Below are positions 1 to 64,000 of a stretch of DNA of 64,000 nucleotides, one piece after another (within the stretch, counting starts at the first letter, position 1; every line of letters begins with the position of its first letter). Under the pieces are notes generated by a model. The model did no database searches, was not told the DNA's origin, and was given only the letters and a program-made list of their open reading frames with translations. The stretch lies in the NCBI GenBank assembly GCA_018399715.1, contig JAGYNR010000003.1, positions 831 to 64,830 on the forward strand, written 5' to 3'. Origin of the DNA: Desulfobacterales bacterium. GTDB taxonomy: Bacteria; Desulfobacterota; Desulfobacteria; Desulfobacterales; SKZT01. A program made the position numbers and the translations under genes.

Positions 1-118
1 TTAATAAAGATGGAAACGGTTTCAAAACGACCACTTCATTTGAAAATCCTTTAAATAAACCTTATATAGAAGTTCAAGGCAATGAGAATAAATTTCTCCT
101 CTCAGCGGAAAATTAAAT

Positions 119-511
119 ATGATTTTTAAAGGTGCTTATTGGATTTCCCCCATCGGTGATTTGTTTGAAGTCGGAACGTCTCATATTGCCGAAGTGATAA
201 AAGATCCTGAAAAATTTGGTTTGAAATTAGAAAACATAAAGGAGATTTACAGAAAACATAATGAATTTTTGGGCTTGGAGGGAAAAGCACGGGCAGAAAT
301 TCTAATTCAAATTATTCAACAAGGTTGGATTCGCCTGAGACGATATAGAGAATCTTGGAGTGTCACTGTATATCGTTTTTCAAATGAAACAAAACACCAA
401 CTTCAAAATTGGGCTGCAAATATCAATGATGATGATTCTTTCATACCAGTTAAAATTAACGAGTTAGCAACCAACCAAGAACATAAATTAATATTTTCAG
501 ATTTGCTTTGA
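119..511 (+). CDS. Hypothetical small soluble protein (130 aa)
   Basis: ATG-initiated ORF with no TM segment, signal peptide or motif I recognise. Ends in TGA. Confidence 0.4.
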   Translation: MIFKGAYWISPIGDLFEVGTSHIAEVIKDPEKFGLKLENIKEIYRKHNEFLGLEGKARAEILIQIIQQGWIRLRRYRESWSVTVYRFSNETKHQLQNWAANINDDDSFIPVKINELATNQEHKLIFSDLL

Positions 512-537
512 TGTGAATATGACCTTGGTTTTCATCA

Positions 538-1626
538 ATGAAATATTTCACGGAGATAGTTATGGCACAATTTTTAACAGGGAAATATAAAAAACCAGGT
601 CTTGCACCAGGTACCTTAATTCATATAGGGGAAATCAAAACAGACCAGATTTCCATTACCATTATGGACTACGATCAGGCAAGCTTGGTTGAACGGTCAG
701 TGCAATTTATCGAGGATACATTTGCTTTGAAAGAAACACCTTCTATTACCTGGATCAATATTACCGGGATTCATCAGATAGACGTTATCGAAAAAGTCGG
801 ACAACATTTTGATATTCATCCCTTAACCCTGGAAGATATTGTCAATACAAATCAACGCCCCAAAATGGAAGACTATGATCATTATCTGTATATCGTCACT
901 AAAATGCTCTATTTCGAACCCTTTAAAGAAGATATTCTGTCGGAACAAATCAGTATTATTTTAGGAAAAAACTTTCTGATTTCTTTCCAGGAAACCGAAA
1001 TGGATGTTTTCAGTAGTGTACGGGAACGAATCCGTAAATCAAGAGGACGTATCCGCACTTCAGGTGTCGACTATCTTGCCTATGCCCTTATGGATGCTAT
1101 TGTTGACCATTATTTTGTAGTAATGGGAACAGTTGGAGAAAGAATGGAAAGTTTGGAAGAAAAATTGCTGGGGTCTCCCGAAACCGGAATGTCTCAGGTT
1201 ATTCATGAAATGAAACGGCAGATGATCCATTTACGAAAGAATATCTGGCCGTTACGGGAAATTTTGGCAAACCTTATGAGAGGCAACTCTCCCCTTTTCC
1301 GGGAAACTACGGCGGTCTTTTTAAGAGACGTTTATGACCACACGATTCAGGTTATGGATACCATCGAATCTTACAGGGATATCCTGTCCGGAATGCTCGA
1401 TATCTATCTTTCAATGATGAGCAATCGGATGAACGAGATTATGAAGCTGTTAACGATAATTGCCACAATTTTTATTCCGATTACGTTCATTGCCGGTGTA
1501 TATGGGATGAATTTCAAATTTATGCCGGAACTGGAATGGAAATGGGGATACTTTGTTTCACTGTTTTTAATGGGTATGGTTGCAATCGCCATGCTTATTT
1601 ACTTCAGGAAAAAAAAATGGCTGTAG
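538..1626 (+). CDS. corA: CorA-family Mg2+/Co2+ channel
   Basis: C-terminal YGMNF (GMN signature) between two TM helices (LLTIIATIFIPITFIAGVYGMNF ... YFVSLFLMGMVAIAMLIYF). Long acidic cytoplasmic N-domain. In-frame alternative start at 562. Confidence 0.9.
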   Translation: MKYFTEIVMAQFLTGKYKKPGLAPGTLIHIGEIKTDQISITIMDYDQASLVERSVQFIEDTFALKETPSITWINITGIHQIDVIEKVGQHFDIHPLTLEDIVNTNQRPKMEDYDHYLYIVTKMLYFEPFKEDILSEQISIILGKNFLISFQETEMDVFSSVRERIRKSRGRIRTSGVDYLAYALMDAIVDHYFVVMGTVGERMESLEEKLLGSPETGMSQVIHEMKRQMIHLRKNIWPLREILANLMRGNSPLFRETTAVFLRDVYDHTIQVMDTIESYRDILSGMLDIYLSMMSNRMNEIMKLLTIIATIFIPITFIAGVYGMNFKFMPELEWKWGYFVSLFLMGMVAIAMLIYFRKKKWL

Positions 1627-1637
1627 GAAATTGTGAT

Positions 1638-1693
1638 TCATGAAGCAATTCTGGTTATGACCTTTTTAGCATTAGAATTGCTGGGCTTCATGA
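1638..1693 (+). terminator. Imperfect hairpin downstream of corA (possible terminator, no U-tract)
   Basis: tcatgaagcaattct (1638-1652) pairs with agaattgctgggcttcatga (1674-1693). No T-run follows it. Confidence 0.3.
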
Positions 1694-1700
1694 CCGCTAC

Positions 1701-1729
1701 TTGACACTGATAGAGCCTTCCGATATATT
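1701..1729 (+). promoter_or_regulatory. Candidate sigma-70 promoter for the rhodanese/MauE pair
   Basis: TTGACA (1701-1706), 17-nt spacer, TATATT (1724-1729), about 60 nt upstream of ATG 1789. Confidence 0.4.
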
Positions 1730-1788
1730 TATTTTTTTATGATAAAAAGGCGGTGGCGCCTGAGAGAAAAAAATTTTACTTTGTTTAA

Positions 1789-2334
1789 ATGGAGTTTATG
1801 AAAAAAACAGAGTACCTTTCCGGGAATAGATTATTCAGGGAAACCACAATATTCATAATCTTGGCAGTCACTCTCGCTTTTATTTACAATGCCATCTCAT
1901 CTAAAGGCATCGCCTTTTTTGGTGAATGGGACAAAGACATAGGAGTTGTTAATCCGAGATCAAAAGATACCCTGGTGGATCATGACCTTGAAATCGGGTC
2001 TGTGCAGACGGCAAAAAGAATTTTCGATACCGGAAATGCTGTTTTTGTTGATGTGCGTTCTGAAGACCAATATCAAGATGGTCATATAAAAGGCGCTGTC
2101 ATGATGCCAGTAAACGAGTTTGACCGGTTGATTGATGCATTTCAAAACCAGTATCCACCCGAAACACTTCTGATTACCTACTGTTCCGGAAGACAATGTC
2201 AGGACAGTCATTTGGCGGCTCAGTTTTTTTTCGAAAATGGCTATTGGAATGTCAGTGTTTTTATAGATGGTTTTTTTGCCTGGGAATCAGAAGGATATCC
2301 CGTTGAGCGAGACGATGAAAGCAATTCCGAATAA
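1789..2334 (+). CDS. Membrane-anchored rhodanese-domain sulfurtransferase-like protein
   Basis: N-terminal TM (TTIFIILAVTLAFIYNAI). Rhodanese layout FVDVRSEDQYQDGHIKGA ... active-site loop YCSGRQCQDS. Confidence 0.75.
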   Translation: MEFMKKTEYLSGNRLFRETTIFIILAVTLAFIYNAISSKGIAFFGEWDKDIGVVNPRSKDTLVDHDLEIGSVQTAKRIFDTGNAVFVDVRSEDQYQDGHIKGAVMMPVNEFDRLIDAFQNQYPPETLLITYCSGRQCQDSHLAAQFFFENGYWNVSVFIDGFFAWESEGYPVERDDESNSE

Positions 2335-2785
2335 CCCGTGGTTAGAATTGGCGGCCCGATGGTTTCTGGCCTTAACTTTTTTATACGCTAGTTATTCAAA
2401 GATTTTAAATCCGGGTCAGTTTGCTAAAATCATTTACGGATATGGTCTTTTCCCGGGATGTATCATCAACCTGATGGCGATTACCATACCATGGCTGGAA
2501 TTTGTCGCAGCATTATCCCTTATGGCAGGCATTTATCCCCGGTCAGGAGCACTGCTGATAAATGTCATGCTGGTATTATATATGATAGTTTTGAGTATAA
2601 ACCTTATTCGAGGGTACCAGTTTGACTGTGGATGTTTTTCTCCTAAGTCGCACAATAGTTCAACATCATGGTTGTTGATCCGGGATGTATTTTATTTGAT
2701 CCTGGGAATTTTTATACTTCGTTTCAAAAATTTCCGAAAGTGGTGTTTGTGTGGCTTTGGGAGACTTTCCGAATTAATTGCCTGA
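2315..2785 (+). CDS. MauE/DoxX-family redox-associated membrane protein
   Basis: Four predicted TM helices and a CGCF motif (FDCGCFSP) typical of MauE/DoxX. Start moved to ATG 2315 (MKAIPNNPW), overlapping the rhodanese gene by 20 nt. Confidence 0.65.
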   Translation: MKAIPNNPWLELAARWFLALTFLYASYSKILNPGQFAKIIYGYGLFPGCIINLMAITIPWLEFVAALSLMAGIYPRSGALLINVMLVLYMIVLSINLIRGYQFDCGCFSPKSHNSSTSWLLIRDVFYLILGIFILRFKNFRKWCLCGFGRLSELIA

Positions 2786-2848
2786 TAGCATGGAGCAACT
2801 TGTCCGTCTCTACCCAAAGAAAATAAAAAAAATCGAAAGGTTTAATAA

Positions 2849-3805
2849 ATGAAGCAAAAAATATCGGTGACGATTCCGGTATTCAACGAGGAAAAAAATC
2901 TCTATACGCTTTATCAACGTCTGATTCAGGTTTTGGTGAGTATTGATCATGAGTTTGAAATAATTTTTGTCAATGATGGCAGTTCAGATAATAGCAAAAG
3001 CACATTGAATCAGATAGCAGAAGAAAATCCTTGCGTCAAAGTTATTCATTTTACCAGAAATTTCGGTCAGACAGCCGCAATGATGGCAGGATTTGATCAT
3101 GCCGACGGGGAAATAATTGTTCCCATGGATGCAGATTTACAAAATGATCCTGAAGATATTCCTTTGCTTTTGGCAAAGCTTGATGAGGGGTACGATTTAT
3201 GCTCAGGATGGCGTAAAAAGAGAAATGACAAGATGCTGCGGAAAAAAATTGTCAGCAGGATTGCCAACAAGCTGATTTCCAAGATATCCAGGGTTAACCT
3301 GAAAGATTATGGATGCACTCTGAAAGCTTACCGAAAAAGTGTTATCAAAGGCGTGAAGCTCTATGGTGAAATGCATCGGTTTATACCGATATATGCCAGT
3401 TGGGAAGGGGCGAAAATATCGGAAATTCCGGTCAGGCATCACCCCCGCGTTCATGGAAAATCCAGCTATGGTCTGGAAAGAACTTACAAGGTTTTATTGG
3501 ACCTGATTGTCATTGTATTTCTGGATAACTGGGTTTATAAGCCGATTTATCTGTTCGGCGGATTCGGGTTGTTCAATTTTTTCATTGCCATACTTGCCTT
3601 TTCCTATGCTACCTATTTAAAATTTTATAAAGGTATCGATTATATTTTAACGCCGTTACCACTTTTGACCACCATGACCGTTATTACGGGAATTATGTGT
3701 ATTCTCATGGGCTTACTGGCGGAAATGATCATGCGTACTTACTGTGAGGCCCAAAAGAAGAAAGCCTATCTGATCAGGGAAACCCGGAATATCGGAAAGA
3801 GTTAA
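2849..3805 (+). CDS. GT2 polyprenyl-phosphate glycosyltransferase (ArnC/DPM1-like) with two C-terminal TM helices
   Basis: ISVTIPVFNEE, VNDGSSDNS, DADLQNDP (DxD) motifs. C-terminal hydrophobic pair. Confidence 0.85.
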   Translation: MKQKISVTIPVFNEEKNLYTLYQRLIQVLVSIDHEFEIIFVNDGSSDNSKSTLNQIAEENPCVKVIHFTRNFGQTAAMMAGFDHADGEIIVPMDADLQNDPEDIPLLLAKLDEGYDLCSGWRKKRNDKMLRKKIVSRIANKLISKISRVNLKDYGCTLKAYRKSVIKGVKLYGEMHRFIPIYASWEGAKISEIPVRHHPRVHGKSSYGLERTYKVLLDLIVIVFLDNWVYKPIYLFGGFGLFNFFIAILAFSYATYLKFYKGIDYILTPLPLLTTMTVITGIMCILMGLLAEMIMRTYCEAQKKKAYLIRETRNIGKS

Positions 3806-3806
3806 T

Positions 3807-5696
3807 ATGTGCGGCATTTGTGGATTTGTCGGCGCCGGAGATATAGAAGATTTGCAGCGGATGACCGATGCTGTGAAACATCGCGGTCCCGATGATGCTG
3901 GTGTTTGGCGTGACCCTGTACATGGCGTTTATCTGGGACACAGGCGGTTGTCAATTATTGACATTTCCGGTGGAAAACAACCCATGCAAACATCCGACGG
4001 GGATCTGGTCATCACTTATAACGGTGAAATTTATAATCATCGGGAACTGAGAAAAAAGCTGGAGCAAAACGGGCATATTTTTGATACGGATCATTCCGAT
4101 ACGGAAGTCCTTCTTCATGGTTATCGCCAATGGAATGAACAGCTACCTGAAAAATTAAACGGCATGTGGGCTTTCGCTTTGTATGATCGAAACCGAAAGC
4201 GGTTGTTTCTTAGCAGGGACAGATTTGGGAAAAAGCCTCTTTTTTGGTCTTTTCAGGGAAATACATTTGTCTTTGCCTCTGAATTAACCGCCCTCATAAA
4301 CCATCACAAAATCAGAGCCGCTGTCAGTGAGTACGGAACCGTAAAGTATTTTGCCTACGGCTTTATTCCGGCGCCGAATTCGATACTTGAAAATGTATAT
4401 AAGCTTCCTGGCGGACAGAATCTGCTTTTGGATGTGTGCAGTCTGGCATTTACCCATCAAAAATACTGGGATTTTAAACTGGAGCCTTTTGATAATATTC
4501 CCAAAAATCCTCAAAAAGTATGGGGAGAGCAATTAAGGGAGCTTTTATCCAATGCCGTAAAGCGTCGTCTGATGTCAGATGTGCCGTTGGGTATATTTTT
4601 AAGCGGTGGCATTGATTCATCGGCAGTTGCCTATTATGCTACCCGCTTTGCCGGAAATGATAAAGTGAAGACCTTTTCTGTGGGATTCGATGACAAAAGC
4701 TTTGATGAATCCGCATACTCAGCCAAAATTTCTAATTTGCTGGGAACTTCGCATTACATAGAATTTCTTTCCGTTGAAAAAGCATGCTCGTTATTACCAT
4801 CTGTCATTGAAAAACTCGATGAGCCCATGGGAGACGGTTCGATTTTGCCTACCTATCTGCTATCTGCGCTTACCCGGAAAAAAGTGACGGTTGCGTTGGG
4901 CGGAGATGGGGCTGATGAACTGTTTGCAGGCTACGATCCATTTCGGGTATTGCGGATTGCCCAATTATATCAAAAACTCGTTCCTAAGCCGGTTCATGAG
5001 GCAATCCGGATGCTGGCAGGATTTATTCCGGTATCACATCAAAACATGAGTCCGGATTTTAAAATAAAAAGAACGTTGCGGGGCCTCAGCTACTCTCCAA
5101 ATCTGTGGCAGCCTGTATGGCTTGGGCCTTTATGCCCGGCGGAATTAAACAGCCTCTTTAATCTGCGGCTTGACCCTGAAGCCGTTTATTCCGAAGCCAT
5201 TGAAATTTGGGAGTCCTGCCGGGGATTGAATCTGATTGACAAAACTCTTCAATTTTATACCAGGTTATATTTGCAGGATGACATCCTGGTGAAGGTGGAC
5301 AGAGCCGGCATGATGAATTCGTTGGAAGTACGCGCACCTTTTCTTGACATTGACCTTGTGGACTTTGTTCGGCGGATTCCTGCTGATTACAAAATCAGAA
5401 ACGGACAAACCAAATATATCTTGAAGAAAGCTCTTGAGCCAGTGTTGCCAAAACAAGTTCTTTTAAGGTCCAAAAAAGGTTTTGGGATCCCGGTAGGCAA
5501 GTGGTTTCAAAATGGATTGCTTCAACTGAATGAACATCAACCGCTCCCTTTTTTAAACCGTATGTTTACACATCAGAAATTAACGGCACATCGATTAAAC
5601 CGGCAGGATAATCGTGCATTTTTGTTCAACATATTCATGATAAATACCTGGTTAAAAACTGCCATCGGATTAAATATTGAACCTTCTGATAGTTAA
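3807..5696 (+). CDS. asnB: Asparagine synthetase (glutamine-hydrolysing)-type amidotransferase in a glycan locus
   Basis: MCGICG N-terminal nucleophile Cys2. PP-loop SGGIDSS. 629 aa, typical AsnB length. Confidence 0.9.
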   Translation: MCGICGFVGAGDIEDLQRMTDAVKHRGPDDAGVWRDPVHGVYLGHRRLSIIDISGGKQPMQTSDGDLVITYNGEIYNHRELRKKLEQNGHIFDTDHSDTEVLLHGYRQWNEQLPEKLNGMWAFALYDRNRKRLFLSRDRFGKKPLFWSFQGNTFVFASELTALINHHKIRAAVSEYGTVKYFAYGFIPAPNSILENVYKLPGGQNLLLDVCSLAFTHQKYWDFKLEPFDNIPKNPQKVWGEQLRELLSNAVKRRLMSDVPLGIFLSGGIDSSAVAYYATRFAGNDKVKTFSVGFDDKSFDESAYSAKISNLLGTSHYIEFLSVEKACSLLPSVIEKLDEPMGDGSILPTYLLSALTRKKVTVALGGDGADELFAGYDPFRVLRIAQLYQKLVPKPVHEAIRMLAGFIPVSHQNMSPDFKIKRTLRGLSYSPNLWQPVWLGPLCPAELNSLFNLRLDPEAVYSEAIEIWESCRGLNLIDKTLQFYTRLYLQDDILVKVDRAGMMNSLEVRAPFLDIDLVDFVRRIPADYKIRNGQTKYILKKALEPVLPKQVLLRSKKGFGIPVGKWFQNGLLQLNEHQPLPFLNRMFTHQKLTAHRLNRQDNRAFLFNIFMINTWLKTAIGLNIEPSDS

Positions 5697-6813
5697 TTAC
5701 GAATATCCCCCGATTGGTGCCGGCGCAGCAAATGCATCCCGGAATCTCGCTGAAATGCTCGCCCGCAAACGACATAACGTTACCGTGTTGACATCATCGT
5801 TTAAAAAGCAAAGAGGAAAAACATGGGAGAATGGCATTTTAGTATATCGAAGCCTTTCATTGAGAAAAAAAGCGGCTTCATCAAATATTTTGGAAATGAT
5901 AATCTTTTTGCTATTTGCAATGTTGATACTTCCTTTCATTATCTGTAAAAGAAAACCCGATGGTATCATTGTATTTTTTTCTTTGCCGTGTGGTCCGCTC
6001 GGGCTGATCGGAAAAAAAATTTTTGGTGTTCCTTATGTGATTTCAGTCAGGGGAGGGGATGTCCCCGGCGCCGAGCCCGGCCTTTCAGCTATTCATCACA
6101 TCCTGAAGCCATTGCGAAGAAAAATATACAAAAACAGTATTGCGGTTGTGGCGCCATCTGAGGGGCTAAAGCAAATGGCTGAAAAAGCTGATCAGATCCG
6201 GGTAAAGATTATTGAAAATGGTGTGGATACAAGTTATTTTAAACCTTCTTCCCGGCGATACACAAGAAACAACAAGTCATTAAATCTTCTGTTTGTCGGA
6301 AGGTTTCAACAGCAGAAAAACCTTTTTTTTCTGCTTGATGAAATTAAACGTTTTGTGAAAAGCTTCGACATTTGTTTACAGTTGCATATGGTTGGCGACG
6401 GACCGCAAAAAAAGGATTTAATACGATTTTCACAACAAAAAGGTCTCAACAATAATGTAATATGGCATAACTGGGTTAACCGGCAGCGATTGTCAGATAT
6501 TTATGAAAGAGCTGATTGCCTGTTGAACCTTTCTTTTTATGAGGGGATGTCCAATGTCGTACTGGAGGCCATGGCTCATGGGTTACCGGTTATTGCCAGT
6601 AAAGTTCCGGGAAATACGGAGGTAGTTGAGGACAAGGTCACCGGTTTCCTGGTGGATATAAACTCAAGCTGTCAATTTCAGTCAGTATTAAAAAAAATTG
6701 CATTGGAGCCCGGCTTATCCAAAAAAATGGGAGAAAACGGCAGAAAGCGGGTAGAAAAGTTTTTCGGATGGGAGCAGGCAGCATCAAAATATGAAAACTT
6801 ATTGAGTGCCTAA
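5677..6813 (+). CDS. GT4 (GT-B) glycosyltransferase
   Basis: N-terminus LLIVNYEYPPIGAGAA. C-terminal EX7E region YEGMSNVVLEAMAHGLPVIAS. TTG start overlaps asnB by 20 nt. Confidence 0.8.
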   Translation: MNLLIVNYEYPPIGAGAANASRNLAEMLARKRHNVTVLTSSFKKQRGKTWENGILVYRSLSLRKKAASSNILEMIIFLLFAMLILPFIICKRKPDGIIVFFSLPCGPLGLIGKKIFGVPYVISVRGGDVPGAEPGLSAIHHILKPLRRKIYKNSIAVVAPSEGLKQMAEKADQIRVKIIENGVDTSYFKPSSRRYTRNNKSLNLLFVGRFQQQKNLFFLLDEIKRFVKSFDICLQLHMVGDGPQKKDLIRFSQQKGLNNNVIWHNWVNRQRLSDIYERADCLLNLSFYEGMSNVVLEAMAHGLPVIASKVPGNTEVVEDKVTGFLVDINSSCQFQSVLKKIALEPGLSKKMGENGRKRVEKFFGWEQAASKYENLLSA

Positions 6814-7777
6814 AATGATGAATACATTTCCATTAGTTTCAGTAGTAACTCCATCGCTAAACCAGGGAAAATTTCTTCCCGAAGCCATTGAATCTGTAAA
6901 AACTCAGGACTATCCGGAGATAGAACATTTGGTTATTGACGGTGGATCAACGGATGACACCCTTGCCGTTTTAAAACGATACGAAAAAAATTATCATCGT
7001 TTGAAATGGATTTCGGAGCCTGACAACGGACAATCCTCAGCCGTTAATAAGGGTTGGAAAATGTCTGGCGGCCAGATTCTGGGATGGCTCAATTCCGATG
7101 ACACTTACCAGGCTGGTGCTGTTAAAAAAATAGTAAATTTTTTTCTCTGCAATCCTCATATATCCGTTGTTTATGGCCAATGTGATTATATAGACAAATA
7201 CGGACATTTTATCAGGGCATATCCTGCACGGAAATTTGATTTTTTGGAACTGATTCGAACTTCTGATAATTTTATCCCCCAACCAGCCGTTTTTTTCCGG
7301 AAGCAGGTTCTCAATGCTGTTGGTTATCTCGATGAATCCCTTCATTATGCAATGGATCTGGATTACTGGATGAAAATTGGGCTTCAATATCATATGGCTT
7401 TTTTCCCGGTGAAAGTTGCGATGCTTCGTCTTCATGAAATGGCAAAATCTATTGGCAAAATGATTGGGTTCGCAGAAGAATTTATTCAAATTTATCAACA
7501 TTTTTTTGGCTCTGCTGTACTTCCCGATGATATTTGCAAGATCAAAGATGAGGCGATGAGTAACATATTCTATCGGGCGGCTAGTTATGCATACTGGGCC
7601 GGGCGTTTCAACCGGGCCTGGTATTATGGATTGCAAGCTTGGCGGTTTCAACCCTTTTGCATCAAACCGCTGTATTTCTTTTTTTTACTCAGAGGCTTTG
7701 GATTAGCTCTGGCCAAAAAAATGGCAGGAAATACATTCTCCGGCAATCTGGTAAAGGAGAATAACCGCGTTGAATAA
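6806..7777 (+). CDS. GT2 glycosyltransferase
   Basis: VSVVTPSLNQ, IDGGSTDDT, LNSDD motifs. Confidence 0.8.
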   Translation: MPKMMNTFPLVSVVTPSLNQGKFLPEAIESVKTQDYPEIEHLVIDGGSTDDTLAVLKRYEKNYHRLKWISEPDNGQSSAVNKGWKMSGGQILGWLNSDDTYQAGAVKKIVNFFLCNPHISVVYGQCDYIDKYGHFIRAYPARKFDFLELIRTSDNFIPQPAVFFRKQVLNAVGYLDESLHYAMDLDYWMKIGLQYHMAFFPVKVAMLRLHEMAKSIGKMIGFAEEFIQIYQHFFGSAVLPDDICKIKDEAMSNIFYRAASYAYWAGRFNRAWYYGLQAWRFQPFCIKPLYFFFLLRGFGLALAKKMAGNTFSGNLVKENNRVE

Positions 7778-8930
7778 AAAAACGGTTGCCCTTCTTTATT
7801 GTGATCGATTGCATATCGGAGGCGTAGAAACGCATCTGCTTGCGTTATTGCGCCACGGAAAAGAGAATAGGTGGCGATGGATTATTATGGCGCCGGTTTC
7901 ATCCTTGTTTCGATCAAAAGCCAATGCGATGGGCGCAAAAATTGTCTCGTGGAAACCCAGGCATGCGCTGGATCCCTGGGCAATATTGACGCTGATTCGT
8001 TTATTAAAAAAATATCGGGTGAATTTGGTGCATTCGCATAGCTCCAGAGCATCCATTTTTGCCCAGATTGCAGCAAGCCTTTCAAATATTCCGGTGGTTT
8101 TAACCTTTCATCAACCCTTATGTGCATTGGTATATGAAAACGGATCAATGGGAAACTTTAAGCGTTGGTATTGGTTATACCTTAAAATTTCGAAAGTGCT
8201 AAACCGGTTATTAACGAACCGGATTATACATGTTTCATCCCGGGCACAAAATGAAGCGTTTGAATTAGGCCTGGCGCCATCAGATAAAACTGTTGTGATT
8301 CGAAACGGTGTCGATGTTTCGAAATTCAGCTATAATAAATCCACCTGTAATTACCGCAAAAAAAATGGAGTGCCCCGGGAGTTAATGGTTATCACCTGTA
8401 TAGGACGTCTTCATGACCAAAAAGGAATAGATCTGTTTCTGGATTCGATAAAAATAATTGAACCGTATATGGAGAAAACTCAGGTATGGATTGTTGGGGA
8501 CGGTCCCAGGCGCATAGATCTAAAACATCAGGCCGATAAACTAGGATTGACGAATGTTGTACGATTTTGGGGGTTTAAAAGTGAAATTGTCGAGATCCTG
8601 GAAGCCAGCGATATCTTTGTGTTGCCGTCACGTTTTGAAACGGGTCCCATTGTTGTTTTAGAGGCTATGGCAGTTGGCTTGCCGTGTGTGGTTACAGATG
8701 TCGGTGAAAATTTTTATATGATTGAGCAAGGCGTCAGCGGTATTATCGTATCGCCGGAAAATCCAAAAGCACTTGCAAGGGCTTTAAAAACAGTTCTGAA
8801 AGATGCCAACCTTCGGCGTCAAATGGGAGAGGCTGCCCGAAGAAGAGCCTTGGTTTTTAGTGAAAAAAAAATGGTGAAACTCATTGAAAGAGAGTATGAA
8901 GACGTCTTAAGATACCAAAACTTGAGATAA
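7770..8930 (+). CDS. GT4 glycosyltransferase
   Basis: GGVETHLL N-domain. FETGPIVVLEAMAVGLPCVVT EX7E region. AAGGAG RBS 11 nt before TTG 7770. Confidence 0.8.
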   Translation: MNKKTVALLYCDRLHIGGVETHLLALLRHGKENRWRWIIMAPVSSLFRSKANAMGAKIVSWKPRHALDPWAILTLIRLLKKYRVNLVHSHSSRASIFAQIAASLSNIPVVLTFHQPLCALVYENGSMGNFKRWYWLYLKISKVLNRLLTNRIIHVSSRAQNEAFELGLAPSDKTVVIRNGVDVSKFSYNKSTCNYRKKNGVPRELMVITCIGRLHDQKGIDLFLDSIKIIEPYMEKTQVWIVGDGPRRIDLKHQADKLGLTNVVRFWGFKSEIVEILEASDIFVLPSRFETGPIVVLEAMAVGLPCVVTDVGENFYMIEQGVSGIIVSPENPKALARALKTVLKDANLRRQMGEAARRRALVFSEKKMVKLIEREYEDVLRYQNLR

Positions 8931-9901
8931 TGAACAAGGATGCTAAGATATTTGTCGCAGGCCATAGGGGAATGGTTGGATCTGCCATTGTAAGGGCATT
9001 AATATCCCGTGGATATGAAAATATTATTACACGTTCCCATTTACAACTGGACCTGACACGTCAAAGCGATGTAGAAGATTTTTTTTATGCCGAAAAACCC
9101 GAGTATGTATTCCTGGCAGCAGCCACGGTAGGTGGCATTCTCGCCAACAGCACTTATCCCGCTGATTTCATCTATCAAAATAGTCAAATCCAGAATAATG
9201 TGATTTACAGCGCCCATCAATTCAATGTTAAAAAGTTGCTGTTTTTGGGCAGCTCCTGCATATATCCGAGAAATTGTCCTCAACCCATGAAGGAAGAATA
9301 TCTGCTGACAGGAACACTGGAAAAAACCAATGAAGCTTACGCGGTGTCGAAAATTTCCGGGATAAAAATGTGCCAGTATTTTTATTTCCAATACGGAGAT
9401 GATTTTCTGTCAGTTATGCCCACAAACCTTTATGGTCCAAACGATAATTTTGACCTGGAAACCTCACACGTTATGCCGGCGCTGATTCGAAAGTTTCATG
9501 AAGGCAGGAAACAATGGGAAAAAAAGCAAAAAGACATAACGGTTACTGTTTGGGGAACAGGAACTCCGCTAAGGGAATTCCTCCATGTGAACGATATGGC
9601 GGATGCTTGCATTTTTGTTATGGATAAGATAAGCTCTGATTATCTTTACAAAAATGACGTCACCCATCTGAATATTGGTACAGGAAAGGATATTTCGATT
9701 GCCGATCTGGCTGAAATGATAAAAAACATCGTCGGCTTTGAAGGAAAGATTTGTTTTGATCCGGGAAAACCCGATGGTACACCTAAAAAGCTTTTGGACG
9801 TTTCAAGACTTACCGGTTTGGGGTGGCGCTGTAAAATTGATTTACAAGAGGGTATTGAAAATACCTATCGCTGGTTCTGTAAAAATATCGAACCCAAATG
9901 A
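8930..9901 (+). CDS. fcl: GDP-L-fucose synthase (GDP-4-keto-6-deoxymannose 3,5-epimerase/4-reductase)
   Basis: SDR Rossmann VAGHRGMVGSAI, YAVSK catalytic YxxxK, 323 aa. Adjacent to gmd. Confidence 0.9.
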   Translation: MNKDAKIFVAGHRGMVGSAIVRALISRGYENIITRSHLQLDLTRQSDVEDFFYAEKPEYVFLAAATVGGILANSTYPADFIYQNSQIQNNVIYSAHQFNVKKLLFLGSSCIYPRNCPQPMKEEYLLTGTLEKTNEAYAVSKISGIKMCQYFYFQYGDDFLSVMPTNLYGPNDNFDLETSHVMPALIRKFHEGRKQWEKKQKDITVTVWGTGTPLREFLHVNDMADACIFVMDKISSDYLYKNDVTHLNIGTGKDISIADLAEMIKNIVGFEGKICFDPGKPDGTPKKLLDVSRLTGLGWRCKIDLQEGIENTYRWFCKNIEPK

Positions 9902-9966
9902 TTCTGGTTGGACACAGAAGTTCGTTGGGTAATTGAAAAAGGAAATTTATTAGGATACTTATTTAA

Positions 9967-11079
9967 ATGAAAACAGCTTTAATTACAGGCATTACGGGGC
10001 AAGACGGTGCTTATCTGGCGGAATTGCTGCTCGATAAAGGATATATGGTTCATGGGGTCAAGCGAAGGTCTTCTTCTTTCAATACGAATCGGATAGATCA
10101 TCTATACGAGGATTTTCACGAAAAGGATGTTCGGTTTTTTTTACATTACGGGGACTTGACGGATTCAACCAACCTGATTCGGATTATCCAGGAGACAAGG
10201 CCTGACGAAATATATAACCTGGCAGCGCAGAGTCATGTTCAGGTATCTTTTGAGACCCCTGAGTATACGGCGAATTCTGATGCCCTGGGAACTTTGAGAA
10301 TTTTAGAGGCTATCCGTATCCTGAAAATGGAAAATCAAACCCGGTTTTATCAGGCATCGACCAGCGAAATGTTCGGCAGGGTTCGGGAAGTACCTCAAAC
10401 AGAGACCACCCCGTTTTATCCCCGGAGTCCTTATGGCGCCGCTAAAGTGTATGCATACTGGATTACGGTCAATTATCGGGAAGCCTATGGTATTTTTGCC
10501 AGTAATGGTATTTTATTTAACCATGAATCACCAATCAGAGGTGAAACATTTGTGACCCGAAAAATCAGCCGGGGTGCCGCCCGGATTATTTCGAACCTTC
10601 AACAGAAACTTTATCTGGGAAATCTGAACAGCTTTCGGGATTGGGGGCATGCCCGGGATTACGCAGAGGCCATGTGGCTTATTTTGCAAAATGATATCCC
10701 GGATGATTTTATTATTGCGACAGGAGAGCAGCATTCCGTAAGAGAATTTTGTGAACTGGCATTTGCTGAAGTTGGCATAGATTTGGAATGGGATGGAACC
10801 GGGGTTGATGAAAAAGGAATTGCTGCTTCCGTAAGGAACTCCGGAAGTCAGGTAAAGGCAGGGGATGTTGTCATTCAAATAGACCCCCGTTATTTTCGTC
10901 CAACTGAGGTTGAAACGCTTTTGGGCAATCCGGGTAAAGCCAGGAAAACGTTGGGTTGGCAAAGCAAAGTCGGGTTCGAATCACTGGTAAAAGAGATGGT
11001 TCAGGAAGATATGCGGAAAGCCAGCAGGGATACGGTATGTGTGAATCACGGTTTCAATATTCACAATTATAATGAATAA
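9967..11079 (+). CDS. gmd: GDP-mannose 4,6-dehydratase
   Basis: [50 protein letters not shown]: highly conserved Gmd blocks. Confidence 0.95.
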
Positions 11080-11102
11080 AGAATTTTTAAAATTTTGTAA
11101 TC

Positions 11103-12620
11103 ATGGTTGAATTAAGCTATCAGGATTATCCGAAAGAACCGGTCGTTATCGATAAATTGACAGCCAGGTTTATGAAACAATCTCAGTTCGTTCCTCTCGA
11201 AATTAAAGATAATACGCTTAAAATTGCGATGGTGAACAAGGAGGATTTTTATACCATCGATGCCTTGAAGCTGGCCTATGGATTATCCATCGAAGCGTTT
11301 GAAGGGCGAAAAGAAGATGTTCTGGATGCTATCGAACGGCTTTACGGAGCGGGCAGCCAGTCAATTGAGACAATCATAGAAGAGGCCGGCAAGGATATCT
11401 ATGAAATTAAGGCGTCAGGTCAGGAAGATGTCGATCATCTCAGGGATATGGCCTCGGAAGCGCCTATTATCAGACTGGTGAACAAATTAATTCTCAATGC
11501 TGTTGAGGAGTTGGCCAGTGATATTCATTTTGAGCCTTTCGAAAATGAATTTAAGGTCAGATATCGGGTAGATGGTGTGTTGCATGAAGTGGAATCTCCG
11601 CCACACCGGCTTCAGGCTGCGATTATATCCCGGGTCAAGATTATGGCAAAACTGGATATTGCAGAACGACGACTCCCGCAGGATGGCCGGATTAAATTAA
11701 AAATATCCGATAAAGAAATAGATTTCAGGGTATCTACCATCCCCACAGTTTTTGGCGAAAGCCTGGTGATGCGAATCCTGGATCGGGAAAAGCTTATTTT
11801 GGATTTGGATAAACTGGGATTTCCCGGTCAGATTTATGAAAAATACAAAGAGGCGATTAGTCAGCCCTACGGAATGATTCTGGTAACCGGTCCTACCGGA
11901 AGCGGAAAGACGTCCACACTGTATACGACGCTTCAAAAAATCAATTCACCGGAAGTAAAAATCATTACCCTGGAAGATCCGGTGGAATACCAGCTCAGGG
12001 GGATCAATCAAATTCAGGTGAATCCTAAAATCGGTTTGAAATTTTCAAGTGGTCTCCGATCCATTGTTCGGCAGGACCCGGATATTATTCTGGTAGGAGA
12101 AATCCGGGACAAAGAAACCGCTGATATTGCAATTCAGTCGGCATTGACGGGTCATCTTTTATTCAGTACACTTCATACCAATGACAGCCCCGGCGCTATC
12201 ACCCGATTATTGGACATGGGTGTAGAAAATTTTTTGTTAAGCTCAACCCTTTTGGGGGTTTTGGCGCAACGTTTGGTCAGAGTGATCTGCCCGTATTGCA
12301 AGGAGGAAACCAGACCGGAACAAAAGCTGATAAAATCAATGGGAATTAGTCAACAGGAGGCCGATCAGATACGGTTCATGCACGGAGCGGGTTGTGAAAA
12401 ATGTCGATATACAGGATTTAAAGGTAGAATTGCGATATTTGAGTACATGCATATCGGAGATTGTATCCGGAAAGAAATAATTAACCGATCGAGTACCGAA
12501 ATTGTCCGAAAAGCCGCTATAGATCAGGGAATGATCACTTTAAGACAAGATGGATGGGACAAAGTTAAACGAGGGTTGACCACTATTTCAGAAGTCCTTA
12601 GGGTAACTCTTGAGGAATAA
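11103..12620 (+). CDS. gspE: Type II secretion ATPase GspE
   Basis: Walker A GPTGSGKTST, IVRQDPDIILVGEIRD, TGHLLFSTLHTN, tetracysteine CPYC...CEKC. Confidence 0.9.
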   Translation: MVELSYQDYPKEPVVIDKLTARFMKQSQFVPLEIKDNTLKIAMVNKEDFYTIDALKLAYGLSIEAFEGRKEDVLDAIERLYGAGSQSIETIIEEAGKDIYEIKASGQEDVDHLRDMASEAPIIRLVNKLILNAVEELASDIHFEPFENEFKVRYRVDGVLHEVESPPHRLQAAIISRVKIMAKLDIAERRLPQDGRIKLKISDKEIDFRVSTIPTVFGESLVMRILDREKLILDLDKLGFPGQIYEKYKEAISQPYGMILVTGPTGSGKTSTLYTTLQKINSPEVKIITLEDPVEYQLRGINQIQVNPKIGLKFSSGLRSIVRQDPDIILVGEIRDKETADIAIQSALTGHLLFSTLHTNDSPGAITRLLDMGVENFLLSSTLLGVLAQRLVRVICPYCKEETRPEQKLIKSMGISQQEADQIRFMHGAGCEKCRYTGFKGRIAIFEYMHIGDCIRKEIINRSSTEIVRKAAIDQGMITLRQDGWDKVKRGLTTISEVLRVTLEE

Positions 12621-12621
12621 A

Positions 12622-13851
12622 ATGCCGGTATTTACCTATAAAGCAACAGATTTCAACGGGAAGATTATCAAGGGCGTTTTGGAGGCGGCTGATGAAAAAA
12701 AAGTGGCCGGGCAATTAGACGCCATGGGATACATTCCGATCCGTATCAGCCTTTCCGGCGGAGATTACGGCACCTTTCAGCGCGATGTAATGCAGGGGCT
12801 TACCTCGTTTTTCAGCAGAATTTCGGGCAAAGATGTCATGCTTTTTACCCAGGATCTGGCAACGTTGCTGGAGGCGGGACTTCCGGTTGATAAGGCTTTG
12901 TCAATTCTTACCGAGGTCGTAGAAAAGGAAAAGTTTAAAGAGATCGTTCGGGATATTTTAAAATCAGTAGAAGGCGGAAGTTATCTTTCAGATGCACTCG
13001 GGAAATATCCAAAAGTGTTTTCCAGATTTTATGTGAACATGATCCGGGCAGGAGAAGCCGGTGGCGTACTGGAGTCTGTTCTTTCAAGGCTGGGGGTATT
13101 TATGGAAACTTCTCAGGATTTGAAAGAATATATTATTTCGGCGATGGTTTATCCCTTATTTCTGGTTCTGGTGGGAGGGCTGTCGATTATTATTCTGCTG
13201 ACATTTGTCATTCCGAAATTTTCCGTCATTTTCTCAGATTTGGGAGCTGCGGTGCCGGTTTCTACTCAAATTTTGTTGTCTTTAAGTAGCCTCATCCGAT
13301 CTTACTGGTGGGTGGTTTTACTGGTCGTTGCAGGTGTGTATTATGTTTATTCACGTTACAGTAAAACACCCGATGGAAAATTCAATCTGGATAAACGCAA
13401 AATACAACTGCCCGTTTTCGGTGATCTGATCAAAAAAATCGAAGTTGCCCGTTTTTCCAGGACACTTGGAACTTTGATTCAAAGCGGGGTTCCGATCCTC
13501 CAGTCGCTTAGCCTGGTTAAGGATATTATCGGCAATGAGGTGATCGCAGAAAGCCTGAATGAAATAAGAGATCGTGTTCAAAAGGGAGATCGGTTGTCCA
13601 AATCGCTGAATGATACCGGATTGTTTCCCTCCCTGGCGATTCAGATGATTACTGTTGGAGAGGAAACCGGTAAACTGGATAAAATGCTGTTAAAGGTTGC
13701 CCAGAATTATGAAAAAGTCGTCAAGGCGATGATAAAACGCCTTATCAGTTTTTTGGAGCCTGCAATGATTCTGGTAATGGGTATATTGGTGGGGTTTATT
13801 GTTATTTCAATGTTGATGGCGATTTTCAGTATGAACGAATTACCTTTTTGA
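12622..13851 (+). CDS. gspF: Type II secretion inner-membrane platform GspF
   Basis: Duplicated GspF/PilC domain with 3 TM blocks. ATG 12622 follows 1 nt after the gspE stop. Confidence 0.9.
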   Translation: MPVFTYKATDFNGKIIKGVLEAADEKKVAGQLDAMGYIPIRISLSGGDYGTFQRDVMQGLTSFFSRISGKDVMLFTQDLATLLEAGLPVDKALSILTEVVEKEKFKEIVRDILKSVEGGSYLSDALGKYPKVFSRFYVNMIRAGEAGGVLESVLSRLGVFMETSQDLKEYIISAMVYPLFLVLVGGLSIIILLTFVIPKFSVIFSDLGAAVPVSTQILLSLSSLIRSYWWVVLLVVAGVYYVYSRYSKTPDGKFNLDKRKIQLPVFGDLIKKIEVARFSRTLGTLIQSGVPILQSLSLVKDIIGNEVIAESLNEIRDRVQKGDRLSKSLNDTGLFPSLAIQMITVGEETGKLDKMLLKVAQNYEKVVKAMIKRLISFLEPAMILVMGILVGFIVISMLMAIFSMNELPF

Positions 13852-13864
13852 AGGGGGTTAATAT

Positions 13865-14308
13865 ATGAAAAAAACAAAACGCATGAAAAAATTTCAAGGC
13901 GGTTTTACGCTGATTGAGCTGTTGATTGTCATGGTTATTTTGGGCCTGCTGGCGGCACTGGTTGCTCCCCGAATGTTCGGAAAAGTAGGCGGTGCCAAGC
14001 AAAAGAGTGCGCAAGCCCAGATTTCCATGTTTGGAACTGCTTTGGACACTTACCGGCTGGATGTGGGAAAGTATCCGACAACGGAAATGGGGCTGGAAGC
14101 CCTCAGACAACAACCCGGCGACGTTGAAAAATGGGACGGTCCCTATCTTCCTAAAGATGTTCCAAAAGATCCCTGGGGCAATCCATATGAGTACCGTTGC
14201 CCGGGAGAACATGGGGACTATGATCTTATATCCTATGGTGCCGATGGTCAGCCCGGTGGGGAGGGTGAAGATGAGGATGTGGTCAGTTGGAAAAATATCG
14301 GCGATTAG
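13865..14308 (+). CDS. gspG: Major pseudopilin GspG
   Basis: Prepilin leader ...KFQGG|FTLIELLIVMVILGLLAALV. Conserved DPWGNPYEY and SYGADG blocks. Confidence 0.9.
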   Translation: MKKTKRMKKFQGGFTLIELLIVMVILGLLAALVAPRMFGKVGGAKQKSAQAQISMFGTALDTYRLDVGKYPTTEMGLEALRQQPGDVEKWDGPYLPKDVPKDPWGNPYEYRCPGEHGDYDLISYGADGQPGGEGEDEDVVSWKNIGD

Positions 14309-14328
14309 TAGTTCCTTTTCGATCTTCA

Positions 14329-14862
14329 GTGAATAAGGATGAGGGATTTTCCTTATTGGAATTGATTGTCGTTTTGATATTGGTCAGTTTGATGGCCGGT
14401 CTGGTGGTACCTCGCCTGGCCGGCTCCTTGACACGGATGAATTTGCGGTCCGCTTCCCAGAAAATATGTTCCTCATTAAGATATGCCCGAAGTCAGGCGA
14501 CATCTGAGAAAATGATATACACAGCGGTATTTGATTTCGAAAAAAACGGGTGTTTTATTCAGGTCAAAAAAGATGATCCGGAAAACGTGGAAGATGGGTC
14601 TGTTGATGATACAACATTGACTGGAGAAAATGAGGTAAAATCCTACTTTTTACCAGAAGGAGTAAAAATTGAAAAAGGGATTCGTGGTGATGAAAAGACA
14701 GAATCTGAAATGTTTCAAATAGATTTTTTTCCTGCCGGAAACAGCAGTGGGGGAGATGTGATTTTAGTAGATGAGAAGGAAAACCGGTATCGGATTCACA
14801 TCGATTTTCTCACCGGGATAGTAAAGCTATCAGATGAACCATCATCCGACTCATATCTTTAA
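14329..14862 (+). CDS. gspH: Minor pseudopilin, GspH-like
   Basis: G|FSLLELIVVLILVSLMAGLVVP prepilin N-terminus. Start moved to GTG 14329. Assignment by position after gspG. Confidence 0.6.
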   Translation: MNKDEGFSLLELIVVLILVSLMAGLVVPRLAGSLTRMNLRSASQKICSSLRYARSQATSEKMIYTAVFDFEKNGCFIQVKKDDPENVEDGSVDDTTLTGENEVKSYFLPEGVKIEKGIRGDEKTESEMFQIDFFPAGNSSGGDVILVDEKENRYRIHIDFLTGIVKLSDEPSSDSYL

Positions 14863-15334
14863 GCCGAAAAAGCTGCGGGCTGTTTTTCAACTGTTTAAAA
14901 AATCATTATGCCTGTCCTCAGGATTTACCCTGATTGAAACCCTTGTGGCCATGATGCTTCTGTCTATTTCCCTTGTGGTTATTCTACAGCTGTTTTCCGG
15001 AGGGTTAAAATCTGGAAAAATAGCAGATGATTACACCCGCGCAATTTTTCATGCCCGGGCGAAAATGGAGGAAATTCTTTTAATGACAGATTTGGATGAA
15101 AGTTTTTTGGAGGGGGCGTTTGATGATGGGTACAAATGGCGGGTAAATATTACCCGGGTAGAAACTGAAGAGAACGAAACTGAGGAAGAAATGGTGACAT
15201 CACCACCGTTAAATTTTGTCAATGTCGAAGTAATCGTGAGCTGGTCCTCGGGAGATAAGAACAGAGACTTTACACTTACTACCCTACAGGTCGCCGAAAC
15301 AAGTGAACCTGATATGCTGGAACCGCCAAAATAA
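14834..15334 (+). CDS. gspI: Minor pseudopilin, GspI-like
   Basis: SSG|FTLIETLVAMMLLSISLVV. Small size. Position in cluster. Confidence 0.6.
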   Translation: MNHHPTHIFKPKKLRAVFQLFKKSLCLSSGFTLIETLVAMMLLSISLVVILQLFSGGLKSGKIADDYTRAIFHARAKMEEILLMTDLDESFLEGAFDDGYKWRVNITRVETEENETEEEMVTSPPLNFVNVEVIVSWSSGDKNRDFTLTTLQVAETSEPDMLEPPK

Positions 15335-15350
15335 CAGGATGTTACAGTAG

Positions 15351-16013
15351 ATGGGCATTCATAATTTACCTAAATCTTATAAGGGGTTTACACTCCTGGA
15401 GCTTTTAATCTCAATGACCATTGTGGCGGTTATTGTGGTAATTATTTTCGGGGCTTTAAGAGTTAGTGTCAGAGCATGGGAAAAAGGTGAGAGCGATATA
15501 GAGAGGCAGCAGCGGTATCGTATTGTGTTAAACCTGATCAACCGTCAGATGTCTTCCATTTATTTGAAGAAAGTTAAAAAAGAAGACAAACAAGAGCTGG
15601 TGCTGAAAGGAACTCCTGAGTCATTCGAATTTGTCTCTAATGTTTCCCTTTTGCCGGATAACGATTACGGCATGGTCTTTGCAAAATATGATATTTCTGA
15701 GACAGAAGATGGTACAAAACGGCTGACGTTATTTGAAAAAAATCTTGTGTTCTTTAATGAAAAATCCAGTTTTACAGATATCGATCCGGATGAATTTTAT
15801 GAAATGATACCATCTGCCGAACAAATTTCGTTCGAATATTTCAACGTTTTAGAACCCGAAGATTTCCGGGAATGGCAGGATAACTGGTCTCCGGAAGACC
15901 AACAGCAGCCACCGCTGGCCATTCGGATAAGCATTGTTCCGGAAGCGGATATGGCTCCGGTGGTTATCATTGCTCCGATTAACCAGGAAAGTGATGAAAA
16001 CGCAAGTTTATAA
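15351..16013 (+). CDS. gspJ: Minor pseudopilin, GspJ-like
   Basis: YKG|FTLLELLISMTIVAVIVV. Position in cluster. Confidence 0.6.
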   Translation: MGIHNLPKSYKGFTLLELLISMTIVAVIVVIIFGALRVSVRAWEKGESDIERQQRYRIVLNLINRQMSSIYLKKVKKEDKQELVLKGTPESFEFVSNVSLLPDNDYGMVFAKYDISETEDGTKRLTLFEKNLVFFNEKSSFTDIDPDEFYEMIPSAEQISFEYFNVLEPEDFREWQDNWSPEDQQQPPLAIRISIVPEADMAPVVIIAPINQESDENASL

Positions 16014-17040
16014 CCAAAAAATGAGTCACAAACATAATAAAGGCGTGGCGCTTTTATTGGTTATCTGGGTGCTGGCATTATTATCTGTAATTGTGGGGGA
16101 ATTTTGCCATGCTATGAAAACGGAGGTTAATATTACCCGGAATTTCAAAGAGCAGACACAGGCGTTTTATATTGCCAGGGCCGGTTTGCTGAAAGCAGTT
16201 TCCGGGCTGATTACCCTGGAAACTACACCCCCTAAGACAACGGATACGAAACTTTTTTCGGATGAAGACAATGAGGATTCAGACACTGTTAAATGGCGGA
16301 TCAATATCGACATTGAAGATATTCCGTTTGAGCCGGGTGTATTTTCCGTTAATATCGGCAACGAGGCAGGGAAAGTCAATATTAATAAAGCAGGCCAAAA
16401 TCTATTAAAAATGATGTTAAACGGGTTTGATCTTGATGACCAGGACAAGGCAGTAATCGTTGATTCCATACTTGACTGGCGGGATGAAAATGATTTTCAT
16501 CGGCTTAACGGCGCTGAAAATAATTATTACCAGTCTCTTGCCGAGCCCTATGAGTGTAAAAATGATTTTTTTGATTCAGTGGAAGAATTGCTTCTGGTCA
16601 AAGGTGTTACAGAAGAAATCTTTTACGGGGGATTAGAGGATCTGGTGACAGTTTATATCGATGAGTTCGATGGAGAGCCGAAGCGGCGGGCCAGAAAATC
16701 TGAATTTAATTATAATCAGATCAATATTAACTATGCGCCGGAACAAGTACTTCTGGCGCTTCCCCAGATGACCGGGGAACTTGTTCAGGAACTAGTGGCT
16801 TTTAGAAAAGAAAAAGATCTGACCATGCCCGATATTCTTGAAATTGTGGGTGCCGGGGTGTATGCGGAAATGAGTCCTTATATTACGACTGCGACAACTG
16901 CAAAATCTCCTTTTTATACTATTGTTACGGAAGGAAAAATACAGGGCAGCCCGGTTACGCACTGTCTCGAGGTTTTACTTCAAATCGACACACGGCTTGA
17001 TAAAAAGTTTAAAATATATAAATGGATTGATAAAGGATAA
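15994..17040 (+). CDS. gspK: Minor pseudopilin, GspK-like
   Basis: KGVALLLVIWVLALLSVIVGEF (no Glu5, typical of GspK). Helix-hairpin-helix-like C-domain. Start chosen at ATG 15994 (AGGAAAG RBS). Confidence 0.6.
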   Translation: MKTQVYNQKMSHKHNKGVALLLVIWVLALLSVIVGEFCHAMKTEVNITRNFKEQTQAFYIARAGLLKAVSGLITLETTPPKTTDTKLFSDEDNEDSDTVKWRINIDIEDIPFEPGVFSVNIGNEAGKVNINKAGQNLLKMMLNGFDLDDQDKAVIVDSILDWRDENDFHRLNGAENNYYQSLAEPYECKNDFFDSVEELLLVKGVTEEIFYGGLEDLVTVYIDEFDGEPKRRARKSEFNYNQININYAPEQVLLALPQMTGELVQELVAFRKEKDLTMPDILEIVGAGVYAEMSPYITTATTAKSPFYTIVTEGKIQGSPVTHCLEVLLQIDTRLDKKFKIYKWIDKG

Positions 17041-17064
17041 TAATTTAAGGAGATAATATTACCA

Positions 17065-18444
17065 TTGTTGTTTCGGTCTGGTCTTGGCATATATTTTCAT
17101 GAAAACGGCCTTTGCATGGCATATCTGAAGCGGTCTTTCAAATCCATCAAAGTGGCCGGACAGGCGTCTTATGTGATTGAACCGGATAAGGGGCTTTCAG
17201 AAAAACTGAATTTAGCGGCAGATTACATTAAAGATTTTATCAACACCAACCGGATATCATCTCCGGATGTGTTTATCGGAATTCCAAGAGAGATGGTGAT
17301 TCTGCGGGATATTGAATTTCCATTTGCGGTAAAAGAAAACCTGAGAGCTACTATTGAATATAAAATTGAAAATTATGTGCCATTAAAAAGCGACGACATT
17401 TATTTTGACTGTCAGATTATAGATGAGGTTAAAGGAAAGAATCAATTACGGGTATTGATCGTTGTTGTTCGACGGGAAGTGATCGATTCGTTTTTAATAT
17501 TAAAAAGCCGTTTGGGGTTGGGACTCACAGGGATTGGTATCAGTTCTACAGCCCTGGTAAATTATTTTTCCTATCATCCGGATACTGCCGAAAAAAAAGA
17601 GTATGCTTATATTTATATAAATCACCACGGAATGCATATAGGTGCCGTAAAAAACAACATGTTGCAGTATTCCCGGATAGTCGATCTTCGTAACGGTGAA
17701 GATCGGCAACGGGTGATAGATAAAGAGTTAAAACCGATTACCAATTTTTTTGCGGGTGACACCGGTCCGATACCTACGATTATCTGTACAGATAAAGAGG
17801 ATCCCTCTATTCTTGAGATTCTGAATGAAAAGAAGAATTTTCAATTGATTGTTCCTCAATTATCCCGTATTGATACGCAATCGTCACTGATGGTTCCTGC
17901 GTTTGGGCTTGCCCTGCGGGAATTGCGTAAGGTTCCCATGGATATTAATCTGCTTCCCGCAGGAATGCGAAAGCGGCCCGGCAGAACCGCGTACTACCTG
18001 TTGCTGATACTTGTTTCACTGTGTATTATTTTCTGCCTTTCATGGGGGGGAAGTAAACTCATGCGTCAGCGGTTAAGATTAAATACAATCAATGAGGAAA
18101 CCGAGCGCCTGCTGGCGGAAATAAAAAATATAGATCGTATCAGATCCGATTTGCAGGAGCTGGAAGACCGGATTGAGTTTTTGAACGAATTATGGCGCGG
18201 TCAGGTACCCGTGTTGGAAATCCTCAAAGAGGTGACCATCAGAATTCCGGAGGACACCTGGATCAGGGATTTTAGTTACGATGAAAAGGGTGTGAGCATT
18301 TATGGGTATGCAGATTCGGCATCGGAGCTGATAACGCTCTTAGAAAAATCTCCGTTGTTTAAAGATGTGGTCTTTTTATCGACGATTACCAAGGATCGTG
18401 CTGGGAAAAAACGATTTCGGATCGGATTTAAATTGAATTCATAG
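17065..18444 (+). CDS. gspL: GspL-like assembly protein (PilM-like cytoplasmic domain + TM + PilN-like periplasmic domain)
   Basis: One central TM (AYYLLLILVSLCIIFCLSW), coiled segment after the TM. Position between gspK and the gspM-like gene. Confidence 0.55.
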   Translation: MLFRSGLGIYFHENGLCMAYLKRSFKSIKVAGQASYVIEPDKGLSEKLNLAADYIKDFINTNRISSPDVFIGIPREMVILRDIEFPFAVKENLRATIEYKIENYVPLKSDDIYFDCQIIDEVKGKNQLRVLIVVVRREVIDSFLILKSRLGLGLTGIGISSTALVNYFSYHPDTAEKKEYAYIYINHHGMHIGAVKNNMLQYSRIVDLRNGEDRQRVIDKELKPITNFFAGDTGPIPTIICTDKEDPSILEILNEKKNFQLIVPQLSRIDTQSSLMVPAFGLALRELRKVPMDINLLPAGMRKRPGRTAYYLLLILVSLCIIFCLSWGGSKLMRQRLRLNTINEETERLLAEIKNIDRIRSDLQELEDRIEFLNELWRGQVPVLEILKEVTIRIPEDTWIRDFSYDEKGVSIYGYADSASELITLLEKSPLFKDVVFLSTITKDRAGKKRFRIGFKLNS

Positions 18445-18456
18445 GATACATGTGAA

Positions 18457-19020
18457 TTGGATATAAAGTTTAATATTAGTAAAGAAAGAAAAATTATACT
18501 GATTGCCGGTGTTGTTTTGCTTTTAATGGGTGTCATATACCGGTATTTTCCGGTTTTCGACAGCTTTACGTCATTAGATGATGAAATTGCGCTGAAGGAA
18601 CAAAAACTCATCAAATATCGAAAGATGGTTCAGGAAAGAAACGAACTGGAGCAAAAACTGATAAGACTGAACCGAATCCTTGAGAGGGCAGAATCCGGCT
18701 TGTTGACAGGTGATACGCCTTCCCTGGCGGCTGTGGACATTCAAAATATAATTAATAAAATAGCAGGAAATATCGGGGCTGAAGTGTTGACTATGCGGGT
18801 GCTTAAAGTCGATGAAAAGGAGGAAACCCTTTATATGGCCATACCCGTTCAGGTTACGTTTCGTAGCAGAATGCGCCAGTTAAAGGAACTGCTTTACATG
18901 ATCGAAGACAATCCAAAACTTCTCAAAATCAGCGATTTCAGAATTCGGATGATACACGGTAAGGAGGAAGGGGAAGTTCAGGCGACACTTACCGTTGAAG
19001 GTTTTATGAAAAGAACATAA
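18457..19020 (+). CDS. gspM: GspM/PilO-like bitopic assembly protein
   Basis: N-terminal TM (IILIAGVVLLLMGVIY), coiled coil, ferredoxin-like C-domain size. Position in cluster. Confidence 0.5.
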   Translation: MDIKFNISKERKIILIAGVVLLLMGVIYRYFPVFDSFTSLDDEIALKEQKLIKYRKMVQERNELEQKLIRLNRILERAESGLLTGDTPSLAAVDIQNIINKIAGNIGAEVLTMRVLKVDEKEETLYMAIPVQVTFRSRMRQLKELLYMIEDNPKLLKISDFRIRMIHGKEEGEVQATLTVEGFMKRT

Positions 19021-19047
19021 TTTGCCAGGTGCTGTGGGAAAATCTGT

Positions 19048-19824
19048 ATGTTTTCTAAGATATGGCTGATCAATATTATTTTGGCAGCGTTTGTAATTTT
19101 ATTTGCTGTGAAAACCTATGATGTATGGTTTGACAATAAAGTAAAAGAATGGAAAAGTCCCCATGAAACCAAAAATGTCGGGTCTGATGTTGAGAAAAAA
19201 TTTTCAAAACGAAAGCTTCCTCCTGGATCCAATTATGAGGTAATTGTAGAGAAAAATCTTTTTAGAGAAGAACGTACTGAATATCTTCCCGAACCCGAAC
19301 CTGATCCGGATTTGGAACCGGGATCCCAATCCGGAAAAGAACCGGAAATTAAAAGCCTTGAGAGTTTCGGAGCAAAAATTGATCTTTACGGTGTCGTTTT
19401 ATGGAAAGATTATAAGAAAGCCTTGGTTACCAATACGGAAAGAAACATAGGTGGATCCGGAGAAAAATGGGTGCAAAAAGGAGATACCATTCTGGAGGTA
19501 AAAAAACTAAACGAAAACATTCAGTTGGTTGTGGAAGAAATTTTTGAGGATCGGATACTGATCAAAGACGGCAAGGATTGCTATGAAATTCTGTTGTATG
19601 ACAAAGATAAATCCAAAAAGCGGGGCAATGTTGATAGAAGCCAGGGGCCGGAGGTGATCTCATCTGTTGACCGGTCAAAACAACAGGGAGCTGTAAAAAG
19701 TATAGCCGCTGGTAAAGAGCGAAACCCTGAAAAAGACAACAATGTGAAAAAGGAAGCACCATCAGAACCTGAATATGAAGTTATCAATACCCCGTTCGGA
19801 AAGATCAAGCGAAGGAAACAATAG
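19048..19824 (+). CDS. Bitopic periplasmic protein, GspC/PilP-like by position only
   Basis: N-terminal TM, Pro/Glu-rich linker (EPEPDPDLEPGSQ), beta-rich domain, Lys-rich tail. Immediately upstream of the secretin. Confidence 0.35.
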   Translation: MFSKIWLINIILAAFVILFAVKTYDVWFDNKVKEWKSPHETKNVGSDVEKKFSKRKLPPGSNYEVIVEKNLFREERTEYLPEPEPDPDLEPGSQSGKEPEIKSLESFGAKIDLYGVVLWKDYKKALVTNTERNIGGSGEKWVQKGDTILEVKKLNENIQLVVEEIFEDRILIKDGKDCYEILLYDKDKSKKRGNVDRSQGPEVISSVDRSKQQGAVKSIAAGKERNPEKDNNVKKEAPSEPEYEVINTPFGKIKRRKQ

Positions 19825-19829
19825 TCTGC

Positions 19830-22202
19830 ATGAACCTGAACCAAAGCCTTTTTAAAGCTCTTTTACGTTTTAGTGTGTATTGTCTGTTGATTGTGATGAT
19901 GGCGTTTGCAGGATGTGCCTCGCAGAAACACCGTTTGAAAAAAGAACCCAAAATCGTTGACAACCAGAAAGAAGCCTCTCCGCTATTGGAAAAAGTTGAT
20001 TCAAAAGATATAAAAGAATCAAAAAGGGAGTCCCGCGGGATTATTTCGACTCCTTTCGGTGATATGCCGATTGACAGATCTGTCATAACCCCTCTTTCAG
20101 AAGAGATTTCCAAAGACCCCTCACGTACAGTTCAGGTGGAAGATAGACCCGTTGAAAAAGTACATTCGAAAAAGGAAAAAGTCTCAAAAACACCTGCTAT
20201 AAATAAAAAAACAGAAACACAGGTCAATCCACCAAAGGAAAAAGAAGCTTCCGGCAATAATGATAAAACCGCTGAGGGAGGCGAAATTGTTTTAAACTTC
20301 GATAACGCCGATTTGTATGAAGTAGTCAGAACTTTAGGTGAAATACTGGAAATAAATTATATCGTCGATCCGAATGTACGCGGAAATGTGACGATTCATA
20401 CGGCCGGAAAATTAAAAAAAGATGATTTGTTTCCTGTTTTTTTTCAGATTTTGGAAGCCAATGGTCTTACCGCCGTTAAAGAGGGGGCTCTTTATAAAAT
20501 TATGAACCTAAAAGATGCTTCCCAGCTTCCTGTTCGGACCCAAATCCCTGGTAAGGCTCTGGATATAGGGTCGTCAGAACGGATCATTATTCAAATCATT
20601 CCCTTAGAGTATATTTCCGTACAGGAGATGACCAAGATTATAACTCCTTTTGTAACTTCAGGAGGAACCATTGTTTCTCATGAGGATTCCAATACACTGC
20701 TTATTGTTGATAAAACATCCAATATTGAAAAAGTGTTGAGACTAATCGATGTTTTTGATATTGATTTGTTCAAAAAAGTAAACCATCGGTTTTATCGGCT
20801 TCGGTATGTTGATGCCGAGGAATCTGCCAAGGCTGTCGAGGAGATTCTTGCTTTCTATGTGTCATCACCAAAAGATGAGTTCAAATTAATCCCTGTAAAA
20901 AGAATCAATTCGCTGTTACTGATCAGCAAAAACCCCTTAACCTTTCAAAAAGTGGATGCCGTTATCGAGGAAATAGATATTCCGGTGGAAGATGAAGAAC
21001 CCCGAATATATGTCTATTCCGTTAAAAATGGTGGCGCTGCTGAACTCTCCGAGCTACTCAATTCGGTTTTTTCAAAAAGTGATCAGGATAAAAAGGGTAA
21101 GCCGGAAATCAGCCAAAAGCCTGAAGAAGAAAAAACAGGTGGCGTCAAAGAGCTGTTTCCCTCAAAAACTGCCAGTAAAACCCAAACCACAAAAGGAGAA
21201 AGCATCATTGCAGAGGGCTCCGGAACCTTAAAAGGAGAAATTAAAATTACGCCCGATGAAATTCGGAATTCTTTGATTATCGAGGCTTCTCCCCGCGATT
21301 ACAGGGTTATCACCAGTATTTTGCAGCGGGTTGATATTTTGCCGCGTCAGGTATTAATTGAGGTCACTATTGCTGAGATTTCCTTTCTTTCTACGACTGA
21401 ATTGGGTATTGAATGGCAGTTTGACCGCATTGGTGCCGATGAAGATGTCGTTGCCGGCTTACAGAATGGTGCCACGTTAGGAAGTGCCGGTCTGAATTTT
21501 TCCTGGGCAATTTTGGATCAGGCCAAAAAATGGTCAGCCAGGCTAAAAGCCATGGCGGTGGAAGACAAGTTAAATATTTTGTCCTCGCCCACTGTTTTGG
21601 CGTCAGACAACAAGGAGGCCCAAATTAATATATCTACGGAAGTACCGGTTGCTTCTACTACTTATGATTACAGGGATTCAGATGACGATTTGCTTCAAAC
21701 CAATATAGAATACCGCAATACCGGCGTGATTTTATCGGTAACCCCCCATATCAACGAATTCGGCCTGGTTAGTATGGATGTCAGTCAGGAAGTGAGCGAA
21801 CAGGGTGATCCGGTGGACTTGGGTACCGGCACTCAGTCGAATCCAGAAACCCGTCCCTCTTTTCTAAACAGAAGCATCGATACATCATTGACCGTTAAAA
21901 GTGGCCAGACCATCGTTATCGGTGGCCTGATCAGGGAAAACGAAAGTCGCGGACGGGCAGCCATGCCTTGTTTAGGGGAAATCCCTGTGCTTTCCTATGT
22001 GTTTGGGAAAAAACAAAATAGCATTGACAAAACCGAATTGATTGTTTTTATAACTCCCAAAGTAATAGCCACTCTCGATGATGTTGATTCTGTCTCAGAG
22101 GAATTCAGAAACCGGATCGATTTCAAGTATGAAGATTTCTGGAGAACATCACCCCGGGAGCCTGAAATGGATCCGAACAGCCGGCTTGAACCAAACCAAT
22201 AA
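19830..22202 (+). CDS. gspD: Secretin GspD with lipobox-like signal peptide
   Basis: LLIVMMAFAGC|ASQ signal. N0-N3 repeats. Secretin core LSSPTVLASDNKEAQINI ... GQTIVIGGLI ... IPVLSYVFG ... ELIVFITPKVI. Confidence 0.9.
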   Translation: MNLNQSLFKALLRFSVYCLLIVMMAFAGCASQKHRLKKEPKIVDNQKEASPLLEKVDSKDIKESKRESRGIISTPFGDMPIDRSVITPLSEEISKDPSRTVQVEDRPVEKVHSKKEKVSKTPAINKKTETQVNPPKEKEASGNNDKTAEGGEIVLNFDNADLYEVVRTLGEILEINYIVDPNVRGNVTIHTAGKLKKDDLFPVFFQILEANGLTAVKEGALYKIMNLKDASQLPVRTQIPGKALDIGSSERIIIQIIPLEYISVQEMTKIITPFVTSGGTIVSHEDSNTLLIVDKTSNIEKVLRLIDVFDIDLFKKVNHRFYRLRYVDAEESAKAVEEILAFYVSSPKDEFKLIPVKRINSLLLISKNPLTFQKVDAVIEEIDIPVEDEEPRIYVYSVKNGGAAELSELLNSVFSKSDQDKKGKPEISQKPEEEKTGGVKELFPSKTASKTQTTKGESIIAEGSGTLKGEIKITPDEIRNSLIIEASPRDYRVITSILQRVDILPRQVLIEVTIAEISFLSTTELGIEWQFDRIGADEDVVAGLQNGATLGSAGLNFSWAILDQAKKWSARLKAMAVEDKLNILSSPTVLASDNKEAQINISTEVPVASTTYDYRDSDDDLLQTNIEYRNTGVILSVTPHINEFGLVSMDVSQEVSEQGDPVDLGTGTQSNPETRPSFLNRSIDTSLTVKSGQTIVIGGLIRENESRGRAAMPCLGEIPVLSYVFGKKQNSIDKTELIVFITPKVIATLDDVDSVSEEFRNRIDFKYEDFWRTSPREPEMDPNSRLEPNQ

Positions 22203-22274
22203 TGGATCATGTATTTTCGCTACAGTCATTTCAACAGGTATATTTTGAACTTTGCCTTCGCACCCGTTCAGTAA

Positions 22275-22435
22275 AAGTGTAATTCGATGTTCAAGTTTTG
22301 TTAATTTGCCCAACTCCGGCGTTGGAAAAAAAATTTTGATCCTCGGAATACTCAGTGTATGCCTGTGGTGAAAAATCTTTTTTAAGCCTTGGATTTGAAC
22401 AAATTTCCTAAAAACTTGAACATCGAGTGTAAGGA
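22275..22435. repeat. Palindromic intergenic repeat, copy A
   Basis: 16-bp inverted repeat tcgatgttcaagtttt (22284-22299) / aaaacttgaacatcga (22411-22426) around a core (22327-22376). The core matches the reverse complement of 31862-31909. Confidence 0.6.
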
Positions 22436-22465
22436 TTAAATTTTTTTGAAAGCGCTGTTGATTTC

Positions 22466-23416
22466 TTGTTAAGCAATAGGGCCTTTTGGATTGTGAAGAT
22501 TCTGACCTGCTGGATTCTTTTTGTCATCTACTGTTTTATGGTCTGGCCTGCTTCGGCAGCGGAATCGACCAAAGCCGCTGTACTGATCTCCCGCAAAATT
22601 CTTCCATACATGGCGGCGACAGAAGCCTTAAGCTCGGTTTTGAGTACCGAAACAGCAATTGAAGTCGAAATCTTTTTTTTGGAAAAATTCAGCAGGAAAG
22701 GATCCGGGCTATTAAAAGAACGTCTGGAAAAAGGTGGTTTCAGTCTTGTCGTTGTTGTTGGGCCGGAAGCCGCCAGGTTTTGTCAGAAACAATTTCCGGA
22801 ACCGAAGTTGCCAATTGTTTATTCAATGGTGCTAAATCCCGATGAGATCCTCAAGCCAGGCAGTGCAATCTGTGGTGTTCCTCTAAGCATCCCCGTAAAA
22901 CTACAATTAAACAGGATTTCTATGGCTTTGCCGTCCGTTAAGCGGATTGGCCTGATTTATGATCCTTTCTACAATACAGATTTTTTTTCAGATGCCAAAC
23001 AGCAGGGATTAACAGTTAATATAGAAATTGTTCCGCTGAAAGTGTCCTCCAAAAAAGAAATTCCCAAAGTCTTAAAAAACAGCTTAAACCACGTAGACTG
23101 TCTTTGGCTGATTCCGGACCGGACGGTTATTTCAGAAAGCATTATCCAGTATATTATCAAGGAAGCCTTGCTGAAAGAAAAACCGGTCATTGGATACAAC
23201 CGTTTTTTCTATGAGTCCGGGGCGGTCTTGACATTTATTTTTGATTATCATGAATTGGGACAACAGACTGCCGGAATTGTGAAAGATGTTATCTTGAATG
23301 GATTATGTCGAAATATACCGGCTTCTTTTCACACCTGGGTAAATGTACGGGTTGCCGAAAAGATAGGTCTTACAGTGGATTTGAACGCTTCTTCAGTTAT
23401 CGAAAAAGGACCATGA
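22466..23416 (+). CDS. Periplasmic ABC-substrate-binding-like protein (sensor partner of the downstream kinase)
   Basis: Signal peptide ...VWPASAAE. Layout VKRIGLIYDP...VDCLWLIPDRTV...KPVIGYNRFFYESGAV resembles the ABC_sub_bind family. Stop overlaps the kinase start (ATGA). Confidence 0.6.
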   Translation: MLSNRAFWIVKILTCWILFVIYCFMVWPASAAESTKAAVLISRKILPYMAATEALSSVLSTETAIEVEIFFLEKFSRKGSGLLKERLEKGGFSLVVVVGPEAARFCQKQFPEPKLPIVYSMVLNPDEILKPGSAICGVPLSIPVKLQLNRISMALPSVKRIGLIYDPFYNTDFFSDAKQQGLTVNIEIVPLKVSSKKEIPKVLKNSLNHVDCLWLIPDRTVISESIIQYIIKEALLKEKPVIGYNRFFYESGAVLTFIFDYHELGQQTAGIVKDVILNGLCRNIPASFHTWVNVRVAEKIGLTVDLNASSVIEKGP

Positions 23417-24825
23417 AAAATATCGGCATACATGTGAGGCTATTGCTGGCGGTTTTTATTTTAATCGCCGCAACCACATTCACCCTGGGATATATGGGAA
23501 GCAGTATCACCTATAAATTTGTCCGCTCCCGGTTTGAAGAACGCATCATGTTTCTGGCCCGGTATCTTGCTTTGAATGCCGAATTGGGAATATTAATAGA
23601 TGAGCGGGCCATGTTAAAACGCCTGGCCGGAAATTTATTGTCGGAAAAAGATGTGGTGCAGGTAACTATTTTCAACCGTACGGGTGAAATACTGGCCGAT
23701 GAAGGAAAGGCGGAAAATGGGGGTTTGTCGGTGGTGGAAGTGCCGGTTGTTTTAAAAGAAACTCAGGAGGAAAGTCAGGCGTTTTTATGGAACAGTTCTC
23801 ATCATTCAATGGATGAAATGATCGGAAAGGTGCGGATTACTTATAGTACCGAGGGGATTAACCGCCTTTTAACCACCATGGAAGTCCGGTATACCTGGCT
23901 GGCATCCGCAATCGGGCTTCTTGCGGTCCTGCTGTTTTATTTTATTTCCCGGTCCCTGGTGGCTCCCGTTACCCGGCTGGCCGATGCCGCAAGAAAAGTG
24001 GAAAAAGGAGACCTTAAACTCCGTGCGGAACCCGGAAGTATGCCCGAAACCCGGAAAATGGTTTTGGCGTTTAATGCCATGCTGGATTCGCTGGAGAAAA
24101 GCCGAAAAGCTCTTGAAAAAGCCAATCAGGAAATGATACGCCAAAAAACTCTGGCTGAACTGGGAAAATTTTCCCTTATGATAGCCCATGAAGTTAAAAA
24201 TCCGCTCAGCATCATTAAAAGCTCACTGGATATTCTTAAAAAAGATATTCCCGGAGCTTCTGAAAATACAATGGTTTCCTATATTGAAGACGAAGTCAGA
24301 CGGCTGAACCGGCTAATTGAGGACTTTCTGCTCTTTGCCCGTCCCGCAAGGCCCAATATGCGGGAGGTCGATGCCAATGCCATGGCAAAAGAGTGTGTCG
24401 ACAGGTTTGAGTTCCGGACTGTTCAGGGATCCGTTAAGATTGAACGTTACATTCCGGATACCGCCTGTTATATAAAAGGAGATCGGGATCTTCTTCACAG
24501 AGCCATTGGAAATATGCTCAAAAATGCCATTGAGTCCCATGATGACAACGGCAGGGTTATCATTTCAGCCGGGCAGCAAGATGACTGTTGGCATCTGGAG
24601 GTTTCAGACGAGGGAAGGGGTATTGATCCGGAAAATATGGAAAAAATTTTTGAGCCCTTTTTTACCACCCGCTCCCGTGGAACCGGACTCGGTCTGGCAT
24701 TCGTGTATCAGGTGGTTACCGCCCACGGGGGTGAGATAGGCGTCGAGAACAGACCGGATACCCGCGGGGCCGTCTTTAGGGTGAAAATTCCCCTGGAGGA
24801 TCAGAGGCCGGAGGGCAGAAGGTAA
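23413..24825 (+). CDS. HAMP-domain sensor histidine kinase
   Basis: Two TMs, HAMP (LVAPVTRLADAARKVEKGDL), H-box MIAHEVKNPLS, N-box NMLKNAIES, G-boxes DEGRGI and GTGLGLA. Confidence 0.85.
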   Translation: MKNIGIHVRLLLAVFILIAATTFTLGYMGSSITYKFVRSRFEERIMFLARYLALNAELGILIDERAMLKRLAGNLLSEKDVVQVTIFNRTGEILADEGKAENGGLSVVEVPVVLKETQEESQAFLWNSSHHSMDEMIGKVRITYSTEGINRLLTTMEVRYTWLASAIGLLAVLLFYFISRSLVAPVTRLADAARKVEKGDLKLRAEPGSMPETRKMVLAFNAMLDSLEKSRKALEKANQEMIRQKTLAELGKFSLMIAHEVKNPLSIIKSSLDILKKDIPGASENTMVSYIEDEVRRLNRLIEDFLLFARPARPNMREVDANAMAKECVDRFEFRTVQGSVKIERYIPDTACYIKGDRDLLHRAIGNMLKNAIESHDDNGRVIISAGQQDDCWHLEVSDEGRGIDPENMEKIFEPFFTTRSRGTGLGLAFVYQVVTAHGGEIGVENRPDTRGAVFRVKIPLEDQRPEGRR

Positions 24826-24909
24826 GAAGGTAAGAAGGTTAGAGGGCGAGAAGGTTGGGGGAAACCTGTCAACGGGTAAACCAGGAAAATAAGCAATAAC
24901 GGAGAACCT

Positions 24910-26253
24910 ATGTCACGCATATTGGTCGTAGATGATGAAGAAAAAATGCGTCACCTTTTGTCCATCATGCTGAAAACAAAGGAATATGAGGTGGATGAGG
25001 CAGGGGATGGACGGGAGGCATTAGGCATGGTCGATGAGTGTTCCTATGACATGATCATAACCGATATCAAAATGCCCCGAATGGATGGTGTTGAGCTTTT
25101 AAACCGCATTAAGGAAAGAAAAATTCCCTGCCCGGTGGTCTTCATCACCGCTTTTGCCACCATTGAATCGGCCGTGGAAGCCATGAGGCAGGGAGCCGTC
25201 GATTACATTACCAAGCCGTTCGAAGAAGATAGAATCCTTCTGACCGTTGAAAGAACGCTCAATCTTTCCAGGCTCATGGCGGAAAACAGGGAACTTAGGC
25301 AGCAACTGCAAACGGTTGCCGGGGACGATGAAATTATTTATGTCTCCAGGGAAATGTCGTTGGTAATGGACCTGGCTTCCCGGGTTGCCGCCAGTGAAAC
25401 GGCTGTTTTGATTACCGGCGAGTCCGGAACGGGAAAGGAACTGCTGGCGAAATATATTCATAAAACCAGTCCAAGGAATGAGAAACGGTTTGTTCCCGTC
25501 AATTGCGCGGCCATTTCATCAAACCTGGTTGAATCCGAGCTTTTCGGACATGAAAAGGGTTCGTTTACCAATGCCGACAAAAAGGCCGTCGGTAAATTCG
25601 AGTATGCCTCGGGGGGCACCATATTTCTGGATGAAATCGGAGATTTGCCCATGGAAGCGCAGGCAAAGCTTCTAAGAACACTCCAGGAGAAAAAAATCCA
25701 GAGGGTGGGCGGCAACGAGGAAATACCGGTCGATATCCGGCTGATTTGTGCAACCAATCAGGATCTGGAACAATTGGTGGAAAGTCACTGTTTTCGGCAG
25801 GATCTTTTTTTTCGGATCAATGTATTTCCCATTCAACCGCCACCCCTGAGGGAAAGGATGGATGATGTCGTTCCGCTGGCGAGACATTTTTTAAAACGGA
25901 TGGCAGGTTCCCGGATTCACTTGTCAAAAGATGCCGAAATAACGCTGATGAATTACAATTGGCCGGGAAATGTAAGAGAGCTGAGCAACGCCATCGAACG
26001 CTCCGCAATCCTGGAACAGGATTCCAAAACCATTACCCGGGATTCCTTGTGTTTTCTGAAATCCGTAACCTGTCAGAACCTTGAATCCGGTTTCAGGTTA
26101 CCCGCAGACGGGATTTCCCTGGAAAATTTTGAAAAACAAATGGTTAAACAGGCACTGGAGACCACCGGCAATAACCAGAGTGCCGCCGCCAAACTGCTGG
26201 GATTGAGTCGTGCCAAATTCAGGGTTTTAATGAAACAAACGCTAAAGGAATAG
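24910..26253 (+). CDS. Sigma-54-dependent response regulator (NtrC family)
   Basis: Receiver (VVDDEE ... ITDIKMPRMDG), AAA+ GESGTGKE, ESELFGHEKGSFTNA (GAFTGA-type loop), C-terminal HTH QSAAAKLLGLSRAKF. Confidence 0.9.
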   Translation: MSRILVVDDEEKMRHLLSIMLKTKEYEVDEAGDGREALGMVDECSYDMIITDIKMPRMDGVELLNRIKERKIPCPVVFITAFATIESAVEAMRQGAVDYITKPFEEDRILLTVERTLNLSRLMAENRELRQQLQTVAGDDEIIYVSREMSLVMDLASRVAASETAVLITGESGTGKELLAKYIHKTSPRNEKRFVPVNCAAISSNLVESELFGHEKGSFTNADKKAVGKFEYASGGTIFLDEIGDLPMEAQAKLLRTLQEKKIQRVGGNEEIPVDIRLICATNQDLEQLVESHCFRQDLFFRINVFPIQPPPLRERMDDVVPLARHFLKRMAGSRIHLSKDAEITLMNYNWPGNVRELSNAIERSAILEQDSKTITRDSLCFLKSVTCQNLESGFRLPADGISLENFEKQMVKQALETTGNNQSAAAKLLGLSRAKFRVLMKQTLKE

Positions 26254-26265
26254 TTTAAATTTGTC

Positions 26266-28317
26266 ATGGCGTATGTGAAAAAAAAATTTGCCGTTATCTT
26301 GTTTATTTTTCTGGTCCTGAATTTTCCGATGAATTCGAAGGCGGAAAAGTCTCCGGAAGCTATTCGGGAAGATACCATGCTCATGTTTGTGGGCGAATGT
26401 CTTGAAGTTCTTTCCATTGCCTCCCGCCGTGAAGAAAGCGCCAGGCAGGCCCCCGCCATAGCGCAGGTCATTACCAAAGAAGAGATCCGCGAAAAAGGAA
26501 TGACCACCTTGAGCGAAACGCTGGAGATGGTTCCGGGGTTTTACATGGCTCAAAAAGAATGGGGCACGCTTCCCTACCTGAGAGGAATACCCAATTCAGT
26601 ACTTTTCCTCTATGATACGGTTCCACTGGATTCCGATACCTCAAAATCGATTCATCAACTGGATCATGAACTTTCTTTAGCTTCCGTAAAACGTGTTGAA
26701 ATCATCCGTGGGCCGGGGTCGGTCCTCTGGGGACCCGATGCGTTTGCCGGAATCGTCAATGTGGTTCCGTTGACCGGTAAAGATTTTGAAGGTATCGAAA
26801 CCGGTGTCAGCTACGAAGAACCCGGAGATCATAAAGCCTGTTTTGTCAACATGGGCCACGATGCCGGCCTGTGGGACGGCTTCCTGTCTGTCAGCGCGCG
26901 AAGGGGCAACGAAGATGACAGTACGGCAAACTTGGTCCGGTATTGGAAAGACATGGAAATACCTGTGGCTCCGGAGGACAGATTTGGGAGGGAGCGTCCG
27001 GATCATTCAAAATATGTTGAGGTTACCGGGCGGTTTTCTTATAACGATTGGCTTACGCTGACGGCACGAACTTCGTACAACCAAAAATCGTATGCCATGA
27101 CCAATTCGGATGGGAATTTAACCTGGCTGGAATCCCGGGAGCTGCCGTTTAGTTTTTTCAAACTGGAGGGCGTGAGAAATATCGACCCAACGTCGGCGGT
27201 AAGGTTTACCGGTTATTACAGTTACTTTGACCCGGAGTTTGAGATTATCGAAAGGACTTTTGATCAGAATGAAGATACCGTATACGGTGAACTTATCTAT
27301 GACCGTTCTTTCCTGGCAGGCCGGGGACTGTTCACCGGCGGCGGGTCTTTCCGAAAAAAGGACATCGAGGACGCACTAGTCTGGGAAGATTATTTGCCCG
27401 AACTGTTGGAGTCGGAAAATGAGGATTTTCTTCCCCGCATTCGGGAAGAAGACTACGATTCGGAACTTTGGTCGGTTTTCGGTCAATATACTCACAAATT
27501 CGGCGATATGGATATTTGGTTCGGCCTGCGGCAGGATTTTCATCATCCTTATGAGGACCGTTTGAGTTTCAGTACGGGCGTAAGCTGGTCGCTGTCGGAT
27601 GATTGGATCATCAAGCTGCTTTATGGCACTGCTTACCGGACCCCGTTTGCCCGGCAACTCATTGAAGAAAAAGAGCCCGAACTGGAAAAAATCAAAAGCC
27701 TGAGTTGCCAGATCGCCTGGGAACCCTCACAAAAAATCAATCTGTCGGTTGCCGGATTTACCAGCCGGATCGAAGACCATATCATGGAGGATCCTTATGC
27801 CGGTTTGTCTCAACGCAACCACCAGGATATTCAGGGCGTTGAGATTGAAGGCCGGTGGAAACCTGTTAAACAGGTTGAGTTTTCCTCAAACCTTACCCTG
27901 CTGAATAACGACGGCCCCGATGAAACGTATCATTTTTCCGATTATACCTACGTAAGGCCGGATGGCACCGTGGCCGAACATTTTGTCGATCTGGAGTATC
28001 CTTTCGACACCGGTCCGGACACCATTTTTAACCTCATGGGAACCTGGCGGCCCTCGGACAGATTTACCGCCTTTGTGAGGGCCAATTATTTTTCATCGCG
28101 AAAATTAATATTTCCAAGGGGAGAGGGGTCTTTGAGAGTTTCCGGGGTCTGGCGCCTGGATGTGAGCACCACCTTAAAAGATGTGTTCAATACTGGCCTG
28201 GACTTAAACGTGGCTGTCCGGAATTTGGCCGACCACAATTTTGAAACACCGGGGACCTATCATACCATTGAAGGCGAACCGTTTTCGGTTGAAGTAATGC
28301 TGAAAAAGTGTTGGTGA
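26266..28317 (+). CDS. TonB-dependent outer-membrane receptor
   Basis: Signal peptide, plug domain (VITKEEIREKGMTTLSETLEMVPGF ... VEIIRGPGSVLWG), long beta-barrel, aromatic C-terminus (...VMLKKCW). Confidence 0.8.
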   Translation: MAYVKKKFAVILFIFLVLNFPMNSKAEKSPEAIREDTMLMFVGECLEVLSIASRREESARQAPAIAQVITKEEIREKGMTTLSETLEMVPGFYMAQKEWGTLPYLRGIPNSVLFLYDTVPLDSDTSKSIHQLDHELSLASVKRVEIIRGPGSVLWGPDAFAGIVNVVPLTGKDFEGIETGVSYEEPGDHKACFVNMGHDAGLWDGFLSVSARRGNEDDSTANLVRYWKDMEIPVAPEDRFGRERPDHSKYVEVTGRFSYNDWLTLTARTSYNQKSYAMTNSDGNLTWLESRELPFSFFKLEGVRNIDPTSAVRFTGYYSYFDPEFEIIERTFDQNEDTVYGELIYDRSFLAGRGLFTGGGSFRKKDIEDALVWEDYLPELLESENEDFLPRIREEDYDSELWSVFGQYTHKFGDMDIWFGLRQDFHHPYEDRLSFSTGVSWSLSDDWIIKLLYGTAYRTPFARQLIEEKEPELEKIKSLSCQIAWEPSQKINLSVAGFTSRIEDHIMEDPYAGLSQRNHQDIQGVEIEGRWKPVKQVEFSSNLTLLNNDGPDETYHFSDYTYVRPDGTVAEHFVDLEYPFDTGPDTIFNLMGTWRPSDRFTAFVRANYFSSRKLIFPRGEGSLRVSGVWRLDVSTTLKDVFNTGLDLNVAVRNLADHNFETPGTYHTIEGEPFSVEVMLKKCW

Positions 28318-28320
28318 TGA

Positions 28321-28390
28321 GAAGGTCAGAGGTCAGAGGTCAGAGGGCAGAGGGCAGAGGGCAGAGGGCAGAGGGCAGAGGGCAGAGGCT
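28321..28390. repeat. Polypurine 7-bp tandem array, about 10 units of AGAGG(G/T)C
   Basis: gaaggtc agaggtc agaggtc then agagggc x6 then agaggct, starting 4 nt after the TonB-receptor stop. Confidence 0.9.
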
Positions 28391-28775
28391 GAGAGAGTGA
28401 GAAGGTAACCTAACCCTCTTGTCTTTTTGTGCTAAAAAAAACGGGCTCATATTTAAATACATTGTTTCCTTACCACCAACGGAGGGTGCATTTCATGCAC
28501 CATTAAAGGCTACCTGAACTCACCTTTTCACCTCCTGCTTTCTGCCCTCTGCCTTGTTTCCTTAACAGAAATAATCAACAAGAGCCCCGTGGTTCTCTTT
28601 GACCATTCCTGGTTCGATTTAACCAGGATTTTGGAAGCGGAGGTAACCGGGAACCTCCCTGTTTTCTCCCCAGAGTCATCAGGATCTGAAATTATTTCAG
28701 ATTATTAAATAAATAGGAATCTTTTATACCGTATATTTGTATTTCGGGGTATAATTTTTGCTTATGTTAAATTGC

Positions 28776-30233
28776 ATGAAAAGATCACTTTTTCATATGG
28801 CTTTAATGGCTGCAACCCTGCTGATACTGGTGGGGCCGGTTGGGTCCGTTTCGGGGGAGGCATACGAACCGATGGGAACTGAAGATTCAGAAATCATACC
28901 CAGCCAGGTTGAGTTACAGCTGATGGCAAAAATTAACGAGGCGAGAAAAAATCCGCTTCAGACCGTGGCCGGACTCGGTCTTGATCCTCAAACGGTTCTG
29001 CAGCAGCGGCCCGAGTTAAAAGAGATTCTCATTAACGGGTTACCCCCTTTGGAGATTAATGAAAATCTTTATACGGCCGCTGAAATGCATACCCGGGATA
29101 TGCTGGCACAACACTATTATTCAAGTACTTCTGCGGATGGCCGGACGGTTTCGGACAGAATGATCGAAAGCGGCTATATGCCCACAGCCTGCGGGGAAAA
29201 TCTGGGGATGCTGGCATTCATTCATTTTCTGCCGCCGGAGAAGGCGGTAGCGTTAATTTTTGAAAACATGCTGCGTGATGAGCTGAGTCCGGATCAAAAA
29301 CGCCCTGTCAATATTTTGAATCCGAATTTTAAAGACATCGGTGTGTATCTCGGAACCGGATCGTGGGTTCTGGAATCCACAAAATACAATGTCTATTTGG
29401 CGAGCTGTGATTTTGGAAACGACGGCGTAACGTATTCTGACCAGGTTTTAATCGCCTTAATCAACCAGGCGCGGCACAACCCCGTCAAAATAGCGGAAGC
29501 ACTGGGAATGGACAAGGGAAAGCTCTTTGAAAACCGGCTGGATTTGGTTTCTGTTTTGAGCCATGGTCTGTCCCCGGTCACCCTTAATCATGGTCTTTAC
29601 AATGCTGCCAGGGGACATGTACGGGACATGCTGGAAAAAGGGTATGTGTCACACATTTCACCTGATGGTAAAACACCGGAAGACAGACTGGCTGAGCAGG
29701 ATTATGAGGCTATTACCTGCGGAGAAGCCATCGGCTCTGTCATATCCGGCAGCATTGATATTTCCCATATTGCACTGGAAATGTTATTTGAAAAGCAATT
29801 TCATGCAGAATTTACCCACAATTCAATTAAAGACCTGGTGATTTTAAATCCGGATTATAACGAGATCGGCGTGGGATTCCAAAGTAAAAAAACCGTTAAT
29901 GCCGGTAGTGCTGCTGAAGAGAATAACTCCATAGTTGTTTTTGATCTGGCCAACAGAATAATTGAAAAACCATGCTTTTTTGGGGTTGTTTACAGGGATA
30001 TCGATTCGGATGGAAATTACGGTCCGGGCGAAGGTATTGCCAATATTAAGGTGCAAATCGTTGATGAATTGAAAACCATTGTAAATGAAATGGAAACCGA
30101 TTTAAGTGGTAGTTTTTATGCTGAAATCGAACCGGATTGCTATACCGCACGGGTCATTTGCCATGATACGGCATATGAAAAAAAATTTGAAATCAATGAG
30201 CTTAACCGCTTTATTGAAATGCAGGTCCAATAA
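28776..30233 (+). CDS. Secreted protein with two CAP/SCP (PR-1-like) domains and a C-terminal Cna-B/CarboxypepD_reg-like beta-sandwich
   Basis: Signal peptide MKRSLFHMALMAATLLILVGPVGSVSG. Duplicated blocks (HTRDMLAQHYYSSTSADGRTVSDRMIESGY...CGENLG and HVRDMLEKGYVSHISPDGKTPEDRLAEQDY...CGEAIG). C-terminus VVYRDIDSDGNYGPGEG. Confidence 0.7.
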   Translation: MKRSLFHMALMAATLLILVGPVGSVSGEAYEPMGTEDSEIIPSQVELQLMAKINEARKNPLQTVAGLGLDPQTVLQQRPELKEILINGLPPLEINENLYTAAEMHTRDMLAQHYYSSTSADGRTVSDRMIESGYMPTACGENLGMLAFIHFLPPEKAVALIFENMLRDELSPDQKRPVNILNPNFKDIGVYLGTGSWVLESTKYNVYLASCDFGNDGVTYSDQVLIALINQARHNPVKIAEALGMDKGKLFENRLDLVSVLSHGLSPVTLNHGLYNAARGHVRDMLEKGYVSHISPDGKTPEDRLAEQDYEAITCGEAIGSVISGSIDISHIALEMLFEKQFHAEFTHNSIKDLVILNPDYNEIGVGFQSKKTVNAGSAAEENNSIVVFDLANRIIEKPCFFGVVYRDIDSDGNYGPGEGIANIKVQIVDELKTIVNEMETDLSGSFYAEIEPDCYTARVICHDTAYEKKFEINELNRFIEMQVQ

Positions 30234-30263
30234 ATAAGTATGGCGTTTTTTTCGGAAAAAATA

Positions 30264-30292
30264 TTGACAACGATTTATGTTGCCGGTACATA
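30264..30292 (+). promoter_or_regulatory. Candidate sigma-70 promoter with about 150-nt leader for the Cys-rich protein gene
   Basis: TTGACA (30264-30269), 17 nt, TACATA (30287-30292). The -10 is imperfect. Confidence 0.3.
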
Positions 30293-30443
30293 TAAGTATA
30301 TTTAATTTTTTAGTTTGTCTTAACTTTATGGGAAGAAAGGAGGGGATAGGAAAACATAAAGCGTTTTAGAGTGTAAAAAATATTGAAATCATTTAATTTA
30401 GTTGATGAGCGTTCAGGTTTAAAAATTGTTAAAGGAGGAAAGA

Positions 30444-31658
30444 ATGAAGAAATTTTTGTTTTTGGGTACCATGATGCTGGCCGTGCTGGCGTTCTCATTT
30501 ACCGCCGTCGCCGATGAGGTGGATTGCGGCAAATGTAAAAATTTTGGTTTAGCAGATATGGGCTGCCCGACCGGTGTTCAGGATGAGTGTGAGGCAACCC
30601 CGGTAGATTGGCCGAATATATATTTCCCCATCTGTGACTGCGAAGATGCCAATACCAATTTCAGGCAGAGTACATTACCGCCTCTTGGTGGTGAAGACTT
30701 GGATGAAAATTATATCGGCGTCAGAATCAAAATCCTCACCCCGGGCGTATATTTCGGCGATGCCACCGGTGATATAGATTTCTTGGCTTATGAAAGCGAA
30801 AGTGCTCTATGCGCGGATGTTGGTAAATATACGGGTGATTTTAAACAGGGCAGTTTTTCGGTTGTGTACTATGATGATTTAAATTGTATCCCCGGTGATG
30901 AACTTGATGAGGATGATATCAATGGTGTGGGGCTTGATTGCGAACTTGAGCCTAATGAGAAGGCTGTTTCATTGGCTACAAGGGGAGACACCGCTGCTAA
31001 TGTTGCAGATACTTTTTTCCTGATGCCGGATGCGGATGAAACAAAAATAGTCACTGCGCCGTATACCGCTGCTGATTATGAAAACTGGGCCGGTTATTCC
31101 TACTGGGCCATAGAAATTCCAACTTTAAGATATGATGCCAGTGAAGTGATGTCCTATGGATATCAGGCGGAAAAAGTTCTGATTAAAATTGAGCTGGTTG
31201 CCCCGGGTGTCGGCGGTATATGCCAGGGTCCCTGTAATGTTATCTGCGAGTGTACGGTTGAAGTCGCGGAAATATGTCCTGACGAATATGGCTGCCTGGT
31301 GTTCCCGTATGTCATAACCCAGTATACCCCCTGGATTACAGGTATTGCTGTTAATAATGTCGGAGCACTGCCCGCATCGCAAATGGAAGCTACCTTTATT
31401 ATCACCGATGCTGACGGAAATCAGTTTTCTTATACGAAAGATGATTTTTCAAAGCGTAACTGGAGCAATGTTGTGGATTCCATGCTGGGTGATTTTGATG
31501 GAACGCCTGCTGCCGGAAATGCCTGGTTGAAAGTTGTAACCAATTTTAAGGCAGATGGATATTCCTTCCTTACCGATGGTGTATTCGGTGGGTCTACACT
31601 TCCCAGGTTCTGTGATAGCCACGGAGATATTAAGATCCCTTGTTGTACTAACTACTAG
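30444..31658 (+). CDS. Secreted Cys-rich protein (18 Cys in mature part) ending in one copy of the FP(H/Y)-W-TG-N module
   Basis: Signal peptide MKKFLFLGTMMLAVLAFSFTAVA. GGAGG RBS 5 nt before the ATG. Clusters CGKC, CDC, CQGPCNVICEC, PCC. C-terminal LVFPYVITQYTPWITGIAVNN...IITDADG. Confidence 0.7.
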   Translation: MKKFLFLGTMMLAVLAFSFTAVADEVDCGKCKNFGLADMGCPTGVQDECEATPVDWPNIYFPICDCEDANTNFRQSTLPPLGGEDLDENYIGVRIKILTPGVYFGDATGDIDFLAYESESALCADVGKYTGDFKQGSFSVVYYDDLNCIPGDELDEDDINGVGLDCELEPNEKAVSLATRGDTAANVADTFFLMPDADETKIVTAPYTAADYENWAGYSYWAIEIPTLRYDASEVMSYGYQAEKVLIKIELVAPGVGGICQGPCNVICECTVEVAEICPDEYGCLVFPYVITQYTPWITGIAVNNVGALPASQMEATFIITDADGNQFSYTKDDFSKRNWSNVVDSMLGDFDGTPAAGNAWLKVVTNFKADGYSFLTDGVFGGSTLPRFCDSHGDIKIPCCTNY

Positions 31659-31753
31659 AAAACCAAAATTAGTTGCAACAAGCTCTCCAGGTCACATGTT
31701 TTTCAACCATTAAGCAGGCCTGGAAAATGAAAAATTGAAAAACAAACCAAATG

Positions 31754-31792
31754 ATGGGCGGAATTTATTTCAGATTCCGCCCATTTCTTCTG
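31754..31792 (+). terminator. Rho-independent terminator
   Basis: 11-bp perfect stem atgggcggaat / attccgcccat, 9-nt loop, followed by TTCTTCT. Confidence 0.8.
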
Positions 31793-31810
31793 AATGAACC
31801 GAATTCTGTT

Positions 31811-31961
31811 AAATAGTGCCCGAACGAAAACTAGGATTTTTCGTTAAGATCAAGGAAGACAAAAATTTTAATCACAGACATACATTGAGTATTTTGAGGA
31901 TTAAAATTTGAGTCTGACGCAGATATTGGCGAAAAAGACAGTTTTCGTTCAGGCACTAAAT
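31811..31961. repeat. Palindromic intergenic repeat, copy B (inverted relative to copy A)
   Basis: 19-bp terminal inverted repeat tagtgcccgaacgaaaact (31814-31832) / agttttcgttcaggcacta (31940-31958), 1 mismatch. The core (31862-31909) has an 11-bp perfect internal stem aaattttaatc / gattaaaattt. Confidence 0.6.
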
Positions 31962-32108
31962 AAATGGTTAAAAAAATGATTTTAATTTATGATAATTATT
32001 GTTAAATTATGTATAGGTTACAGGCTCCGGAATAAGGCAAAAGAATAAAACAAAAATAGATGATGATATTTTTTATTTAATGCTGTTTATAAAGAGGAAC
32101 ACGGTAAT

Positions 32109-34595
32109 ATGAAAATTAAAGCGTTACTTTTTTTTCTGTTTGGATGGTTTTTATGGTTAGCCCCGTCAACTTATTCTTTTGCATTATCCGGGGGGCCGGA
32201 TGGATTCGGGTATATGTATGAGGATTCCGGACTTGAAAACTGGACGGACATATCCAAATCCGGAACCCATTTGAATGTAGTCAAAGATACCATCAGTGAT
32301 CCGGTTTGGATGGGTTTTGATTTTGAATTTTATGGAAATACTTATAGTGATGTGAGTGTTGCCAGCAACGGACTAATAACCTTCAGTCCGAAGTCTTATC
32401 GCAGGGGATATACATCGGGACAGGAAATTCCTACACCCGGGGGGTATGCGGATAATTTTATCGCCGGATTATGGGACTATCTTTCCCCCAATCACACATG
32501 AGGGGTTGAAAATTTGTATTATGAAACCCGGGGGGTTCCAGGAACGCGTCAATTTATCGTACAATATACCAATGTTATATTTGCAGGCTCTGATACAGAA
32601 AATACCTTTCAGATTATTTTAAATGAAGGCTCCAATGATATAGTGGTAAATTATATAGATGTAACAACCCGACTGAAAGATGGAGAACAAAGGACATTCG
32701 GTGGAATTGAAAATGAAGATGGTACCATTGGGCTTCAGTATGATTTGCTGGATGAAAAAGGAGATTACCAAAATAAATCTGTGCGGTACTTTCCCGGGGT
32801 GGAAACACCGGCTCCCGGCAAAGGAGTTCTTAAAGTCAATTTATTTCCGGAAGAGGCGGTTGAGGCCGGAGCACAATGGCGGCTTTCCGATCAGCGCTGG
32901 CAAGACAGCGGAGCCAGCATAAATGATCTTGAACCCGGCGAATACACGTTGGAATTTCAAGATATCAGCGGATGGGAAACGCCTGCGAATCTTTCGGTTA
33001 ACATTGAAGCTGACGAGATTACCACAAAAGAAGTTACCTATATCCGGGCAACCAGTGAAGATGAAGCTGACGGTCTGAAGGTGTTCATATATCCGGAGGA
33101 GGCTGTGAATGCCGGCGCCAAATGGCGGGTTGATGAGGGTCAGTGGAATGACAGCGGTGTCATCGTTCGCGGCTTGAGCATAGGAGAACATACGGTCAGC
33201 TTTAATACCATTGACGGATGGGATGCCCCGGATGAAATAACCGTCTCTTTGACCCGGCAGTTGCCGATGGCTCCCGGAATTTATACGCTTCCCGAAGAAG
33301 ACAATTTGGAGCAAACCACCTATACACCCAACGATACCACGATAACAAAAAATTCGCTGGTTTTTCCTCATGTCCGTAGCGATAGTACCTGGGAGACCGA
33401 AATAGGGGTGATTAATATCAGCGATACCCAGGAGCTGAACGGTTCTTTTAAATTATATAATAAATATGGCGTCATGGTTTCCGGTTTAGATGCCGTGGTT
33501 ATTTCTCCTCTGGGCAGAAAGGAAGTTACGGTCGGTTTTGATTTTTTATATCCTTATGATGCCTGCTATATCGTGTTTGAGGGTGATCATGAACATCTGG
33601 CCGGCTATATGAGACATTATGCAGATGGCAATTACAGCGTGGCAACTCCCGGTGTCCTGGCTTCCGGGGTTAGCCCCGGGGATATTTTTATTTCTCATAT
33701 TGCCTCACAGGGAACCTGGCAAACATTTATAAGTTTGGTAAACATCAATACGGAGCCGGTTTCTTTGAATATTGAATTTAACAACGGCACTTCAGGACAG
33801 ATTGATATGGATCCGGGAGCTTACCGGTATTTTGCCGTTTCAGATTTGTTTGACGGGCAGGTTCAGCCCGATATTACTTCCGCTGTTATAAAAAATGTTT
33901 CCGGAGTCATCGGAATGGAATTATTTTTAGACAATAGCAGTAAACTGGTAAGTGGCGTGCTTATCGATAACCATACTGCGGACAGACTTTATTTTCCGCA
34001 CATTGCCTTCAGCGAAGGATGGGGAACGGGCATTGTCGTTTATAATCCGTCAGAGACGGCCGCCCAGTTAACCGTTTTAAGTTATGATGCTGAGGGGAGC
34101 ATTCTGGATTCATCGAATATTACTATTCATTCAAACAAAAGATACGCTGGGACCATTGATGATCTTGGACTTCCTCAGTTAACGGAATGGATCCATATTC
34201 AGTCCACTCAGCAAATGATGGGGTTTGAGCTTTTTACAAATACGAACAAGATGGCGGGCTGTAACGGAGTCAATAACAGCCATCAAAACGGCATATTCCC
34301 GAAACTTGAAAAAAACGGTGCCAGCGGTATTGCTTTTGTAAACCCGGAAACGGATCCGGCAAATGTAACCTTAACGGCTTATAATAATGCAGGAGAGCCG
34401 GTCGCTGAAAAATCCCTGACGATTGAACCCAAAAACAAGCTGGTTATGTTTGCACATGATATTTTCAGCCAGAATCTCAAAAATGCTACCTACATCAGAT
34501 ATACTTCAGATCGTCAAATCGTTGGGTTTCAGTTAAATGCCGCTGATGGCGAAGGGATGCTCGACGGGTTGTCAGCCCTGGATATCAGCGAGTAA
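32109..34595 (+). CDS. Secreted multidomain protein interrupted by one in-frame TGA (32499-32501): NIDO-like N-domain, two W-rich beta-sandwich repeats, four FPH-W-T-N modules
   Basis: Track ORFs 32109-32501 and 32514-34595 are in the same frame. Signal peptide MKIKALLFFLFGWFLWLAPSTYSFA. FIAGLWDYL...(TGA)...LYYETRG...FIVQYTNV spans the stop. Confidence 0.6.
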
Positions 34596-37261
34596 TGATG
34601 AAGAGGCTAAGGCGGTTTAAAAGCTTCCTGTTGTCTCAAAACCCGAAGGTATATGGTTGGGCGGTCCTGATACTTTTTATTTTTCCGGTATCCTTTATCA
34701 AAATATATGACTGCGATATCTGGTGGCACATCCAACTGGGCCGAAGTATGCTCGAAAACATGGATTTGCCCGATTACACCCGTTTTTATTTTACCCCTGT
34801 TAACGTTAATTATTCGGATTTACGATATACCTGGTTGGGAGATATTTTTTTTTACGTCCTGCACTACCTGGGTAAAGACTTAAGTCTTCAGCTTCTGGTG
34901 GTGGCTGTGGTCATTTTATCATGTTATCTTCTGTACAGGATTGCCGGTCCGAAATTTAATGCATGGCATCTTTTAACCCTGATGCTGTTTGTGATCGGAA
35001 CCTTTCAAAAACAGCTCATCCGGAATTCCTTATTTGCACTTGTTTTTACGACGCTTATTTTCTGGCTGTGGTGGCAGGTAAGGTACCGGGGAAAAGAAAA
35101 AAAGATATGGTTCTTTCCGGTTCTGATGGGGGTGTGGGGATGTATACATGGCAGCTATTTGCTGGGGTTCGGGGTTATGGCCCTTATTTTTGCGGGGGAT
35201 TGGATTGATACCTTTCGCGGAATCAACCAGGGACGCAAAAAATTGACCTTTCATTATGGAATCGTGACACTGATATCTTTTATTCTGATTGTCGCTTACA
35301 ATCCAATGACAATTCATTATTTCAGGATCAATCAATTAAAGCAGATCTTTTCTCAGGGGGCTGCATCAAAAAAGGTTGTTTATTCAGATGATGATATAAA
35401 AAAGGACTTGTTCCGGCAGCAACCGGAAGAAAGTATTCTTTTGCTGTCCGGCGTTGCAGTTGAAGGGGTTTTCAAAAACGTCAAAACTTTTTTAAATACC
35501 CTCATATTTCAACAGGACAAGGATATTTTACCATCCGGAGATTTTCGTTCTCCGTTTGATTGTTTTTACTGGTTATATGTAAAAGTTTCCTTTTTCATGG
35601 GCTTAATGGGTCTTTTGTTTCTGACCGTTTTTTCGAAGCCGGTAAGGTGTTCCCATCTTTTGCCTTTTTTGGCCATATTGGTGGTTGGATCAGGATATGC
35701 CCGGACAGTCGGGTATATTCCTGTTGCAGCAACATCTGCCGTATTTATTACGGCAAGAAATGAAGAATTTAGCCTTAAAATCAGTGATCAATGGGCCAAA
35801 TGGATAGCCGGTCTGGCATTAATAGCGGTTTACGTTAATCTGGCGACCGGGTACAAAGTCCCTATCGGAACGGATCTCCATATATTCGGGATTGGGAGGA
35901 TACCGACTTATGCCGATGAAAGCGCTCATAAAATTCTCACTGATTTTCCGGAAAAAAAAGTCTTTAACACCATAATGAATGGTGGTTATTTGCTTTATAA
36001 ATGGTATCCGGAAAAAAAAGTTTTTATTGACGGCTTTTTCGCACCCCATCCGTATTCTCTTTTTTTGGATTACGGTAATTGTATCAAAGGAAAAACTGAC
36101 CCGGACGTTTTTCATAAGAAATACGGTGTGGAACTTGCCGTTATTGATCAAATCAGGCGCCCCTTACATAAACAGTTTTTAAAAAGTGATAACTGGCATG
36201 CCCGTTTTATCGATCAGGGGTCGGTTGTTTATGGTTACCAGCCTGATGATACGCTTGTAACCCCAACCCCCGCTATTTTAACCCCTGAACAGCAAATTTT
36301 GAAATTGCCTGTAAAATTTCGAACGCTCTTTGCCCGAAATTTGTTGATGATTCAAAATGATATGGTTAAAAAAGGCAGGCTGAAAGATATCCATCTGTTC
36401 AGAAAAGAGTATGCGAAATTGATCCGGAAAATGGAAAATTTGATGGTCGAGGAATCAAAAACCCTTTATCATTCAATAGATTATTATACAGGAGTATACG
36501 GAACCGTTAATTCAAAAACCATTTCCGATGAAATCGGTCATAATAAGGCATTTAAAGACAACCGGTATGAAAAAGCCGTACATTACGGCATTAAAGTTTT
36601 AGAGAAGATGCCGGAAAGAGTTCCGGTGCTGGTGAATTTATCGGAAATGTTTTCCCGGAATAAAGACGTCAAAAACAGCATAGAGTATCTGGATCGTGCC
36701 TGGGCGGCCCGGAAAAAAGATCCTGGTTTCTGGAGCAGTAACCGCTTTAATATTGCCAGGCTTTGTTTGAAACTTTCATCCTTTGCAAAAAAAAATGGTC
36801 AGTTGTTGACCGCTTACCGGTTGTTGAGCAGAGCCAACAGGACAGACAGTTCGGTAATTTCAAATAATAAATTATATGACATCGGAATTGAATTTGCCAG
36901 GAAAAAAGCCTCTCAGGGACAAGAGATAAAAGCCTATGAAATATTAAAACAAATGGAAATTGATTTCTCAGGTTACGGACGGTTTCATAATCAAATCGCA
37001 TGGTATATTCTGTCGAATAAGGATACGGTTTTCGACGGTCCTGAAGCCGCAAAAAAATATGCTGAAAAAGCGATACGTCTGATGAAAAAAAACAATGATC
37101 CGGATATCGATACCGCCTACCATACCATGGCCGAAGCCTGTTATCAATTAGGAGAATACGACAGGATGCGTGAATTTGAACAAAAAGCCCTGGCGGCCGC
37201 ACCGGATGGCAGAAAGAACTTCTACCAACCGCGGTCAGTTAAGGATCGCGGCAATAAATAA
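34595..37261 (+). CDS. Polytopic (about 12 TM) membrane protein with periplasmic domain and C-terminal TPR repeats; possible GT-C-fold glycosyltransferase
   Basis: DCD in the first periplasmic loop (FIKIYDCDIWWHIQLG), 12 hydrophobic segments in the first ~420 aa, TPR-like C-terminus (AYHTMAEACYQLGEYDRMREFEQKALAAAP). TAATG overlap with the upstream gene. Confidence 0.6.
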   Translation: MMKRLRRFKSFLLSQNPKVYGWAVLILFIFPVSFIKIYDCDIWWHIQLGRSMLENMDLPDYTRFYFTPVNVNYSDLRYTWLGDIFFYVLHYLGKDLSLQLLVVAVVILSCYLLYRIAGPKFNAWHLLTLMLFVIGTFQKQLIRNSLFALVFTTLIFWLWWQVRYRGKEKKIWFFPVLMGVWGCIHGSYLLGFGVMALIFAGDWIDTFRGINQGRKKLTFHYGIVTLISFILIVAYNPMTIHYFRINQLKQIFSQGAASKKVVYSDDDIKKDLFRQQPEESILLLSGVAVEGVFKNVKTFLNTLIFQQDKDILPSGDFRSPFDCFYWLYVKVSFFMGLMGLLFLTVFSKPVRCSHLLPFLAILVVGSGYARTVGYIPVAATSAVFITARNEEFSLKISDQWAKWIAGLALIAVYVNLATGYKVPIGTDLHIFGIGRIPTYADESAHKILTDFPEKKVFNTIMNGGYLLYKWYPEKKVFIDGFFAPHPYSLFLDYGNCIKGKTDPDVFHKKYGVELAVIDQIRRPLHKQFLKSDNWHARFIDQGSVVYGYQPDDTLVTPTPAILTPEQQILKLPVKFRTLFARNLLMIQNDMVKKGRLKDIHLFRKEYAKLIRKMENLMVEESKTLYHSIDYYTGVYGTVNSKTISDEIGHNKAFKDNRYEKAVHYGIKVLEKMPERVPVLVNLSEMFSRNKDVKNSIEYLDRAWAARKKDPGFWSSNRFNIARLCLKLSSFAKKNGQLLTAYRLLSRANRTDSSVISNNKLYDIGIEFARKKASQGQEIKAYEILKQMEIDFSGYGRFHNQIAWYILSNKDTVFDGPEAAKKYAEKAIRLMKKNNDPDIDTAYHTMAEACYQLGEYDRMREFEQKALAAAPDGRKNFYQPRSVKDRGNK

Positions 37262-37345
37262 TCGTGGCGGATAGTCATCGATATTTTCCGCGACTCTTAA
37301 TCTGATTTTATTTATATAGGTCAAGAATGCAAATGGGAGTCATCT

Positions 37346-38041
37346 ATGAAAAAAACAATAAAATTTATTTTTCTGTATTTACCAGCATTTTTTTTCGTAC
37401 TGTATTTTACCTGTCCTGCGGCGGCGTTTATGCCCAACTGGAAACCTGGAGACAGCTGGATTGTTGAGGTTTCCTACGCACGGGCGTTTGGTCCGGAAAA
37501 ATGGTCGGAACCGGTTTACTGGATCTATCGTATTTCTGATGACAAAACACAAGCACAACCCGGTATTATTTTGGAAGCCCGCCATAAAACCGATAATGCT
37601 TTGGGGTTGCGTGTATGGCTTTCCGGTGACCTGGAACCCATTAAAGTTCAGACGTTTCGCAACATCCGGGGAGAAGAGAAGATGATGGAAATTAAACCGG
37701 AACCGGGGTTTCCTGTTTGGATTCATTATACACGCGCTCCCTTTGATTTTCCGGTATTTCCCTTAGATGTTCCCGCAACCGGAACATTTACCAGAATTCG
37801 CCCTTTAAGTAATACCAGCGAGCTCCGGGTGCCAGAAATACTGAAACAGGAAAGTCGGGTAAGTGATGGAATTCCGGAAGGATATGGTTTTGAGCTTCAA
37901 TCCGGTGCCGGGGACATCATAGAAGTGACAGTATTGTCTCAGGAGCAAGAGACGTTGTTTTCTCAGTATTGGGACAAAAACCTCCCCTGGCCCCTATATG
38001 GTGAAAACAAAAACATGAAATACCGTTGGGTGAAAGAATGA
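37346..38041 (+). CDS. Secreted hypothetical protein (231 aa)
   Basis: Signal peptide ...FTCPAAAF, no recognisable motif. Stop overlaps the next start (ATGA). Confidence 0.55.
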   Translation: MKKTIKFIFLYLPAFFFVLYFTCPAAAFMPNWKPGDSWIVEVSYARAFGPEKWSEPVYWIYRISDDKTQAQPGIILEARHKTDNALGLRVWLSGDLEPIKVQTFRNIRGEEKMMEIKPEPGFPVWIHYTRAPFDFPVFPLDVPATGTFTRIRPLSNTSELRVPEILKQESRVSDGIPEGYGFELQSGAGDIIEVTVLSQEQETLFSQYWDKNLPWPLYGENKNMKYRWVKE

Positions 38042-40458
38042 AAAAGATAATTGTTTTATTACTGTTTTTGGCGCTAATTTTTTTTGGATTTGCACCGGTT
38101 TCCGCCGAAATTTACGAGGCAAGACAAATCCCATGGTCCGGACATTGGTGGCCGTTTACCGAAGGAGAGCTTGTCAATGGTTATGAAAATGATCAGGAGC
38201 CGCCATTAGCCAAATATGATATGCTGGTATCGGGAACCGCTTATGGTCCGGCGATGAAATACGGTAAACAAAATTTTTACTACCCGTACAAAGACTCCTG
38301 GACAGGGCTTTGTTTTTACTGGGCAATGTCTTCCATTCTGGAGGCAGAGCCCGAACACCGAAGTGTCCATAATAACGTGATTTTTAATATCGGAGATAAA
38401 AAGGGGCTCTTGGCCGCTTTTTATTATAATGCAATTTATGATGCCCATTCCGTTAAAAAGCCGGAAAACTTTCATGCTGTTCTTGAAGACAATATCGCCT
38501 CACAAAGAACTTCTATCATAATGGATTTGGGCAGTTCTGATGAAGTCTGGACTTATCCGGTGTTTAAATATGAAACTACCTTTAATCAAACCGGAGATGT
38601 CCGTCATTATGAGACGACCATTTACTATGCCTCCTATTCCGACCCTGATCAGACGGGAACCATGGTGAGAAATCGTACCTTTTATTATTATTTTCAGCTG
38701 GATGGAGATGTCGTTATTGACAGCGGCTGGGAGAACGGCAGCGGACAAAAACCACCGAAAAGAGCTTATATTCCCCTGGGCAGAAGACCATTGAGCAACG
38801 CTTTTGATTTGGATGCCGGTTTGATTCATGAAATTGCCGGTTCAAAAGACGATCCGTTTCATGGCAATGATTCGTTTGATACCGCATCGCCGATACAAAG
38901 CGGCGGCTATTGCCTGATAGCTTTCAATTCGGATTTTTTCACGATATATTTGGAAAACGGGGACCGGCTGAATATTCACTTAATTCCTGAAATTTCCGGA
39001 TCCGTTACGCTCGGAATTTATAATGCGGATAAGAAGTCGGTGTTGGACTCCACCCGTAAAGATTACCTGGTTTATCAGGCCGATGAAGCAGGCATTCATT
39101 ATCTGAAGATTGAACCGTCCGGAAATGAAAATAATCCGGTTTATGGGCTTTATATTCTTCAGGCGCTTTCCCGTCAGAGCCTTTTTCCGTTGGATCCGGC
39201 CGGGAACTGGATCAACGGTCTGGCTTTATTGCAACCGGACCCGGAACCAGGGCGTGTGATTCTGTCAAGGATAGATAAAAGCGGATTGCCTTTCAAAGGG
39301 AATCTCATCGATATTTTCGGCGTTCGCCGGACCGGAATCTGTGAGGGGTTTAACCTGTCTTCAGCAGCTATGGAAGGATATATCAGAGTTGACTCCGATT
39401 GGCCTGTTCTTGGAATGCAGGCGGTTACCAGCGGCAATTCCTCTTTGAAAGGCAATAACATGTTATCTTTTGACGAGGCTTCGGATGAACTGTTTTTCCC
39501 TCATTTGGCGGTCTCCCTTTTTGCCGGATGGCAGACCACTGTCGGTTTGATTAATGTCAGTCAACAAAAAGAAGAAATTTTGTTGCAGGGATATGACCCT
39601 GATGGGTCGGTTCTTGTTTCTGAATCGATATCTTTGAATCGGGGAGAGAAAAAAGAATTTAATATATCCGAGTCTTTTTTAACAAATGCGGCGAGTATGA
39701 GTGCGACGGTTGATAGCCGGAGAACCTGCCTGCTGGGATATATGGAATATACCAATTATTCATCCTCGGTTCAGGGGTGCGATGTAATTCCAGCAGCATC
39801 GGGACAGGATAGGGGGGAATTGCTTATCGCTCCCGTCGGCTCCTTAAATGGAAATTGGCATTCAGGTGTTGCTGTCATGAATACCGGGTATGAAACAAGC
39901 GAGGTCTTTTTTTCCGCCATGGATAGTCTGGGTGAAACTGTTCAAACCGTTTCCCGGGTACTGAAACCAAACCAAAAATGGGTAAAAGTCCTTGGCGCTC
40001 TTTTTCCCGGGGCGGTTGTTGAAAATATGGCTTCCATTCGGATTGAATCGCAAAACGGTCAGCCATTGACCGGGCTGGTCCTGTACATCTCCGGCTCCGG
40101 AAGGCAACTGGCCGGAATACCGTTGCTTCCGTCTTCCGAAGAGGTATTGTATGTACCACATATAGCGTCAAACAATGGCTGGTGGACAGGACTGGGACTG
40201 ATCAATGCCGGTAAGGAAGAAGAATGGATTTCCTTCTTTCTGTATGATGATAATGGGACGCTTTTAGATACGGTTGAAAAAGGTCTGTTTCCCGGCGAAC
40301 AATTTAATTCGTCTGTCCGGAACCTGTTTAATCCGGATATGGTTGATAGTCCGGGATATATAGAAATTACCGGCAGTGGAAACTGCCCGCTTAGCGGGGC
40401 GTATCTGATAGGTACACAAGATGGTTATAAACTCATGGGCGATGCACTTGCTCGTTAA
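38038..40458 (+). CDS. Secreted multidomain protein: Cys-containing N-domain (possibly transglutaminase/papain-like), PPC-like domain, four FPH-W-T-N modules
   Basis: Signal peptide MKKIIVLLLFLALIFFGFAPVSA. SWTGLCFYWAMSSILEAEP motif. PPC-like GGYCLIAFNSDFFTIYLENGDRLNIHL...GIHYLKIEP...YGLYIL. Four C-terminal modules from about 39175. Confidence 0.7.
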   Translation: MKKIIVLLLFLALIFFGFAPVSAEIYEARQIPWSGHWWPFTEGELVNGYENDQEPPLAKYDMLVSGTAYGPAMKYGKQNFYYPYKDSWTGLCFYWAMSSILEAEPEHRSVHNNVIFNIGDKKGLLAAFYYNAIYDAHSVKKPENFHAVLEDNIASQRTSIIMDLGSSDEVWTYPVFKYETTFNQTGDVRHYETTIYYASYSDPDQTGTMVRNRTFYYYFQLDGDVVIDSGWENGSGQKPPKRAYIPLGRRPLSNAFDLDAGLIHEIAGSKDDPFHGNDSFDTASPIQSGGYCLIAFNSDFFTIYLENGDRLNIHLIPEISGSVTLGIYNADKKSVLDSTRKDYLVYQADEAGIHYLKIEPSGNENNPVYGLYILQALSRQSLFPLDPAGNWINGLALLQPDPEPGRVILSRIDKSGLPFKGNLIDIFGVRRTGICEGFNLSSAAMEGYIRVDSDWPVLGMQAVTSGNSSLKGNNMLSFDEASDELFFPHLAVSLFAGWQTTVGLINVSQQKEEILLQGYDPDGSVLVSESISLNRGEKKEFNISESFLTNAASMSATVDSRRTCLLGYMEYTNYSSSVQGCDVIPAASGQDRGELLIAPVGSLNGNWHSGVAVMNTGYETSEVFFSAMDSLGETVQTVSRVLKPNQKWVKVLGALFPGAVVENMASIRIESQNGQPLTGLVLYISGSGRQLAGIPLLPSSEEVLYVPHIASNNGWWTGLGLINAGKEEEWISFFLYDDNGTLLDTVEKGLFPGEQFNSSVRNLFNPDMVDSPGYIEITGSGNCPLSGAYLIGTQDGYKLMGDALAR

Positions 40459-40482
40459 TATAATATATGAAAAGCTAACGAA

Positions 40483-41592
40483 ATGAAGAAAAGGAAGAAA
40501 CTGATTTTGAGGCAGATAAAAATTCTATTGTATGTGGCGGTATTGATTCTGTTGTTTACCGCAGGAACGGTATTGGCAAAAGAAACACAAAGGTTGAAGG
40601 TTTTTTTTACCGGGGATCTGAAAGGATGGATAGCTCCTGTTCCGAAATGAGGCGGCACCAACTCGGGCGGTCTGGCCCGGGCTTTAACGGTTATGAAAAC
40701 CATTGCTGAAAAAAATGAAACGGTATTACTGCTGGATGCCGGGGGTATTTACCCAACAGAGAGATACTCAAAAAGAACGGCTGAGATCATTACCCGGATT
40801 GGATTTGAAGCCATGGATTATATGAATTATCAAGCTGTTAATATGGGCCTGAGTGATTTTATGATGGGTCCCCGATATCTTCTTGAACTTTTTTCAACAT
40901 CGGCCTTTCCGATACTAACGTCTAATTTGGTGTATAAAGCTTCCGGACTCACCTTTGGGAAAAAATATGTCATCAGAAATATCCGGGGTGTTCGCGTGGG
41001 TATTCTGGGAATTATGTCCGAAGACAACCTGAATGTCATTAAGGACCAAGAATTTACAGACGCTCTTACCGTATTGCCGCCTGAGCCGATTTTGGCGACC
41101 TTGATTCCCGAAGTGCGGCAAAAAGCGGATCTGGTAATTTTATTATCCCAGGCGGGGTTTGACAGTACCTCTCAACTGATAAAAAAGACCTCCGGAATTG
41201 ATCTGGCCATTGTCGGCAACAACAGTCGGGACGAGTTACCCAAATGCGGAGGCAATGACCATCGTGAGACGTATGAAACCGTAAATGGTACCTTGATTGC
41301 CCCGGTTCGCCGGTTGGGCAGGGCGCTTGGATATGTGAAAATCAAGCTTGATCCTGCGGATCATTCAGTGGAGGGGATGGAATTTACAGAGATTGAACTA
41401 AGCATGAATGTTGCCATGGATTCCGGGCTGGAAAGAATCAGTGGTGCGGATATCTATGTGACCGCCATGAAAGAGATGAAGAAAAATGCCGAAAAGGTGA
41501 GAGGGCAATTGGAAAAAGAAATTGAACAGTTTAAAGAATACAGTCCCGAAGAATATTTTAATCATATTCTATCAGAAAAAAATAAATCATAA
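40483..41592 (+). CDS. Secreted 5'-nucleotidase-fold (calcineurin-like) protein with degenerate metal ligands and an in-frame TGA (40648-40650); candidate selenoprotein or pseudogene
   Basis: ATG 40483 is in frame with track ORF 40693-41592. Signal/anchor MKKRKKLILRQIKILLYVAVLILLFTAGTVLA. FFTGDLKG...K-TGA-GGTNSGGLARA...LLLDAGG...NMGLSDF...LLSQAGF...IVGNNS parallels the 5'-NT motif order. Confidence 0.55.
40662..40681 (+). ncRNA. Candidate bacterial SECIS hairpin
   Basis: Stem CUCGGGC/GCCCGGG (7 bp, one G-U). 6-nt loop GGUCUG at +19..+24 after the UGA. Confidence 0.4.
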
Positions 41593-41639
41593 GCAATAAT
41601 ACTCATAAAATGGAAATGGGAAGAAGGAAGGAAAACAGT

Positions 41640-42041
41640 ATGTCAAGATTTCCAATGAAATACGGTTTATGGATTATTATGGTAACCCTGCTGTTTTCAT
41701 GCAGTACTATCAGGACCGAACCCGATGAAAAAACACTTCATGAGAGAGCTGAAAAGCTATGGCAGGCTAAGATGGAAGGTGACCGGGAAACGATTTACAA
41801 TATGAGTGTTGAATCTTACCGGGAAAAAGTTGAGCTGAAAAGATTTCTTCGAGGTCCGCTTATAAATATTATCAGCTTTTCAATTCAGGAGATCAAAACC
41901 GATTTGCCTGATGCACAGGTGACAGTCAACTATCGATTTTCACATCAGGGTTTCGAATTCGATGCAATTGCCAAAGACCAGTGGGTCTGGGAAAACGAAA
42001 ATTGGTATTTAAAAATGAAACCGTTGAATCTGCCGTTTTAG
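41640..42041 (+). CDS. Small lipoprotein, function unknown
   Basis: Lipobox LLFSC|S. AGGAAGGA RBS upstream of ATG 41640. Confidence 0.55.
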   Translation: MSRFPMKYGLWIIMVTLLFSCSTIRTEPDEKTLHERAEKLWQAKMEGDRETIYNMSVESYREKVELKRFLRGPLINIISFSIQEIKTDLPDAQVTVNYRFSHQGFEFDAIAKDQWVWENENWYLKMKPLNLPF

Positions 42042-42070
42042 AAGCATCCGTTGCTGATTGGTATCCTCAT

Positions 42071-42805
42071 ATGCTAAAAGCCTTAAAGGAGATATCCCGG
42101 GGCATTCGGAGCCGGATAACTTTGAAAAAACCGTTGCGCAGGAGATATTACGACGAAAACTATAAAATGTCCTTGAGACAATGGCTGATCCGTCACCAAA
42201 AAGAGATTGTGTTCGACAAGGTGACGTGGATGGGAATGCCGGTGTGGAAAAATATCCTGGATGCCTGGATATATCAGGAAATTATTTACGAAATCAAACC
42301 GGATGTCATCATCGAAATCGGAAGCCGATACGGCGGCAGTACCCTGTATTTGGCCAATCTTCTAGACTTGTTGGATAAAGGAATTGTTATTTCCATTGAT
42401 AAGGACCGTTCCGTTTACCATCTGGAACATGACCGGGTTAAAGTGCTCACCGGCAGCAGTTCGGATCCGGCAATTATCAGCGAAGTAGACAGGCTGTGCA
42501 AGGGTAAGTCAGCTTTGGTGATTCAGGACGGGGCTCATCATAAGGAGCAGGTGCTCGAAGACCTTGAAAATTATTCCAAATTTGTCGGCATTAACAGTTA
42601 CTTTATCGTCGAGGATGGTATTGTAGATCTGTTTCATCCAGGCGATGGACTCGGGTTTGATCAGGATGGTCCGCTGAAAGCAACGGAGGCGTTTCTTAGA
42701 AGACATTCCGATTTTATCTGTGACAAAAGCCGGGAACGCTATTTACTGACGTATAATCCAGGAGGATTTTTGAAAAGAATTTCAAAAAAGGAAGCTGGTC
42801 AATAA
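42071..42805 (+). CDS. CmcI (cephalosporin hydroxylase)-family class I SAM methyltransferase, sugar O-methyltransferase-like
   Basis: WMGMPVWKNILDAWIYQEIIYEIKPDVIIEIGSRYGGSTLYLA block typical of the CmcI family. Start set to ATG 42071. Confidence 0.7.
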   Translation: MLKALKEISRGIRSRITLKKPLRRRYYDENYKMSLRQWLIRHQKEIVFDKVTWMGMPVWKNILDAWIYQEIIYEIKPDVIIEIGSRYGGSTLYLANLLDLLDKGIVISIDKDRSVYHLEHDRVKVLTGSSSDPAIISEVDRLCKGKSALVIQDGAHHKEQVLEDLENYSKFVGINSYFIVEDGIVDLFHPGDGLGFDQDGPLKATEAFLRRHSDFICDKSRERYLLTYNPGGFLKRISKKEAGQ

Positions 42806-42865
42806 TGATACAACTTTTTTACCTATAGGTTTAGAACTGAAAATGTGGGTAACAATTATAATTTT

Positions 42866-45217
42866 TTAAAAGATCCTTTTCTTGTCTTGAATTGCTTGTT
42901 TTAATTTAAATGCAATTCTATATAACAATCTGGATTTCCTTATAAAACGATAAACAGGATCTAAAATTTTTCTCCGGCTTATCGTTGGATAGTATGTTTT
43001 GTTTTTATGGACGTAGCAGAAGGGCGCATCGATTTCAACCGTCTTTCCGATTGAGAAAACCGGCTGACTATACTGGCCATATTTGCAGCGTGCCCTTTCC
43101 ACAGCAATAGCTGCAGGTAAAATTTGGTAACCAGAGCCAGTCTGGACGTTGCCGATGAGTGAAAAGTAAAGCGAAGAATACTCGTCAGCCATTGATGCCA
43201 CGTTTTTTTGACGGATAGCGGCAACACACTGGCACCGTTTCCTGAAATCCGCTTCGTCATAAAGAATGTTTTCGATTTTGCTGGCGAGGCCCTTGGGGTT
43301 GTTCATATTGTTAAAAATCCACCCACCGTTGGTTTCTGAGACACGTTCATGTAAAGCGCCAATAGACGGAACAAGAGCTGGCAATCCCAGTGCCCATGCT
43401 TCGGACAAAGAATGACAAAAGGTGTCCGGGGATAAGTTGGGAAAAAGAGCAAGGGTGGGATTGACAGGTTTTACAATCTTTGGGAGGTCGTCCCGGAAAT
43501 ACTGACCATGATGGATAATTCGTCTATGCAGAGGTCCGGAAATATTGCCGAAAATATGCAGACGGGCGAGGGTTGGTGGCAGTATTTTGGCGAGTCGATT
43601 TAGCGTTTCCAACCCTTTGTTTTTATCTATTGATCCGATTGTAACGATATTTCCCGGAATTGTTAATTCAGGCGAATAACACCAAGTGTCGTTAAAGTCT
43701 CGACCGTGAGGTATAATTCGGAAATCTCGGTTTACAAGTTTCGGATAATTTCGGCAATAAAGATTCCGTGCAAATCTGGATGTCGTTACAAAAGAATCAA
43801 CCTGTTCCAAGAGATGCTCTACCCGTTTTCGCCAGTGTTTAACAAATTTGTTTTTTAGGTGAGGGGGAGGCAAAAACCACCATTTCATCATCGGGCAATC
43901 ATCAGGATCATCATTGCAAACACCTCCACAAAAAACATTTCGGTTATCGATAAGATGGATGGATGGGCAAATAAAATAACCGTCATGAAAAGACAAAACG
44001 ACAGGAATATTTCTTTTCCTGGCCAGAAAAACAATATCGAACGTATGTCCCAGCAGATGGCGGATATGCAGGAGGTTAATGTTATAATGATCGATCACGC
44101 TTTCGACAATTTGTTGATATTCCCGGCCGACATTGTCGATTAACTGTACTGGTTGTTCGAGTTGGAAACAGCCCAAATCAAAACGGTTATCCTCTTCATA
44201 TTTTCGAAATGCCAATTGCTTGCAGTTTGAACACAATTCATAGCATTGGAATTTCGGGGCTAAAGCACGCATCAGATCGATGTTGGTATAATAGGTTCCG
44301 CCGCGGCCAGCATGTGTTACGAACAGGATCGCAGGCCTCTTATGGCCGCCGGAAATGATGACCCGTTTGTTTATAGCCTGCCGAACTCTTTCGCGTACGT
44401 ATCGTAATGGATCGACTTTTATCCAATCCTGTACCATTTTTGTATAATAGGGATAAAGCGAATCGAGAATTTTCCTGTTGCGGATGATCAGCTCATTTTT
44501 CTCATCCGAAAATGTTTTGTTCCCCAAATGGAAAACATAGGTTGCGTCGTCGGCCAGATGCATCCATCCTGCCTCCTTGGCCCGCATACAAAAGTCGTTC
44601 TCTTCTCCATAACCCCGTCCAAAAAGCTTTTCGTTAAAAAAACCTACCTGATTCAAAGCTTCTCTGCGTATGTACATGCAAAATCCGTTGGTGGTTGGCA
44701 CTTCAGGGTAACGCCGTTCCGTGCAGGTTTGAACCAGATTGGCCATAGCTTCGGGATTATAACCGCTGATCAGGGGATTATCAGTGCACATCCGGGGAAT
44801 GGCAAATATAGAACCATAGCTGGTCAAAGGAGAGGCGGAAGCAACTCGCAAATGTGTACTGATACATGCCCGCAAACTTTTCAGCCACCCGGTGGTTACC
44901 TCTGTATCGCTGTTCAACAGGACGACATCATTGGAAGATTGACGCATGCCAACATTGACCGAGCCTACAAAACCAAGGTTTTTGGGGTTGTGGATAACTG
45001 TAATTCGGTGATCTTTCTCCAATGATGACAGATAATGCTGAAATTCTTGATCCGGACTGGCGTCGTCGACAATGGTCAGCTTGAAAGGATAGTTGGTTTT
45101 CGCTAATATACTGGTCACACAACGACTCAGGATTATTTTCCCATTATAGACAGGAATAATGATATCGACTGGATCAACGGCTACTGGAGACAGATTTGAC
45201 ATAATTTTTTCCACCAC
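42866..45217 (-). CDS. Bifunctional GT2 + GT-B (GT4-like) glycosyltransferase, 783 aa
   Basis: IIIPVYNG, VDDASPDQ, LLNSDTEVTTGW, PTTNGFCMYIRR, GYGEENDFCMRA (GT2). Then ILFVTHAGRGGT ... SEAWALGLPALV (GT-B half). Confidence 0.8.
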   Translation of the reverse strand: MVEKIMSNLSPVAVDPVDIIIPVYNGKIILSRCVTSILAKTNYPFKLTIVDDASPDQEFQHYLSSLEKDHRITVIHNPKNLGFVGSVNVGMRQSSNDVVLLNSDTEVTTGWLKSLRACISTHLRVASASPLTSYGSIFAIPRMCTDNPLISGYNPEAMANLVQTCTERRYPEVPTTNGFCMYIRREALNQVGFFNEKLFGRGYGEENDFCMRAKEAGWMHLADDATYVFHLGNKTFSDEKNELIIRNRKILDSLYPYYTKMVQDWIKVDPLRYVRERVRQAINKRVIISGGHKRPAILFVTHAGRGGTYYTNIDLMRALAPKFQCYELCSNCKQLAFRKYEEDNRFDLGCFQLEQPVQLIDNVGREYQQIVESVIDHYNINLLHIRHLLGHTFDIVFLARKRNIPVVLSFHDGYFICPSIHLIDNRNVFCGGVCNDDPDDCPMMKWWFLPPPHLKNKFVKHWRKRVEHLLEQVDSFVTTSRFARNLYCRNYPKLVNRDFRIIPHGRDFNDTWCYSPELTIPGNIVTIGSIDKNKGLETLNRLAKILPPTLARLHIFGNISGPLHRRIIHHGQYFRDDLPKIVKPVNPTLALFPNLSPDTFCHSLSEAWALGLPALVPSIGALHERVSETNGGWIFNNMNNPKGLASKIENILYDEADFRKRCQCVAAIRQKNVASMADEYSSLYFSLIGNVQTGSGYQILPAAIAVERARCKYGQYSQPVFSIGKTVEIDAPFCYVHKNKTYYPTISRRKILDPVYRFIRKSRLLYRIAFKLKQAIQDKKRIF

Positions 45218-46302
45218 AGATGTATATCGATAAAATCTTTTGATTGATGAAACCCCCTTTGTCTCAACTGTTCTCTGATTTTAATATCATGACAGAGTTT
45301 CATAATAGCGCGATAAGCATCATCTGTGGAATCATGTTGATAATAAAAAGCACAATTCTTGCATATTTCCTGCACATACCCAAGGCGGGGGGCGACGATC
45401 GGAAGTCCGCTCTTCATCGCTTCAGTTAAAGTATTTCCGAAAGTTTCTGTTTTCGATGGGTGAAAAAGACAGGTTGCACTTTTGTATAACGCCCAAACTT
45501 TTTCGGGGGGAAGCTCTCCTAAGTTTATGACTAGATCCTCTAGTCCATTGTCCGTCAAGTCCTTCAAAAATTTTCTTGCTTCAGGAGTCTCTTTTTCATC
45601 TACTGTGATAAAAAATTTAATATTTTCTTTGCGCAACTCTTTTTGGAATGTAGTGACTAGTCTGGATAGAAAAGCATGGTTTTTATGAGGATAGAACCGT
45701 GCGATATATAAAACACTGTGATGGGCAGTTGTCTTTTTCATGGTTTTGATGGTATCGTTTCCAATAATTACAGGATTGGGGAGTATTTCTAATTTTTTTT
45801 TATTGCCGAAAACATTGATAAAGTGGTTTCGCATTAAAGGACTCTGCACAATGATTTTGTCTGTGGTTATCAGTGTGGCAAGAAAAAGAATTTTCCGAAG
45901 AATTTCAACAAAGCGGTTTGAAAAGGAAAGGCGGTTAATAAAGTTTTTTTGAACAAGGTAGGAATGACGCAGGTATACTATTTTACGGGTGCTGCAAGGC
46001 AAAGGTGAATAATTAGCCAGCACCAGGATAGCTTCCGGCTGATAATAAGCCGTTAAAAACGGAAATATCCAAAAATCTACAAAAACCCTTGAAAGATAAG
46101 CCCATGGCTTGCTAAAAGCAGGGAAAAAAAAAGTATGCTTTCCTCTCGGCACAGTCAAAAAATCCCTTATCCCCGGTAAAATAAAGAGACATTCGTTGAA
46201 AGATACCGCCGGTAATTCGGTCAGCAGTGCCCGGGTAATTGATAGTGGTCCCATCCCCGTTGTATTATAAGAATAGATCAATAATCGGACTTTTTTTTGC
46301 AT
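45181..46302 (-). CDS. GT4 glycosyltransferase
   Basis: C-terminal TETFGNTLTEAMKSGLPIVAP EX7E-type region. Start set at MQKKVRLLIYSY. Confidence 0.7.
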   Translation of the reverse strand: MQKKVRLLIYSYNTTGMGPLSITRALLTELPAVSFNECLFILPGIRDFLTVPRGKHTFFFPAFSKPWAYLSRVFVDFWIFPFLTAYYQPEAILVLANYSPLPCSTRKIVYLRHSYLVQKNFINRLSFSNRFVEILRKILFLATLITTDKIIVQSPLMRNHFINVFGNKKKLEILPNPVIIGNDTIKTMKKTTAHHSVLYIARFYPHKNHAFLSRLVTTFQKELRKENIKFFITVDEKETPEARKFLKDLTDNGLEDLVINLGELPPEKVWALYKSATCLFHPSKTETFGNTLTEAMKSGLPIVAPRLGYVQEICKNCAFYYQHDSTDDAYRAIMKLCHDIKIREQLRQRGFHQSKDFIDIHLWWKKLCQICLQ

Positions 46303-46463
46303 ATTTCGTTTTTTCTGTAAGAATCCCGGAGAAATAAAAAAGATGAGTTTTATGTTCATCTTCAACACATTAAGATAAAACTAAATATAAACTTTAAATT
46401 ACTATTAAAATACAACATCCATGTCAATCCAAAATTAGAATTGCTGAGTATACATTTGAGTTG

Positions 46464-46492
46464 TTGACCCAATTTGCTTTATTTGGTAATAA
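46464..46492 (+). promoter_or_regulatory. Candidate sigma-70 promoter in an AT-rich divergent intergenic region
   Basis: TTGACC (46464-46469), 17 nt, TAATAA (46487-46492). Confidence 0.3.
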
Positions 46493-46588
46493 TTTTATAT
46501 ATTTAATTATTATTTTGAAGTCAGAAGGAAACGGTATTTACTCAATTTTAATAATCTCCCTATAATATTGTATATAGACGTATATGAG

Positions 46589-47473
46589 ATGCTTGATATT
46601 ATCATTGTGAATTACAACAGCACTGATTTTCTTATCAATTGCCTAAATTCGATCAGAGAATCTCTTAATGGCGTGCGAGCTGATATTTTTGTTCAGGATA
46701 ATGCCTCTACCGACGGAATAGAAAGGGTTCAAAAAGTATTTCCCAGCGTAAATTTCAACTGCAATAAACGAAATGTGGGATTTGCCGCGGGCGTCAATCA
46801 GGTTATTTCCAAAGGGAAAAACCCCTATGTAATGCTTTTGAATCCTGACACTTATGTGACTGACAAATTTTTTAATATTAGTATGGATTTCATTAGAAAA
46901 AATCCAAGGGTCGGTATTGTAGGACCCAAGGTGATTGAAAAAGATGGCAGACTTCAAAATTCTGCCAGATCTTTTCCTACACTTTTGACATGCGCATTCG
47001 GAAGATCGTCGTTTTTGTCCAGATGCTTTCCCCAAAATATAATAAGCCGGAAAAATCTGCTCAGTATTGACTCAGACGGCCAATCTCCAATGGAGGTTGA
47101 TTGGGTTTCAGGAGCGTGTATGCTGATAAACAGGAAGGCCATAGAATCCGTGGGTCTTCTGGATGAACGTTTTTTTTTGTATTGGGAGGATGCGGATTGG
47201 TGTCGAAGGATGTGGCAAAACGGCTGGAAGGTAATCTATTTTCCCAAAGCAACTATTTATCATTACTCCGGAGCAAGCAGCAGAAAAAAATTAGTACCAT
47301 CAATTCTGGAATTTCATAAAAGTGCCTATAAGTTGTTTGAAAAATACCTGGACTCTTCTTTGGCGGTAATTAAGCCGTTTGTTTATTATGGGCTTCTGAT
47401 TCGATCCGCATTTGTAATTGGTTTTCGCATTTGTCAAAAATTTTACAAAAACTGTTCAAAAAAAAGAAATTAA
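46589..47473 (+). CDS. GT2 glycosyltransferase (rhamnosyltransferase-like)
   Basis: IIIVNYNS, QDNASTDG, LLNPDTYV, VDWVSGACMLI, YWEDADWCRR motifs. Confidence 0.85.
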   Translation: MLDIIIVNYNSTDFLINCLNSIRESLNGVRADIFVQDNASTDGIERVQKVFPSVNFNCNKRNVGFAAGVNQVISKGKNPYVMLLNPDTYVTDKFFNISMDFIRKNPRVGIVGPKVIEKDGRLQNSARSFPTLLTCAFGRSSFLSRCFPQNIISRKNLLSIDSDGQSPMEVDWVSGACMLINRKAIESVGLLDERFFLYWEDADWCRRMWQNGWKVIYFPKATIYHYSGASSRKKLVPSILEFHKSAYKLFEKYLDSSLAVIKPFVYYGLLIRSAFVIGFRICQKFYKNCSKKRN

Positions 47474-47507
47474 AAAATGGGAAAAAACTAAATGATCAGA
47501 TCTGCGT

Positions 47508-48758
47508 TTACCCGAGAGCTTTAAAAATAGTTTTAGTGAAAAATGAAGCCCATACAGTATAGTCAAACTTTTTTCGTACGAAGTCATACCCATTCATTCC
47601 GATTTTTTGGCGCAATGTTGAATCTTTAATTAAACAAATCAAAGCTTTCTGCCATTGATCCGAATTATTAGCCAAAAATCCATTTTCCTTGTTTTTAATT
47701 AAGTTGCAGTTGACACCAACAGGAGATGCTACCGATGGAATGCCTGAAGCCATATACTCTAGTAGTTTAAAACCGCCTTTGCCTCTGGTGTATGCATTAT
47801 CAGAAAGCGGCATAATTCCGATATCGAATGCTTTCAAGTCTTGATTTGCCGTATTTTTTGACCACTTTCTAAATTCTGTTGGCACCCCCTTTATGTGAAT
47901 GGATCTTGAGGAAATAACCCGAAGGATTATATCATAAGTTGACGCTATTGCAGACAAAGGTGATGCTACTTGTTGAAGGTATTTAACATTACCGCCTCCG
48001 CCGATCCATCCGATAACCAATGGCTTAATGGGCCTGTGAACTTTTTGGAAGTATTTATCAGTTTCTACAAGAGTAGGGATGACGACAACAGACGGATTTA
48101 ATTTTCTTGCATGGTCTGCAATATACGGTGTACTGACAATGATTGTTTTGCTAAGTCTAACATTCCATTTAAAGCGCATGTTTGCCAATTTGGAAAGCAG
48201 TCGATTTCCTGCCATACTCGAGTGCGGAGGTAACAGCCATATAGCATCATCTATATCGTACACAATATTTGGATTGAGAAGCTTTAGAACAAAGATAAAT
48301 AGAGGTGGATCATAAAAAAATTCACTCATGATTTCTCTTTGAAGGAAAACACCATCGAATCGGGGCGCTGACCATAGCACAAAAAATCGCCGGAAAAATA
48401 GAAGAACAAAAAAAACATAATGGCGGTAAATTTTACCTTTCAAATAGAGCCCGCGATACAGTGAAGATGATACAGGCGGATAAATATGAAGTCGAATACG
48501 TTTTTTGTCAATATATGTTGTGTAGTTATAGAGCCGCTGACGCGCACTGGCGTTTTCATCCGGCATGTAAGCAAGGCATAGAATATCCCGAACTCGATCA
48601 GCACCTTTAGTTTGATCCCTACTGCATTTTTTTCTTTGCTTTTTGCTATTTGGAATCATTTTTATATACGTTCCCTTAATCAGCAGCAGAAGAAAAAAAA
48701 GTGCAGCTAACGGTGTAAAAGTGATCAAATAAATAATCTTCCAGAATCGTGTTAACAT
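47508..48758 (-). CDS. Membrane-anchored GT-B glycosyltransferase
   Basis: N-terminal TM. C-terminal GGFKLLEYMASGIPSVASPVG region. Confidence 0.65.
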   Translation of the reverse strand: MLTRFWKIIYLITFTPLAALFFLLLLIKGTYIKMIPNSKKQRKKCSRDQTKGADRVRDILCLAYMPDENASARQRLYNYTTYIDKKRIRLHIYPPVSSSLYRGLYLKGKIYRHYVFFVLLFFRRFFVLWSAPRFDGVFLQREIMSEFFYDPPLFIFVLKLLNPNIVYDIDDAIWLLPPHSSMAGNRLLSKLANMRFKWNVRLSKTIIVSTPYIADHARKLNPSVVVIPTLVETDKYFQKVHRPIKPLVIGWIGGGGNVKYLQQVASPLSAIASTYDIILRVISSRSIHIKGVPTEFRKWSKNTANQDLKAFDIGIMPLSDNAYTRGKGGFKLLEYMASGIPSVASPVGVNCNLIKNKENGFLANNSDQWQKALICLIKDSTLRQKIGMNGYDFVRKKFDYTVWASFFTKTIFKALG

Positions 48759-48762
48759 AGTT

Positions 48763-50061
48763 TCAGCGACATGAATGGTTGACTAATTGGTCAATAGCTT
48801 CGGCTAGTTCTCTGACCTGCCTTCGACGGTTGAATATATCAGGTGATAGTGGCATGCTGACCGAATCTTGATTTTCAAAAAGTTGGATATGCTTTCGTAT
48901 AGCTTCTGCGATATTTTCGATGGAGTATGGATCAACTACTGTTCCTAGTTGATACTTTCTCATAATGTCAACAGTATCGCCTTCGACAGCCATCGCCATG
49001 ACCTGACGTCTGGCACCCATGTATTCGAAGATTTTGGATGGAATAACCTTGGTCGGTTCCTGACCGGTACCTACCGGGTATTCAAACAGCAAAAGGATAT
49101 GGCTTCGGACCATATATTCCATAGCTTTGTCACGTGACAGAAATCCTAAAAATTCCACTATTTTGTCCAAATTCAAAGATTTTAAAAGCTGTCGGGATTC
49201 AGGAGCCAATCCTCCCAGGAAACGTATTGTAATTTTCGGGGCAATTTCCGGCTCCTTATCCAGTAAAAATCGCAATGCTTTAAAAAAATAAGTCGGATCA
49301 CTAATCATCGGCCCGGCTGATCCTACATAGGTAAATATAATCTTTTCCTCAGGCGATGCTGTTTTTTTCTTGTTCGAATAATCCTCCGGATCGTATCCAT
49401 TGGGTAACCATTTAATTTTTCGACAAGTATAAGGATCGTTGAGTTTCCTGCGAAACGCCTCAACAGCGCTCGGCGCTGTAGCTAATACAAGATCTGCATT
49501 TCGAAGCACCTGTTTTTCAGCCCATTTATCCAGCATCTGTAAACATTTGGATTTTTGTTCCATAAACCTTAAATCACTTGTCCAAGGATCTCGAAAATCT
49601 GCGACCCATGGTAGCCCGGTAGTTTTTTTCAATCTCAATCCGATAAGCTGCTGTGAATGCGGAGGGCTGGTAATAAACAAAACATCAATATTGTGGGTTT
49701 TGATGATTTTTCTTGCCTTTTTTATAGCTGCGGGAATCCACAATGCATATCCATCAATAAAAACATTTTTTCTTCCGAATTGACCTTCTATAGCATTACA
49801 TTTATCTGAATCATAGGTATTATATATAATAGTTTGTTCAGGGATCGATGTCATCAAACTTTTATCGATAACGCCATATTTTGCTCCGGAAGTCAATACA
49901 TATGGCTTGAATCCATAACGGGCAAGATATTTACATAGCTTTACAAGCCTTTGAACTGCAGCGCCCCCTCTCGGAGGGAAGAAATAGTGTACAAAGAGAA
50001 TACGGATAGCGTTTTTTACCTTGAGCGAATCGCTCAAATTAGGACTCCTGAGTATTTTCAT
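48763..50061 (-). CDS. GT4 glycosyltransferase
   Basis: ILFVHYFFPPRGGAAVQR N-terminus, typical GT-B size and C-terminal nucleotide-sugar region. Confidence 0.75.
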   Translation of the reverse strand: MKILRSPNLSDSLKVKNAIRILFVHYFFPPRGGAAVQRLVKLCKYLARYGFKPYVLTSGAKYGVIDKSLMTSIPEQTIIYNTYDSDKCNAIEGQFGRKNVFIDGYALWIPAAIKKARKIIKTHNIDVLFITSPPHSQQLIGLRLKKTTGLPWVADFRDPWTSDLRFMEQKSKCLQMLDKWAEKQVLRNADLVLATAPSAVEAFRRKLNDPYTCRKIKWLPNGYDPEDYSNKKKTASPEEKIIFTYVGSAGPMISDPTYFFKALRFLLDKEPEIAPKITIRFLGGLAPESRQLLKSLNLDKIVEFLGFLSRDKAMEYMVRSHILLLFEYPVGTGQEPTKVIPSKIFEYMGARRQVMAMAVEGDTVDIMRKYQLGTVVDPYSIENIAEAIRKHIQLFENQDSVSMPLSPDIFNRRRQVRELAEAIDQLVNHSCR

Positions 50062-50078
50062 GGTTTTGGATAAACTTT

Positions 50079-53000
50079 CTATGAGGAAGAAGAATTCAAG
50101 AGATTTTTATAAATCATAATATAATCATCACCCATCTGCCGGGTTGATTTGAAATTTATCTTTTGAATTTCATTCACCTTATTTTGATAAGATTTCATGT
50201 CCTTCGCGGCATTGATCATTTCATGAAACCATTGTTCCGGATGAGTAGGGTTTAGTAGCCATCCACCTCCATGGATTTGGATACGTTCCTTCACAGCTCC
50301 AAGGTTCGAGCCGAAAACCGGAATTCCGAAATACCATGCTTCTGTTAATGTATGGCTATAACTCTCCGGAATAATAGAGGGTATTACAGCAAAAGCGGGT
50401 TGAATTTTATGTAATATGGTTACAAGTTCATTGCGCTGGTAAGTACCGTGACATACAATATAAGAAAGTGAGTCCTGAAATATCGGATCAATTTTGCCTA
50501 GCAAATGAAATTCAAAGTAAGGTTCGTCCGGATACTGTCGGTGATATTTCTGGTTTAGCTCCATAATCTTTTTTAAAAGGTGACTTCCCTTGTAAATACC
50601 AGAAATTCCGAAAGCTACAATTTTAAGTTTGGAAGTTTCTGGAAATTCAGGTTTATTTCTTGTTGACTTGAAATCTCTTCCATGTTCTATAATATTGAAT
50701 TTGGGAGCACTATCCGGACAGACATGCTTAGTAACAAAAGCCATAATTTCTCTGGAAGTCGTAATAAGAGCGTCTGAATAACGTATATTACCTCTCATCC
50801 TTTGGCGCCATTGATAAACCTGGTTATTTTTTAAGTCTTTGATTGTATGATACCATTTGTTGCTCACAGGACAAACACCATCTCCAAGAGTACACAGTCC
50901 TTCACAGAAGTTCCCGTTATTGTCAATTAACTGTATGGTCGGACACACAATATACAAGTCATGAATGGAAAAGATCACCTTGACATCAATATATTTCAGA
51001 AAAGGAATTACTTCAGGTGCCAAACCGATGAGAGTTCTCAGATGAACAATTGTGATGTCGAATATTCGGCAAATCAGTTTCAGCGTAGAAAACCGTTGCG
51101 GTTCCAATGGTGATATCGGGGACCACGGTGTAGGAAAATAAAACTGATAAAGATCGATATCCTTTGATGGATCATAAAGCCGCCATTGCTCATTTCCGCA
51201 AAAAAGAATCATACTTTTGAATTCGGTTTCTACCGCCCGTGCCAAATCCAGGCCGGTTAAAATTGACCCCCCTCCGCCATCGTGCAGCACATAAAGAATT
51301 TTTTTACAACTGTTCGAAATTTGGTGGTTGCATGCGATCAAATCCTTCTTTAATGTCAAACTATTTTTCACAGCATTACCCAGGTACGCCAAGGGATGAT
51401 ATTTTTGAAATTCAGCTACCTGTTTACGATATTCAGGATAGAGTATCTCTAGTTGTCCGGCAGATTTTTCTGCTATTTTTGCCTTTTGATTACCGAATGA
51501 AGCGGTTCTGTGATGAAAAATGTAAATGCTGTCATCGATCACATTGATAAAGCCAGCCTTTCTAGCCCGAATACAAAAATCATTTTCTTCTCCATAACCT
51601 TTCGGGAAATGATATTCATCAAAAAAACCAATAGCATCAAAAACCTTTCTTTTGATGTACATGCAAAATCCACTTCCCGTAGGAACTTCAGGCAACGACC
51701 TCAGACTGACCATCGAAATATGATTGCTGAATTCTTCAAGCGAGTAGCCTTCGGGTAAAAAATTTTTTGTATTAAGGGACGGAACCGAAAAAGCCCCGGC
51801 ATGGTTGGATACTGGAGTGACCGTGCCGATAAGCTCGGATTTGTAGGCAGAGGCGGCTAATCCCGAAGCCCAGCCGGCAGTTACAATTGTGTCGCTGTTA
51901 AGCAAAAGGATATCTGTTTCGAATTGTTTACAGCCTGTATTTACAGAATGGGTATATCCTTCATTTTTTTTATTTTTCAGCAATTCTACATGGCTGTGTT
52001 TTTTTGCATAGGTTTGCAAGAGCGGTAAAATCCGCTGGTCTGTGCTGGCATCATCAATGATCAAGATAGTGTATTGTTCCGGCGTATACTTTAAAACGCT
52101 TTCCATACATTGCTTTACAGCTTCACAAGCGTTGAATACGGGGATAATAATCGTGATATTTTTTGGTGGGTTTGATGGTACACACAGACACCGGAAGTCA
52201 AGATCGTCAAGATTATTTTTATTGACTTTTTTTAGTGGTATATTGTCTGGTTGAGAGTCTTTTTTTTTTAAGGGCTCTAAGTTTCCGATATTTTGATTCA
52301 ATTCGGCAAGCAGTTTATCTGGAACCAACGTAATTTTGGGTCTGAATGTAATTTTTCGAATACATTCAGCAATCAAATTGCCCATCCGCCATCTTTTTGA
52401 TCCTTTTATTTCAGAAATTCCCACCCTCATCCGAATTGCCAAATTTTTAAACCCGGATAATTGTTTTTGGAGCAGGCCAATCTGGCGTTTTTGCTCTAAA
52501 TTGATTTTTTTTTGAAAATCAATTTGATCCTTATGTTGTTTGTTTTCTGTCTTTAAGGCATTTATTTTTTCATTGTTTTGTTTTTTTAGTAAACTGATCT
52601 GATCTTGCTGTGCGGTTCGAAGTTTATCGATCTGGTCTTGCTGTGCGGTTCGAAGTTTATTGATTTCATTTGTATGGCTAAATTTTAGATTTTCTTTAAG
52701 TCTTTCGGTTAGTGCGATTTTGCTTGAAATGTGGACGGTTTCAATTTTTTCAATATATTTACGCAAAGACTCATTCAATTCGAAACTCTTTAAATAGTCT
52801 GATAATTCCGGAAATTGTTTTTTTAGGTGTTTAGGCAAAATAATTCCAAGGCCGGAAAGGCCGGGAAATTGCAAAAATTCAAGTTGAATCTTTGTTTTCT
52901 GTAGAAAATCTTCTGTAGCGGTGAGCACTCCGCTCTGGATATTGTTTTCATAGATCGAGTTGAAGAGATGAGAATTAATTCCTCCATGTTCGACCAGCTC

Positions 53001-53477
53001 CGGATTTCCCGGTAGAATTCCCCATTTTTTGTAAGGTTTTCGAAAATGCTCCGGAATATTTTCCGGATTATAATAAAGGTCCCGGCGCGCATAGGGCCAT
53101 CCGGTATCATGAAGGAATATCAAAGGAAACGGTCTTTGATTATTTTGACAAGCCTTTTCGATCAATATGAATTCATGAAAAACCGTATACCAGTTATGAT
53201 CGCCGTCAATGAGTATTACATCGTATTCTTTTATTTGAGGAAGCATATTCAGGCTTAACCCTTTGTGGAAAGAAAAACGATCTTTATACATATCCTCAAA
53301 TTTTTCTACATTAAATTTAGGAACCGGATCGATAGCATGAAGAACTGCATTGTGCTTTTTGCAGAATTCGAGCAATAATTCAGTATGATACCCATAATCA
53401 GACCCTATCTCAACCAGGGTTTTGGGATGTATCCTCTCAATAACCGGCTGTATTAAAATATCCCAGAAATGATACAT
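50079..53477 (-). CDS. 1132-aa multidomain enzyme: class I SAM methyltransferase, coiled coil, GT2, GT-B (WsaE/WbdD-like architecture)
   Basis: N-terminus TLVEIGSDYGYHT...ILIDGDHNWY. Heptad/hendecad-rich segment aa ~235-345 with a KLRTAQQDQI duplication. IIIPVFNA, IDDASTDQ, LLNSDTIVTAGW, GYGEENDFCIRA. Then ILYVLHDGGGGS ... TEAWYFGIPVF. Confidence 0.85.
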   Translation of the reverse strand: MYHFWDILIQPVIERIHPKTLVEIGSDYGYHTELLLEFCKKHNAVLHAIDPVPKFNVEKFEDMYKDRFSFHKGLSLNMLPQIKEYDVILIDGDHNWYTVFHEFILIEKACQNNQRPFPLIFLHDTGWPYARRDLYYNPENIPEHFRKPYKKWGILPGNPELVEHGGINSHLFNSIYENNIQSGVLTATEDFLQKTKIQLEFLQFPGLSGLGIILPKHLKKQFPELSDYLKSFELNESLRKYIEKIETVHISSKIALTERLKENLKFSHTNEINKLRTAQQDQIDKLRTAQQDQISLLKKQNNEKINALKTENKQHKDQIDFQKKINLEQKRQIGLLQKQLSGFKNLAIRMRVGISEIKGSKRWRMGNLIAECIRKITFRPKITLVPDKLLAELNQNIGNLEPLKKKDSQPDNIPLKKVNKNNLDDLDFRCLCVPSNPPKNITIIIPVFNACEAVKQCMESVLKYTPEQYTILIIDDASTDQRILPLLQTYAKKHSHVELLKNKKNEGYTHSVNTGCKQFETDILLLNSDTIVTAGWASGLAASAYKSELIGTVTPVSNHAGAFSVPSLNTKNFLPEGYSLEEFSNHISMVSLRSLPEVPTGSGFCMYIKRKVFDAIGFFDEYHFPKGYGEENDFCIRARKAGFINVIDDSIYIFHHRTASFGNQKAKIAEKSAGQLEILYPEYRKQVAEFQKYHPLAYLGNAVKNSLTLKKDLIACNHQISNSCKKILYVLHDGGGGSILTGLDLARAVETEFKSMILFCGNEQWRLYDPSKDIDLYQFYFPTPWSPISPLEPQRFSTLKLICRIFDITIVHLRTLIGLAPEVIPFLKYIDVKVIFSIHDLYIVCPTIQLIDNNGNFCEGLCTLGDGVCPVSNKWYHTIKDLKNNQVYQWRQRMRGNIRYSDALITTSREIMAFVTKHVCPDSAPKFNIIEHGRDFKSTRNKPEFPETSKLKIVAFGISGIYKGSHLLKKIMELNQKYHRQYPDEPYFEFHLLGKIDPIFQDSLSYIVCHGTYQRNELVTILHKIQPAFAVIPSIIPESYSHTLTEAWYFGIPVFGSNLGAVKERIQIHGGGWLLNPTHPEQWFHEMINAAKDMKSYQNKVNEIQKINFKSTRQMGDDYIMIYKNLLNSSSS
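52596..52661. repeat. 33-bp tandem duplication (2 copies, 2 mismatches) inside the coiled-coil coding segment
   Basis: gatctgatcttgctgtgcggttcgaagtttatc / gatctggtcttgctgtgcggttcgaagtttatt. Encodes (N/D)KLRTAQQDQI twice. Confidence 0.9.
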
Positions 53478-53538
53478 GATTTATTAAATTCTAATAAAAG
53501 TTGAAAGAAATTATATATAATTTTCATCAAGATTGGAT

Positions 53539-54177
53539 TTATTTTCTATCCTTGGAAGTCAACATAGCCGAAAAACCAATCAAAAATAATCGTTGCATTA
53601 ACCGGTTCCATAAGAGAAACAATATCTTTTGTTTCCGGTTTCTTTTGGGTTTTCTGGCTACCAGGACTGTATCGCGCCAGAAATTGCTGAGATCCGGGTA
53701 TTGTGGGTTTGGTTTCCATTGGGTATAGACCTCCAGAATTTCCATTCGGGCAAATCTGGCCATTGCATTGAAACCATCCGGAAAAAACCGCCAGCAATCT
53801 ACCGGAAACCGATGCTCTGTACCTCCGGATGGAGCAATGATACAACATAAACCGCCTGATTTTAAAACTCTGGATACTTCTAACATAGTAATCCAAAAAA
53901 ATTCGATATGTTCAAAAGCCTGTCCGGAAATTAGGACATCCAGAGAGTCAGTTCCTACACAACGCCAATGGTAGGGATTTTTCAGTATGATATCCACATT
54001 TTTTCCAGCAGTCATGTCCATGCCGACATATTTCCAGGGCGGGTTGTCAAAAAGATTCCGATAGGAGCCGTTAATATCACAGCTGCCTAAATCATAAATT
54101 TTAAGTGGTGTCTTAAAAAGGTCTTTGAGATAGACATCCCGAAAAACTTTCATTTTATCCATAGAACTTTGGTGCAT
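53539..54177 (-). CDS. Class I SAM-dependent methyltransferase
   Basis: IYDLGSCDINGSYR (motif I-like), DVLISGQAFEHIE, GGLCCIIAP. Lies 1 nt downstream of the wzt stop. Confidence 0.75.
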   Translation of the reverse strand: MHQSSMDKMKVFRDVYLKDLFKTPLKIYDLGSCDINGSYRNLFDNPPWKYVGMDMTAGKNVDIILKNPYHWRCVGTDSLDVLISGQAFEHIEFFWITMLEVSRVLKSGGLCCIIAPSGGTEHRFPVDCWRFFPDGFNAMARFARMEILEVYTQWKPNPQYPDLSNFWRDTVLVARKPKRNRKQKILFLLWNRLMQRLFLIGFSAMLTSKDRK

Positions 54178-54178
54178 G

Positions 54179-55468
54179 TTAGGCCCTCTTTTTTATTTCT
54201 ATCCGGATCGGGAGATGCACTTTGCAGTTGACCATTTTTCGATCATCGGGTGGAAGCATTTCAAAAATACAGCAATTATCCTGCCAGTCATAAAACACCG
54301 GTCTATCAGGATCGTGGCCGATTGCGGCTGTAATACTATAGCTTCCATTATGCAAGGGCAGGCGCAAGTGATACTCGATCATAAGTTCCTGATCTTCTTT
54401 TAAATCCGGAAGCTCAATACCTTCTACTGCCGTATTGGTTCCCAACATGTCCATTCCAAATCGATCGCGAATCAGGCATCCGAATACTGCCGGTCTGCAA
54501 GTGATTGAAGCTTTAAGGCGGGTGCAAATTCTAACCTGCTGATTGAATTTAACATGTTTTAAAGGACATCCATCCATATCCATTACAAAAACATCCTTAA
54601 TACGAATCTCCCCGGTTCCGACCTGACAGGTCGGTATCCGATCGGATGACAAATTTTTAGGGTCATTATTTTTTGAAGGATGCTTATCAGAAGGCTTTTT
54701 AATTTTGGCTGTTTTTATGGATTTCGCCTCTTCTTTTCTGGCCAGAAGTCCATGGTAATAATTGGCAACCTCTTCTGCCGTTCCTTCCATTATTTTGCTG
54801 CCCTTGTCCAGCAGAATCGCTTGTTGACATAAACTCTTAACGGCAGCAATGCTATGGCTGACAAACAAAATGGTTATGCCTTTTTCCTGAAGATTTTTGA
54901 TCCGATGAATACATTTGTGCTGAAAAGCGATATCTCCGACCGCCAGTGCTTCATCAATAATAAGTATATCCGGATCCATGTGGATGGTACAGGCAAATGC
55001 CAGTCGGGTAAACATTCCACTGGAGTATAAGCGTACAGGGCGGTCAAAAAAGTCTCCGATGTCGGCAAATTGTTCTACCAGCGGCATAATCTCCATTGTT
55101 TTTTTTTTGGATAATCCCATGAGACCAGCATATAAAATGACGTTTTCCCTGCCTGTAAAGTCATTATTGAATCCGGTACCGAGTTCCAGTATAGAGGCAA
55201 TGCGCCCTTGGGCTTTAACATGTCCGCTGGTAGGGGATAAATAACCGCAGATAATTTTTAACAGAGTGCTTTTTCCGCTGCCGTTGATGCCAATAATACC
55301 CATGGTCTGTCCTTTATCCAAACAAAAGGAAACCGCTTTGAGTGCCCAGAATTCTTTGTGATAGATTCTTCGGGTAAAGGATAAGGCTTCTTTCAAGCGA
55401 TCCCTGGGAGAGGAAAAAATTTTGAACTTCTTGGATATATCTGACACGATAATAGCAGAGTTGCGCAT
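54179..55468 (-). CDS. wzt: Polysaccharide ABC exporter ATPase Wzt with C-terminal carbohydrate-binding-type domain
   Basis: Walker A GINGSGKST, signature YSSGM, Walker B ILIIDEAL. About 170-aa beta-rich C-terminal extension (GEIRIKDVFVMDMDG...). Start set at ATG 55468. Confidence 0.9.
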   Translation of the reverse strand: MRNSAIIVSDISKKFKIFSSPRDRLKEALSFTRRIYHKEFWALKAVSFCLDKGQTMGIIGINGSGKSTLLKIICGYLSPTSGHVKAQGRIASILELGTGFNNDFTGRENVILYAGLMGLSKKKTMEIMPLVEQFADIGDFFDRPVRLYSSGMFTRLAFACTIHMDPDILIIDEALAVGDIAFQHKCIHRIKNLQEKGITILFVSHSIAAVKSLCQQAILLDKGSKIMEGTAEEVANYYHGLLARKEEAKSIKTAKIKKPSDKHPSKNNDPKNLSSDRIPTCQVGTGEIRIKDVFVMDMDGCPLKHVKFNQQVRICTRLKASITCRPAVFGCLIRDRFGMDMLGTNTAVEGIELPDLKEDQELMIEYHLRLPLHNGSYSITAAIGHDPDRPVFYDWQDNCCIFEMLPPDDRKMVNCKVHLPIRIEIKKRA

Positions 55469-55472
55469 CGCC

Positions 55473-56309
55473 TCAAAGTACCTCGGCAAACTGAGTTTTA
55501 AGGCGTCTGAAAGTCCATCCGCCAGCAAACAAAACGATCATTGTAAAAAGAATAAAATAGGCGAAATCCAAAACGGGTATGCCCTGATTATATAACAGTG
55601 CTTTGCGGTACCCCTCTGTAATAAAATACATGGGATTGAGTCTCAGGAGATATTGGTATTGTTCCGGAATAATATTGGATGGATAAATAATGGGGCATAG
55701 GTAAAACCATAGTCGGAGTACTACAACGACCATCTGACCGATGTCCCGGATAAAAACGTTCAGTGAAGAAATCAGCCAGCTCAGTCCCAGGGAAAACATT
55801 ATCAGACAAATCAGATAAAACGGGATTGTTAGTGCAAAAAGTCCGATGGGTTGACCGGTAACGAAAAGAAGGATTATCAGTAAAAAAAATCCGATAAGAT
55901 GACCTGTAAAAGAAGCACCGATGACAACTATAGGAAGAATCTCGGAATGAAATGGGGTTTTTGTAATTAAATTTTTGTTTTTTTCAATGATGCCTGCTAC
56001 ATTTCTTAATATTTCACTGAACATCATCCACGGCAGAAGACCACAAAACAGCCATAAGGAAAAGGGTGTTTGACCAATACGACGGCCGAAAATCAAGGAA
56101 AAAATCAAGGTGTAAATAGCAACCATCATCAAAGGGTGAAAAATGGACCAGAGAATTCCAGCTACAGATCCGATATATCGGGCCTTGAAATCCCGTTCAA
56201 TCATCAGCCAAAGAGTTTGCCTGTGAGCCCAAATACGAAAAATGAAATTTTTTGTAGTCTTGAACAATTTTTTTTCCGTATAATTAAATAATGAGTATAT
56301 AAAAAACAT
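55473..56309 (-). CDS. wzm: ABC-2 type polysaccharide exporter permease Wzm
   Basis: Six TM segments. N-terminus RQTLWLMIERDFKARYIGSVAGILW, typical of ABC-2 permeases. Confidence 0.85.
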   Translation of the reverse strand: MFFIYSLFNYTEKKLFKTTKNFIFRIWAHRQTLWLMIERDFKARYIGSVAGILWSIFHPLMMVAIYTLIFSLIFGRRIGQTPFSLWLFCGLLPWMMFSEILRNVAGIIEKNKNLITKTPFHSEILPIVVIGASFTGHLIGFFLLIILLFVTGQPIGLFALTIPFYLICLIMFSLGLSWLISSLNVFIRDIGQMVVVVLRLWFYLCPIIYPSNIIPEQYQYLLRLNPMYFITEGYRKALLYNQGIPVLDFAYFILFTMIVLFAGGWTFRRLKTQFAEVL

Positions 56310-56359
56310 TAAAATTATAAGTTTTATGGTTGGATGTCAATATCAAAACGTCATCGTCT

Positions 56360-57158
56360 CAGGGCAATCGCATGAAAAATTGCTGAACAAGCGGTTTCAA
56401 GATATCTTACCCTACTTTGATAACAATTTTTAACGTTTTCAAAGTAGGTTGCCAATGCCCGAAAAGAAAGATGCTACAATCGAATCCCATTTTCCGTCGT
56501 TGACGGATTCTCCCCAAAGAGGCAAAGTGCGCTACAAACTGACAGACATTATGGTCATTGTAATATGCGCTGTGATAAGCGGATCGCAGACTATGTCCTT
56601 GCAGTAAAAGGCAATCAAGGAAACCTATACGAGGACATAAAGCTGTTTTTTGAAGACGCGCAGAGTTCGAATTTTCTCGACATATCCCACAAATACTACG
56701 AGGAAGTGGATGGAGGTCATGGAAGAGTGGATATAAGGAGATATTGGACGGTTGCCGACATCGATTGGCTCGAAGAGGGAGGCAGATGGAAAAAACTCCA
56801 TTATCGGGATAGCTCAAACGGAAACACATAAGGGAGAATATATCACTGTGGACAACAGATAATTCATTACGTCCATGTCATACAATGCCGATCAATTTGC
56901 CAACCCCGTGAGGTCTCATTGTGGCATTGAAAATTCGTGTCATTAGATTCTCGACATAGCCTTCAGAGAGGACGATTGCAGAAAAAGAAAAGGCAACTCT
57001 GCCGGAAACTTTTCCAAGGTCAGAGGAATTGCATTGAACCTACTGAAGAACGATACGACAATAAAGAAAGGCGTGAACGCCAAACGAAAAGCCGCCGGAT
57101 GGGATAACGATTATCTCGTCAGCCTGCTGTCTCGCTAAAATTTTATGCGATTGCCCTG
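56360..57158 (+). mobile_element. Decayed ISAs1-family (H-repeat) insertion sequence with internal deletion
   Basis: Terminal inverted repeats cagggcaatcgcatgaaaaat (56360-56380) / aaaattttatgcgattgccctg (57137-57158). N-terminal transposase fragment 56455-56607 (KLTDIMVIVICAVISG). C-terminal fragments DYVLAVKGNQ...GHGRVDIRRYW. Later segments are broken by stops. Confidence 0.7.
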
Positions 57159-57251
57159 TAATTTAATGAGATTGACCTGACCATAGTCAAACGATAAACT
57201 ATGTGTGGAGACTATTTTACAGTATTATGCTTCATAGACCAGTTCCGGTAT

Positions 57252-58268
57252 CTATTTTTTAAAAACATCGTGCTGGCACAAGATATTACAAAGAGCCCGG
57301 GTAAAAGGTTTTGTGTCTTTGAAATCAAGATGAGACGTGTCAGGACAATCAAAATTGTCCAAAACCGGAAAATCTTTGAAATGGATAGCCTTTACTCCGG
57401 TTTTTTGCACAAAACGATCCCAGTATAATGTTCTTGGATAAAATTTTTCATCCATTTCCCAATGCGCTTTTTTTGTCGGCAACCGTAAAAAGATCACCTT
57501 TCCGCCCCGGTTTTCAATTTGCCGTACCCATGAATAAACATCAACAACCTCATGAATCCATTCGTTGGGAGGTAACGGTGTATTATCCTTTTCATAGTAT
57601 TGGGCAAGACGTTCCAGTCGTTTCTGTTTATGTTTATTGATATTCAGTTTACTGTAATCTGCTTCTTTTCTTCGGTCAGAATATGTAATTAAGTAACGGG
57701 GAGATGGTAATTTTTTGATCTTTAAATATCGCAGCAAAACCGGTTTTATCATGACATGGGGGTCCGAAATGACCAGATGTGCCTGAACCATGGTGCTCAT
57801 GAATCTGTTTAAAGAATCACTCCATGAAAAATCCGAATGATAATAGTCTATAAATTCCTGTTGATGGTCCCAGTTTCGTTTTTCCAGACCGGAGGCAATG
57901 ACCGAAAACAATACAATACCTTTAAAACCAGAATCTTTGGCCAGATCCTGAAGAACCGCCGGTGGATGGGTGCCGTCAATACCCAACTGAACAATGGTGT
58001 AAGCAGGCAGCAAGTTTTTCATCTCCGGAAGTGAAATGTTTAAAAGTATTCTCGAAGCCCCTGAAAGGACGATGATATGTTTAGAATTTTTTGTCAGACG
58101 GTTTCTATGATAAGCCCATAGATCTTTGTCATCGATAACACAAGGGATATGCCCTTGCATCCGCCATGTTATTTCCAGCGCCGTAAGTCCGGCCAGAGCC
58201 AGGATAATTCCCGCTACCAGGCTGAGCTTCCATGAACAGTAATCAGAATTGAAAATAGATAAATGCAC
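57252..58268 (-). CDS. Bitopic periplasmic protein, AlgJ/AlgX/DltD-like O-acyltransferase partner (tentative)
   Basis: N-terminal TM (LSLVAGIILALAGLTAL). DTSHLD near the C-terminus resembles the D-x-x-H signature. Immediately downstream of the MBOAT gene. Start uncertain (GTG 58268 proposed). Confidence 0.4.
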   Translation of the reverse strand: MHLSIFNSDYCSWKLSLVAGIILALAGLTALEITWRMQGHIPCVIDDKDLWAYHRNRLTKNSKHIIVLSGASRILLNISLPEMKNLLPAYTIVQLGIDGTHPPAVLQDLAKDSGFKGIVLFSVIASGLEKRNWDHQQEFIDYYHSDFSWSDSLNRFMSTMVQAHLVISDPHVMIKPVLLRYLKIKKLPSPRYLITYSDRRKEADYSKLNINKHKQKRLERLAQYYEKDNTPLPPNEWIHEVVDVYSWVRQIENRGGKVIFLRLPTKKAHWEMDEKFYPRTLYWDRFVQKTGVKAIHFKDFPVLDNFDCPDTSHLDFKDTKPFTRALCNILCQHDVFKK

Positions 58269-59667
58269 GATCTTCTCCTGAAAAAGTTGCCATGGCGACC
58301 AGCATGATTCCGATTCCGATTGATCGTATCCACCAGGGCGCATTTTCCGAAACCTCTTTCAGTGACCGGTTTCTCAGAAGCCAGTGGATGAATATCATAA
58401 TGCTGATAACACTGATAGTGATAACTCTATCAGTTGTTATCAGGATCGATTCATTGACAGGGAGCCGGAACCCGAACATAGCCTGAAGCATCGCTGCCGC
58501 CTGGTCTATGGAATGAGCCCGAAAAAAGGTCCATGATATACAAACGCCTGCGAAAGTAAGTATCCCGGCAGCAGATGTAAGAAACAACCCAGACTGATAA
58601 TCGGTTGGTATACACCGTCTGATCAGGTGTTCCGCCAGTATTAAAAAGGCATGTACACCTCCCCAAATGACAAACGTCCATGAAGCACCATGCCATAGAC
58701 CTCCCAATAACATGGTAATCATTACATTAAAACAAGTTCTGGCCATTCCCCTTCGATTGCCTCCCAGGGACACATAAAGATAATCTCTGAGCCAAAAGGA
58801 GAGGGAAATATGCCAACGCCGCCAGAAATCACGAAATCCAAGGGATGCATAAGGATATCGAAAATTTTCCGGAAGATCAAATCCCAGGCATTTGGCGGCT
58901 CCGATGGCACATGTAGAATATCCGGCAAAATCACAGAATATCTGACCTGTAAAGGCTAATGTGCCACACCAGGCATCAACTAAGCCTGGATAGGATTCCA
59001 CAGCATAAACTGTATCGGCTACGGGTGCCAGTAATCCATCGGCCACCACGATTTTTTCAAAAAGGCCTAAAATGATAAGACTGATCCCCCAGGCTATTTG
59101 ATCACCGGATACCCTTTTGGGTGCCAGACATTGGGGAAGAAAGGAAAAAGCTCTGACAATAGGTCCTGCCACCAGTTGGGGGAAAAAGGAAACATACAGT
59201 GCGTAATCTAAAAGAGAATGCCATGGTTTTCCCTTTCCACGATAAATGTCGATGGTATAGGACAGTGTTTGAAACGTGTAAAACGAAATACCTACCGGAA
59301 GGATAATATCCGGAATAGCCGGGGTGAATGTTATTCCGATTTTATCAACAACATAAATGAAATTATGCAGCAGGAAATTAGAATACTTGAAAAATCCTAA
59401 GAACCCAAGATTTATCAAAAGGCTGATCAGTAGAAAATGTCTTTTTGTTGACAGATAATGGCGGTGTTGGAATATTTTTTTGGCCGTCCACCAATCGACG
59501 GCAGTGGAGATGCCCAGTAAAAAAACAAAAGGGGGATTCCAGGCAGAATAAAAAATATAGCTTGAAAAAAGCAGGATATATTTTTTTTTTGACCAGTTAA
59601 TTGGTAATTGGTAGGTGGTGAATACGGCGATAAAAAAGAGAATAAAGGTGTAAGAGTTAAATAGCAT
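58243..59667 (-). CDS. MBOAT-family membrane O-acyltransferase (AlgI/DltB-like)
   Basis: FWRRWHISLSFWLRDYLYVSLGGNR and LLGGLWHGASW (conserved His). About 10 TM segments, 474 aa. Confidence 0.9.
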   Translation of the reverse strand: MLFNSYTFILFFIAVFTTYQLPINWSKKKYILLFSSYIFYSAWNPPFVFLLGISTAVDWWTAKKIFQHRHYLSTKRHFLLISLLINLGFLGFFKYSNFLLHNFIYVVDKIGITFTPAIPDIILPVGISFYTFQTLSYTIDIYRGKGKPWHSLLDYALYVSFFPQLVAGPIVRAFSFLPQCLAPKRVSGDQIAWGISLIILGLFEKIVVADGLLAPVADTVYAVESYPGLVDAWCGTLAFTGQIFCDFAGYSTCAIGAAKCLGFDLPENFRYPYASLGFRDFWRRWHISLSFWLRDYLYVSLGGNRRGMARTCFNVMITMLLGGLWHGASWTFVIWGGVHAFLILAEHLIRRCIPTDYQSGLFLTSAAGILTFAGVCISWTFFRAHSIDQAAAMLQAMFGFRLPVNESILITTDRVITISVISIMIFIHWLLRNRSLKEVSENAPWWIRSIGIGIMLVAMATFSGEDRAFIYFQF

Positions 59668-59709
59668 TCAGCTGAACCTTAGAATCACTTTTTAAGGAAA
59701 AGGCAACAT

Positions 59710-60131
59710 CTGGGGTGATGAAAATAGCTCGAAATTGGCCTGAAAATTCATCTAAATTTTTGTTCTGCTGAAAGGTTTCAGATTTCAGCATGGGTGCCAC
59801 GGGCCAAGGCGTTAGCCTTGCCCGTGTGTGCCCTACAGATAGAAGCTCCACACGGGCAAGCGTCGCTTCGCCCGTGGCACCCTATAACCTAAACTTAAGT
59901 GTTAAAAATTCGGATAAGTCTACAAGTATTGAGATTATTCCGTAGTCAATTGAATTTGTTCATTTTTCGGGAAAATGGAAAAATATCGGCATACCTTTCA
60001 TTTTCAAGGCATTAACGCCGTTCTAAATAGAAATCTCAACACTTGTAGACCTATGTGTAAAAATTTTAAATCCTGGAATAAAACTGCTATGAAAACTCAA
60101 AGCAATTTTGGGATAATTTTCATCACCCCAG
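59710..60131. mobile_element. 422-bp MITE-like non-coding element
   Basis: Perfect 16-bp terminal inverted repeats ctggggtgatgaaaat / attttcatcaccccag, flanked directly by gcaacat and ccaacat (6/7 identical direct repeat). No credible ORF inside. Confidence 0.5.
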
Positions 60132-60170
60132 CCAACATCTGTACAACTTTTAAAACTTGATCATCGAGTA

Positions 60171-60215
60171 TAAAAAAACTCCTCTACCTGATTTAACCTA
60201 GCAGAGGAGTTTGTA
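60171..60215 (-). terminator. Rho-independent terminator of the BI-1 gene
   Basis: Stem actcctct (60178-60185) / agaggagt (60203-60210). On the minus strand it is followed by a U-tract (plus-strand A-run 60172-60177). Confidence 0.65.
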
Positions 60216-60238
60216 AATTGAAATGACTGTGTGATGGT

Positions 60239-60943
60239 TTAATCTCTGCTGATACCCAAAATGTGTAACAAAAACAGAAACATGTTAATGAAATCAAGAT
60301 AAAGGGATAAAGCGCCCAAAATTGTGCCTTTCCGGATCACACCGGCATCGAGACCATCTGGCTGTGTCAATGCCATGGTCTTCAGGCGCTGGGTATCATA
60401 TGCGGTCAACCCGACAAAGATAAATACGCCGATATAGCTGACAATTGCAGCTACAGCAGCACTGTGGATAAAAATATTGACAACGGATGCAATGATAATT
60501 CCGATCAGGCCCATAAACAGAAAACTGCCCCAGGATGTAAGATCCCTTTTGGTTGTCATACCGTAAATACTGCAGGCAATGAAAGTACCCGCACAAACAA
60601 AAAAGGTGGATGCGATCGATGCCGCAGTATAGGCTAAAAAGACGGCAGACAACGTGGCGCCGTTTAAGGCAGAATATAAAATAAAAAGACCCGTTGCTGT
60701 GGACGCCTGCATTTTGTGTACTCTGGCACTCAGCGTAAAAACCAGGGCAAGTTCACCGATAATAAGCCCGAAAAACAATAACTGGTTTCCAAAAATAAGT
60801 CCTTTAAGGGTAGGACTGTTGGCCACAACAAACGCCACAAGACCGGTTAGACCTAAACCGAAGGCCATCCAGTTATAAACGCCCTGGATAAACTGGTTGA
60901 CTCTGACTTGGGTTTGTGTGTCTCTTAACGGAATGGACTGCAT
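60239..60943 (-). CDS. Bax inhibitor-1/YccA-family membrane protein
   Basis: Seven TM helices. N-terminus QFIQGVYNWMAFGLGLTGLVAF. Family-typical 234-aa length. Confidence 0.85.
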   Translation of the reverse strand: MQSIPLRDTQTQVRVNQFIQGVYNWMAFGLGLTGLVAFVVANSPTLKGLIFGNQLLFFGLIIGELALVFTLSARVHKMQASTATGLFILYSALNGATLSAVFLAYTAASIASTFFVCAGTFIACSIYGMTTKRDLTSWGSFLFMGLIGIIIASVVNIFIHSAAVAAIVSYIGVFIFVGLTAYDTQRLKTMALTQPDGLDAGVIRKGTILGALSLYLDFINMFLFLLHILGISRD

Positions 60944-61137
60944 ACTCTTTTACCTCCGGTTGAAAATGTTAGATAGAAACATAAAAAATCGATTCGATTT
61001 TATTTTTTCAAAAACCATCACCCTTGTTATTGAAAGTTTTAAAATTTGATATAATAATAACACATTAACCGAATAATTCAAGCCTAATGAAATTGAGATG
61101 TAACAGAATTTATTGATATCAGAATTTGGAAGAATCA

Positions 61138-61422
61138 ATGAAACCGGAGCAGATGTATCAGCAACTAAAAGAAGCCGCTGAAAAATTGGAAATTGAAGTA
61201 TTGGAACATAGTTTTCGCGGAGCAGGAATTGCGGTCAGAAGCGGACCTTGTAAGGTAAAAGGAAAGGATGTTTTTATTATGGATAAAAACCTTTCACTCC
61301 GAAAAAAAATACGCATATTAAGTGAGTGTTTATGTGAAATGCACCATGAAAATCTTTATCTGGTTCCGGCTGTCCGGGATTTATTCAGTGAAATGATCCA
61401 TGACAAAGACAAAAATGTTTAA
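61138..61422 (+). CDS. Small hypothetical protein
   Basis: 94-aa ORF from ATG 61138. No motif recognised. Confidence 0.4.
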   Translation: MKPEQMYQQLKEAAEKLEIEVLEHSFRGAGIAVRSGPCKVKGKDVFIMDKNLSLRKKIRILSECLCEMHHENLYLVPAVRDLFSEMIHDKDKNV

Positions 61423-61474
61423 TGAATCTTTCAACAAGGTCAAGATGAGAATTGCCGGTACTGTTTAGTTCTTT

Positions 61475-61503
61475 TTGACAAAAAAAAAATTATATTCTAA
61501 TAA
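61475..61503 (+). promoter_or_regulatory. Candidate sigma-70 promoter
   Basis: TTGACA (61475-61480), 17 nt, TAATAA (61498-61503). Confidence 0.3.
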
Positions 61504-61561
61504 TAATCATTTATTATAAAATGATTCATTTTGGTGGAACTACAAATGAGATAGGATTGGG

Positions 61562-61915
61562 ATGAAGCTGTCTGAGATTAAAGACATTTTAAGTGCAACG
61601 ATTTTATTCGGGGAAGATCAGTTGGATACAGATATTTTTGCAGGCGGCGCTGCGGATCTGATGGATGATGTCCTTCAGGCAACGGCTAAGGGGGCGGTTC
61701 TTTTAACCGGCCAGACTTCAGTGGACGTGCTTCGGATATGTACCATAATGGATATCGGGGCTGTGGTTTTTGTCCGGGGAAAAAAACCGGATGAAGATGT
61801 TCTTGATCTGGCACGATCCTATAACATTCCGGTTTTATCCACCAATCGATCTCTTTTTGTTTCCTGCGGAAGACTTTACATGAATGGATTAAGGGGACTT
61901 GATGGCTACTGGTAG
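61562..61915 (+). CDS. DRTGG-domain protein
   Basis: LLTGQTSVDVLRICTIMDIGAVVFVRGKKPDEDVLDLARSYNIPVLST matches the DRTGG domain layout. Confidence 0.65.
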   Translation: MKLSEIKDILSATILFGEDQLDTDIFAGGAADLMDDVLQATAKGAVLLTGQTSVDVLRICTIMDIGAVVFVRGKKPDEDVLDLARSYNIPVLSTNRSLFVSCGRLYMNGLRGLDGYW

Positions 61916-61939
61916 CTGTTTTTTTCTTTTTTTGTCTTC

Positions 61940-63622
61940 CTACGAATCTGATTCATAAACCGCATAAGCTGGATGATACATTTGATTCTGAATATAGCTT
62001 AAAATATCATCCGGTACCGGCACAGTGGCTAATCCTTCCTTATAAGCAACACGGCATACAGCGGTGGCAATACTTTCAGTAATCTGACGGATTCGTTTTA
62101 AACCCGGATATACGGTTCCCTGATGTAAATCCGTATCGGTTACCCGCTTTGCGAGTGTCCTGGCTGCAGTGTAAAACATGGAATCGGTAACTTTCTTTGC
62201 GCCGCAGGCAACAAGGCCAAGCCCCACTCCCGGAAAAATAAACATATTGTTACCCTGACCGGGAACATACATTTGCCCTTTATGTTCCACCGGCTCAAAG
62301 GGACTGCCGGAAGCAAAAACAGCTTTGCCATCAGTCCATGTATATGCCTGGCGGGCCGTGCATTCAGCCTTGCTGGTCGGGTTGGAGAGAGCAAAGATAA
62401 TGGGGCGTTTCACATGGCGGGCCATTTCTTTTATCACTGTTTCTGTAAATGAATTGGCTTGACCGCTGAGTCCCATTAATACAGTAGGTTTTACTTTCCT
62501 GATAACTTCCGTTAAGGTGGGAATAAATTCCATATCCCGGGCATAAGGGATCTTGTGAGCCTTTAGCGTGTCACCTCTTCGGGTGGTTATCAGCCCCTTT
62601 GAATCCAGAAACCAGAGCTGTTTCCGGGCTTCTTCCGGACGGATGCCGCTTTCCTCAACAATACCCGCTACGATCATATTGGCGATACCCACAGCAGCCG
62701 TTCCCGCACCTAAGAAAACAATTTTTTGGTCTTCCAGCTTTCCCCCCGCAATTCGCAAGGCACCTAATAACCCCGCTAATGCAACGGCACCGGTGCCCTG
62801 GATATCATCATTAAAACAAAGCATCTGATGCCGATATTTTTCAAGAAGATAAAAGGCATGGTCGTTGGTGAAGTCCTCGAATTGAATAAGCGCTCCGGGC
62901 CAACGATCCTGTACCCCCTCAACAAATTCATCCATCAATTCATTATATTTTTCGCCGGTTAACCGTGTTTTGTTAATCCCAAGATAAAGCGGATCATTGA
63001 GTAAATCCTGATTGTTGGTTCCCACATCTATTAAAACCGGCAAGGTCCGGTTTGGATATATTCCCCCGGCAGCTACATATAACGACAGTTTTCCTACCGG
63101 AATTCCCATGCCATTGGCACCTAAGTCTCCTAATCCCAGGATGCGGCTACCGTCGGTTACGACAATGACACTGATCTCATTTTCCGGCCAGTTATCCATC
63201 ATTTTACGAAACATCCCTTTATCTTCTACGGAAAAATACATTCCACGGGTCCTCCGGTATAATGCGCCGAATTTCTGACAAGCCAATCCTACTGTAGGGG
63301 TATAAATAACCGGGGTCATCTCTTCAAGATTTTCCAGTAAAACACGATAAAACAGGCATTCATTACGCCCATGAAGTGCGGAAAGGAAAACAAATTTTTC
63401 CAGCGGATCGGTTTTTCGGTAATAGTTTCCCATCACCCGTTGCACCTGGGTTTCGATAGTGGTGCATCTGGGGGGCACTAACCCTCTGAGACCAAACTGA
63501 TCACGTTCGTTATAGGGGAAGGCGGTTCCTTTATTCAGCCGCGGATCATTGATAACATCCAGACCCCGCTTGGTAACCTGCTTTTTTGATTGAATAGTTG
63601 TATCATATTTTGTTATGGTCAT
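61940..63622 (-). CDS. maeA: NAD(P)-dependent malic enzyme (oxaloacetate-decarboxylating)
   Basis: VYTPTVG, ITDGSRILGLGDLG, FNDDIQGTGAVALAGLL, FLGAGTAAVGIA, ALSNPTSKAEC blocks. 560 aa. Confidence 0.95.
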   Translation of the reverse strand: MTITKYDTTIQSKKQVTKRGLDVINDPRLNKGTAFPYNERDQFGLRGLVPPRCTTIETQVQRVMGNYYRKTDPLEKFVFLSALHGRNECLFYRVLLENLEEMTPVIYTPTVGLACQKFGALYRRTRGMYFSVEDKGMFRKMMDNWPENEISVIVVTDGSRILGLGDLGANGMGIPVGKLSLYVAAGGIYPNRTLPVLIDVGTNNQDLLNDPLYLGINKTRLTGEKYNELMDEFVEGVQDRWPGALIQFEDFTNDHAFYLLEKYRHQMLCFNDDIQGTGAVALAGLLGALRIAGGKLEDQKIVFLGAGTAAVGIANMIVAGIVEESGIRPEEARKQLWFLDSKGLITTRRGDTLKAHKIPYARDMEFIPTLTEVIRKVKPTVLMGLSGQANSFTETVIKEMARHVKRPIIFALSNPTSKAECTARQAYTWTDGKAVFASGSPFEPVEHKGQMYVPGQGNNMFIFPGVGLGLVACGAKKVTDSMFYTAARTLAKRVTDTDLHQGTVYPGLKRIRQITESIATAVCRVAYKEGLATVPVPDDILSYIQNQMYHPAYAVYESDS

Positions 63623-63665
63623 TTTACAAGAAAATCCTTTTTCAGCTCTTTTGCGTTCGTAGCTG

Positions 63666-64000
63666 TTAACGGGTAATGGGAATGCGGATTGTCATACAGG
63701 TACCCCGGCCTTTTTGAGAGCTTGCTGAAATTTTACCACCATGCTGTTTTACAATTTTTTGAGTAATAAAAAGACCGAGGCCGGTACCTTGTTTGCCCTT
63801 AGCGGAAAAGAAAATATCAAATATTTTCTCAGATGTTTCCGGGGCTATGCCGATGCCGTTATCTATAATTTCAAATAAAATTTGATCTTTTTGTTTTTTG
63901 ACCGCAAATTTCACGTGGTGAGAGGCTTTTGATTTATCTTCAGTGCAGGCATCGGCGGCGTTGTCGAGGACATTGATCAGGGCGGAATGAAGTAATCGGG
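63666..64000 (-). CDS. Histidine kinase, C-terminal HATPase_c part (gene continues beyond window end)
   Basis: N-box LINVLDNAADA, G1 DNGIGI, G2 GTGLGL. The reading frame stays open upstream of the track's GTG to the window edge. Confidence 0.8.
   Translation of the reverse strand, partial: RLLHSALINVLDNAADACTEDKSKASHHVKFAVKKQKDQILFEIIDNGIGIAPETSEKIFDIFFSAKGKQGTGLGLFITQKIVKQHGGKISASSQKGRGTCMTIRIPITR

What the first reader, a model, noticed from the sequence alone, without database searches (positions are those of the whole stretch)
28758..41592. T2SS-adjacent island of six signal-peptide proteins plus a GT-C/TPR membrane protein: candidate dedicated surface-assembly or secretome module
Directly downstream of a complete T2SS, a sigma-54 two-component system and a TonB-dependent receptor lie seven same-strand genes:
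- a double-CAP/SCP protein
- a Cys-rich protein
- a NIDO-like/W-repeat/4-module protein
- a 12-TM + TPR protein
- a 231-aa secreted protein
- a Cys-domain/PPC/4-module protein
- a catalytically dead 5'-nucleotidase-fold protein

Four of them are translationally coupled (TAATG at 34593-34597, ATGA at 38038-38041). None is a recognisable degradative enzyme with intact catalytic motifs. Several combine adhesion- or scaffold-type domains.

The co-localisation suggests one functional unit, for example assembly of a sheath, surface layer or adhesive matrix exported through the neighbouring T2SS. This is a hypothesis from gene context only.
Basis: inference. Interest (0 to 1): 0.65.

Follow-up and report, generated by a model that had tools for sequence, protein, structure and literature searches.

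The report
Secretion-linked island encoding two selenoproteins
A gene cluster conserved in sulfate-reducing bacteria (Desulfobacterota), next to a protein-export machine, encodes exported proteins of untested function; two of them use the rare amino acid selenocysteine, and one of those appears to be a selenoprotein type not yet described.

Summary
The seven same-strand genes, six signal peptides and both start/stop overlaps are real.

Both TGAs are conserved in relatives: about 41 loci for the 5'-nucleotidase-like gene and 17 for the NIDO-like gene. Each is followed by a hairpin with compensatory base changes, so both are selenocysteine codons.

- The "dead 5'-nucleotidase" is a relative of the known UshA-like selenoproteins, scoring below the NCBIfam cut-offs.
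- The NIDO-like selenoprotein is absent from a 2026 list of 119 families.

Synteny across 80 Desulfobacterota loci supports a functional unit for a core only: double-CAP, Cys-rich, 231-aa, 810-aa, UshA-like selenoprotein and lipoprotein. This core usually sits behind a sigma-54 two-component system and TonB receptor, and next to the T2SS wherever upstream DNA is visible. The GT-C-like/TPR protein is rare. The NIDO-like gene is a recurrent accessory.

- A sigma-54 promoter abuts the CAP start codon in relatives.
- The 810-aa protein models confidently as a GP42 transglutaminase fold with an invariant cysteine.
- Three island proteins share a ~100-aa module, found in ~7,900 protein clusters on varied extracellular heads.

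The surface-assembly function remains inference.

The parts
11103..22202 (+). Type II secretion system operon: GspE, F, G, three further pseudopilin-like genes, K, a PilM/PilN-type L, M, a 258-aa ORF, and secretin GspD at 19830-22202.
   Evidence: Pfam hits. GspG is at 13865-14308. GspD or other T2SS genes lie within 10 kb of the 810-aa homologue in 10 other genomes.
22466..26253 (+). Periplasmic binding protein (PF04392), HAMP histidine kinase, and sigma-54-dependent response regulator (24910-26253).
   Evidence: Pfam. Same order in 18-24 of 40 loci with enough upstream DNA.
26266..28317 (+). TonB-dependent receptor, 683 aa, of the small-ligand size class.
   Evidence: Plug plus barrel Pfam domains. 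All NCBIfam TonB models score below cut-off. Precedes CAP in 26 of 40 loci.
28747..28762 (+). Sigma-54-type promoter-like site GGGTATAATTTTTGCT. The GG and GC elements are correctly spaced. It ends 13 nt before ATG 28776.
   Evidence: 8 of 11 consensus positions match here. The same site scores 9-11 of 11 in 15 of 36 relatives, against 1 of 36 in the reverse-complement control, always 12-18 nt before the start ATG (ATGA in all but one).
28776..30233 (+). Secreted double-CAP/SCP protein. The ORF is listed from TTG 28758; the likely start is ATG 28776.
   Evidence: PF00188, two stretches, E=9e-17. Homologue present in 33 of 40 loci.
30444..31658 (+). Secreted Cys-rich protein. Its C-terminus (31293-31655) is one copy of the shared ~100-aa module.
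   Evidence: Invariant cysteines in a 20-sequence alignment. hhalign against the 810-aa family gives probability 92.5%, E=5e-7. Module HMM hit E=9e-25.
32109..34595 (+). NIDO-like selenoprotein gene: signal peptide, NIDO-like domain, two Trp-rich (PEGA-like) repeats, and four modules (33354-34592).
   Evidence: One frame split by a single TGA. Four module hits. Orthologues lie near the same module in L002, L024, L010, L018, L020, L037, L065, L068, L080 and L086.
32499..32501 (+). Selenocysteine codon (TGA) of the NIDO-like gene.
   Evidence: TGA occupies the same loop in 10 genome sequences (window plus 9 loci) and 7 metagenome loci, and is never TAA or TAG.
32523..32539 (+). SECIS-like hairpin GAAACCC-GGG-GGGUUCC. 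It lies 28 nt from the UGA to the loop. It is weaker here than in relatives because of one A.C mismatch.
   Evidence: Across 8 sequences 95% of cells pair, 6 of 8 pairs show compensatory changes, and 0 of 500 shuffles reach the observed score. Energy is -5.5 kcal/mol here and -11.7 in L002.
34595..37261 (+). Polytopic membrane protein with a C-terminal TPR domain (GT-C-like, unverified). It is translationally coupled to the NIDO-like gene.
   Evidence: At least 9 hydrophobic segments and a conserved DxD just after the first one. TPR hits. Only a weak DUF6057 hit. The AF2 model was unusable.
37346..38041 (+). Secreted 231-aa protein of unknown fold. It overlaps the next gene's start (ATGA).
   Evidence: 24-sequence family with invariant Trp, Pro and Gln positions. 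No PDB, Pfam or NCBIfam match.
38038..40458 (+). 806-aa secreted protein: GP42-type transglutaminase/papain-like fold, a PPC (collagen-binding-like) domain, and four modules (39178-40455).
   Evidence: PF16683, 46 bits. AF2 pLDDT 87, pTM 0.81. Foldseek matches 3TW5 at E=4e-12 and the ColH collagen-binding domain at TM 0.7. C92 is invariant; H146, D163 and H190 are at least 90% conserved.
40483..41592 (+). UshA-like (5'-nucleotidase-fold) selenoprotein gene, 369 codons, with a signal peptide. The metal-binding histidines are lost.
   Evidence: Frame continuity across the TGA. Best NCBIfam hit is NF041198 'UshA-like (seleno)protein', E=6e-42, 144 bits, below the cut-off of 275. YTGDxxG replaces HTNDxH.
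40648..40650 (+). Selenocysteine codon (TGA) of the UshA-like gene (PVPK-U-GG).
   Evidence: UGA is aligned at this site in 41 distinct sequences from 44 sites. Cys occupies the position in L046, in two L029 paralogues, and in 11 full-length database homologues among P0075-P0087.
40662..40681 (+). SECIS hairpin CUCGGGC-GGUCUG-GCCCGGG. The stem starts 11 nt after the UGA; the loop starts 18 nt after it.
   Evidence: -14.1 kcal/mol, z=-2.6. Across 29 sequences 91% of cells pair, 29 cells show double changes, and 0 of 500 shuffles reach the observed score. It meets the published bSECIS constraints.
41610..42041 (+). Small lipoprotein partner (~143 aa) that follows the UshA-like gene.
   Evidence: Cysteine C31, in my reading the lipobox Cys, is at least 90% conserved across 31 sequences. 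Present in 34 of 51 loci with downstream DNA. No known family.

Best explanation
The region is a conserved envelope/exoprotein module of Desulfobacterota, not a one-off island.

Shown:
- A core set recurs in dozens of species: double-CAP protein, Cys-rich protein, 231-aa protein, GP42-fold cysteine enzyme, UshA-like selenoprotein and a small lipoprotein.
- The core usually follows a binding-protein/kinase/sigma-54-regulator trio and a TonB receptor, and sits next to a T2SS operon.
- A sigma-54 promoter abuts the CAP start codon in relatives.
- Two genes here decode UGA as selenocysteine with SECIS hairpins.
- Three proteins (Cys-rich x1, NIDO-like x4, 810-aa x4) carry one ~100-aa beta-sandwich module. 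That module occurs widely as a four-copy cassette on extracellular proteases, glycosidases and adhesin-like heads.
- This genome adds two accessory genes: the NIDO-like selenoprotein and a polytopic TPR membrane protein.

Inferred mechanism:
1. The two-component system switches on the CAP-led genes through sigma-54.
2. The signal-peptide proteins cross the inner membrane by Sec and the outer membrane by the adjacent T2SS.
3. The module cassette keeps them at the cell surface, possibly on the glycan made by the flanking ABC-transporter-type pathway.
4. There the invariant cysteine of the GP42-fold enzyme (acyl transfer: cross-linking or cleavage) and the two selenols act on a proteinaceous surface coat. 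The UshA-like scaffold has lost its phosphatase metal ligands, and in sister clades it is fused to a tetrahaem cytochrome, which points to thiol/selenol redox chemistry.
For: - Synteny matrix and counts.
- T2SS adjacency in 10 loci.
- Sigma-54 promoters.
- Conserved TGA.
- Sec/Cys pairs for the UshA-like family.
- Hairpin covariation. Fit to the published bSECIS model.
- NCBIfam UshA-like selenoprotein hits.
- Cytochrome fusion in L044.
- GP42 fold and invariant Cys.
- Shared module.
- Its spread (7,946 representatives) and varied heads.
- Glycan genes flanking the module in four diverged genomes.
Against: - No experiment or expression data exist. Export by this T2SS, surface retention and every chemistry step are inferred.
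- The window's own sigma-54 site is weak (8 of 11).
- The window's NIDO SECIS hairpin is only -5.5 kcal/mol, above the -7.5 criterion.
- The NIDO-like clade has no Cys-containing homologue at the Sec position. That is unusual for selenoproteins.
- The 810-aa family lacks GP42's Cys-His dyad: Phe follows the Cys.
- Cassette proteins elsewhere are not next to T2SS genes in the 2 cases checked.
- The tightly conserved TonB receptor and sensor trio fit an uptake system at least as naturally.
- No gene for Sec synthesis or insertion lies in the window (no tRNA).
Confidence: 0.5

Rival explanations
1. A TonB-centred acquisition system. The secreted proteins capture or process an external substrate such as a metal(loid), chalcogen compound, peptide or cofactor. 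The TonB receptor imports the product, and the binding-protein/kinase/sigma-54 trio senses it. This would be a PUL-like or piracy-like logic rather than surface building.
For: - The binding-protein/kinase/regulator/TonB-receptor/CAP order is the most conserved block.
- The receptor is of the small-ligand size class, with its best partial hits to B12 and siderophore receptor models.
- A sigma-54 promoter sits on the first secreted gene.
- A PPC domain and papain-like fold are typical of secreted peptidases.
- Sec and Cys-rich proteins are good soft-metal ligands. The 2026 review attributes about 70% of predicted Sec-ligand interactions to metals.
Against: - Several genomes (L011, L033, L044, L046, L053) have T2SS genes, the 810-aa gene and the UshA-like gene without the sensor trio, receptor or CAP between them. 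The receptor is therefore dispensable for the core.
- No ABC importer or TonB-ExbBD genes lie in the window.
- Glycan-synthesis genes, not catabolic genes, flank the module.
Confidence: 0.25
2. An extracytoplasmic redox or electron-transfer module. The UshA-like selenoprotein and its lipoprotein partner reduce or transform an external sulfur, selenium or metal species. They would take electrons from c-type cytochromes, with the other proteins as accessory factors.
For: - The model of the known family NF041198 includes a cytochrome c554-like C-terminus.
- The L044 orthologue, in the same genomic slot, carries four CxxCH motifs.
- CxxU and CGU motifs occur in many orthologues.
- There is similarity to thiosulfohydrolase SoxB (E=4e-13).
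Against: - The window's protein has no cytochrome domain and no partner Cys next to Sec (PVPK-U-GG).
- No cytochrome gene lies in the window.
- This does not explain the GP42-fold enzyme, CAP protein or module cassette.
Confidence: 0.15
3. The seven genes are neighbours without a common function, and the two in-frame TGAs are nonsense mutations or assembly errors (pseudogenes).
For: - The GT-C-like/TPR gene is syntenic in only 1 of 80 loci, and the NIDO-like gene sits at variable positions.
- The 450-nt gap with a terminator-like hairpin and a 155-nt hairpin before the NIDO-like gene suggests separate transcription units.
- The window's NIDO hairpin is weak.
Against: - Core synteny holds across genomes whose proteins are only 25-40% identical.
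- The stop is always TGA, at the same codon in 41 and 17 sequences, with reading frames intact for hundreds of codons downstream.
- The hairpins covary.
- Cys occupies the site in other UshA-like homologues.
- TGA is a normal stop for other genes in the window, so recoding is site-specific.
Confidence: 0.05

Closest known systems
UshA-like (seleno)proteins: COG0737 'UshA-like, CxU' of the GOS selenoproteome (PMC2398784); NCBIfam NF041198 (PCGU type) and NF049981 (family 2, CxxU)
   Same: - 5'-nucleotidase/metallophosphatase-type N-terminal fold.
- A Sec in the loop after the first metal motif, just before the GGLAR motif.
- A SECIS with a GGUCU loop.
- NF041198 is the best hit for the window protein and for six orthologues from other loci.
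   Different: - It scores 144 bits against a cut-off of 275, and 43 against 140.
- Neither a PCGU nor a CxxU motif is present (PVPK-U-GG).
- There is no cytochrome c C-terminal domain.
- All the metal-binding histidines I compared from memory of the UshA motifs are replaced.
- The literature searched gives no function or gene context for these families. The link to the T2SS and the GP42-fold gene is new here.
GP42 transglutaminase of Phytophthora sojae (Pfam PF16683, PDB 3TW5) and its marine Vibrio relatives
   Same: - The Pfam model is passed.
- Foldseek E=4e-12, TM 0.61 over 332 columns.
- The invariant Cys at the N-terminus of a helix aligns with the catalytic position.
   Different: - GP42's unusual Cys-His dyad is absent: the family has Cys-Phe. 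Other conserved His and Asp residues (H146, D163, H190) may complete the site.
- A PPC domain and four modules are added.
- Whether it cross-links or cleaves is unknown.
Dedicated-T2SS surface-layer loci, such as the Aeromonas S-layer protein with its own T2SS-type genes and anchoring to O-polysaccharide (recalled from memory, not checked here)
   Same: T2SS genes, secreted-protein genes and O-polysaccharide-type synthesis genes lie side by side.
   Different: - No S-layer protein homologue is present.
- The candidate cargo is a set of enzymes and Cys/Sec-rich proteins.
- A sigma-54 sensor system and a TonB receptor are interposed.
C-terminal sorting or anchoring domains of secreted proteins (T9SS CTD, SLH, PEP-CTERM) as functional analogues; Pfam DUF5719 as the only weak sequence relative
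   Same: A repeated tail is shared by many unrelated extracellular heads: subtilases, papain, reprolysin, GH16, LRR, C25.
   Different: - It is about 400 aa (4 x ~100 aa) rather than one short domain.
- It is not always C-terminal.
- No sorting enzyme is known.
- No adjacency to T2SS genes was seen in the two outside cases checked.
- DUF5719 matches only 5 of 43 sampled proteins, and no paper mentions it.
NIDO domain (PF06119) proteins
   Same: The N-terminal domain is 31-40% identical to domains of proteins that carry PF06119, and it shares the FxFYG and WDDL-type motifs.
   Different: - The Pfam score is 14 bits against a cut-off of 25.
- Only this clade has Sec in the loop after the WDxL motif. 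About 80 other NIDO-like domains have Gly, Tyr or Ser there and no Cys.
Multi-selenoprotein operons (SAO and Tso systems; PMC13188914)
   Same: Two unrelated selenoprotein genes lie in one conserved neighbourhood, which suggests pathway-level use of Sec.
   Different: The protein families differ, both carry signal peptides, and they are linked to secretion and envelope genes.

Membership tests
Bacterial selenoprotein gene (UshA-like gene, 40483-41592) | In-frame UGA conserved among orthologues, with coding sequence on both sides | tested here: met
   UGA at the aligned site in 41 distinct sequences. The frame is intact on both sides.
Bacterial selenoprotein gene (UshA-like gene, 40483-41592) | Cys-containing homologues at the Sec position | tested here: met
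   Cys in L046, in two L029 paralogues, and in 11 full-length database homologues among P0075-P0087.
Bacterial selenoprotein gene (UshA-like gene, 40483-41592) | [quoted passage not shown] | tested here: met
   7-bp stem, GGUCUG loop, 18 nt from the UGA, -14.1 kcal/mol. Covariation: 0 of 500 shuffles reach the observed score.
Bacterial selenoprotein gene (NIDO-like gene, 32109-34595) | In-frame UGA conserved among orthologues | tested here: met
   10 genome sequences and 7 metagenome loci, always TGA.
Bacterial selenoprotein gene (NIDO-like gene, 32109-34595) | Cys-containing homologues at the Sec position | tested here: not met
   No Cys at that position in about 80 more distant NIDO-like domains or in 13 database homologues.
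Bacterial selenoprotein gene (NIDO-like gene, 32109-34595) | bSECIS hairpin meeting the published constraints | tested here: inconclusive
   In relatives the criteria are met: 8-bp stem, GUG or GGG loop, 25-28 nt spacing, -11.7 kcal/mol, and 6 of 8 pairs compensatory. The window's copy has a mismatch and reaches only -5.5 kcal/mol.
Bacterial selenoprotein genes (both) | Sec machinery (selA, selB, selC, selD) in the same genome; selenium in the protein | not testable with these tools
   The window holds no tRNA and no sel gene. The source contig was not on record.
NCBIfam NF041198 UshA-like (seleno)protein, PCGU type | Score at or above the curated cut-off of 275 bits | tested here: not met
   144 bits; profile positions 4-338 of 519 matched.
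NCBIfam NF041198 UshA-like (seleno)protein, PCGU type | P-C-G-U motif and a C-terminal cytochrome-like region | tested here: not met
   The window has PVPK-U-GG and ends after the phosphatase-like domain. The PCG-U motif and the cytochrome are seen in other loci, such as L044.
NCBIfam NF049981 UshA-like (seleno)protein family 2 | Score at or above 140 bits; CxxU motif | tested here: not met
   43.3 bits. No Cys lies three residues before the Sec.
Active 5'-nucleotidase / metallophosphatase | Metal-binding motifs DxH, GD, GNHE, H and GHxH | tested here: not met
   The window has TGDLKG, DAGG, NMGLSD, SQAG and GNNS in their places. This is my comparison of the sequence with the canonical motifs, which I recalled from memory. 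Active relatives keep HTNDxH. There is no Pfam Metallophos hit.
GP42-type transglutaminase (PF16683) | Pfam gathering score and fold match to 3TW5 | tested here: met
   46.1 bits against a cut-off of 25. Foldseek E=4.4e-12, TM 0.61. Profile against PDB E=7e-15.
GP42-type transglutaminase (PF16683) | Catalytic Cys followed directly by His (the 'CH' dyad) | tested here: not met
   The Cys is invariant (C92), but the next residue is Phe in the window and in the family consensus. The dyad is described in PMC10318531.
GP42-type transglutaminase (PF16683) | Transglutaminase activity | not testable with these tools
   This needs an enzyme assay.
NIDO domain (PF06119) | Pfam gathering score | tested here: not met
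   14.2 bits against a cut-off of 25, E=0.043, on the joined sequence. The link is only transitive, through PF06119-bearing homologues.
GT-C glycosyltransferase with TPR domain | Polytopic N-terminal domain with an acidic motif in the first outer loop | tested here: inconclusive
   At least 9 hydrophobic segments. A DxD directly after the first one is invariant across 4 homologues. Loop topology was not determined.
GT-C glycosyltransferase with TPR domain | Sequence or structure match to a known GT-C family | tested here: not met
   Only DUF6057 at 15.9 bits, cut-off 29.8. PDB searches found TPR only. The AF2 single-sequence model had pLDDT 45.
T2SS substrate set | Signal peptide plus conserved adjacency to T2SS genes | tested here: met
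   The N-termini look like signal peptides by eye. T2SS genes lie within 10 kb in 10 loci.
T2SS substrate set | Secretion dependent on GspD or GspE | not testable with these tools
   This needs mutant secretome analysis.
Sigma-54 regulon of the adjacent response regulator | GG-N10-GC promoter upstream of target genes | tested here: met
   15 of 36 CAP upstream regions score at least 9 of 11, against 1 of 36 in the control. The window's site scores 8 of 11. None was found before the TonB receptor gene, the 810-aa gene or the UshA-like gene.

The most novel reading that the evidence does not exclude
Desulfobacterota display selenocysteine on exported, surface-retained proteins.

- The four-module cassette would be an unrecognised surface-retention (sorting or anchoring) device serving thousands of extracellular proteins.
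- The NIDO-like protein would be a new selenoprotein family in which Sec arose without a Cys ancestor.
- It would work together with the UshA-like selenoprotein and a transglutaminase-fold enzyme in selenium-based extracellular cross-linking or redox chemistry, under sigma-54 control from a leaderless transcript.
Probability: 0.2. Interest if true: 0.85.

Novelty: new variant of a known kind. Interest (0 to 1): 0.65.

Why it matters
- UshA-like selenoproteins have been listed since 2008 with no function or context. Placing them in a conserved neighbourhood gives concrete experiments. That neighbourhood holds a T2SS, a sigma-54 sensor system, a TonB receptor, a GP42-fold enzyme and a lipoprotein, and a cultured carrier exists (Desulfonema magnum).
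- The NIDO-like protein would add a selenoprotein family that lacks Cys homologues at the Sec site and carries a signal peptide. Both features are unusual. Cys/Sec-pair search pipelines cannot find such a family.
- Gene callers split both genes at the TGA, so public annotation of these loci is systematically wrong.
- The ~100-aa module defines a large, essentially unannotated family (~7,900 clusters at 50% identity) on secreted proteases, glycosidases and adhesin-like proteins. Learning what it binds would annotate all of them.

Tried and rejected
- Genetic-code change (TGA as a sense codon): rejected. TGA ends at least five other genes in the window, and only these two genes have internal TGAs.
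- Rfam: no family matched at gathering threshold.
- Exact-protein look-up of the source contig: not on record.
- Strict sigma-54 pattern in the window: at chance level. The signal appeared only in the comparison across relatives.
- Sequence and profile searches against the PDB found nothing meaningful for the Cys-rich protein, the 231-aa protein, the lipoprotein, the module or the membrane protein's N-terminal domain.
- AF2 of the membrane/TPR protein without an alignment: pLDDT 45, unusable, so it was not sent to fold search.
- The idea that the cassette marks T2SS cargo specifically: not supported. Two cassette proteins from other lineages have no T2SS genes within 10 kb.
- A conserved second Cys (PKCGG at about residue 254) as the resolving partner of the Sec: rejected, because it is not conserved in close orthologues.
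- Sec in other island proteins: none found.

Full report
**Observation**

Both overlaps, TAATG at 34593-34597 and ATGA at 38038-38041, are exact.

Pfam confirms the upstream context:
- a T2SS: GspE, F, G, three further pseudopilin-like genes, K, a PilM/N-type L, M and secretin D;
- a binding-protein/kinase/sigma-54-regulator trio;
- a TonB receptor.

The rest of the window encodes glycan synthesis. Upstream of the T2SS lie glycosyltransferases and GDP-mannose dehydratase. Downstream lie a CmcI-type methyltransferase, more glycosyltransferases, Wzm/Wzt with a Wzt_C domain, and an MBOAT acyltransferase.

Two of the seven genes are not simple ORFs. The NIDO-like gene is 32109-32501 plus 32514-34595 in one frame, split by TGA at 32499. 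The 5'-nucleotidase-like gene has its signal peptide only when read from 40483 through TGA at 40648. TGA terminates other genes in the window, and no other long frame has an internal TGA flanked by coding sequence.

**The two TGAs are selenocysteine codons**

A fully syntenic relative, L002, whose island proteins are 41-58% identical, has TGA at both identical positions.

UshA-like gene:
- Across 80 genome loci fetched with the 810-aa family, UGA is aligned at the site in 41 distinct sequences.
- Cys replaces it in L046, in two L029 paralogues, and in 11 full-length database homologues among P0075-P0087.
- Many orthologues have CxxU or C-G-U motifs.
- The stem of the downstream hairpin starts 11 nt after the UGA. 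Its loop is GGUCU(G/U), which I recall resembles the E. coli fdhF SECIS loop.
- In 29 sequences 91% of cells pair, 29 cells show changes on both sides, and no shuffle out of 500 reaches the observed covariation.
- It meets the published bSECIS constraints at -14.1 kcal/mol.

NIDO-like gene:
- TGA sits in the same loop in 10 genome sequences and 7 metagenome loci, and is never TAA or TAG.
- A GAGACCC-GUG-GGGUCUC-type hairpin follows. Six of eight pairs show compensatory changes, and no shuffle out of 500 reaches the observed score.
- Caveat 1: the window's own copy has one mismatch and reaches only -5.5 kcal/mol.
- Caveat 2: no Cys form exists. About 80 more distant NIDO-like domains have Gly, Tyr or Ser at that position.

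No other island protein has a conserved internal stop in any relative.

**What is known about these two**

NCBIfam names the UshA-like protein's best hit NF041198, 'UshA-like (seleno)protein'. It scores 144 bits against a cut-off of 275. Family 2, NF049981, scores 43 against 140. Orthologues from six other loci behave the same way.

UshA-like selenoproteins were listed in the GOS study of 2008 and in a 2026 inventory of 119 families. The papers I searched and read give them no function or gene context.

Compared with the canonical metallophosphatase motifs, which I recalled from memory, the window protein has lost all of the metal-ligand histidines. However, the NF041198 model ends in a cytochrome c554-like region, and the L044 orthologue carries four CxxCH motifs. 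That points to redox chemistry.

The NIDO-like protein matches no NCBIfam model and nothing in the 2026 list. Its Pfam NIDO score is sub-threshold.

**Is it one unit?**

tblastn of all island proteins against the 80 loci gives these counts.

| Gene | Loci with the gene | Loci with enough flanking DNA |
|---|---|---|
| CAP | 33 | 40 (at least 8 kb upstream) |
| TonB receptor | 26 | 40 |
| Sigma-54 regulator | 24 | 40 |
| Histidine kinase | 21 | 40 |
| Binding protein | 18 | 40 |
| Cys-rich gene | 22 | 40 |
| 231-aa gene | 12 | 40 |
| UshA-like gene | 33 | 51 (at least 3 kb downstream) |
| Lipoprotein | 34 | 51 |

- T2SS genes are visible in 10 loci. In L036 and L047 GspD directly precedes the binding-protein gene, as it does here. 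In L011 (Desulfonema magnum), L033, L044, L046 and L053 the T2SS abuts the module without the sensor trio or receptor.
- The GT-C-like/TPR gene recurs only in L002, with weak matches in L073 and L074. In L073 a separate TPR gene lies next to it.
- The NIDO-like selenoprotein recurs near the module but at variable positions.
- Glycan-synthesis genes also follow the module in L002, L011 and L073.

**Regulation**

A (T/A)GGCA(C/T)-N5-TTGC(A/T) site lies directly before the CAP gene in 15 of 36 relatives at 9 or more of 11 matches. The reverse-complement control gives 1 of 36.

The site ends 12-18 nt before the start ATG (ATGA in all but one). Given the usual spacing of sigma-54 promoters (my knowledge), this predicts a leaderless or near-leaderless transcript.

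The window's site, at 28747-28762, is weaker at 8 of 11 matches. No such site precedes the TonB receptor gene, the 810-aa gene or the UshA-like gene.

**The 810-aa protein**

With a 29-sequence alignment AF2 gives pLDDT 87 and pTM 0.81. Foldseek then finds three things:
- the GP42 transglutaminase (3TW5, E=4e-12, TM 0.61);
- the ColH/ColG collagen-binding (PPC) domain (TM 0.7);
- for the C-terminal modules, small beta-sandwiches such as TM1070.

C92 is invariant, sits at the N-terminus of a helix, and aligns to the catalytic position of GP42. GP42's Cys-His dyad is replaced by Cys-Phe. H146, D163 and H190 are at least 90% conserved. I read it as a probably active cysteine enzyme, but cannot say whether it cross-links or cleaves.

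**A shared module**

The C-terminus of the Cys-rich protein is homologous to the modules of the 810-aa protein (hhalign probability 92.5%). An HMM built from the window's nine copies finds exactly 1, 4 and 4 copies in the Cys-rich, NIDO-like and 810-aa proteins.

In other loci the same cassette sits on alpha/beta-hydrolase, Big_1/MORN, peptidase C25, MAM and PKD heads.

Against 1.84 billion representative proteins the profile finds 7,946 proteins at E of 1e-3 or better. Nearly all top hits have four copies. A sample of 43 carries subtilase, papain, reprolysin, GH16, LRR, CARDB and other extracellular heads. Only 5 of 43 give a DUF5719 hit, and no paper mentions that family.

This pattern fits a surface-retention or assembly tail. 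Two outside examples have no T2SS genes nearby, so the cassette is not a tag specific to this T2SS.

**Interpretation**

The best-supported reading is a sigma-54-controlled, T2SS-coupled exoprotein module. Its members are probably held at the cell surface by the cassette. They would use an invariant cysteine and one or two selenols for acyl-transfer and redox chemistry on a surface coat tied to the neighbouring glycan pathway.

Synteny, Sec decoding, the fold, the shared module and the promoter are shown. Export route, localisation and chemistry are inferred.

The main rival is a TonB-centred acquisition system. A cytochrome-linked redox role for the UshA-like protein is compatible with either reading.

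**Verdict**

- two exported selenoproteins, one apparently an undescribed family;
- a conserved genomic context for the UshA-like selenoproteins;
- a large unannotated module family.

Noticed in passing
window 28747-28778; L002, L010, L024, L026, L045, L048, L067, L073, L076, L082 upstream of their CAP genes: The sigma-54-type promoter ends only 12-18 nt before the CAP start codon in at least 11 genomes. This predicts a leaderless or near-leaderless sigma-54-dependent mRNA with no room for a Shine-Dalgarno sequence.
   Followed up: partly
window 28323-28388: A tandem repeat of the 7-mer AGGGCAG, 9.4 copies at 98% identity, lies directly after the TonB receptor stop codon. Its purpose is unknown.
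   Followed up: no
window 31809-31963: A 155-nt near-perfect hairpin made of nested inverted repeats (-63 kcal/mol, z=-11.3). It lies in the 450-nt gap before the NIDO-like gene and is single-copy in the window. It could be a MITE-like insertion or a regulatory RNA. A short terminator-like hairpin precedes it at 31754-31784.
   Followed up: partly
L044:~7650-9030 (UshA-like gene). The loci L051, L053, L062 and L065 share the same APCG-U/EPCG-U motif, but their C-termini were not examined.: In this clade the UshA-like selenoprotein has a PCG-U motif. In L044 it also carries a C-terminal tetrahaem (4 x CxxCH) cytochrome c554-like domain, matching the C-terminal part of NCBIfam NF041198.
   Followed up: partly
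window 32523-32539 compared with L002:4266-4284: The window's NIDO-gene SECIS hairpin has an A.C mismatch and reaches only -5.5 kcal/mol, against -11.7 in the closest relative. Sec insertion may be inefficient here.
   Followed up: partly
window 41981-59667 and 2849-11079: The T2SS and the island are embedded in an ABC-transporter-dependent glycan pathway. It holds a CmcI-type O-methyltransferase, Wzt with a Wzt_C domain (in my reading typical of terminally capped O-polysaccharides), Wzm, MBOAT, many glycosyltransferases, GDP-mannose 4,6-dehydratase and an epimerase. CmcI homologues next to the module are 55-79% identical in 9 of the 10 other loci that have one (26% in L029). That is more conserved than the module proteins.
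   Followed up: partly
L011:12443-13859 (Desulfonema magnum): A SecB-like chaperone gene and an ORF with a weak PARP-like hit lie between the 810-aa homologue and the UshA-like selenoprotein gene.
   Followed up: no
L010:14207-22289; L072:4026-8099: Very large proteins carry the same module cassette on other heads: an alpha/beta-hydrolase, Big_1/invasin/MORN, and a gingipain-type peptidase C25 in an Acidobacteria MAG. In L010 they lie next to the module.
   Followed up: partly
window 1789-2785: A rhodanese-domain gene followed by a MauE/DoxX-type membrane protein gene lies at the left end of the window. Neither was examined for a link to the sulfur or selenium chemistry discussed here.
   Followed up: no

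Follow-up and report, generated by a model that had tools for sequence, protein, structure and literature searches.

The window analysed here is a stretch of 64,000 nucleotides from a Desulfobacterales bacterium, in which three genes on the forward strand encode secreted proteins that share a repeated module. Gene A (30444–31658, from the ORF list) encodes a 404-aa Cys-rich protein in which the signal peptide (MKKFLFLGTMMLAVLAFSFTAVA) leads into an N-terminal region rich in Cys, with a single module at the C-terminus. Gene B (32109–34595) has 828 codons and its product comprises, in order, a signal peptide, a NIDO-like N-terminal domain, two beta repeats of ~75 aa and four modules. Gene C (38038–40458) encodes an 806-aa protein with a signal peptide, an N-terminal region containing a transglutaminase-elicitor-like domain (approximately nt 38038–39177) and four modules. 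The signal peptides of all three proteins were assigned by eye. Protein C matched the Pfam family TGase_elicitor with an E-value of 3.7e-12 (46.1 bits, cutoff 25), and no Pfam match was found for protein A; the exact sequences of both A and C are present in a public collection. The three genes are situated between two clusters recognised by Pfam matches. A type II secretion operon (11103–22202, forward strand) encodes GspE, GspF, pseudopilins, GspK, a PilM/N-like protein and the secretin. On the other side (54179–56309, reverse strand), Wzt, an ABC ATPase that carries the glycan-binding domain Wzt_C, and Wzm, an ABC-2 permease, represent an ABC-transporter-dependent polysaccharide pathway, with flanking glycosyltransferases and methyltransferases at 41981–53477.

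The initial annotation treated 32109–34595 as one protein. All 828 codons do lie in one frame, but codon 131 of this frame is a TGA (32499–32501, forward strand), so B is a single protein only if this codon is decoded. Gene callers divide B into products of 130/131 aa and 693 aa, both in the window and in three related assemblies. A TGA occupies the same aligned column in 22 homologues of B from several lineages, with identities of 39–98%; ordinary TGA stop codons end 8 of the 44 ORFs in the window. The codon is followed by a SECIS-like hairpin, GAAACCC-GGG-GGGUUCC (32523–32539, forward strand), whose loop begins 28 nt past the UGA. The copy in the window has one A·C mismatch and folds at only −5.5 kcal/mol. 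In an alignment of 18 distinct hairpin sequences, 96% of the cells were paired, four of the seven pairs showed compensatory changes, and the observed score was reached by none of 500 shuffles. The hairpin was found in all homologues with the UGA (6.7 of 7 pairs) and was absent from 25 homologues without it (2.4 of 7). The conserved in-frame UGA and the covarying hairpin behind it suggest that the codon probably encodes selenocysteine, and thus that protein B is probably a secreted selenoprotein.

The C-termini of proteins B and C are each built of four tandem modules of ~100–110 aa, all on the forward strand, which we scored with HMMs in a leave-one-out manner. In protein B these are B1 (33357–33683, LVFPHVRSDSTWETEIGVIN...; 32.7 bits, strands plus a short helix in the AF2 model), B2 (33684–33986, IFISHIASQGTWQTFISLVN...; 28.1 bits), B3 (33987–34289, LYFPHIAFSEGWGTGIVVYN...; 53.6 bits) and B4 (34290–34592, GIFPKLEKNGASGIAFVN...; 40.6 bits). 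In protein C they are C1 (39178–39489, SLFPLDPAGNWINGLALLQ...; 31.4 bits), C2 (39490–39819, LFFPHLAVSLFAGWQTTVGLIN...; 49.1 bits), C3 (39820–40146, LLIAPVGSLNGNWHSGVAVMN...; 45.1 bits) and C4 (40147–40455, LYVPHIASNNGWWTGLGLIN...; 43.8 bits). Together with the single module of protein A, these are the nine segments placed by eye in the initial annotation, all of which lay within ~3 nt of the refined boundaries. The second conserved stripe described there (I.I.S....G[FYM].L) is real as well, and its Gly is the sole invariant column of the nine-module alignment. No tenth copy was found in a six-frame translation of the whole window.

The similarity had been noticed by eye, and it could in principle reflect chance or composition. 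Pairwise identity between modules of the same protein is only 15–27%, and no off-diagonal BLASTP matches were seen within either protein, as would fit unrelated segments. However, the eight modules of B and C scored 28–54 bits each, whereas the maximum for shuffled sequences was 5–9 bits (1000 shuffles). BLASTP aligned B with C across 297 residues (E 2e-18), and a further alignment, offset by one or two modules (E 2.5e-13), is a signature of tandem repeats. A search with the module profile retrieved 7,773 cluster representatives, 3,191 of them at E ≤ 1e-10, and a common fold was predicted with confidence. The HMM statistics, the database representatives and the AF2 fold rule out an origin by chance or composition, to which we give practically no credence; the nine segments are homologous modules.

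AF2 modelled the B block with a pLDDT of 93.7 and a pTM of 0.90, the pLDDT staying at 88 or more across the module boundaries. Each module is modelled as a sandwich of eight to nine strands and not as a blade, so the propeller-like form suggested earlier does not hold. Using Foldseek, single B modules matched Thermotoga TM1070 (1nc7) with a probability of 1.00, a target TM of 0.65–0.70 and an rmsd of 3.0 Å, and ASRT, the sensory rhodopsin transducer of Anabaena (2ii8), with a TM of 0.73 and an rmsd of 2.1 Å; no PDB chain matched the whole block (query TM at most 0.22). By these models the fold of each module is the ASRT/TM1070-like beta-sandwich, which places the modules in the ASRAH superfamily of De Souza, Iyer and Aravind (2009; PMC2739507). 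Those authors described ASRAH domains as single copies, dyads or tetrads, labelled the superfamily 'small-molecule binding', likened its fold to CBM4 and predicted sugar binding from the domain contexts; TM1070 itself forms a tetramer and has a cleft for a ligand (PMC2739507). The fold is therefore already known, although its superfamily has been little studied, and the novelty lies in the family described here.

Searches of Pfam and NCBIfam with the modules gave no name and only sub-threshold matches to DUF5719 (PF18986), the sole Pfam model that recognises the block. Of 54 family members, 41 matched DUF5719 at E ≤ 1 (best E 1.7e-10). Protein B, at 25.8 bits, stays just under the cutoff of 26.2, with module B3 matching profile positions 54–106, and protein C scored 13.8 bits. 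One relative clears the cutoff with 32.8 bits, in a match collinear across about two modules. The ASRT model (PF07100) gave weak matches in three of the 54 members (best E 0.027, 11.7 bits against a cutoff of 25), and B4 aligned weakly with its positions 29–66 (E 0.25). The weak ASRT alignment puts the invariant Asn of the modules at about profile position 34, near the expected site of the ASRAH hallmark Asn at the end of strand 2 (N32 of TM1070; PMC2739507). The earlier remark that the module could not be assigned to a named family thus holds for Pfam and NCBIfam but not at the level of the superfamily. The observation is not refuted by a link to any well-characterised family whose function is known: for the ASRT superfamily a function is itself only predicted, and for DUF5719 we found neither an assigned function nor any literature. 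DUF5719 probably corresponds to the ASRAH lipoproteins of Actinobacteria described in the 2009 paper.

The module of protein A (A1, 31296–31655, forward strand) is a single ASRAH-like copy, LVFPYV..W.TGIAVNN...DGYSF, followed by a Cys-containing tail. Its leave-one-out score was marginal (12.4 bits; shuffled maximum 14.0), and with an HMM of 601 family modules excluding A1 it reached 14.7 bits, while ~2000 shuffles peaked at 7.8. Although weak by HMM, this ninth copy is backed by profile–profile comparison and by fold. Comparison of the A family with the module family by hhalign gave a probability of 97.2% (E 2.8e-11), and the A-family HMM cross-matched tetrad proteins of a Desulfonema limicola locus (L084) with E ~1e-6. 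The AF2 model of protein A was of medium confidence (pLDDT 68); in Foldseek it matched 1nc7 and 2ii7 with a probability of 1.0, the same top fold as that of the B block. Protein A has 14 homologues, in which the cysteines are conserved.

All 150 of the best of the 7,773 representatives carry exactly four modules, and in these the block either follows the signal peptide without a gap or forms the very C-terminal end. Each of the four positions keeps its own conserved signature: modules with the same index in different proteins are 40–47% identical, those with different indices 21–27%. The fixed count, the position-specific signatures and the pTM of the model bear out the earlier proposal that the four copies form one structural unit. 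The relatives belong almost wholly to Desulfobacterota, their producers being mainly sulfate reducers and syntrophs, and several paralogues per genome were seen, with up to six loci in one MAG among the 77 retrieved. The partner domains include papain-like and matrixin proteases, GDSL lipase, transglutaminase, rhodanese and cyclophilin, as well as beta-helix, LRR, Kelch, PKD, BACON and cadherin-like domains; carbohydrate-active enzymes are a minority. Such varied, largely non-carbohydrate-active partners match the pattern of cell-surface anchoring modules.

The modules resemble TM1070 and ASRT not only in the beta-sandwich itself (Foldseek probability 1.0, target TM 0.65–0.73) but also in a near-invariant Asn that closes the second strand after the same small-hydrophobic-x-hydrophobic pattern, and, in the models, in uniting four units in one body, there a homotetramer and here four fused modules. 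TM1070 and ASRT, however, are cytoplasmic proteins made of one domain (~115–125 aa). The modules in the window lie outside the cytoplasm in tandem fusions, have an additional FPH strand at the N-terminus, and show no SHEshChhN signature, whose His and Cys contact the ligand. A further likeness is found in the amidase-associated ASRAH tetrads of Chloroflexi, which are also secreted and combine four tandem domains with an enzyme, and for which binding of cell-envelope glycan was predicted (PMC2739507). By description, those tetrads are set apart by their constant fusion to an N-acetylmuramoyl-L-alanine amidase, while the present family is almost entirely from Desulfobacterota and has dozens of unrelated partners at either terminus. 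A purely functional analogy can be drawn with SLH and CWB2 triplets, in which a fixed number of tandem repeats also makes one pseudo-symmetric body; this body is attached N- or C-terminally to secreted proteins that occur as many paralogues and differ in their cargo. SLH and CWB2 triplets bind cell-wall polysaccharide. Their folds are unrelated to the present one, they have three repeats rather than four and occur in Gram-positive hosts, and their binding to surface polymers is demonstrated, whereas for the tetrad it is hypothesised.

The explanation that we prefer, with about even confidence, is that the four-module block binds a glycan, likeliest the cell's own exported surface polysaccharide, and thereby anchors or targets its cargo. 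In B and C, four ASRAH-type sandwiches joined head to tail would form one rigid block of ~410 residues, a single-chain counterpart of the homotetramer built by stand-alone members of the superfamily. The block would be an old mobile unit, added N- or C-terminally to many secreted proteins, mostly of Desulfobacterota. After export, binding would keep the variable cargo domain at, or target it to, the cell surface or matrix, this cargo being the transglutaminase-like domain for C and, for B, the domain with the UGA. Protein A, with one module, would have to oligomerise to make the same body. From the proximity of the genes, A, B and C might be exported through the type II secretion system. In D. 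limicola, a syntenic locus contains, in order, a CAP protein, an A-like protein, a C-like protein (the orthologue of C), three more tetrad proteins, a methyltransferase, Wzm and Wzt. The neighbourhoods of other family members are unrelated, so the link with polysaccharide genes rests on two related genomes. Also against this explanation, a Trp conserved in the wider family, which by its spacing to the Asn would occupy the position of the ligand-contacting His of TM1070, is absent from most B and C modules. A binding, lectin-like role, as suggested in the initial annotation, seems the most plausible reading.

It is rather unlikely, in our view, that the tetrad is a passive rigid scaffold or spacer that presents or oligomerises cargo with no ligand, like arrays of Ig-like domains. 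Conservation is strongest at W, T, G, N and the Gly of the second stripe, which appear structural rather than ligand-contacting, the inferred cleft-lining positions vary among the nine window modules, and the Foldseek neighbours include many non-binding beta-sandwich domains that are parts of large enzymes. On the other hand, spacer arrays usually vary in copy number while the tetrad is fixed at four, its position signatures have been retained through a large radiation, and the superfamily has a defined cleft and contexts that indicate binding.

Two other readings keep a ligand but change its nature. We consider it distinctly unlikely that the block is a carbohydrate-binding module directing an attached enzyme to an environmental polymer for degradation, as CBMs do in glycoside hydrolases, with no anchoring to the cell's own surface. 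Some relatives do carry pectate-lyase-like beta-helix, CBM35, CBM96 or BACON domains, and a comparison of the fold with CBM4 has been published, but the partners are mostly proteases, lipases, rhodaneses, transglutaminases and adhesin-type repeats rather than glycoside hydrolases, and the lifestyle of the producers also speaks against it. Delivery of a non-sugar small molecule or inorganic species (for example a sulfur or selenium compound or a metal) to a redox or transfer domain appears very unlikely. Among close relatives, rhodanese is the most frequent partner (about 20 of 120), B-type proteins have a probable selenocysteine domain, the FPH histidine is conserved in modules 1–3 of the main family, and the 'small-molecule binding' label would suit such a ligand; this histidine is, however, missing in C1, C3, B4 and A1, many partners are unrelated to sulfur or redox chemistry, and the modules share no conserved motif for binding metal or sulfur. 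Whichever ligand the block may bind, surface glycan being the one we favour, it is the common element of thousands of unannotated secreted proteins, mostly from sulfate-reducing and syntrophic bacteria.

Three secreted proteins of the window, A (30444-31658, + strand, 404 aa), B (32109-34595, + strand, 828 codons with an in-frame TGA inside) and C (38038-40458, + strand, 806 aa), share a module that is present once in A and four times in tandem at the C-terminal end of both B (B1-B4) and C (C1-C4). All nine segments were found where the initial annotation had placed them by eye, with an offset of no more than about 3 nt, and they align over their full length of about 100-110 residues. The second conserved stripe that it described was borne out, and the glycine of this stripe is the sole column invariant in all nine modules. 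The asparagine of the W-x-T-G-h-x-h-x-N motif is present in eight of the nine, C1 having glutamine instead, and no tenth copy was found in any reading frame of the window.

B and C align in BLASTP with an E-value of 2e-18 over 297 residues; a second alignment with the register off by one or two modules has an E-value of 2.5e-13, the signature of a tandem repeat. When each of the eight modules of B and C was scored with an HMM of the remaining modules, it reached 28-54 bits, whereas 1000 shuffles per module never exceeded 9, and the similarity seen by eye is thus statistically sound. The module of A was marginal in the same leave-one-out analysis (12.4 bits; shuffled maximum, 14.0). With an HMM of 601 modules taken from database relatives, from which the A family was excluded, it scored 14.7 bits and about 2000 shuffles reached a maximum of 7.8. 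In a profile-profile comparison, 14 A-family sequences matched the module family with a probability of 97.2% (E 2.8e-11), and the A-family HMM cross-matched tetrad proteins at a Desulfonema limicola locus (L084, CP061799) with E-values of about 1e-6. The nine-module observation is real.

To find relatives, the nine-module profile was searched against 1.84 billion cluster representatives, and 7,773 proteins were recovered at E<=1e-3 and 3,191 at E<=1e-10. Exactly four modules, spaced 99-110 residues apart, are present in each of the best 150 of these 7,773 relatives, as they are in B and C; one of the 150 gave five matches only because one module was split in two. No protein with eight modules was seen among the same best 150, although such proteins would be expected to score higher, so that four is a ceiling and not an effect of sampling. 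In these 150 proteins the block of four, the tetrad, either ends the protein or follows immediately on the signal peptide, and is only rarely internal. Across relatives, identity is 40-47% between modules of the same position and 21-27% between those of different positions, and each position has its own signature: FPH..WETEI..N in module 1, HIAS..WWTG.SLVNT followed by GLELF in module 2, YPH..WWTGIVAYNP followed by GFELF in module 3, and GWTGIAFVN followed by GFQLN in module 4. It follows that the unit inherited and shuffled among proteins is the four-module block and not the single module. The database relative P0002 (598 aa) has four near-identical modules (LYFPHIAQ..WWTGIGLLN, period 107) without the position-specific signatures, which suggests, from its sequence, a tetrad that was recently homogenised or is in an ancestral-like state. 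As a single-sequence query the tetrad of C found no homologue in a word-indexed database; only profile searches succeeded.

The structure of the B block (residues 413-828) was modelled with AlphaFold2 from a 54-sequence alignment. The model has a pLDDT of 93.7, staying at about 88 or above at the module boundaries, and consists of 8-9 strands and one short helix in each module; its pTM of 0.90 indicates that the four modules would be held in a fixed mutual arrangement. Single modules of the model matched TM1070 of Thermotoga maritima (1nc7 chains A, B and D) with a probability of 1.00, a TM-score of 0.65-0.70 and an rmsd of 3.0-3.2 A over about 110 columns. They also matched the sensory rhodopsin transducer of Anabaena (2ii8), for which the TM-score was 0.73 and the rmsd 2.1 A. 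No PDB entry matched the whole block (TM-score on the query at most 0.22). The sole whole-body match found was a predicted structure in BFVD, Q6XLX4 (FirrV-1-C4, 525 aa, from the brown-alga phaeovirus Feldmannia irregularis virus a), which matched the model of 33345-34592 with an E-value of 2e-17 and a TM-score of 0.57 on the query over 454 columns. The C-terminal part of an AlphaFold2 model of A also matched 1nc7 and 2ii7 with a probability of 1.0, although the model, with a pLDDT of 68, is too uncertain for its Cys-rich part to be read.

The structures of TM1070 and of the Anabaena transducer define the ASRAH superfamily of De Souza, Iyer and Aravind (PMC2739507), a beta-sandwich in which strand 2 ends in a nearly invariant asparagine and contributes the residues that line a ligand cleft. 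In our model this hallmark asparagine closes the second strand of each B-block module, and it is in all four family-consensus positions. The W-x-T-G-h-x-h-x-N of the window modules repeats the small-hydrophobic-x-hydrophobic pattern of SHEshChhN in TM1070, and in a weak alignment the asparagine of B4 falls near position 34 of the Pfam ASRT profile, close to the expected N32 of TM1070. The conserved tryptophan, preceded by a polar or small residue, opens the Asn-bearing strand 8 residues ahead of the asparagine, whereas its possible counterpart in TM1070 opens a separate first strand, 25 residues ahead. ASRAH domains come as single copies, dyads or tetrads: the stand-alone form is a tetramer, and secreted families have them "always either as dyads or as tetrads" (PMC2739507). 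Four modules in B and C and one in A match this range of copy numbers.

Sequence profiles reach the same superfamily only marginally. Pfam ASRT (PF07100) scored 11.7 bits on B (E 0.25), below its cutoff of 25, and matched three of the 54 relatives at E<=1, with a best E-value of 0.027. Searches of PDB sequences with profiles gave nothing or only chance matches to spike proteins (E about 0.05). The ASRAH families themselves were joined by transitive searches (PMC2739507, published in 2009). The nearest sequence model is DUF5719 (PF18986), whose function is unassigned; its cutoff of 26.2 bits was missed by B (23.7 for the whole protein, 25.8 for the block alone) and by C (13.8). It matched 41 of the 54 relatives with a best E-value of 1.7e-10, and one relative, P0025, passed the cutoff with 32.8 bits, aligning collinearly over two modules. 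The proteins of the window are better regarded as a family that is sister to DUF5719 than as members of it. No NCBIfam model matched A, B or C, and neither DUF5719 nor the module family was found described in the searchable literature, where a single relevant paper uses the name ASRAH.

The absence of a family name in the initial annotation therefore stands as far as Pfam and NCBIfam are concerned, where the module family is not modelled as such, but the fold match places the module in the ASRAH superfamily, and we regard this assignment of fold and superfamily as very likely correct. What is new is best seen as a large family within ASRAH that lacks annotation, and not as a new kind of module. 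The propeller-like body that had been envisaged did not hold up: blades of a beta-propeller are four-stranded, radial and about 40-50 residues long, whereas the modelled modules have 8-9 strands and a short helix in about 100-110 residues, and their structural neighbours are beta-sandwiches.

The distribution was examined with one genome per species; 77 loci were returned, and the counts are lower bounds. Almost all are from Desulfobacterota metagenome-assembled genomes (MAGs), and they include Desulfobacteraceae, Desulfococcaceae, Desulfosudaceae, Syntrophales, Desulfatiglandales, Desulfuromonadaceae, Desulfohalobiaceae and Thermodesulfobacteriaceae; one MAG has at least six tetrad loci. The commonest partner domain of the block is rhodanese. 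The other partners are papain-like and matrixin proteases, a GDSL lipase, a transglutaminase core, cyclophilin, a pectate-lyase-like beta-helix, and LRR, Kelch, PKD, BACON, Big_1, cadherin-like and Listeria-Bacteroides repeats. The N-terminal domain of C is transglutaminase-elicitor-like (E 3.7e-12).

The genes for A, B and C are preceded by polysaccharide-synthesis genes, a type II secretion (T2SS) operon, a sigma-54 two-component pair, a TonB-dependent receptor and a CAP-domain protein, and are followed by a rhamnosyl-O-methyltransferase-like gene, several glycosyltransferases, Wzm, and Wzt with a Wzt_C domain. The T2SS operon is complete (GspE, F, K, a PilM/N-like protein and the secretin) and occupies, together with the regulatory and receptor genes that follow it, 11103-28317 on the + strand. 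Behind it are an ABC substrate-binding protein, a HAMP histidine kinase, a sigma-54 response regulator and the TonB-dependent receptor, and the order of kinase, regulator and receptor is kept in related assemblies. Three closely related metagenome assemblies share this gene order, and 28758-42805 is syntenic, across genera, with the D. limicola locus (2905824-2923506 of CP061799). There the order is a CAP protein, an A-like Cys-rich protein, an orthologue of C with its transglutaminase-elicitor domain, small ORFs, three more tetrad proteins, a methyltransferase of the RMNT/CmcI type, Wzm and Wzt, which suggests that the window derives from a relative of Desulfonema. The surroundings of three other family members are unrelated, and no common theme was found in them. 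Between B and C lies an 888-aa protein (34595-37261, + strand) whose N-terminal half is a multi-pass membrane region, weakly matching DUF6057, and whose C-terminal part consists of TPR repeats. The related assemblies have it too, and it could be a glycosyltransferase of the GT-C type with the neighbouring secreted proteins or a polysaccharide as its substrate.

In B the tetrad is joined to a domain whose reading frame contains a TGA (32499-32501, + strand). Gene callers cut the gene at this codon into pieces of 130/131 aa and 693 aa, both in the window (32109-32501 and 32514-34595) and in the three related assemblies (L080:9002-11491, L081:9606-12095 and L082:3072-5561), and of the two pieces the upstream one alone carries a signal peptide. 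Database entries that appear as "tetrad-only" may in some cases be what is left of UGA-containing genes after such a truncation. The tetrad is preceded, after the N-terminal domain, by two repeats of about 75 residues (32800-33350, + strand; residues about 235-400), recognised by eye as VLKVNLFPEEAVEAGAQWRLSDQRWQDSG...GEYTLEF..ISGWETP and LKVFIYPEEAVNAGAKWRVDEGQWNDSG...GEHTVSF..IDGWDAP, which had no match in Pfam.

Several observations bear on how this codon is read. An alternative genetic code is out, as TGA ends 8 of the 44 ORFs of the window. Over the 281 codons past the TGA, the window differs from a 98%-identical strain by six synonymous and no non-synonymous changes. The TGA occupies the same alignment column in 22 homologues with identities down to 39% (L084:10373, L016:1236, L009:3445 and L002:7365, and also L086-L102); at 39-48% identity it is kept in D. 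limicola, whose homologue has 503 aa (CP061799, about 2,915,800-2,917,800), and in Desulfobacterales, Syntrophaceae and Syntrophales MAGs. A metagenome scan added 80 homologues. Each of the 17 closest carries a single TGA at this place, and the 63 more distant ones have none, the column being Ser, Gly, Ala, Asn or others, and Cys once. Reinitiation past the TGA is unlikely, since no conserved in-frame start codon follows it.

In all 22 UGA homologues a hairpin of 7 bp, closed by a loop of GGG or GUG, starts 18-24 nt past the UGA (loop at 25-31 nt), and it was absent from all 25 homologues without UGA that were compared; pairing averaged 6.7 of 7 in the former and 2.4 of 7 at the equivalent site of the latter. 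Among 18 distinct sequences, paired cells make up 96% of the total, and compensatory changes occur in four of the seven pairs; none of 500 shuffles matched the score, and structures slid by 1-3 columns scored far lower. A bacterial SECIS is expected to have a loop of 3-9 nt with a G within the first two positions, a stem of 4-16 bp, a distance of 16-37 nt from the UGA and an MFE <= -7.5 kcal/mol (PMC13188914). Most homologues agree with these four expectations (GGG/GUG loop, 7-8 bp stem, 25-31 nt spacing, MFE -7.4 to -14.6 kcal/mol). The hairpin of the window itself (TGA and hairpin, 32499-32539, + strand) has one A.C mismatch and, at -5.5 kcal/mol, lies outside the energy limit.

Taken singly, the window copy argued against selenocysteine: the RNA after the TGA folded no better than shuffles (z +1.09) and had no Rfam match, and there is no Cys near the TGA in B. 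The comparative data overturn this, and on the strength of the conserved UGA and the covarying SECIS-like hairpin, B and its UGA-bearing relatives are probably secreted selenoproteins, with a signal peptide, a domain with one predicted selenocysteine and an ASRAH tetrad. No selA, selB, selC or selD and no tRNA were found within the 64-kb window. The near absence of Cys counterparts, with a single case among the 63 homologues without UGA, is unusual and would also allow for some other form of UGA recoding or for regulation.

The number of modules, equal to that in the tetramer of stand-alone relatives, and the confident inter-module geometry together point to a single-chain pseudo-tetramer, in which the tetrad would offer up to four clefts. 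We propose that it may bind the producer's own surface polysaccharide as a putative ligand, and that this binding would hold or target the cargo domain after export. This ligand is favoured because the design is anchoring-like: the block occurs at either terminus, with many paralogues per genome, with mostly non-carbohydrate-active cargo and, in two genomes, adjacent to polysaccharide export. Glycan binding with an anchoring or targeting role is a tentative reading, which we hold at about even odds or slightly less.

One of the main rivals is that the tetrad acts as a substrate-targeting carbohydrate-binding module (CBM). By analogy, the design of the block seems to resemble known cell-surface anchoring modules more closely than such CBMs. 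Another is that it is a ligand-free scaffold, the other half of what the initial annotation had suggested beside binding. The most conserved residues of the module look structural; a conserved tryptophan of the wider family lies, by its spacing from the asparagine, at the inferred position of the ligand-contacting histidine of TM1070 and is missing in most modules of B and C. The third is that the ligand is a small molecule other than a sugar, as suggested by the frequent rhodanese partner and the probable selenocysteine domain of B. Sugar binding by ASRAH domains was itself predicted from contextual evidence (PMC2739507), and the context here consists of polysaccharide genes beside tetrad genes in the two genomes. 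The most specific version of the anchoring proposal, in which the tetrad would be a Desulfobacterota-wide lectin-type anchor of T2SS-secreted enzymes and adhesins to the Wzm/Wzt-exported polysaccharide of the producing cell, in the part that SLH or CWB2 triplets have in Gram-positives, with an uncatalogued secreted selenoprotein domain without Cys counterpart as a recurrent cargo, is rather unlikely to be right.

Among the closest known systems, TM1070/ASRT has the same fold and a four-unit body, but its domains are single and cytoplasmic, and their cleft signature differs. In Chloroflexi, ASRAH tetrads linked to an amidase are organised like those of B and C, but the taxa are others and there is a single partner domain. 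SLH and CWB2 triplets, which have an anchoring role in Gram-positives, are functional analogies only.

For annotation, about 410 residues in each of thousands of "hypothetical" secreted proteins of sulfate-reducing and syntrophic bacteria become one recognisable unit, and the conserved UGA with its SECIS-like hairpin makes gene callers split B-type proteins in two. The probable selenoprotein domain on the tetrad is an additional lead, as the element points to an extracytoplasmic selenoprotein family of a kind that searches for Sec/Cys pairs would miss. For structural work, the tetrad would provide the ASRT tetramer as it naturally occurs in one chain. Through the link to ASRT/ASRAH these proteins gain a function that can be put to the test, either glycan binding or surface anchoring, and the link further suggests how Gram-negative anaerobes could retain exported enzymes at their surface.

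Follow-up and report, generated by a model that had tools for sequence, protein, structure and literature searches.

A conserved in-frame UGA in a mis-annotated UshA-like gene of a Desulfobacterales bacterium probably encodes selenocysteine in an exported protein with a degenerate 5'-nucleotidase fold

Results

An in-frame UGA interrupts a single reading frame

The window analyzed here is a 64-kb stretch of DNA (64,000 nucleotides) from a Desulfobacterales bacterium, and all features described below lie on its forward strand. At 40483-41592, a reading frame starts with ATG 40483, is preceded by stops at 40456 and 40468, and reads MKKRKK...FFTGDLKGWIAPVPK*GGTNSGGLARALTVMKTIAEKNETVLLLDAGG..., with a single in-frame TGA at 40648-40650. 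That this TGA interrupts one frame had been proposed in the first-pass annotation and was confirmed by translation. With the TGA taken as a sense codon, the full coding sequence comprises 369 codons followed by TAA (41590-41592), and the candidate selenocysteine (Sec) is residue 56, located in the loop after strand β1 and a vestigial motif I. The N terminus (40483-40578) forms a predicted signal peptide (MKKRKKLILRQIKILLYVAVLILLFTAGTVLA / KE), which was read by inspection only from its basic n-region, hydrophobic core, and small-x-small site. A similar signal-peptide-like N terminus was found in every family member compared. The protein contains a sole cysteine, Cys255 (41245-41247).

The gene is flanked by two recurrent neighbors. 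Directly upstream lies the gene for an 810–amino acid secreted transglutaminase-elicitor-like protein (38026-40458; Pfam PF16683, score 46 bits, cut-off 25 bits), homologues of which adjoin the gene in six further loci (L001, L003, L004, L008, L011, and L037). Directly downstream, a gene for a lipoprotein of about 140 amino acids (41610-42041) appears to be a conserved partner: Its homologue occupies the same position in L001, L003, L004, L005, L007, L008, L011, L015, L034, and L037, and the lipobox cysteine is kept in 9 of 10. No Pfam or NCBIfam family matched this small lipoprotein.

The UGA is conserved, and the same column holds cysteine in homologues

The first-pass annotation had suggested aligning orthologues at the UGA column. 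We found TGA at one alignment column in 10 loci (the window, L001, L002/L004, L003, L008, L009, L010, L011, L015, and L016), which share about 30 to 68% amino acid identity, are coding-conserved on both sides of the TGA, and come from Desulfobacterota metagenome-assembled genomes (MAGs) and metagenomes; the relatives derive from Desulfobacteraceae, Desulfobacterales, and Syntrophales MAGs. The presence of the same TGA in 10 independently sampled loci, with both flanks coding, rules out both a misassembly and a pseudogene of recent origin. Among the best 150 family representatives, 29 carry cysteine at this position, 3 carry another residue, and 82 are cut off 0 to 27 residues past the column. 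The full-length cysteine homologues align with the window protein from end to end, and forms with PVPACGG or PVPTCGG are exact counterparts of the PVPKUGG sequence in the window. Together, the coding conservation on both sides of the TGA and the contiguous homologues place the stop inside a domain rather than between genes, as had been claimed at first reading.

The Sec forms carry the motifs VPxU, RRGU, IPQU, KHLU, or VPGU, none of which has a cysteine at position -2. Cysteine occupies the Cys255 column in 8 of the 10 Sec forms as well as in the single-Cys forms. The CC and CxCxC forms have no cysteine there and are also devoid of the insertion loop. Thus, the distribution of Cys255 is complementary to that of the CxC/CC motifs. 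One member of the same operon type (L037) has tyrosine at the Sec column, which implies that the chalcogen is not indispensable in every lineage.

A hairpin downstream of the UGA is under RNA-level selection

Next to the UGA lies a hairpin (40662-40681) with a 7–base pair (bp) stem (CTCGGGC, 40662-40668, and GCCCGGG, 40675-40681) and the 6-nucleotide (nt) loop GGUCUG (40669-40674). The stem and the loop were confirmed as first described; 11 nt lie between the UGA and the stem, and 18 nt between the UGA and the loop. According to the published model, a bacterial SECIS (bSECIS) has a 3- to 9-nt loop with G in the first two loop positions, a 4- to 16-bp stem, a UGA-to-loop distance of 16 to 37 nt, and a minimum free energy of at most -7.5 kcal/mol (PMC13188914 Fig. 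2A). The window hairpin, with a folding energy of -14.1 kcal/mol, agrees with all four published criteria (PMC13188914). Folding of 40640-40710 against shuffled sequences gave a negative result: This region is no more stable than its shuffles (z = -0.37). Searches of Rfam returned no SECIS or other relevant family, either for the whole window at the gathering threshold or for 40560-40780 at E ≤ 10. The significance of the hairpin comes from comparative data and not from the fold energy of a single sequence.

The resemblance to the SECIS of Escherichia coli fdhF, pointed out in the first-pass annotation, was also examined. The fdhF string quoted there occurs with 100% identity in at least 5413 E. 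coli genomes, where it carries the fdhF annotation. GGTCTG lies 18 nt past the TGA in both genes, as had been stated. In both elements, the stem begins 11 nt past the UGA, and the window has G and U at the positions equivalent to G23/U24. The fdhF SECIS carries a bulged U17 in the 5' arm of its stem and a 4-nt GGUC loop, whereas the window stem is a perfect G-C–rich helix of 7 bp that lacks a bulged U and closes a loop of 6 nt.

The comparison of the Sec forms revealed a conserved core consisting of the inner five G-C pairs (CGGGC/GCCCG), which is present in all 10. The hairpin energies in these forms range from -10.0 to -14.3 kcal/mol, while the mean of 13 non-Sec forms is -6.5 kcal/mol (P = 0.0016). 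The loop varies, reading GGGCUU in the Sec form L002. In the covariation count over the 10 Sec forms, the five core pairs never vary, two outer pairs are partly kept, and no double changes occur. RNA-level selection on the hairpin is instead evident from the invariance of synonymous sites: Identical codons are used at identical residues in 76% of cases within the 10 codons after the UGA as compared to 36% elsewhere in the gene, and Gly+6 (GGC) and Ala+9 (GCC) are invariant in 10 of 10 Sec forms. Because the hairpin also encodes the conserved SGGLAR peptide, its conservation stems in part from constraint on the protein.

We also considered whether the hairpin is exclusive to UGA forms. This was ruled out by three Cys-form loci (L034, L036, and L039) that carry the same stem. 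Following this observation, significance was judged by the expectation from codon usage rather than by exclusivity. From the codon usage of each Sec locus, the core is expected by chance at 0.006 to 0.057, the value for the window being 0.006.

The window gene probably represents a new subfamily of UshA-like selenoproteins

Selenoproteins termed "UshA-like" were reported in 2008 (GOS; COG0737 UshA-like, CxU motif; PMC2398784) and appear in later reviews (PMC9312934, PMC13188914); no function is given for them in the literature cited for the family. Two NCBIfam models exist, NF041198 (UshA_like_PCGU, with CxU) and NF049981 (with CxxU), and the NF049981-type UshA-like family 2 is listed as "GenBank annotated" (PMC13188914). 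NF041198 was the top NCBIfam match of the window protein (E = 5.7e-42) and of every relative tested. However, the score of the window protein, 144 bits, falls short of the curated cut-off of 275; ten relatives scored 118 to 170 bits, as compared to 292.6 for the control member P0188. The match covered model positions 4 to 338 of 519 (about 335).

The window protein shares with NF041198 an exported 5'-nucleotidase-type N-domain, and in both the window protein and P0188, the U/C stands four residues before SGG (EPCG-C-AEGQ-SGG in P0188 and PVPK-U-GGTN-SGG in the window); hmmalign placed the Sec/Cys of the two in one column. In contrast to NF041198, the window protein has no cysteine two residues before U (P-K-U rather than C-G-U), its group conserves the distal cysteine (C255), and the operon includes the transglutaminase-like protein and the small lipoprotein. 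As compared to P0188, it also lacks the C-terminal multihaem cytochrome c (no CxxCH) and the N-terminal DUF1573/OS_HP2 domain. The locus L025, a PCGU-motif form with TGA, has a SECIS that differs from that of the window.

The proteins of NF049981 are likewise UshA-like and carry an N-terminal Sec, but the match of this model to the window protein was weak (43.3 bits against a cut-off of 140). The alignment paired protein residues 38 to 119, including the Sec loop, with positions 1 to 84 of the model, a third of its 262 positions, and the window protein has valine rather than cysteine at -3 from U (V-P-K-U). The window gene is thus a new, mis-annotated subfamily of the already catalogued UshA-like selenoproteins and not a new phenomenon.

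The nucleotidase fold is retained while the metal site is lost

The fold was assessed on P0007, a 37% identical homologue, rather than on the window protein itself. Its AF2 model (pLDDT 82) matched 3ivd, CD73, UshA, and c4898 in Foldseek (E~1e-21, TM 0.62 to 0.68), with the limitation that the Sec/Cys loop (residues 45 to 49) has pLDDT <50 and the residue is not placeable in three dimensions. A profile search of the PDB matched 5'-nucleotidases at E~1e-29. Together with the signal-peptide-like N termini, these matches supported the initial description of an exported protein with a 5'-nucleotidase fold. By contrast, a Pfam search with the joined protein gave no PF00149 match and only a sub-threshold HEM4.

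The window protein has in common with UshA, CD73, and SoxB (PF00149 + PF02872) the N-domain fold, the order of motifs, the GGLAR helix, and the LLLDAG strand, and its predicted export parallels that of these exported enzymes. It differs from them in having neither the C-terminal substrate-binding domain (PF02872) nor the full ligand set; the protein ends in a helical/coiled tail of about 70 residues that closes with an SPEEY motif. The ligand motifs DxH, GD, GNH(E/D), GH, and GHxH read TGDLKG, DAGG, GLSDF, SQAG, and VGNNS, with the substitutions H→K, D→G, N→L, H→S, H→Q, and H→N. Thus, six of seven metal/catalytic residues are lost, and the first Asp alone is kept. Of the DxHG ... LLDAGD motif series read in the first-pass annotation, the order therefore held, while the catalytic residues turned out to be replaced (TGDLKG, DAGG, GLSDF). 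The loss of the metal ligands and the absence of the C-terminal domain argue that, as judged from its sequence, the window protein is not a functional 5'-nucleotidase.

An analogy to CD73 had also been drawn. CD73 does contain SRCMGGVARL, and it has cysteines near the GG, but these stand 1 and 7 residues before it, while U56 stands 5 residues before. Because of this different spacing, a CD73 cysteine as the positional equivalent of U56 was rejected. The cysteines near GG in CD73 form a structural disulfide.

Fusions and gene neighbors suggest redox chemistry

Among family members, the UshA-like domain is fused to AhpC/Redoxin, DsbA-like, and multihaem cytochrome modules, and the genes neighboring the homologues include CcdA/DsbD, thioredoxin, DsbC, and VKOR. 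These fusions and neighbors may point to a role in periplasmic redox or in chalcogen/metalloid chemistry.

Desulfobacterota are a Sec-rich lineage. Within the 64-kb window, we found no selA, selB, selC, or selD, and ARAGORN detected no tRNA; a tblastn search of the window with the SelB, YedE, OS_HP2, and LysR proteins of L007 gave no match. One homologous locus is flanked by selB on one side and by the selenium transporter gene yedE on the other. In the contexts of L005, L006, L009, and L011, no selenium gene recurred apart from OS_HP2 in L005.

Discussion

UGA 40648-40650 most likely directs selenocysteine insertion

On the strength of the sequence comparisons, UGA 40648-40650 is, almost certainly, a genuine codon for selenocysteine. 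The proposal that a Sec codon is directed here by an fdhF-like SECIS gained support from the conserved TGA, the cysteine homologues, the synonymous conservation, and the bSECIS criteria. The other conserved in-frame TGA of the operon and the homologous locus flanked by selB and yedE point in the same direction. We consider it highly probable that 40483-41592 is one gene for an exported selenoprotein of 369 residues, with SECIS-directed Sec56 in a degenerate 5'-nucleotidase fold and a proposed redox role. According to this model, the hairpin 40662-40681 would recruit SelB with Sec-tRNA(Sec) during translation, and SelB would then insert selenocysteine at the UGA as residue 56; in the absence of selenium or SelB, translation would be expected to stop after 55 residues. 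Sec56 is predicted to lie in the loop past the first β-strand, on the edge of what was once the metal site, which corresponds to the U/C position of NF041198. The fusion partners and the thiol-redox neighbors suggest that the protein would serve as an extracytoplasmic selenol/thiol redox or chalcogen/metalloid-handling center. In the clade of the window protein, Sec56 probably pairs with the lone Cys255, its candidate resolving partner, as a selenenylsulfide that would replace the CxU motif. The selenoprotein may act jointly with the small lipoprotein encoded downstream.

Alternative readings of the UGA

The UGA might instead be recoded via a SECIS/SelB-type route wholly or partly as cysteine, through a Sec-like tRNA-Cys with a UCA anticodon (selC*) and a second SelB (selB*), yielding a Cys protein or a selenium-dependent Sec/Cys mixture. 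Such systems exist in Desulfobacterales and Syntrophobacterales, and the selC* tRNA-Cys(UCA) can translate UGA as Cys (PMC5389517). Many homologues tolerate cysteine at the Sec column, and in L007, the gene of a Cys-form family member is immediately preceded by a selC*(GCA)-selB* pair. However, this selC* has a GCA and not a UCA anticodon and belongs to a different order (Syntrophales), and selC*, selB*, and cysS* are all absent from the 64-kb window. Furthermore, it is UGA and not UGC that is conserved over about six lineages. Retention of UGA over UGC across lineages is normally read as an advantage of Sec. We thus regard recoding as cysteine as unlikely.

According to a second alternative, the TGA is a true stop that either separates two genes, for a 55–amino acid peptide and for a 299–amino acid cytoplasmic protein starting at ATG 40693, or reflects a pseudogene or an assembly error, the hairpin being a by-product of the SGGLAR codons. 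This would fit with the public records, which call only the 299–amino acid downstream ORF (40693-41592); P0001, identical to its product, bears the JGI label 2',3'-cyclic-nucleotide 2'-phosphodiesterase. It would also fit with the overlap of the hairpin with a conserved peptide, its occurrence in some Cys forms, the lack of covariation in the stem, and the single-sequence z score of -0.37. It is contradicted by the recurrence of the same TGA in 10 independently sampled loci with coding conserved on both sides, and by the upstream 55 codons, which supply the signal peptide and strand β1 and are contiguous with the remainder in full-length homologues. The 299–amino acid product would thus be left without a signal peptide and without the first strand of the fold, no SD-like sequence precedes ATG 40693, and the stem codons are unexpected from codon usage (P~0.006 in the window). 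Thus, a true stop is very improbable, and the 299–amino acid ORF is a truncation artifact that arises from reading the UGA as a stop.

Least credible of all is read-through without a SECIS, by near-cognate Trp/Cys/Arg insertion or code reassignment: Low-level read-through of in-frame UGA does occur in many bacteria and the operon contains a second in-frame TGA, but UGA serves as a regular stop within the window, as first noted, ending 10 of 50 long ORFs, long in-frame TGAs on coding strands number only two in 64 kb, the column holds Cys in homologues and not Trp, Gly, or Arg, and a conserved hairpin stands at SECIS spacing.

Implications for annotation and for selC*/selB* systems

The SECIS-directed selenoprotein proposed here is reduced by public pipelines to a 299–amino acid "phosphodiesterase," and most of the family seemingly fares likewise. 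Such family-wide truncation seems likely given that, among the best 150 representatives, 82 begin shortly past the Sec column. A dedicated model would correct many Desulfobacterota annotations. The gene also adds a subfamily whose phosphatase fold no longer has its metals and bears the proposed Sec at the former active site.

In the Cys forms L034 and L036, an intact SECIS-type hairpin is retained and properly spaced from a UGC codon, although codon usage predicts this hairpin at only 2 to 3%. These hairpins, together with the selC*(GCA)-selB* pair in L007, raise the idea that the family is a client of selC*/selB*. In a broader joint reading, which we put forward as speculative and in its entirety improbable, the family would be a large third UshA-like lineage, systematically mis-annotated, with a lone Sec and a distal Cys in an emptied di-metal site, and at the same time a natural client of the enigmatic selC* (a Sec-like tRNA-Cys) and selB*. 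If true, Cys would be inserted at sense codons by SelB* under the direction of a SECIS, and selC*/selB* would thereby gain a physiological target.

A second in-frame UGA in the same operon

The same operon contains a second candidate recoded gene (32109-34595), whose in-frame TGA (32499-32501) separates a 130–amino acid signal-peptide ORF from a 693–amino acid ORF in a shared frame and with a continuous domain. A search for a homologue of this gene with Cys at the TGA found none. The TGA is kept in the orthologue L038, with which the window shares a weak common hairpin containing one compensatory pair. Of greater interest than the main finding may be this second conserved UGA of the operon and, in a Syntrophales relative, the linkage of selC*, selB*, and yedE.

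A conserved in-frame UGA alternates with cysteine

The candidate selenoprotein frame (40483-41592, plus strand) comprises 369 codons, running from ATG 40483, the earliest start past the stops at 40456 and 40468, to TAA 41590-41592, and contains one in-frame TGA at 40648-40650 (Sec56). The first-pass annotation had described this frame, its TGA and a downstream hairpin, and we found all three in the window sequence. It had also taken UGA for an ordinary stop here; indeed, TGA ends 10 of 50 long ORFs, with TAA used by 28 and TAG by 12, and only two long in-frame TGAs on coding strands occur within the 64-kb window. In public records, just the 299-aa downstream ORF is called at this gene, either unnamed or as a 2',3'-cyclic-nucleotide 2'-phosphodiesterase. 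Searched against protein sequences, the joined product returned two groups: five close relatives, all about 290-300 aa as called and starting past the TGA column, and more distant, full-length relatives.

In DNA of relatives drawn from assemblies, species-representative genomes, and metagenomes, we found TGA at the same column in 10 distinct loci (the window, L001, L002/L004, L003, L008, L009, L010, L011, L015, and L016), which share ~30-68% amino acid identity. The peptide is kept on both sides of the TGA (F/Y-T-G-x-x-x-G ... P-x-U-G-G-x-x-[SA]-G-G-L-A-R), and the relatives with names are MAGs of Desulfobacteraceae, Desulfobacterales, and Syntrophales. Full-length homologues carry Cys at the Sec column, the Cys forms PVPACGG and PVPTCGG being exact counterparts of PVPKUGG in the window. 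The question raised earlier, whether orthologues hold Cys or UGA at this position, was answered by the presence of both. An exhaustive profile search (E<=1e-30) yielded 1,040 representatives, one per 50%-identity cluster, the best 150 of which we classified by the Sec column. The product begins 0-27 residues past the column in 82 of these 150, while 29 carry Cys, 3 another residue, 30 are long multidomain proteins, and 6 are fragments. Because of the 82 late starts, this suggests that most family members are Sec forms shortened by gene callers, with DNA inspected for ten of them.

A relative with the operon type of the window (889-aa TGase-like protein, UshA-like gene, and 144-aa partner) carries Tyr at this column (L037 6001-7104; P0008). 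Thus, the chalcogen is gone in at least one lineage, which counts against a strict need for it.

The downstream hairpin is constrained at synonymous sites

The hairpin lies 11 nt past the TGA on the plus strand, with a CUCGGGC/GCCCGGG stem (40662-40668/40675-40681) and a GGUCUG loop (40669-40674). The E. coli fdhF SECIS with which it had been compared was confirmed: at least 5,413 E. coli genomes have the 42-mer at 100% identity under the fdhF annotation, and GGTCTG starts 18 nt past the TGA in both genes. The published bSECIS model (PMC13188914) specifies a loop of 3-9 nt, a stem of 4-16 bp, a G in the first two loop positions, a UGA-to-loop distance of 16-37 nt, and an MFE <= -7.5 kcal/mol; the window hairpin agrees with it throughout (6 nt, 7 bp, GG, 18 nt, and -14.1 kcal/mol). 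Folding of the local region, which had been proposed as a check, gave a stability not above that of shuffled sequence (z = -0.37), and the case therefore depends on comparison across sequences.

The core CGGGC-(GGNCUN)-GCCCG is present in 10/10 Sec forms, at -10.0 to -14.3 kcal/mol, as compared to a mean of -6.5 kcal/mol in 13 non-Sec forms (Mann-Whitney p = 0.0016, uncorrected for phylogeny). The hairpin doubles as coding sequence for the conserved SGGLAR peptide; we therefore examined the freedom of synonymous sites by scoring, in pairs of Sec forms below 45% amino acid identity, whether identical residues use an identical codon. They do so in 76% of cases (221/291) within the ten codons after the UGA, against 36% (1184/3288) over the remainder of the gene. 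Two stem codons, GGC for Gly+6 and GCC for Ala+9, are the same in all ten Sec forms, while invariant Gly/Ala columns outside the stem use 3-4 codons. The chance of the exact core arising from a locus's own codon usage is 0.006 for the window (42% GC) and 0.007-0.057 for the other Sec loci. Among the Sec forms, we found no compensatory changes in the stem, the five core pairs being invariant and the two outer pairs partly kept.

An identical stem is also found in three Cys-form loci. It is unremarkable in the GC-rich L039 (codon-usage expectation, 0.15) and unexpected in L034 and L036 (0.02-0.03). The latter two (L034 6139-6174 and L036 6148-6180) are CIACAC-type Cys forms with an identical UCGGGCGGUCUGGCCCGG hairpin of -13.9 kcal/mol, located in L036 at SECIS distance from a UGC codon. 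This hairpin could be either a fossil SECIS that outlasted a recent replacement of Sec by Cys or an element that remains in use. A Sec form of the PCGU motif (NF041198-type), EPCG*RPPSGGLAR in L025 (2855-2920), has a predicted hairpin unlike that of the window clade and farther downstream; because of these differences in form and place, the SECIS is not common to the two groups.

The UGA is probably recoded as selenocysteine

The ten TGA loci, the Cys homologues, and the constraint on synonymous sites support well the earlier reading of the window gene as a selenoprotein gene. We consider it highly probable that the UGA is recoded by the standard bacterial route, in which the hairpin would recruit SelB and Sec-tRNA(Sec). 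A serious variant is the insertion of Cys at the UGA by a selC*(UCA)/selB* system, a Sec-like tRNA-Cys with its partner SelB, which is known in Desulfobacterales (PMC5389517). Read-through independent of a SECIS, or reassignment of the code, does not fit the Cys homologues at the column or the use of UGA as a normal stop. A true stop, a pseudogene, or the assembly error raised earlier is for practical purposes excluded by the TGA kept in ten independent loci and by the upstream 55 codons, which provide the predicted signal peptide and strand beta-1.

A 5'-nucleotidase fold in a short UshA-like subfamily

Pfam gave no match above noise for the window protein. Its top NCBIfam match was NF041198, "UshA-like (seleno)protein" (UshA_like_PCGU; E = 5.7e-42), followed by NF049981, "UshA-like (seleno)protein family 2", SoxB, and 5'-nucleotidases. 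The AlphaFold model of P0007, a Cys homologue 37% identical to the window protein (pLDDT 82, pTM 0.79), matches E. coli c4898, UshA, and human CD73 (E ~1e-21, TM 0.62-0.68), and the family profile matches CD73 at E ~1e-29. The 5'-nucleotidase assignment made initially holds for the fold but not for the catalytic motifs. In alignments, the canonical TNDxHS, DAGD, GNHEF, GHSG, and GGHSN correspond to TGDLKG, DAGG, GLSDF, SQAG, and VGNNS, so that of the di-metal and catalytic residues the first Asp alone is kept. The C-terminal nucleotide-binding domain is also absent, and a helical tail with a conserved SPEEY end stands in its place. Because of these substitutions and this loss, the protein is predicted to have the fold of 5'-nucleotidases without their chemistry. 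All members have a basic-hydrophobic-AxA-type N terminus, which by inspection indicates that they are probably exported.

UshA-like selenoproteins are known from the GOS metagenome ("COG0737, UshA-like"; CxU motif, 76 sequences; PMC2398784). With NF041198 (cut-off 275), scores for the window protein and ten relatives range from 118 to 170 bits, over only ~335 of the 519 model positions; with NF049981 (cut-off 140), they range from 41 to 62 bits. In P0188, a bona fide NF041198 member (292.6 bits; ...EPCG-C-AEGQ-SGG...), the U/C lies four residues before SGG, as in PVPK-U-GGTN-SGG of the window. Because of this equal spacing and the PCG-TGA form present in L025, the Sec position is homologous in the two groups. 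In contrast to NF041198 proteins, the window clade lacks the Cys at -2 and the N-terminal DUF1573/OS_HP2 domain, as well as the four C-terminal CxxCH haem motifs of P0188. It is best described as a third, shorter UshA-like subfamily; the kind of protein is already known, while this subfamily has no model and is mis-annotated.

Gene neighborhood and possible redox role

The gene is one of a group that encodes secreted and envelope proteins (28758-48758). Among these are a CAP-domain protein (28758-30233), two TGase-elicitor-like paralogues, an 888-aa TPR protein (34595-37261), and a 231-aa protein, the genes for the last two being syntenic in L001 and L003. Next come polysaccharide-type genes for a CmcI-like methyltransferase (41981-42805) and, on the minus strand, a GT2/GT4 glycosyltransferase (42866-45217). 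A small lipoprotein gene (41610-42041) directly follows the candidate selenoprotein gene, in the same order in at least 10 loci and with the lipobox Cys kept in 9/10, and a secreted TGase-elicitor-like protein of ~810 aa (38026-40458) accompanies it in seven loci. Both are likely partners.

Sec and Cys each occur just once in the window protein, as U56 and C255, the latter in an insertion past the vestigial motif V. Of the Sec forms, 8/10 have Cys at this column, as do the single-Cys forms; forms with vicinal CC or CxCxC at the Sec loop have neither this Cys nor the insertion. In 5'-nucleotidases, motifs I and V lie on either side of the metal site; we therefore propose that U56 and C255 could form a selenenylsulfide redox pair at the emptied site, which would serve extracytoplasmic thiol/selenol redox or chalcogen/metalloid handling. 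We infer this role from the Cys pattern and from relatives outside the window. There, the UshA-like domain is fused to AhpC/Redoxin (P0210, P0211), to DUF1573/OS_HP2 Ig-like and multihaem Cytochrome_C554 domains (P0188), or to Cytochrome_C554 (P0064), and P0071 joins a DsbA-like domain, among others, to Cytochrome_C554. Cys forms L034 and L036 neighbor genes for CcdA/DsbD_TM, thioredoxins, DsbC, and VKOR, as well as ArsC-type LMWPc, ACR3, ArsP, and CDF efflux genes. Last, the Syntrophales locus L007 is a selenium cluster of LysR_Sec_metab, selC*, selB, the UshA-like gene, a 133-aa partner, an OS_HP2 (seleno)protein, and a YedE selenium transporter. OS_HP2 is a selenoprotein family itself and also a neighbor in L005.

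A Sec-like tRNA-Cys and a second in-frame TGA

Two side observations are more unusual: Cys-form members are linked to selC*/selB* and to SECIS-like hairpins, and a second conserved in-frame TGA (32499) is present in the operon. L007 (3784-3878), like L014, encodes a 95-nt tRNA matching Rfam tRNA-Sec (47 bits, E=1.5e-8), with a GCA (Cys) anticodon and a U discriminator, followed by a SelB gene (4006-5919). This order is that of the published selC* tRNA-Cys/selB* arrangement (PMC5389517), a study in which neither downstream genes nor SECIS elements are discussed. The pair lies directly upstream of the Cys-form UshA-like member, with the selenium-metabolism LysR regulator farther upstream.

The second TGA (32499-32501) lies in the same operon within 32109-34595, where a 130-aa signal-peptide ORF and a 693-aa ORF lie in a common frame and read as a single domain (...LWDYLSPNHT*GVENLYYETRG...). 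Distant homologues have a gap at this column, not Cys. In L038, an orthologue with 60% identity also carries TGA there (3394-3396), and the two genes share a weak hairpin 24-42 nt downstream of it, with one compensatory pair. The region 32109-34595 possibly encodes a second selenoprotein.
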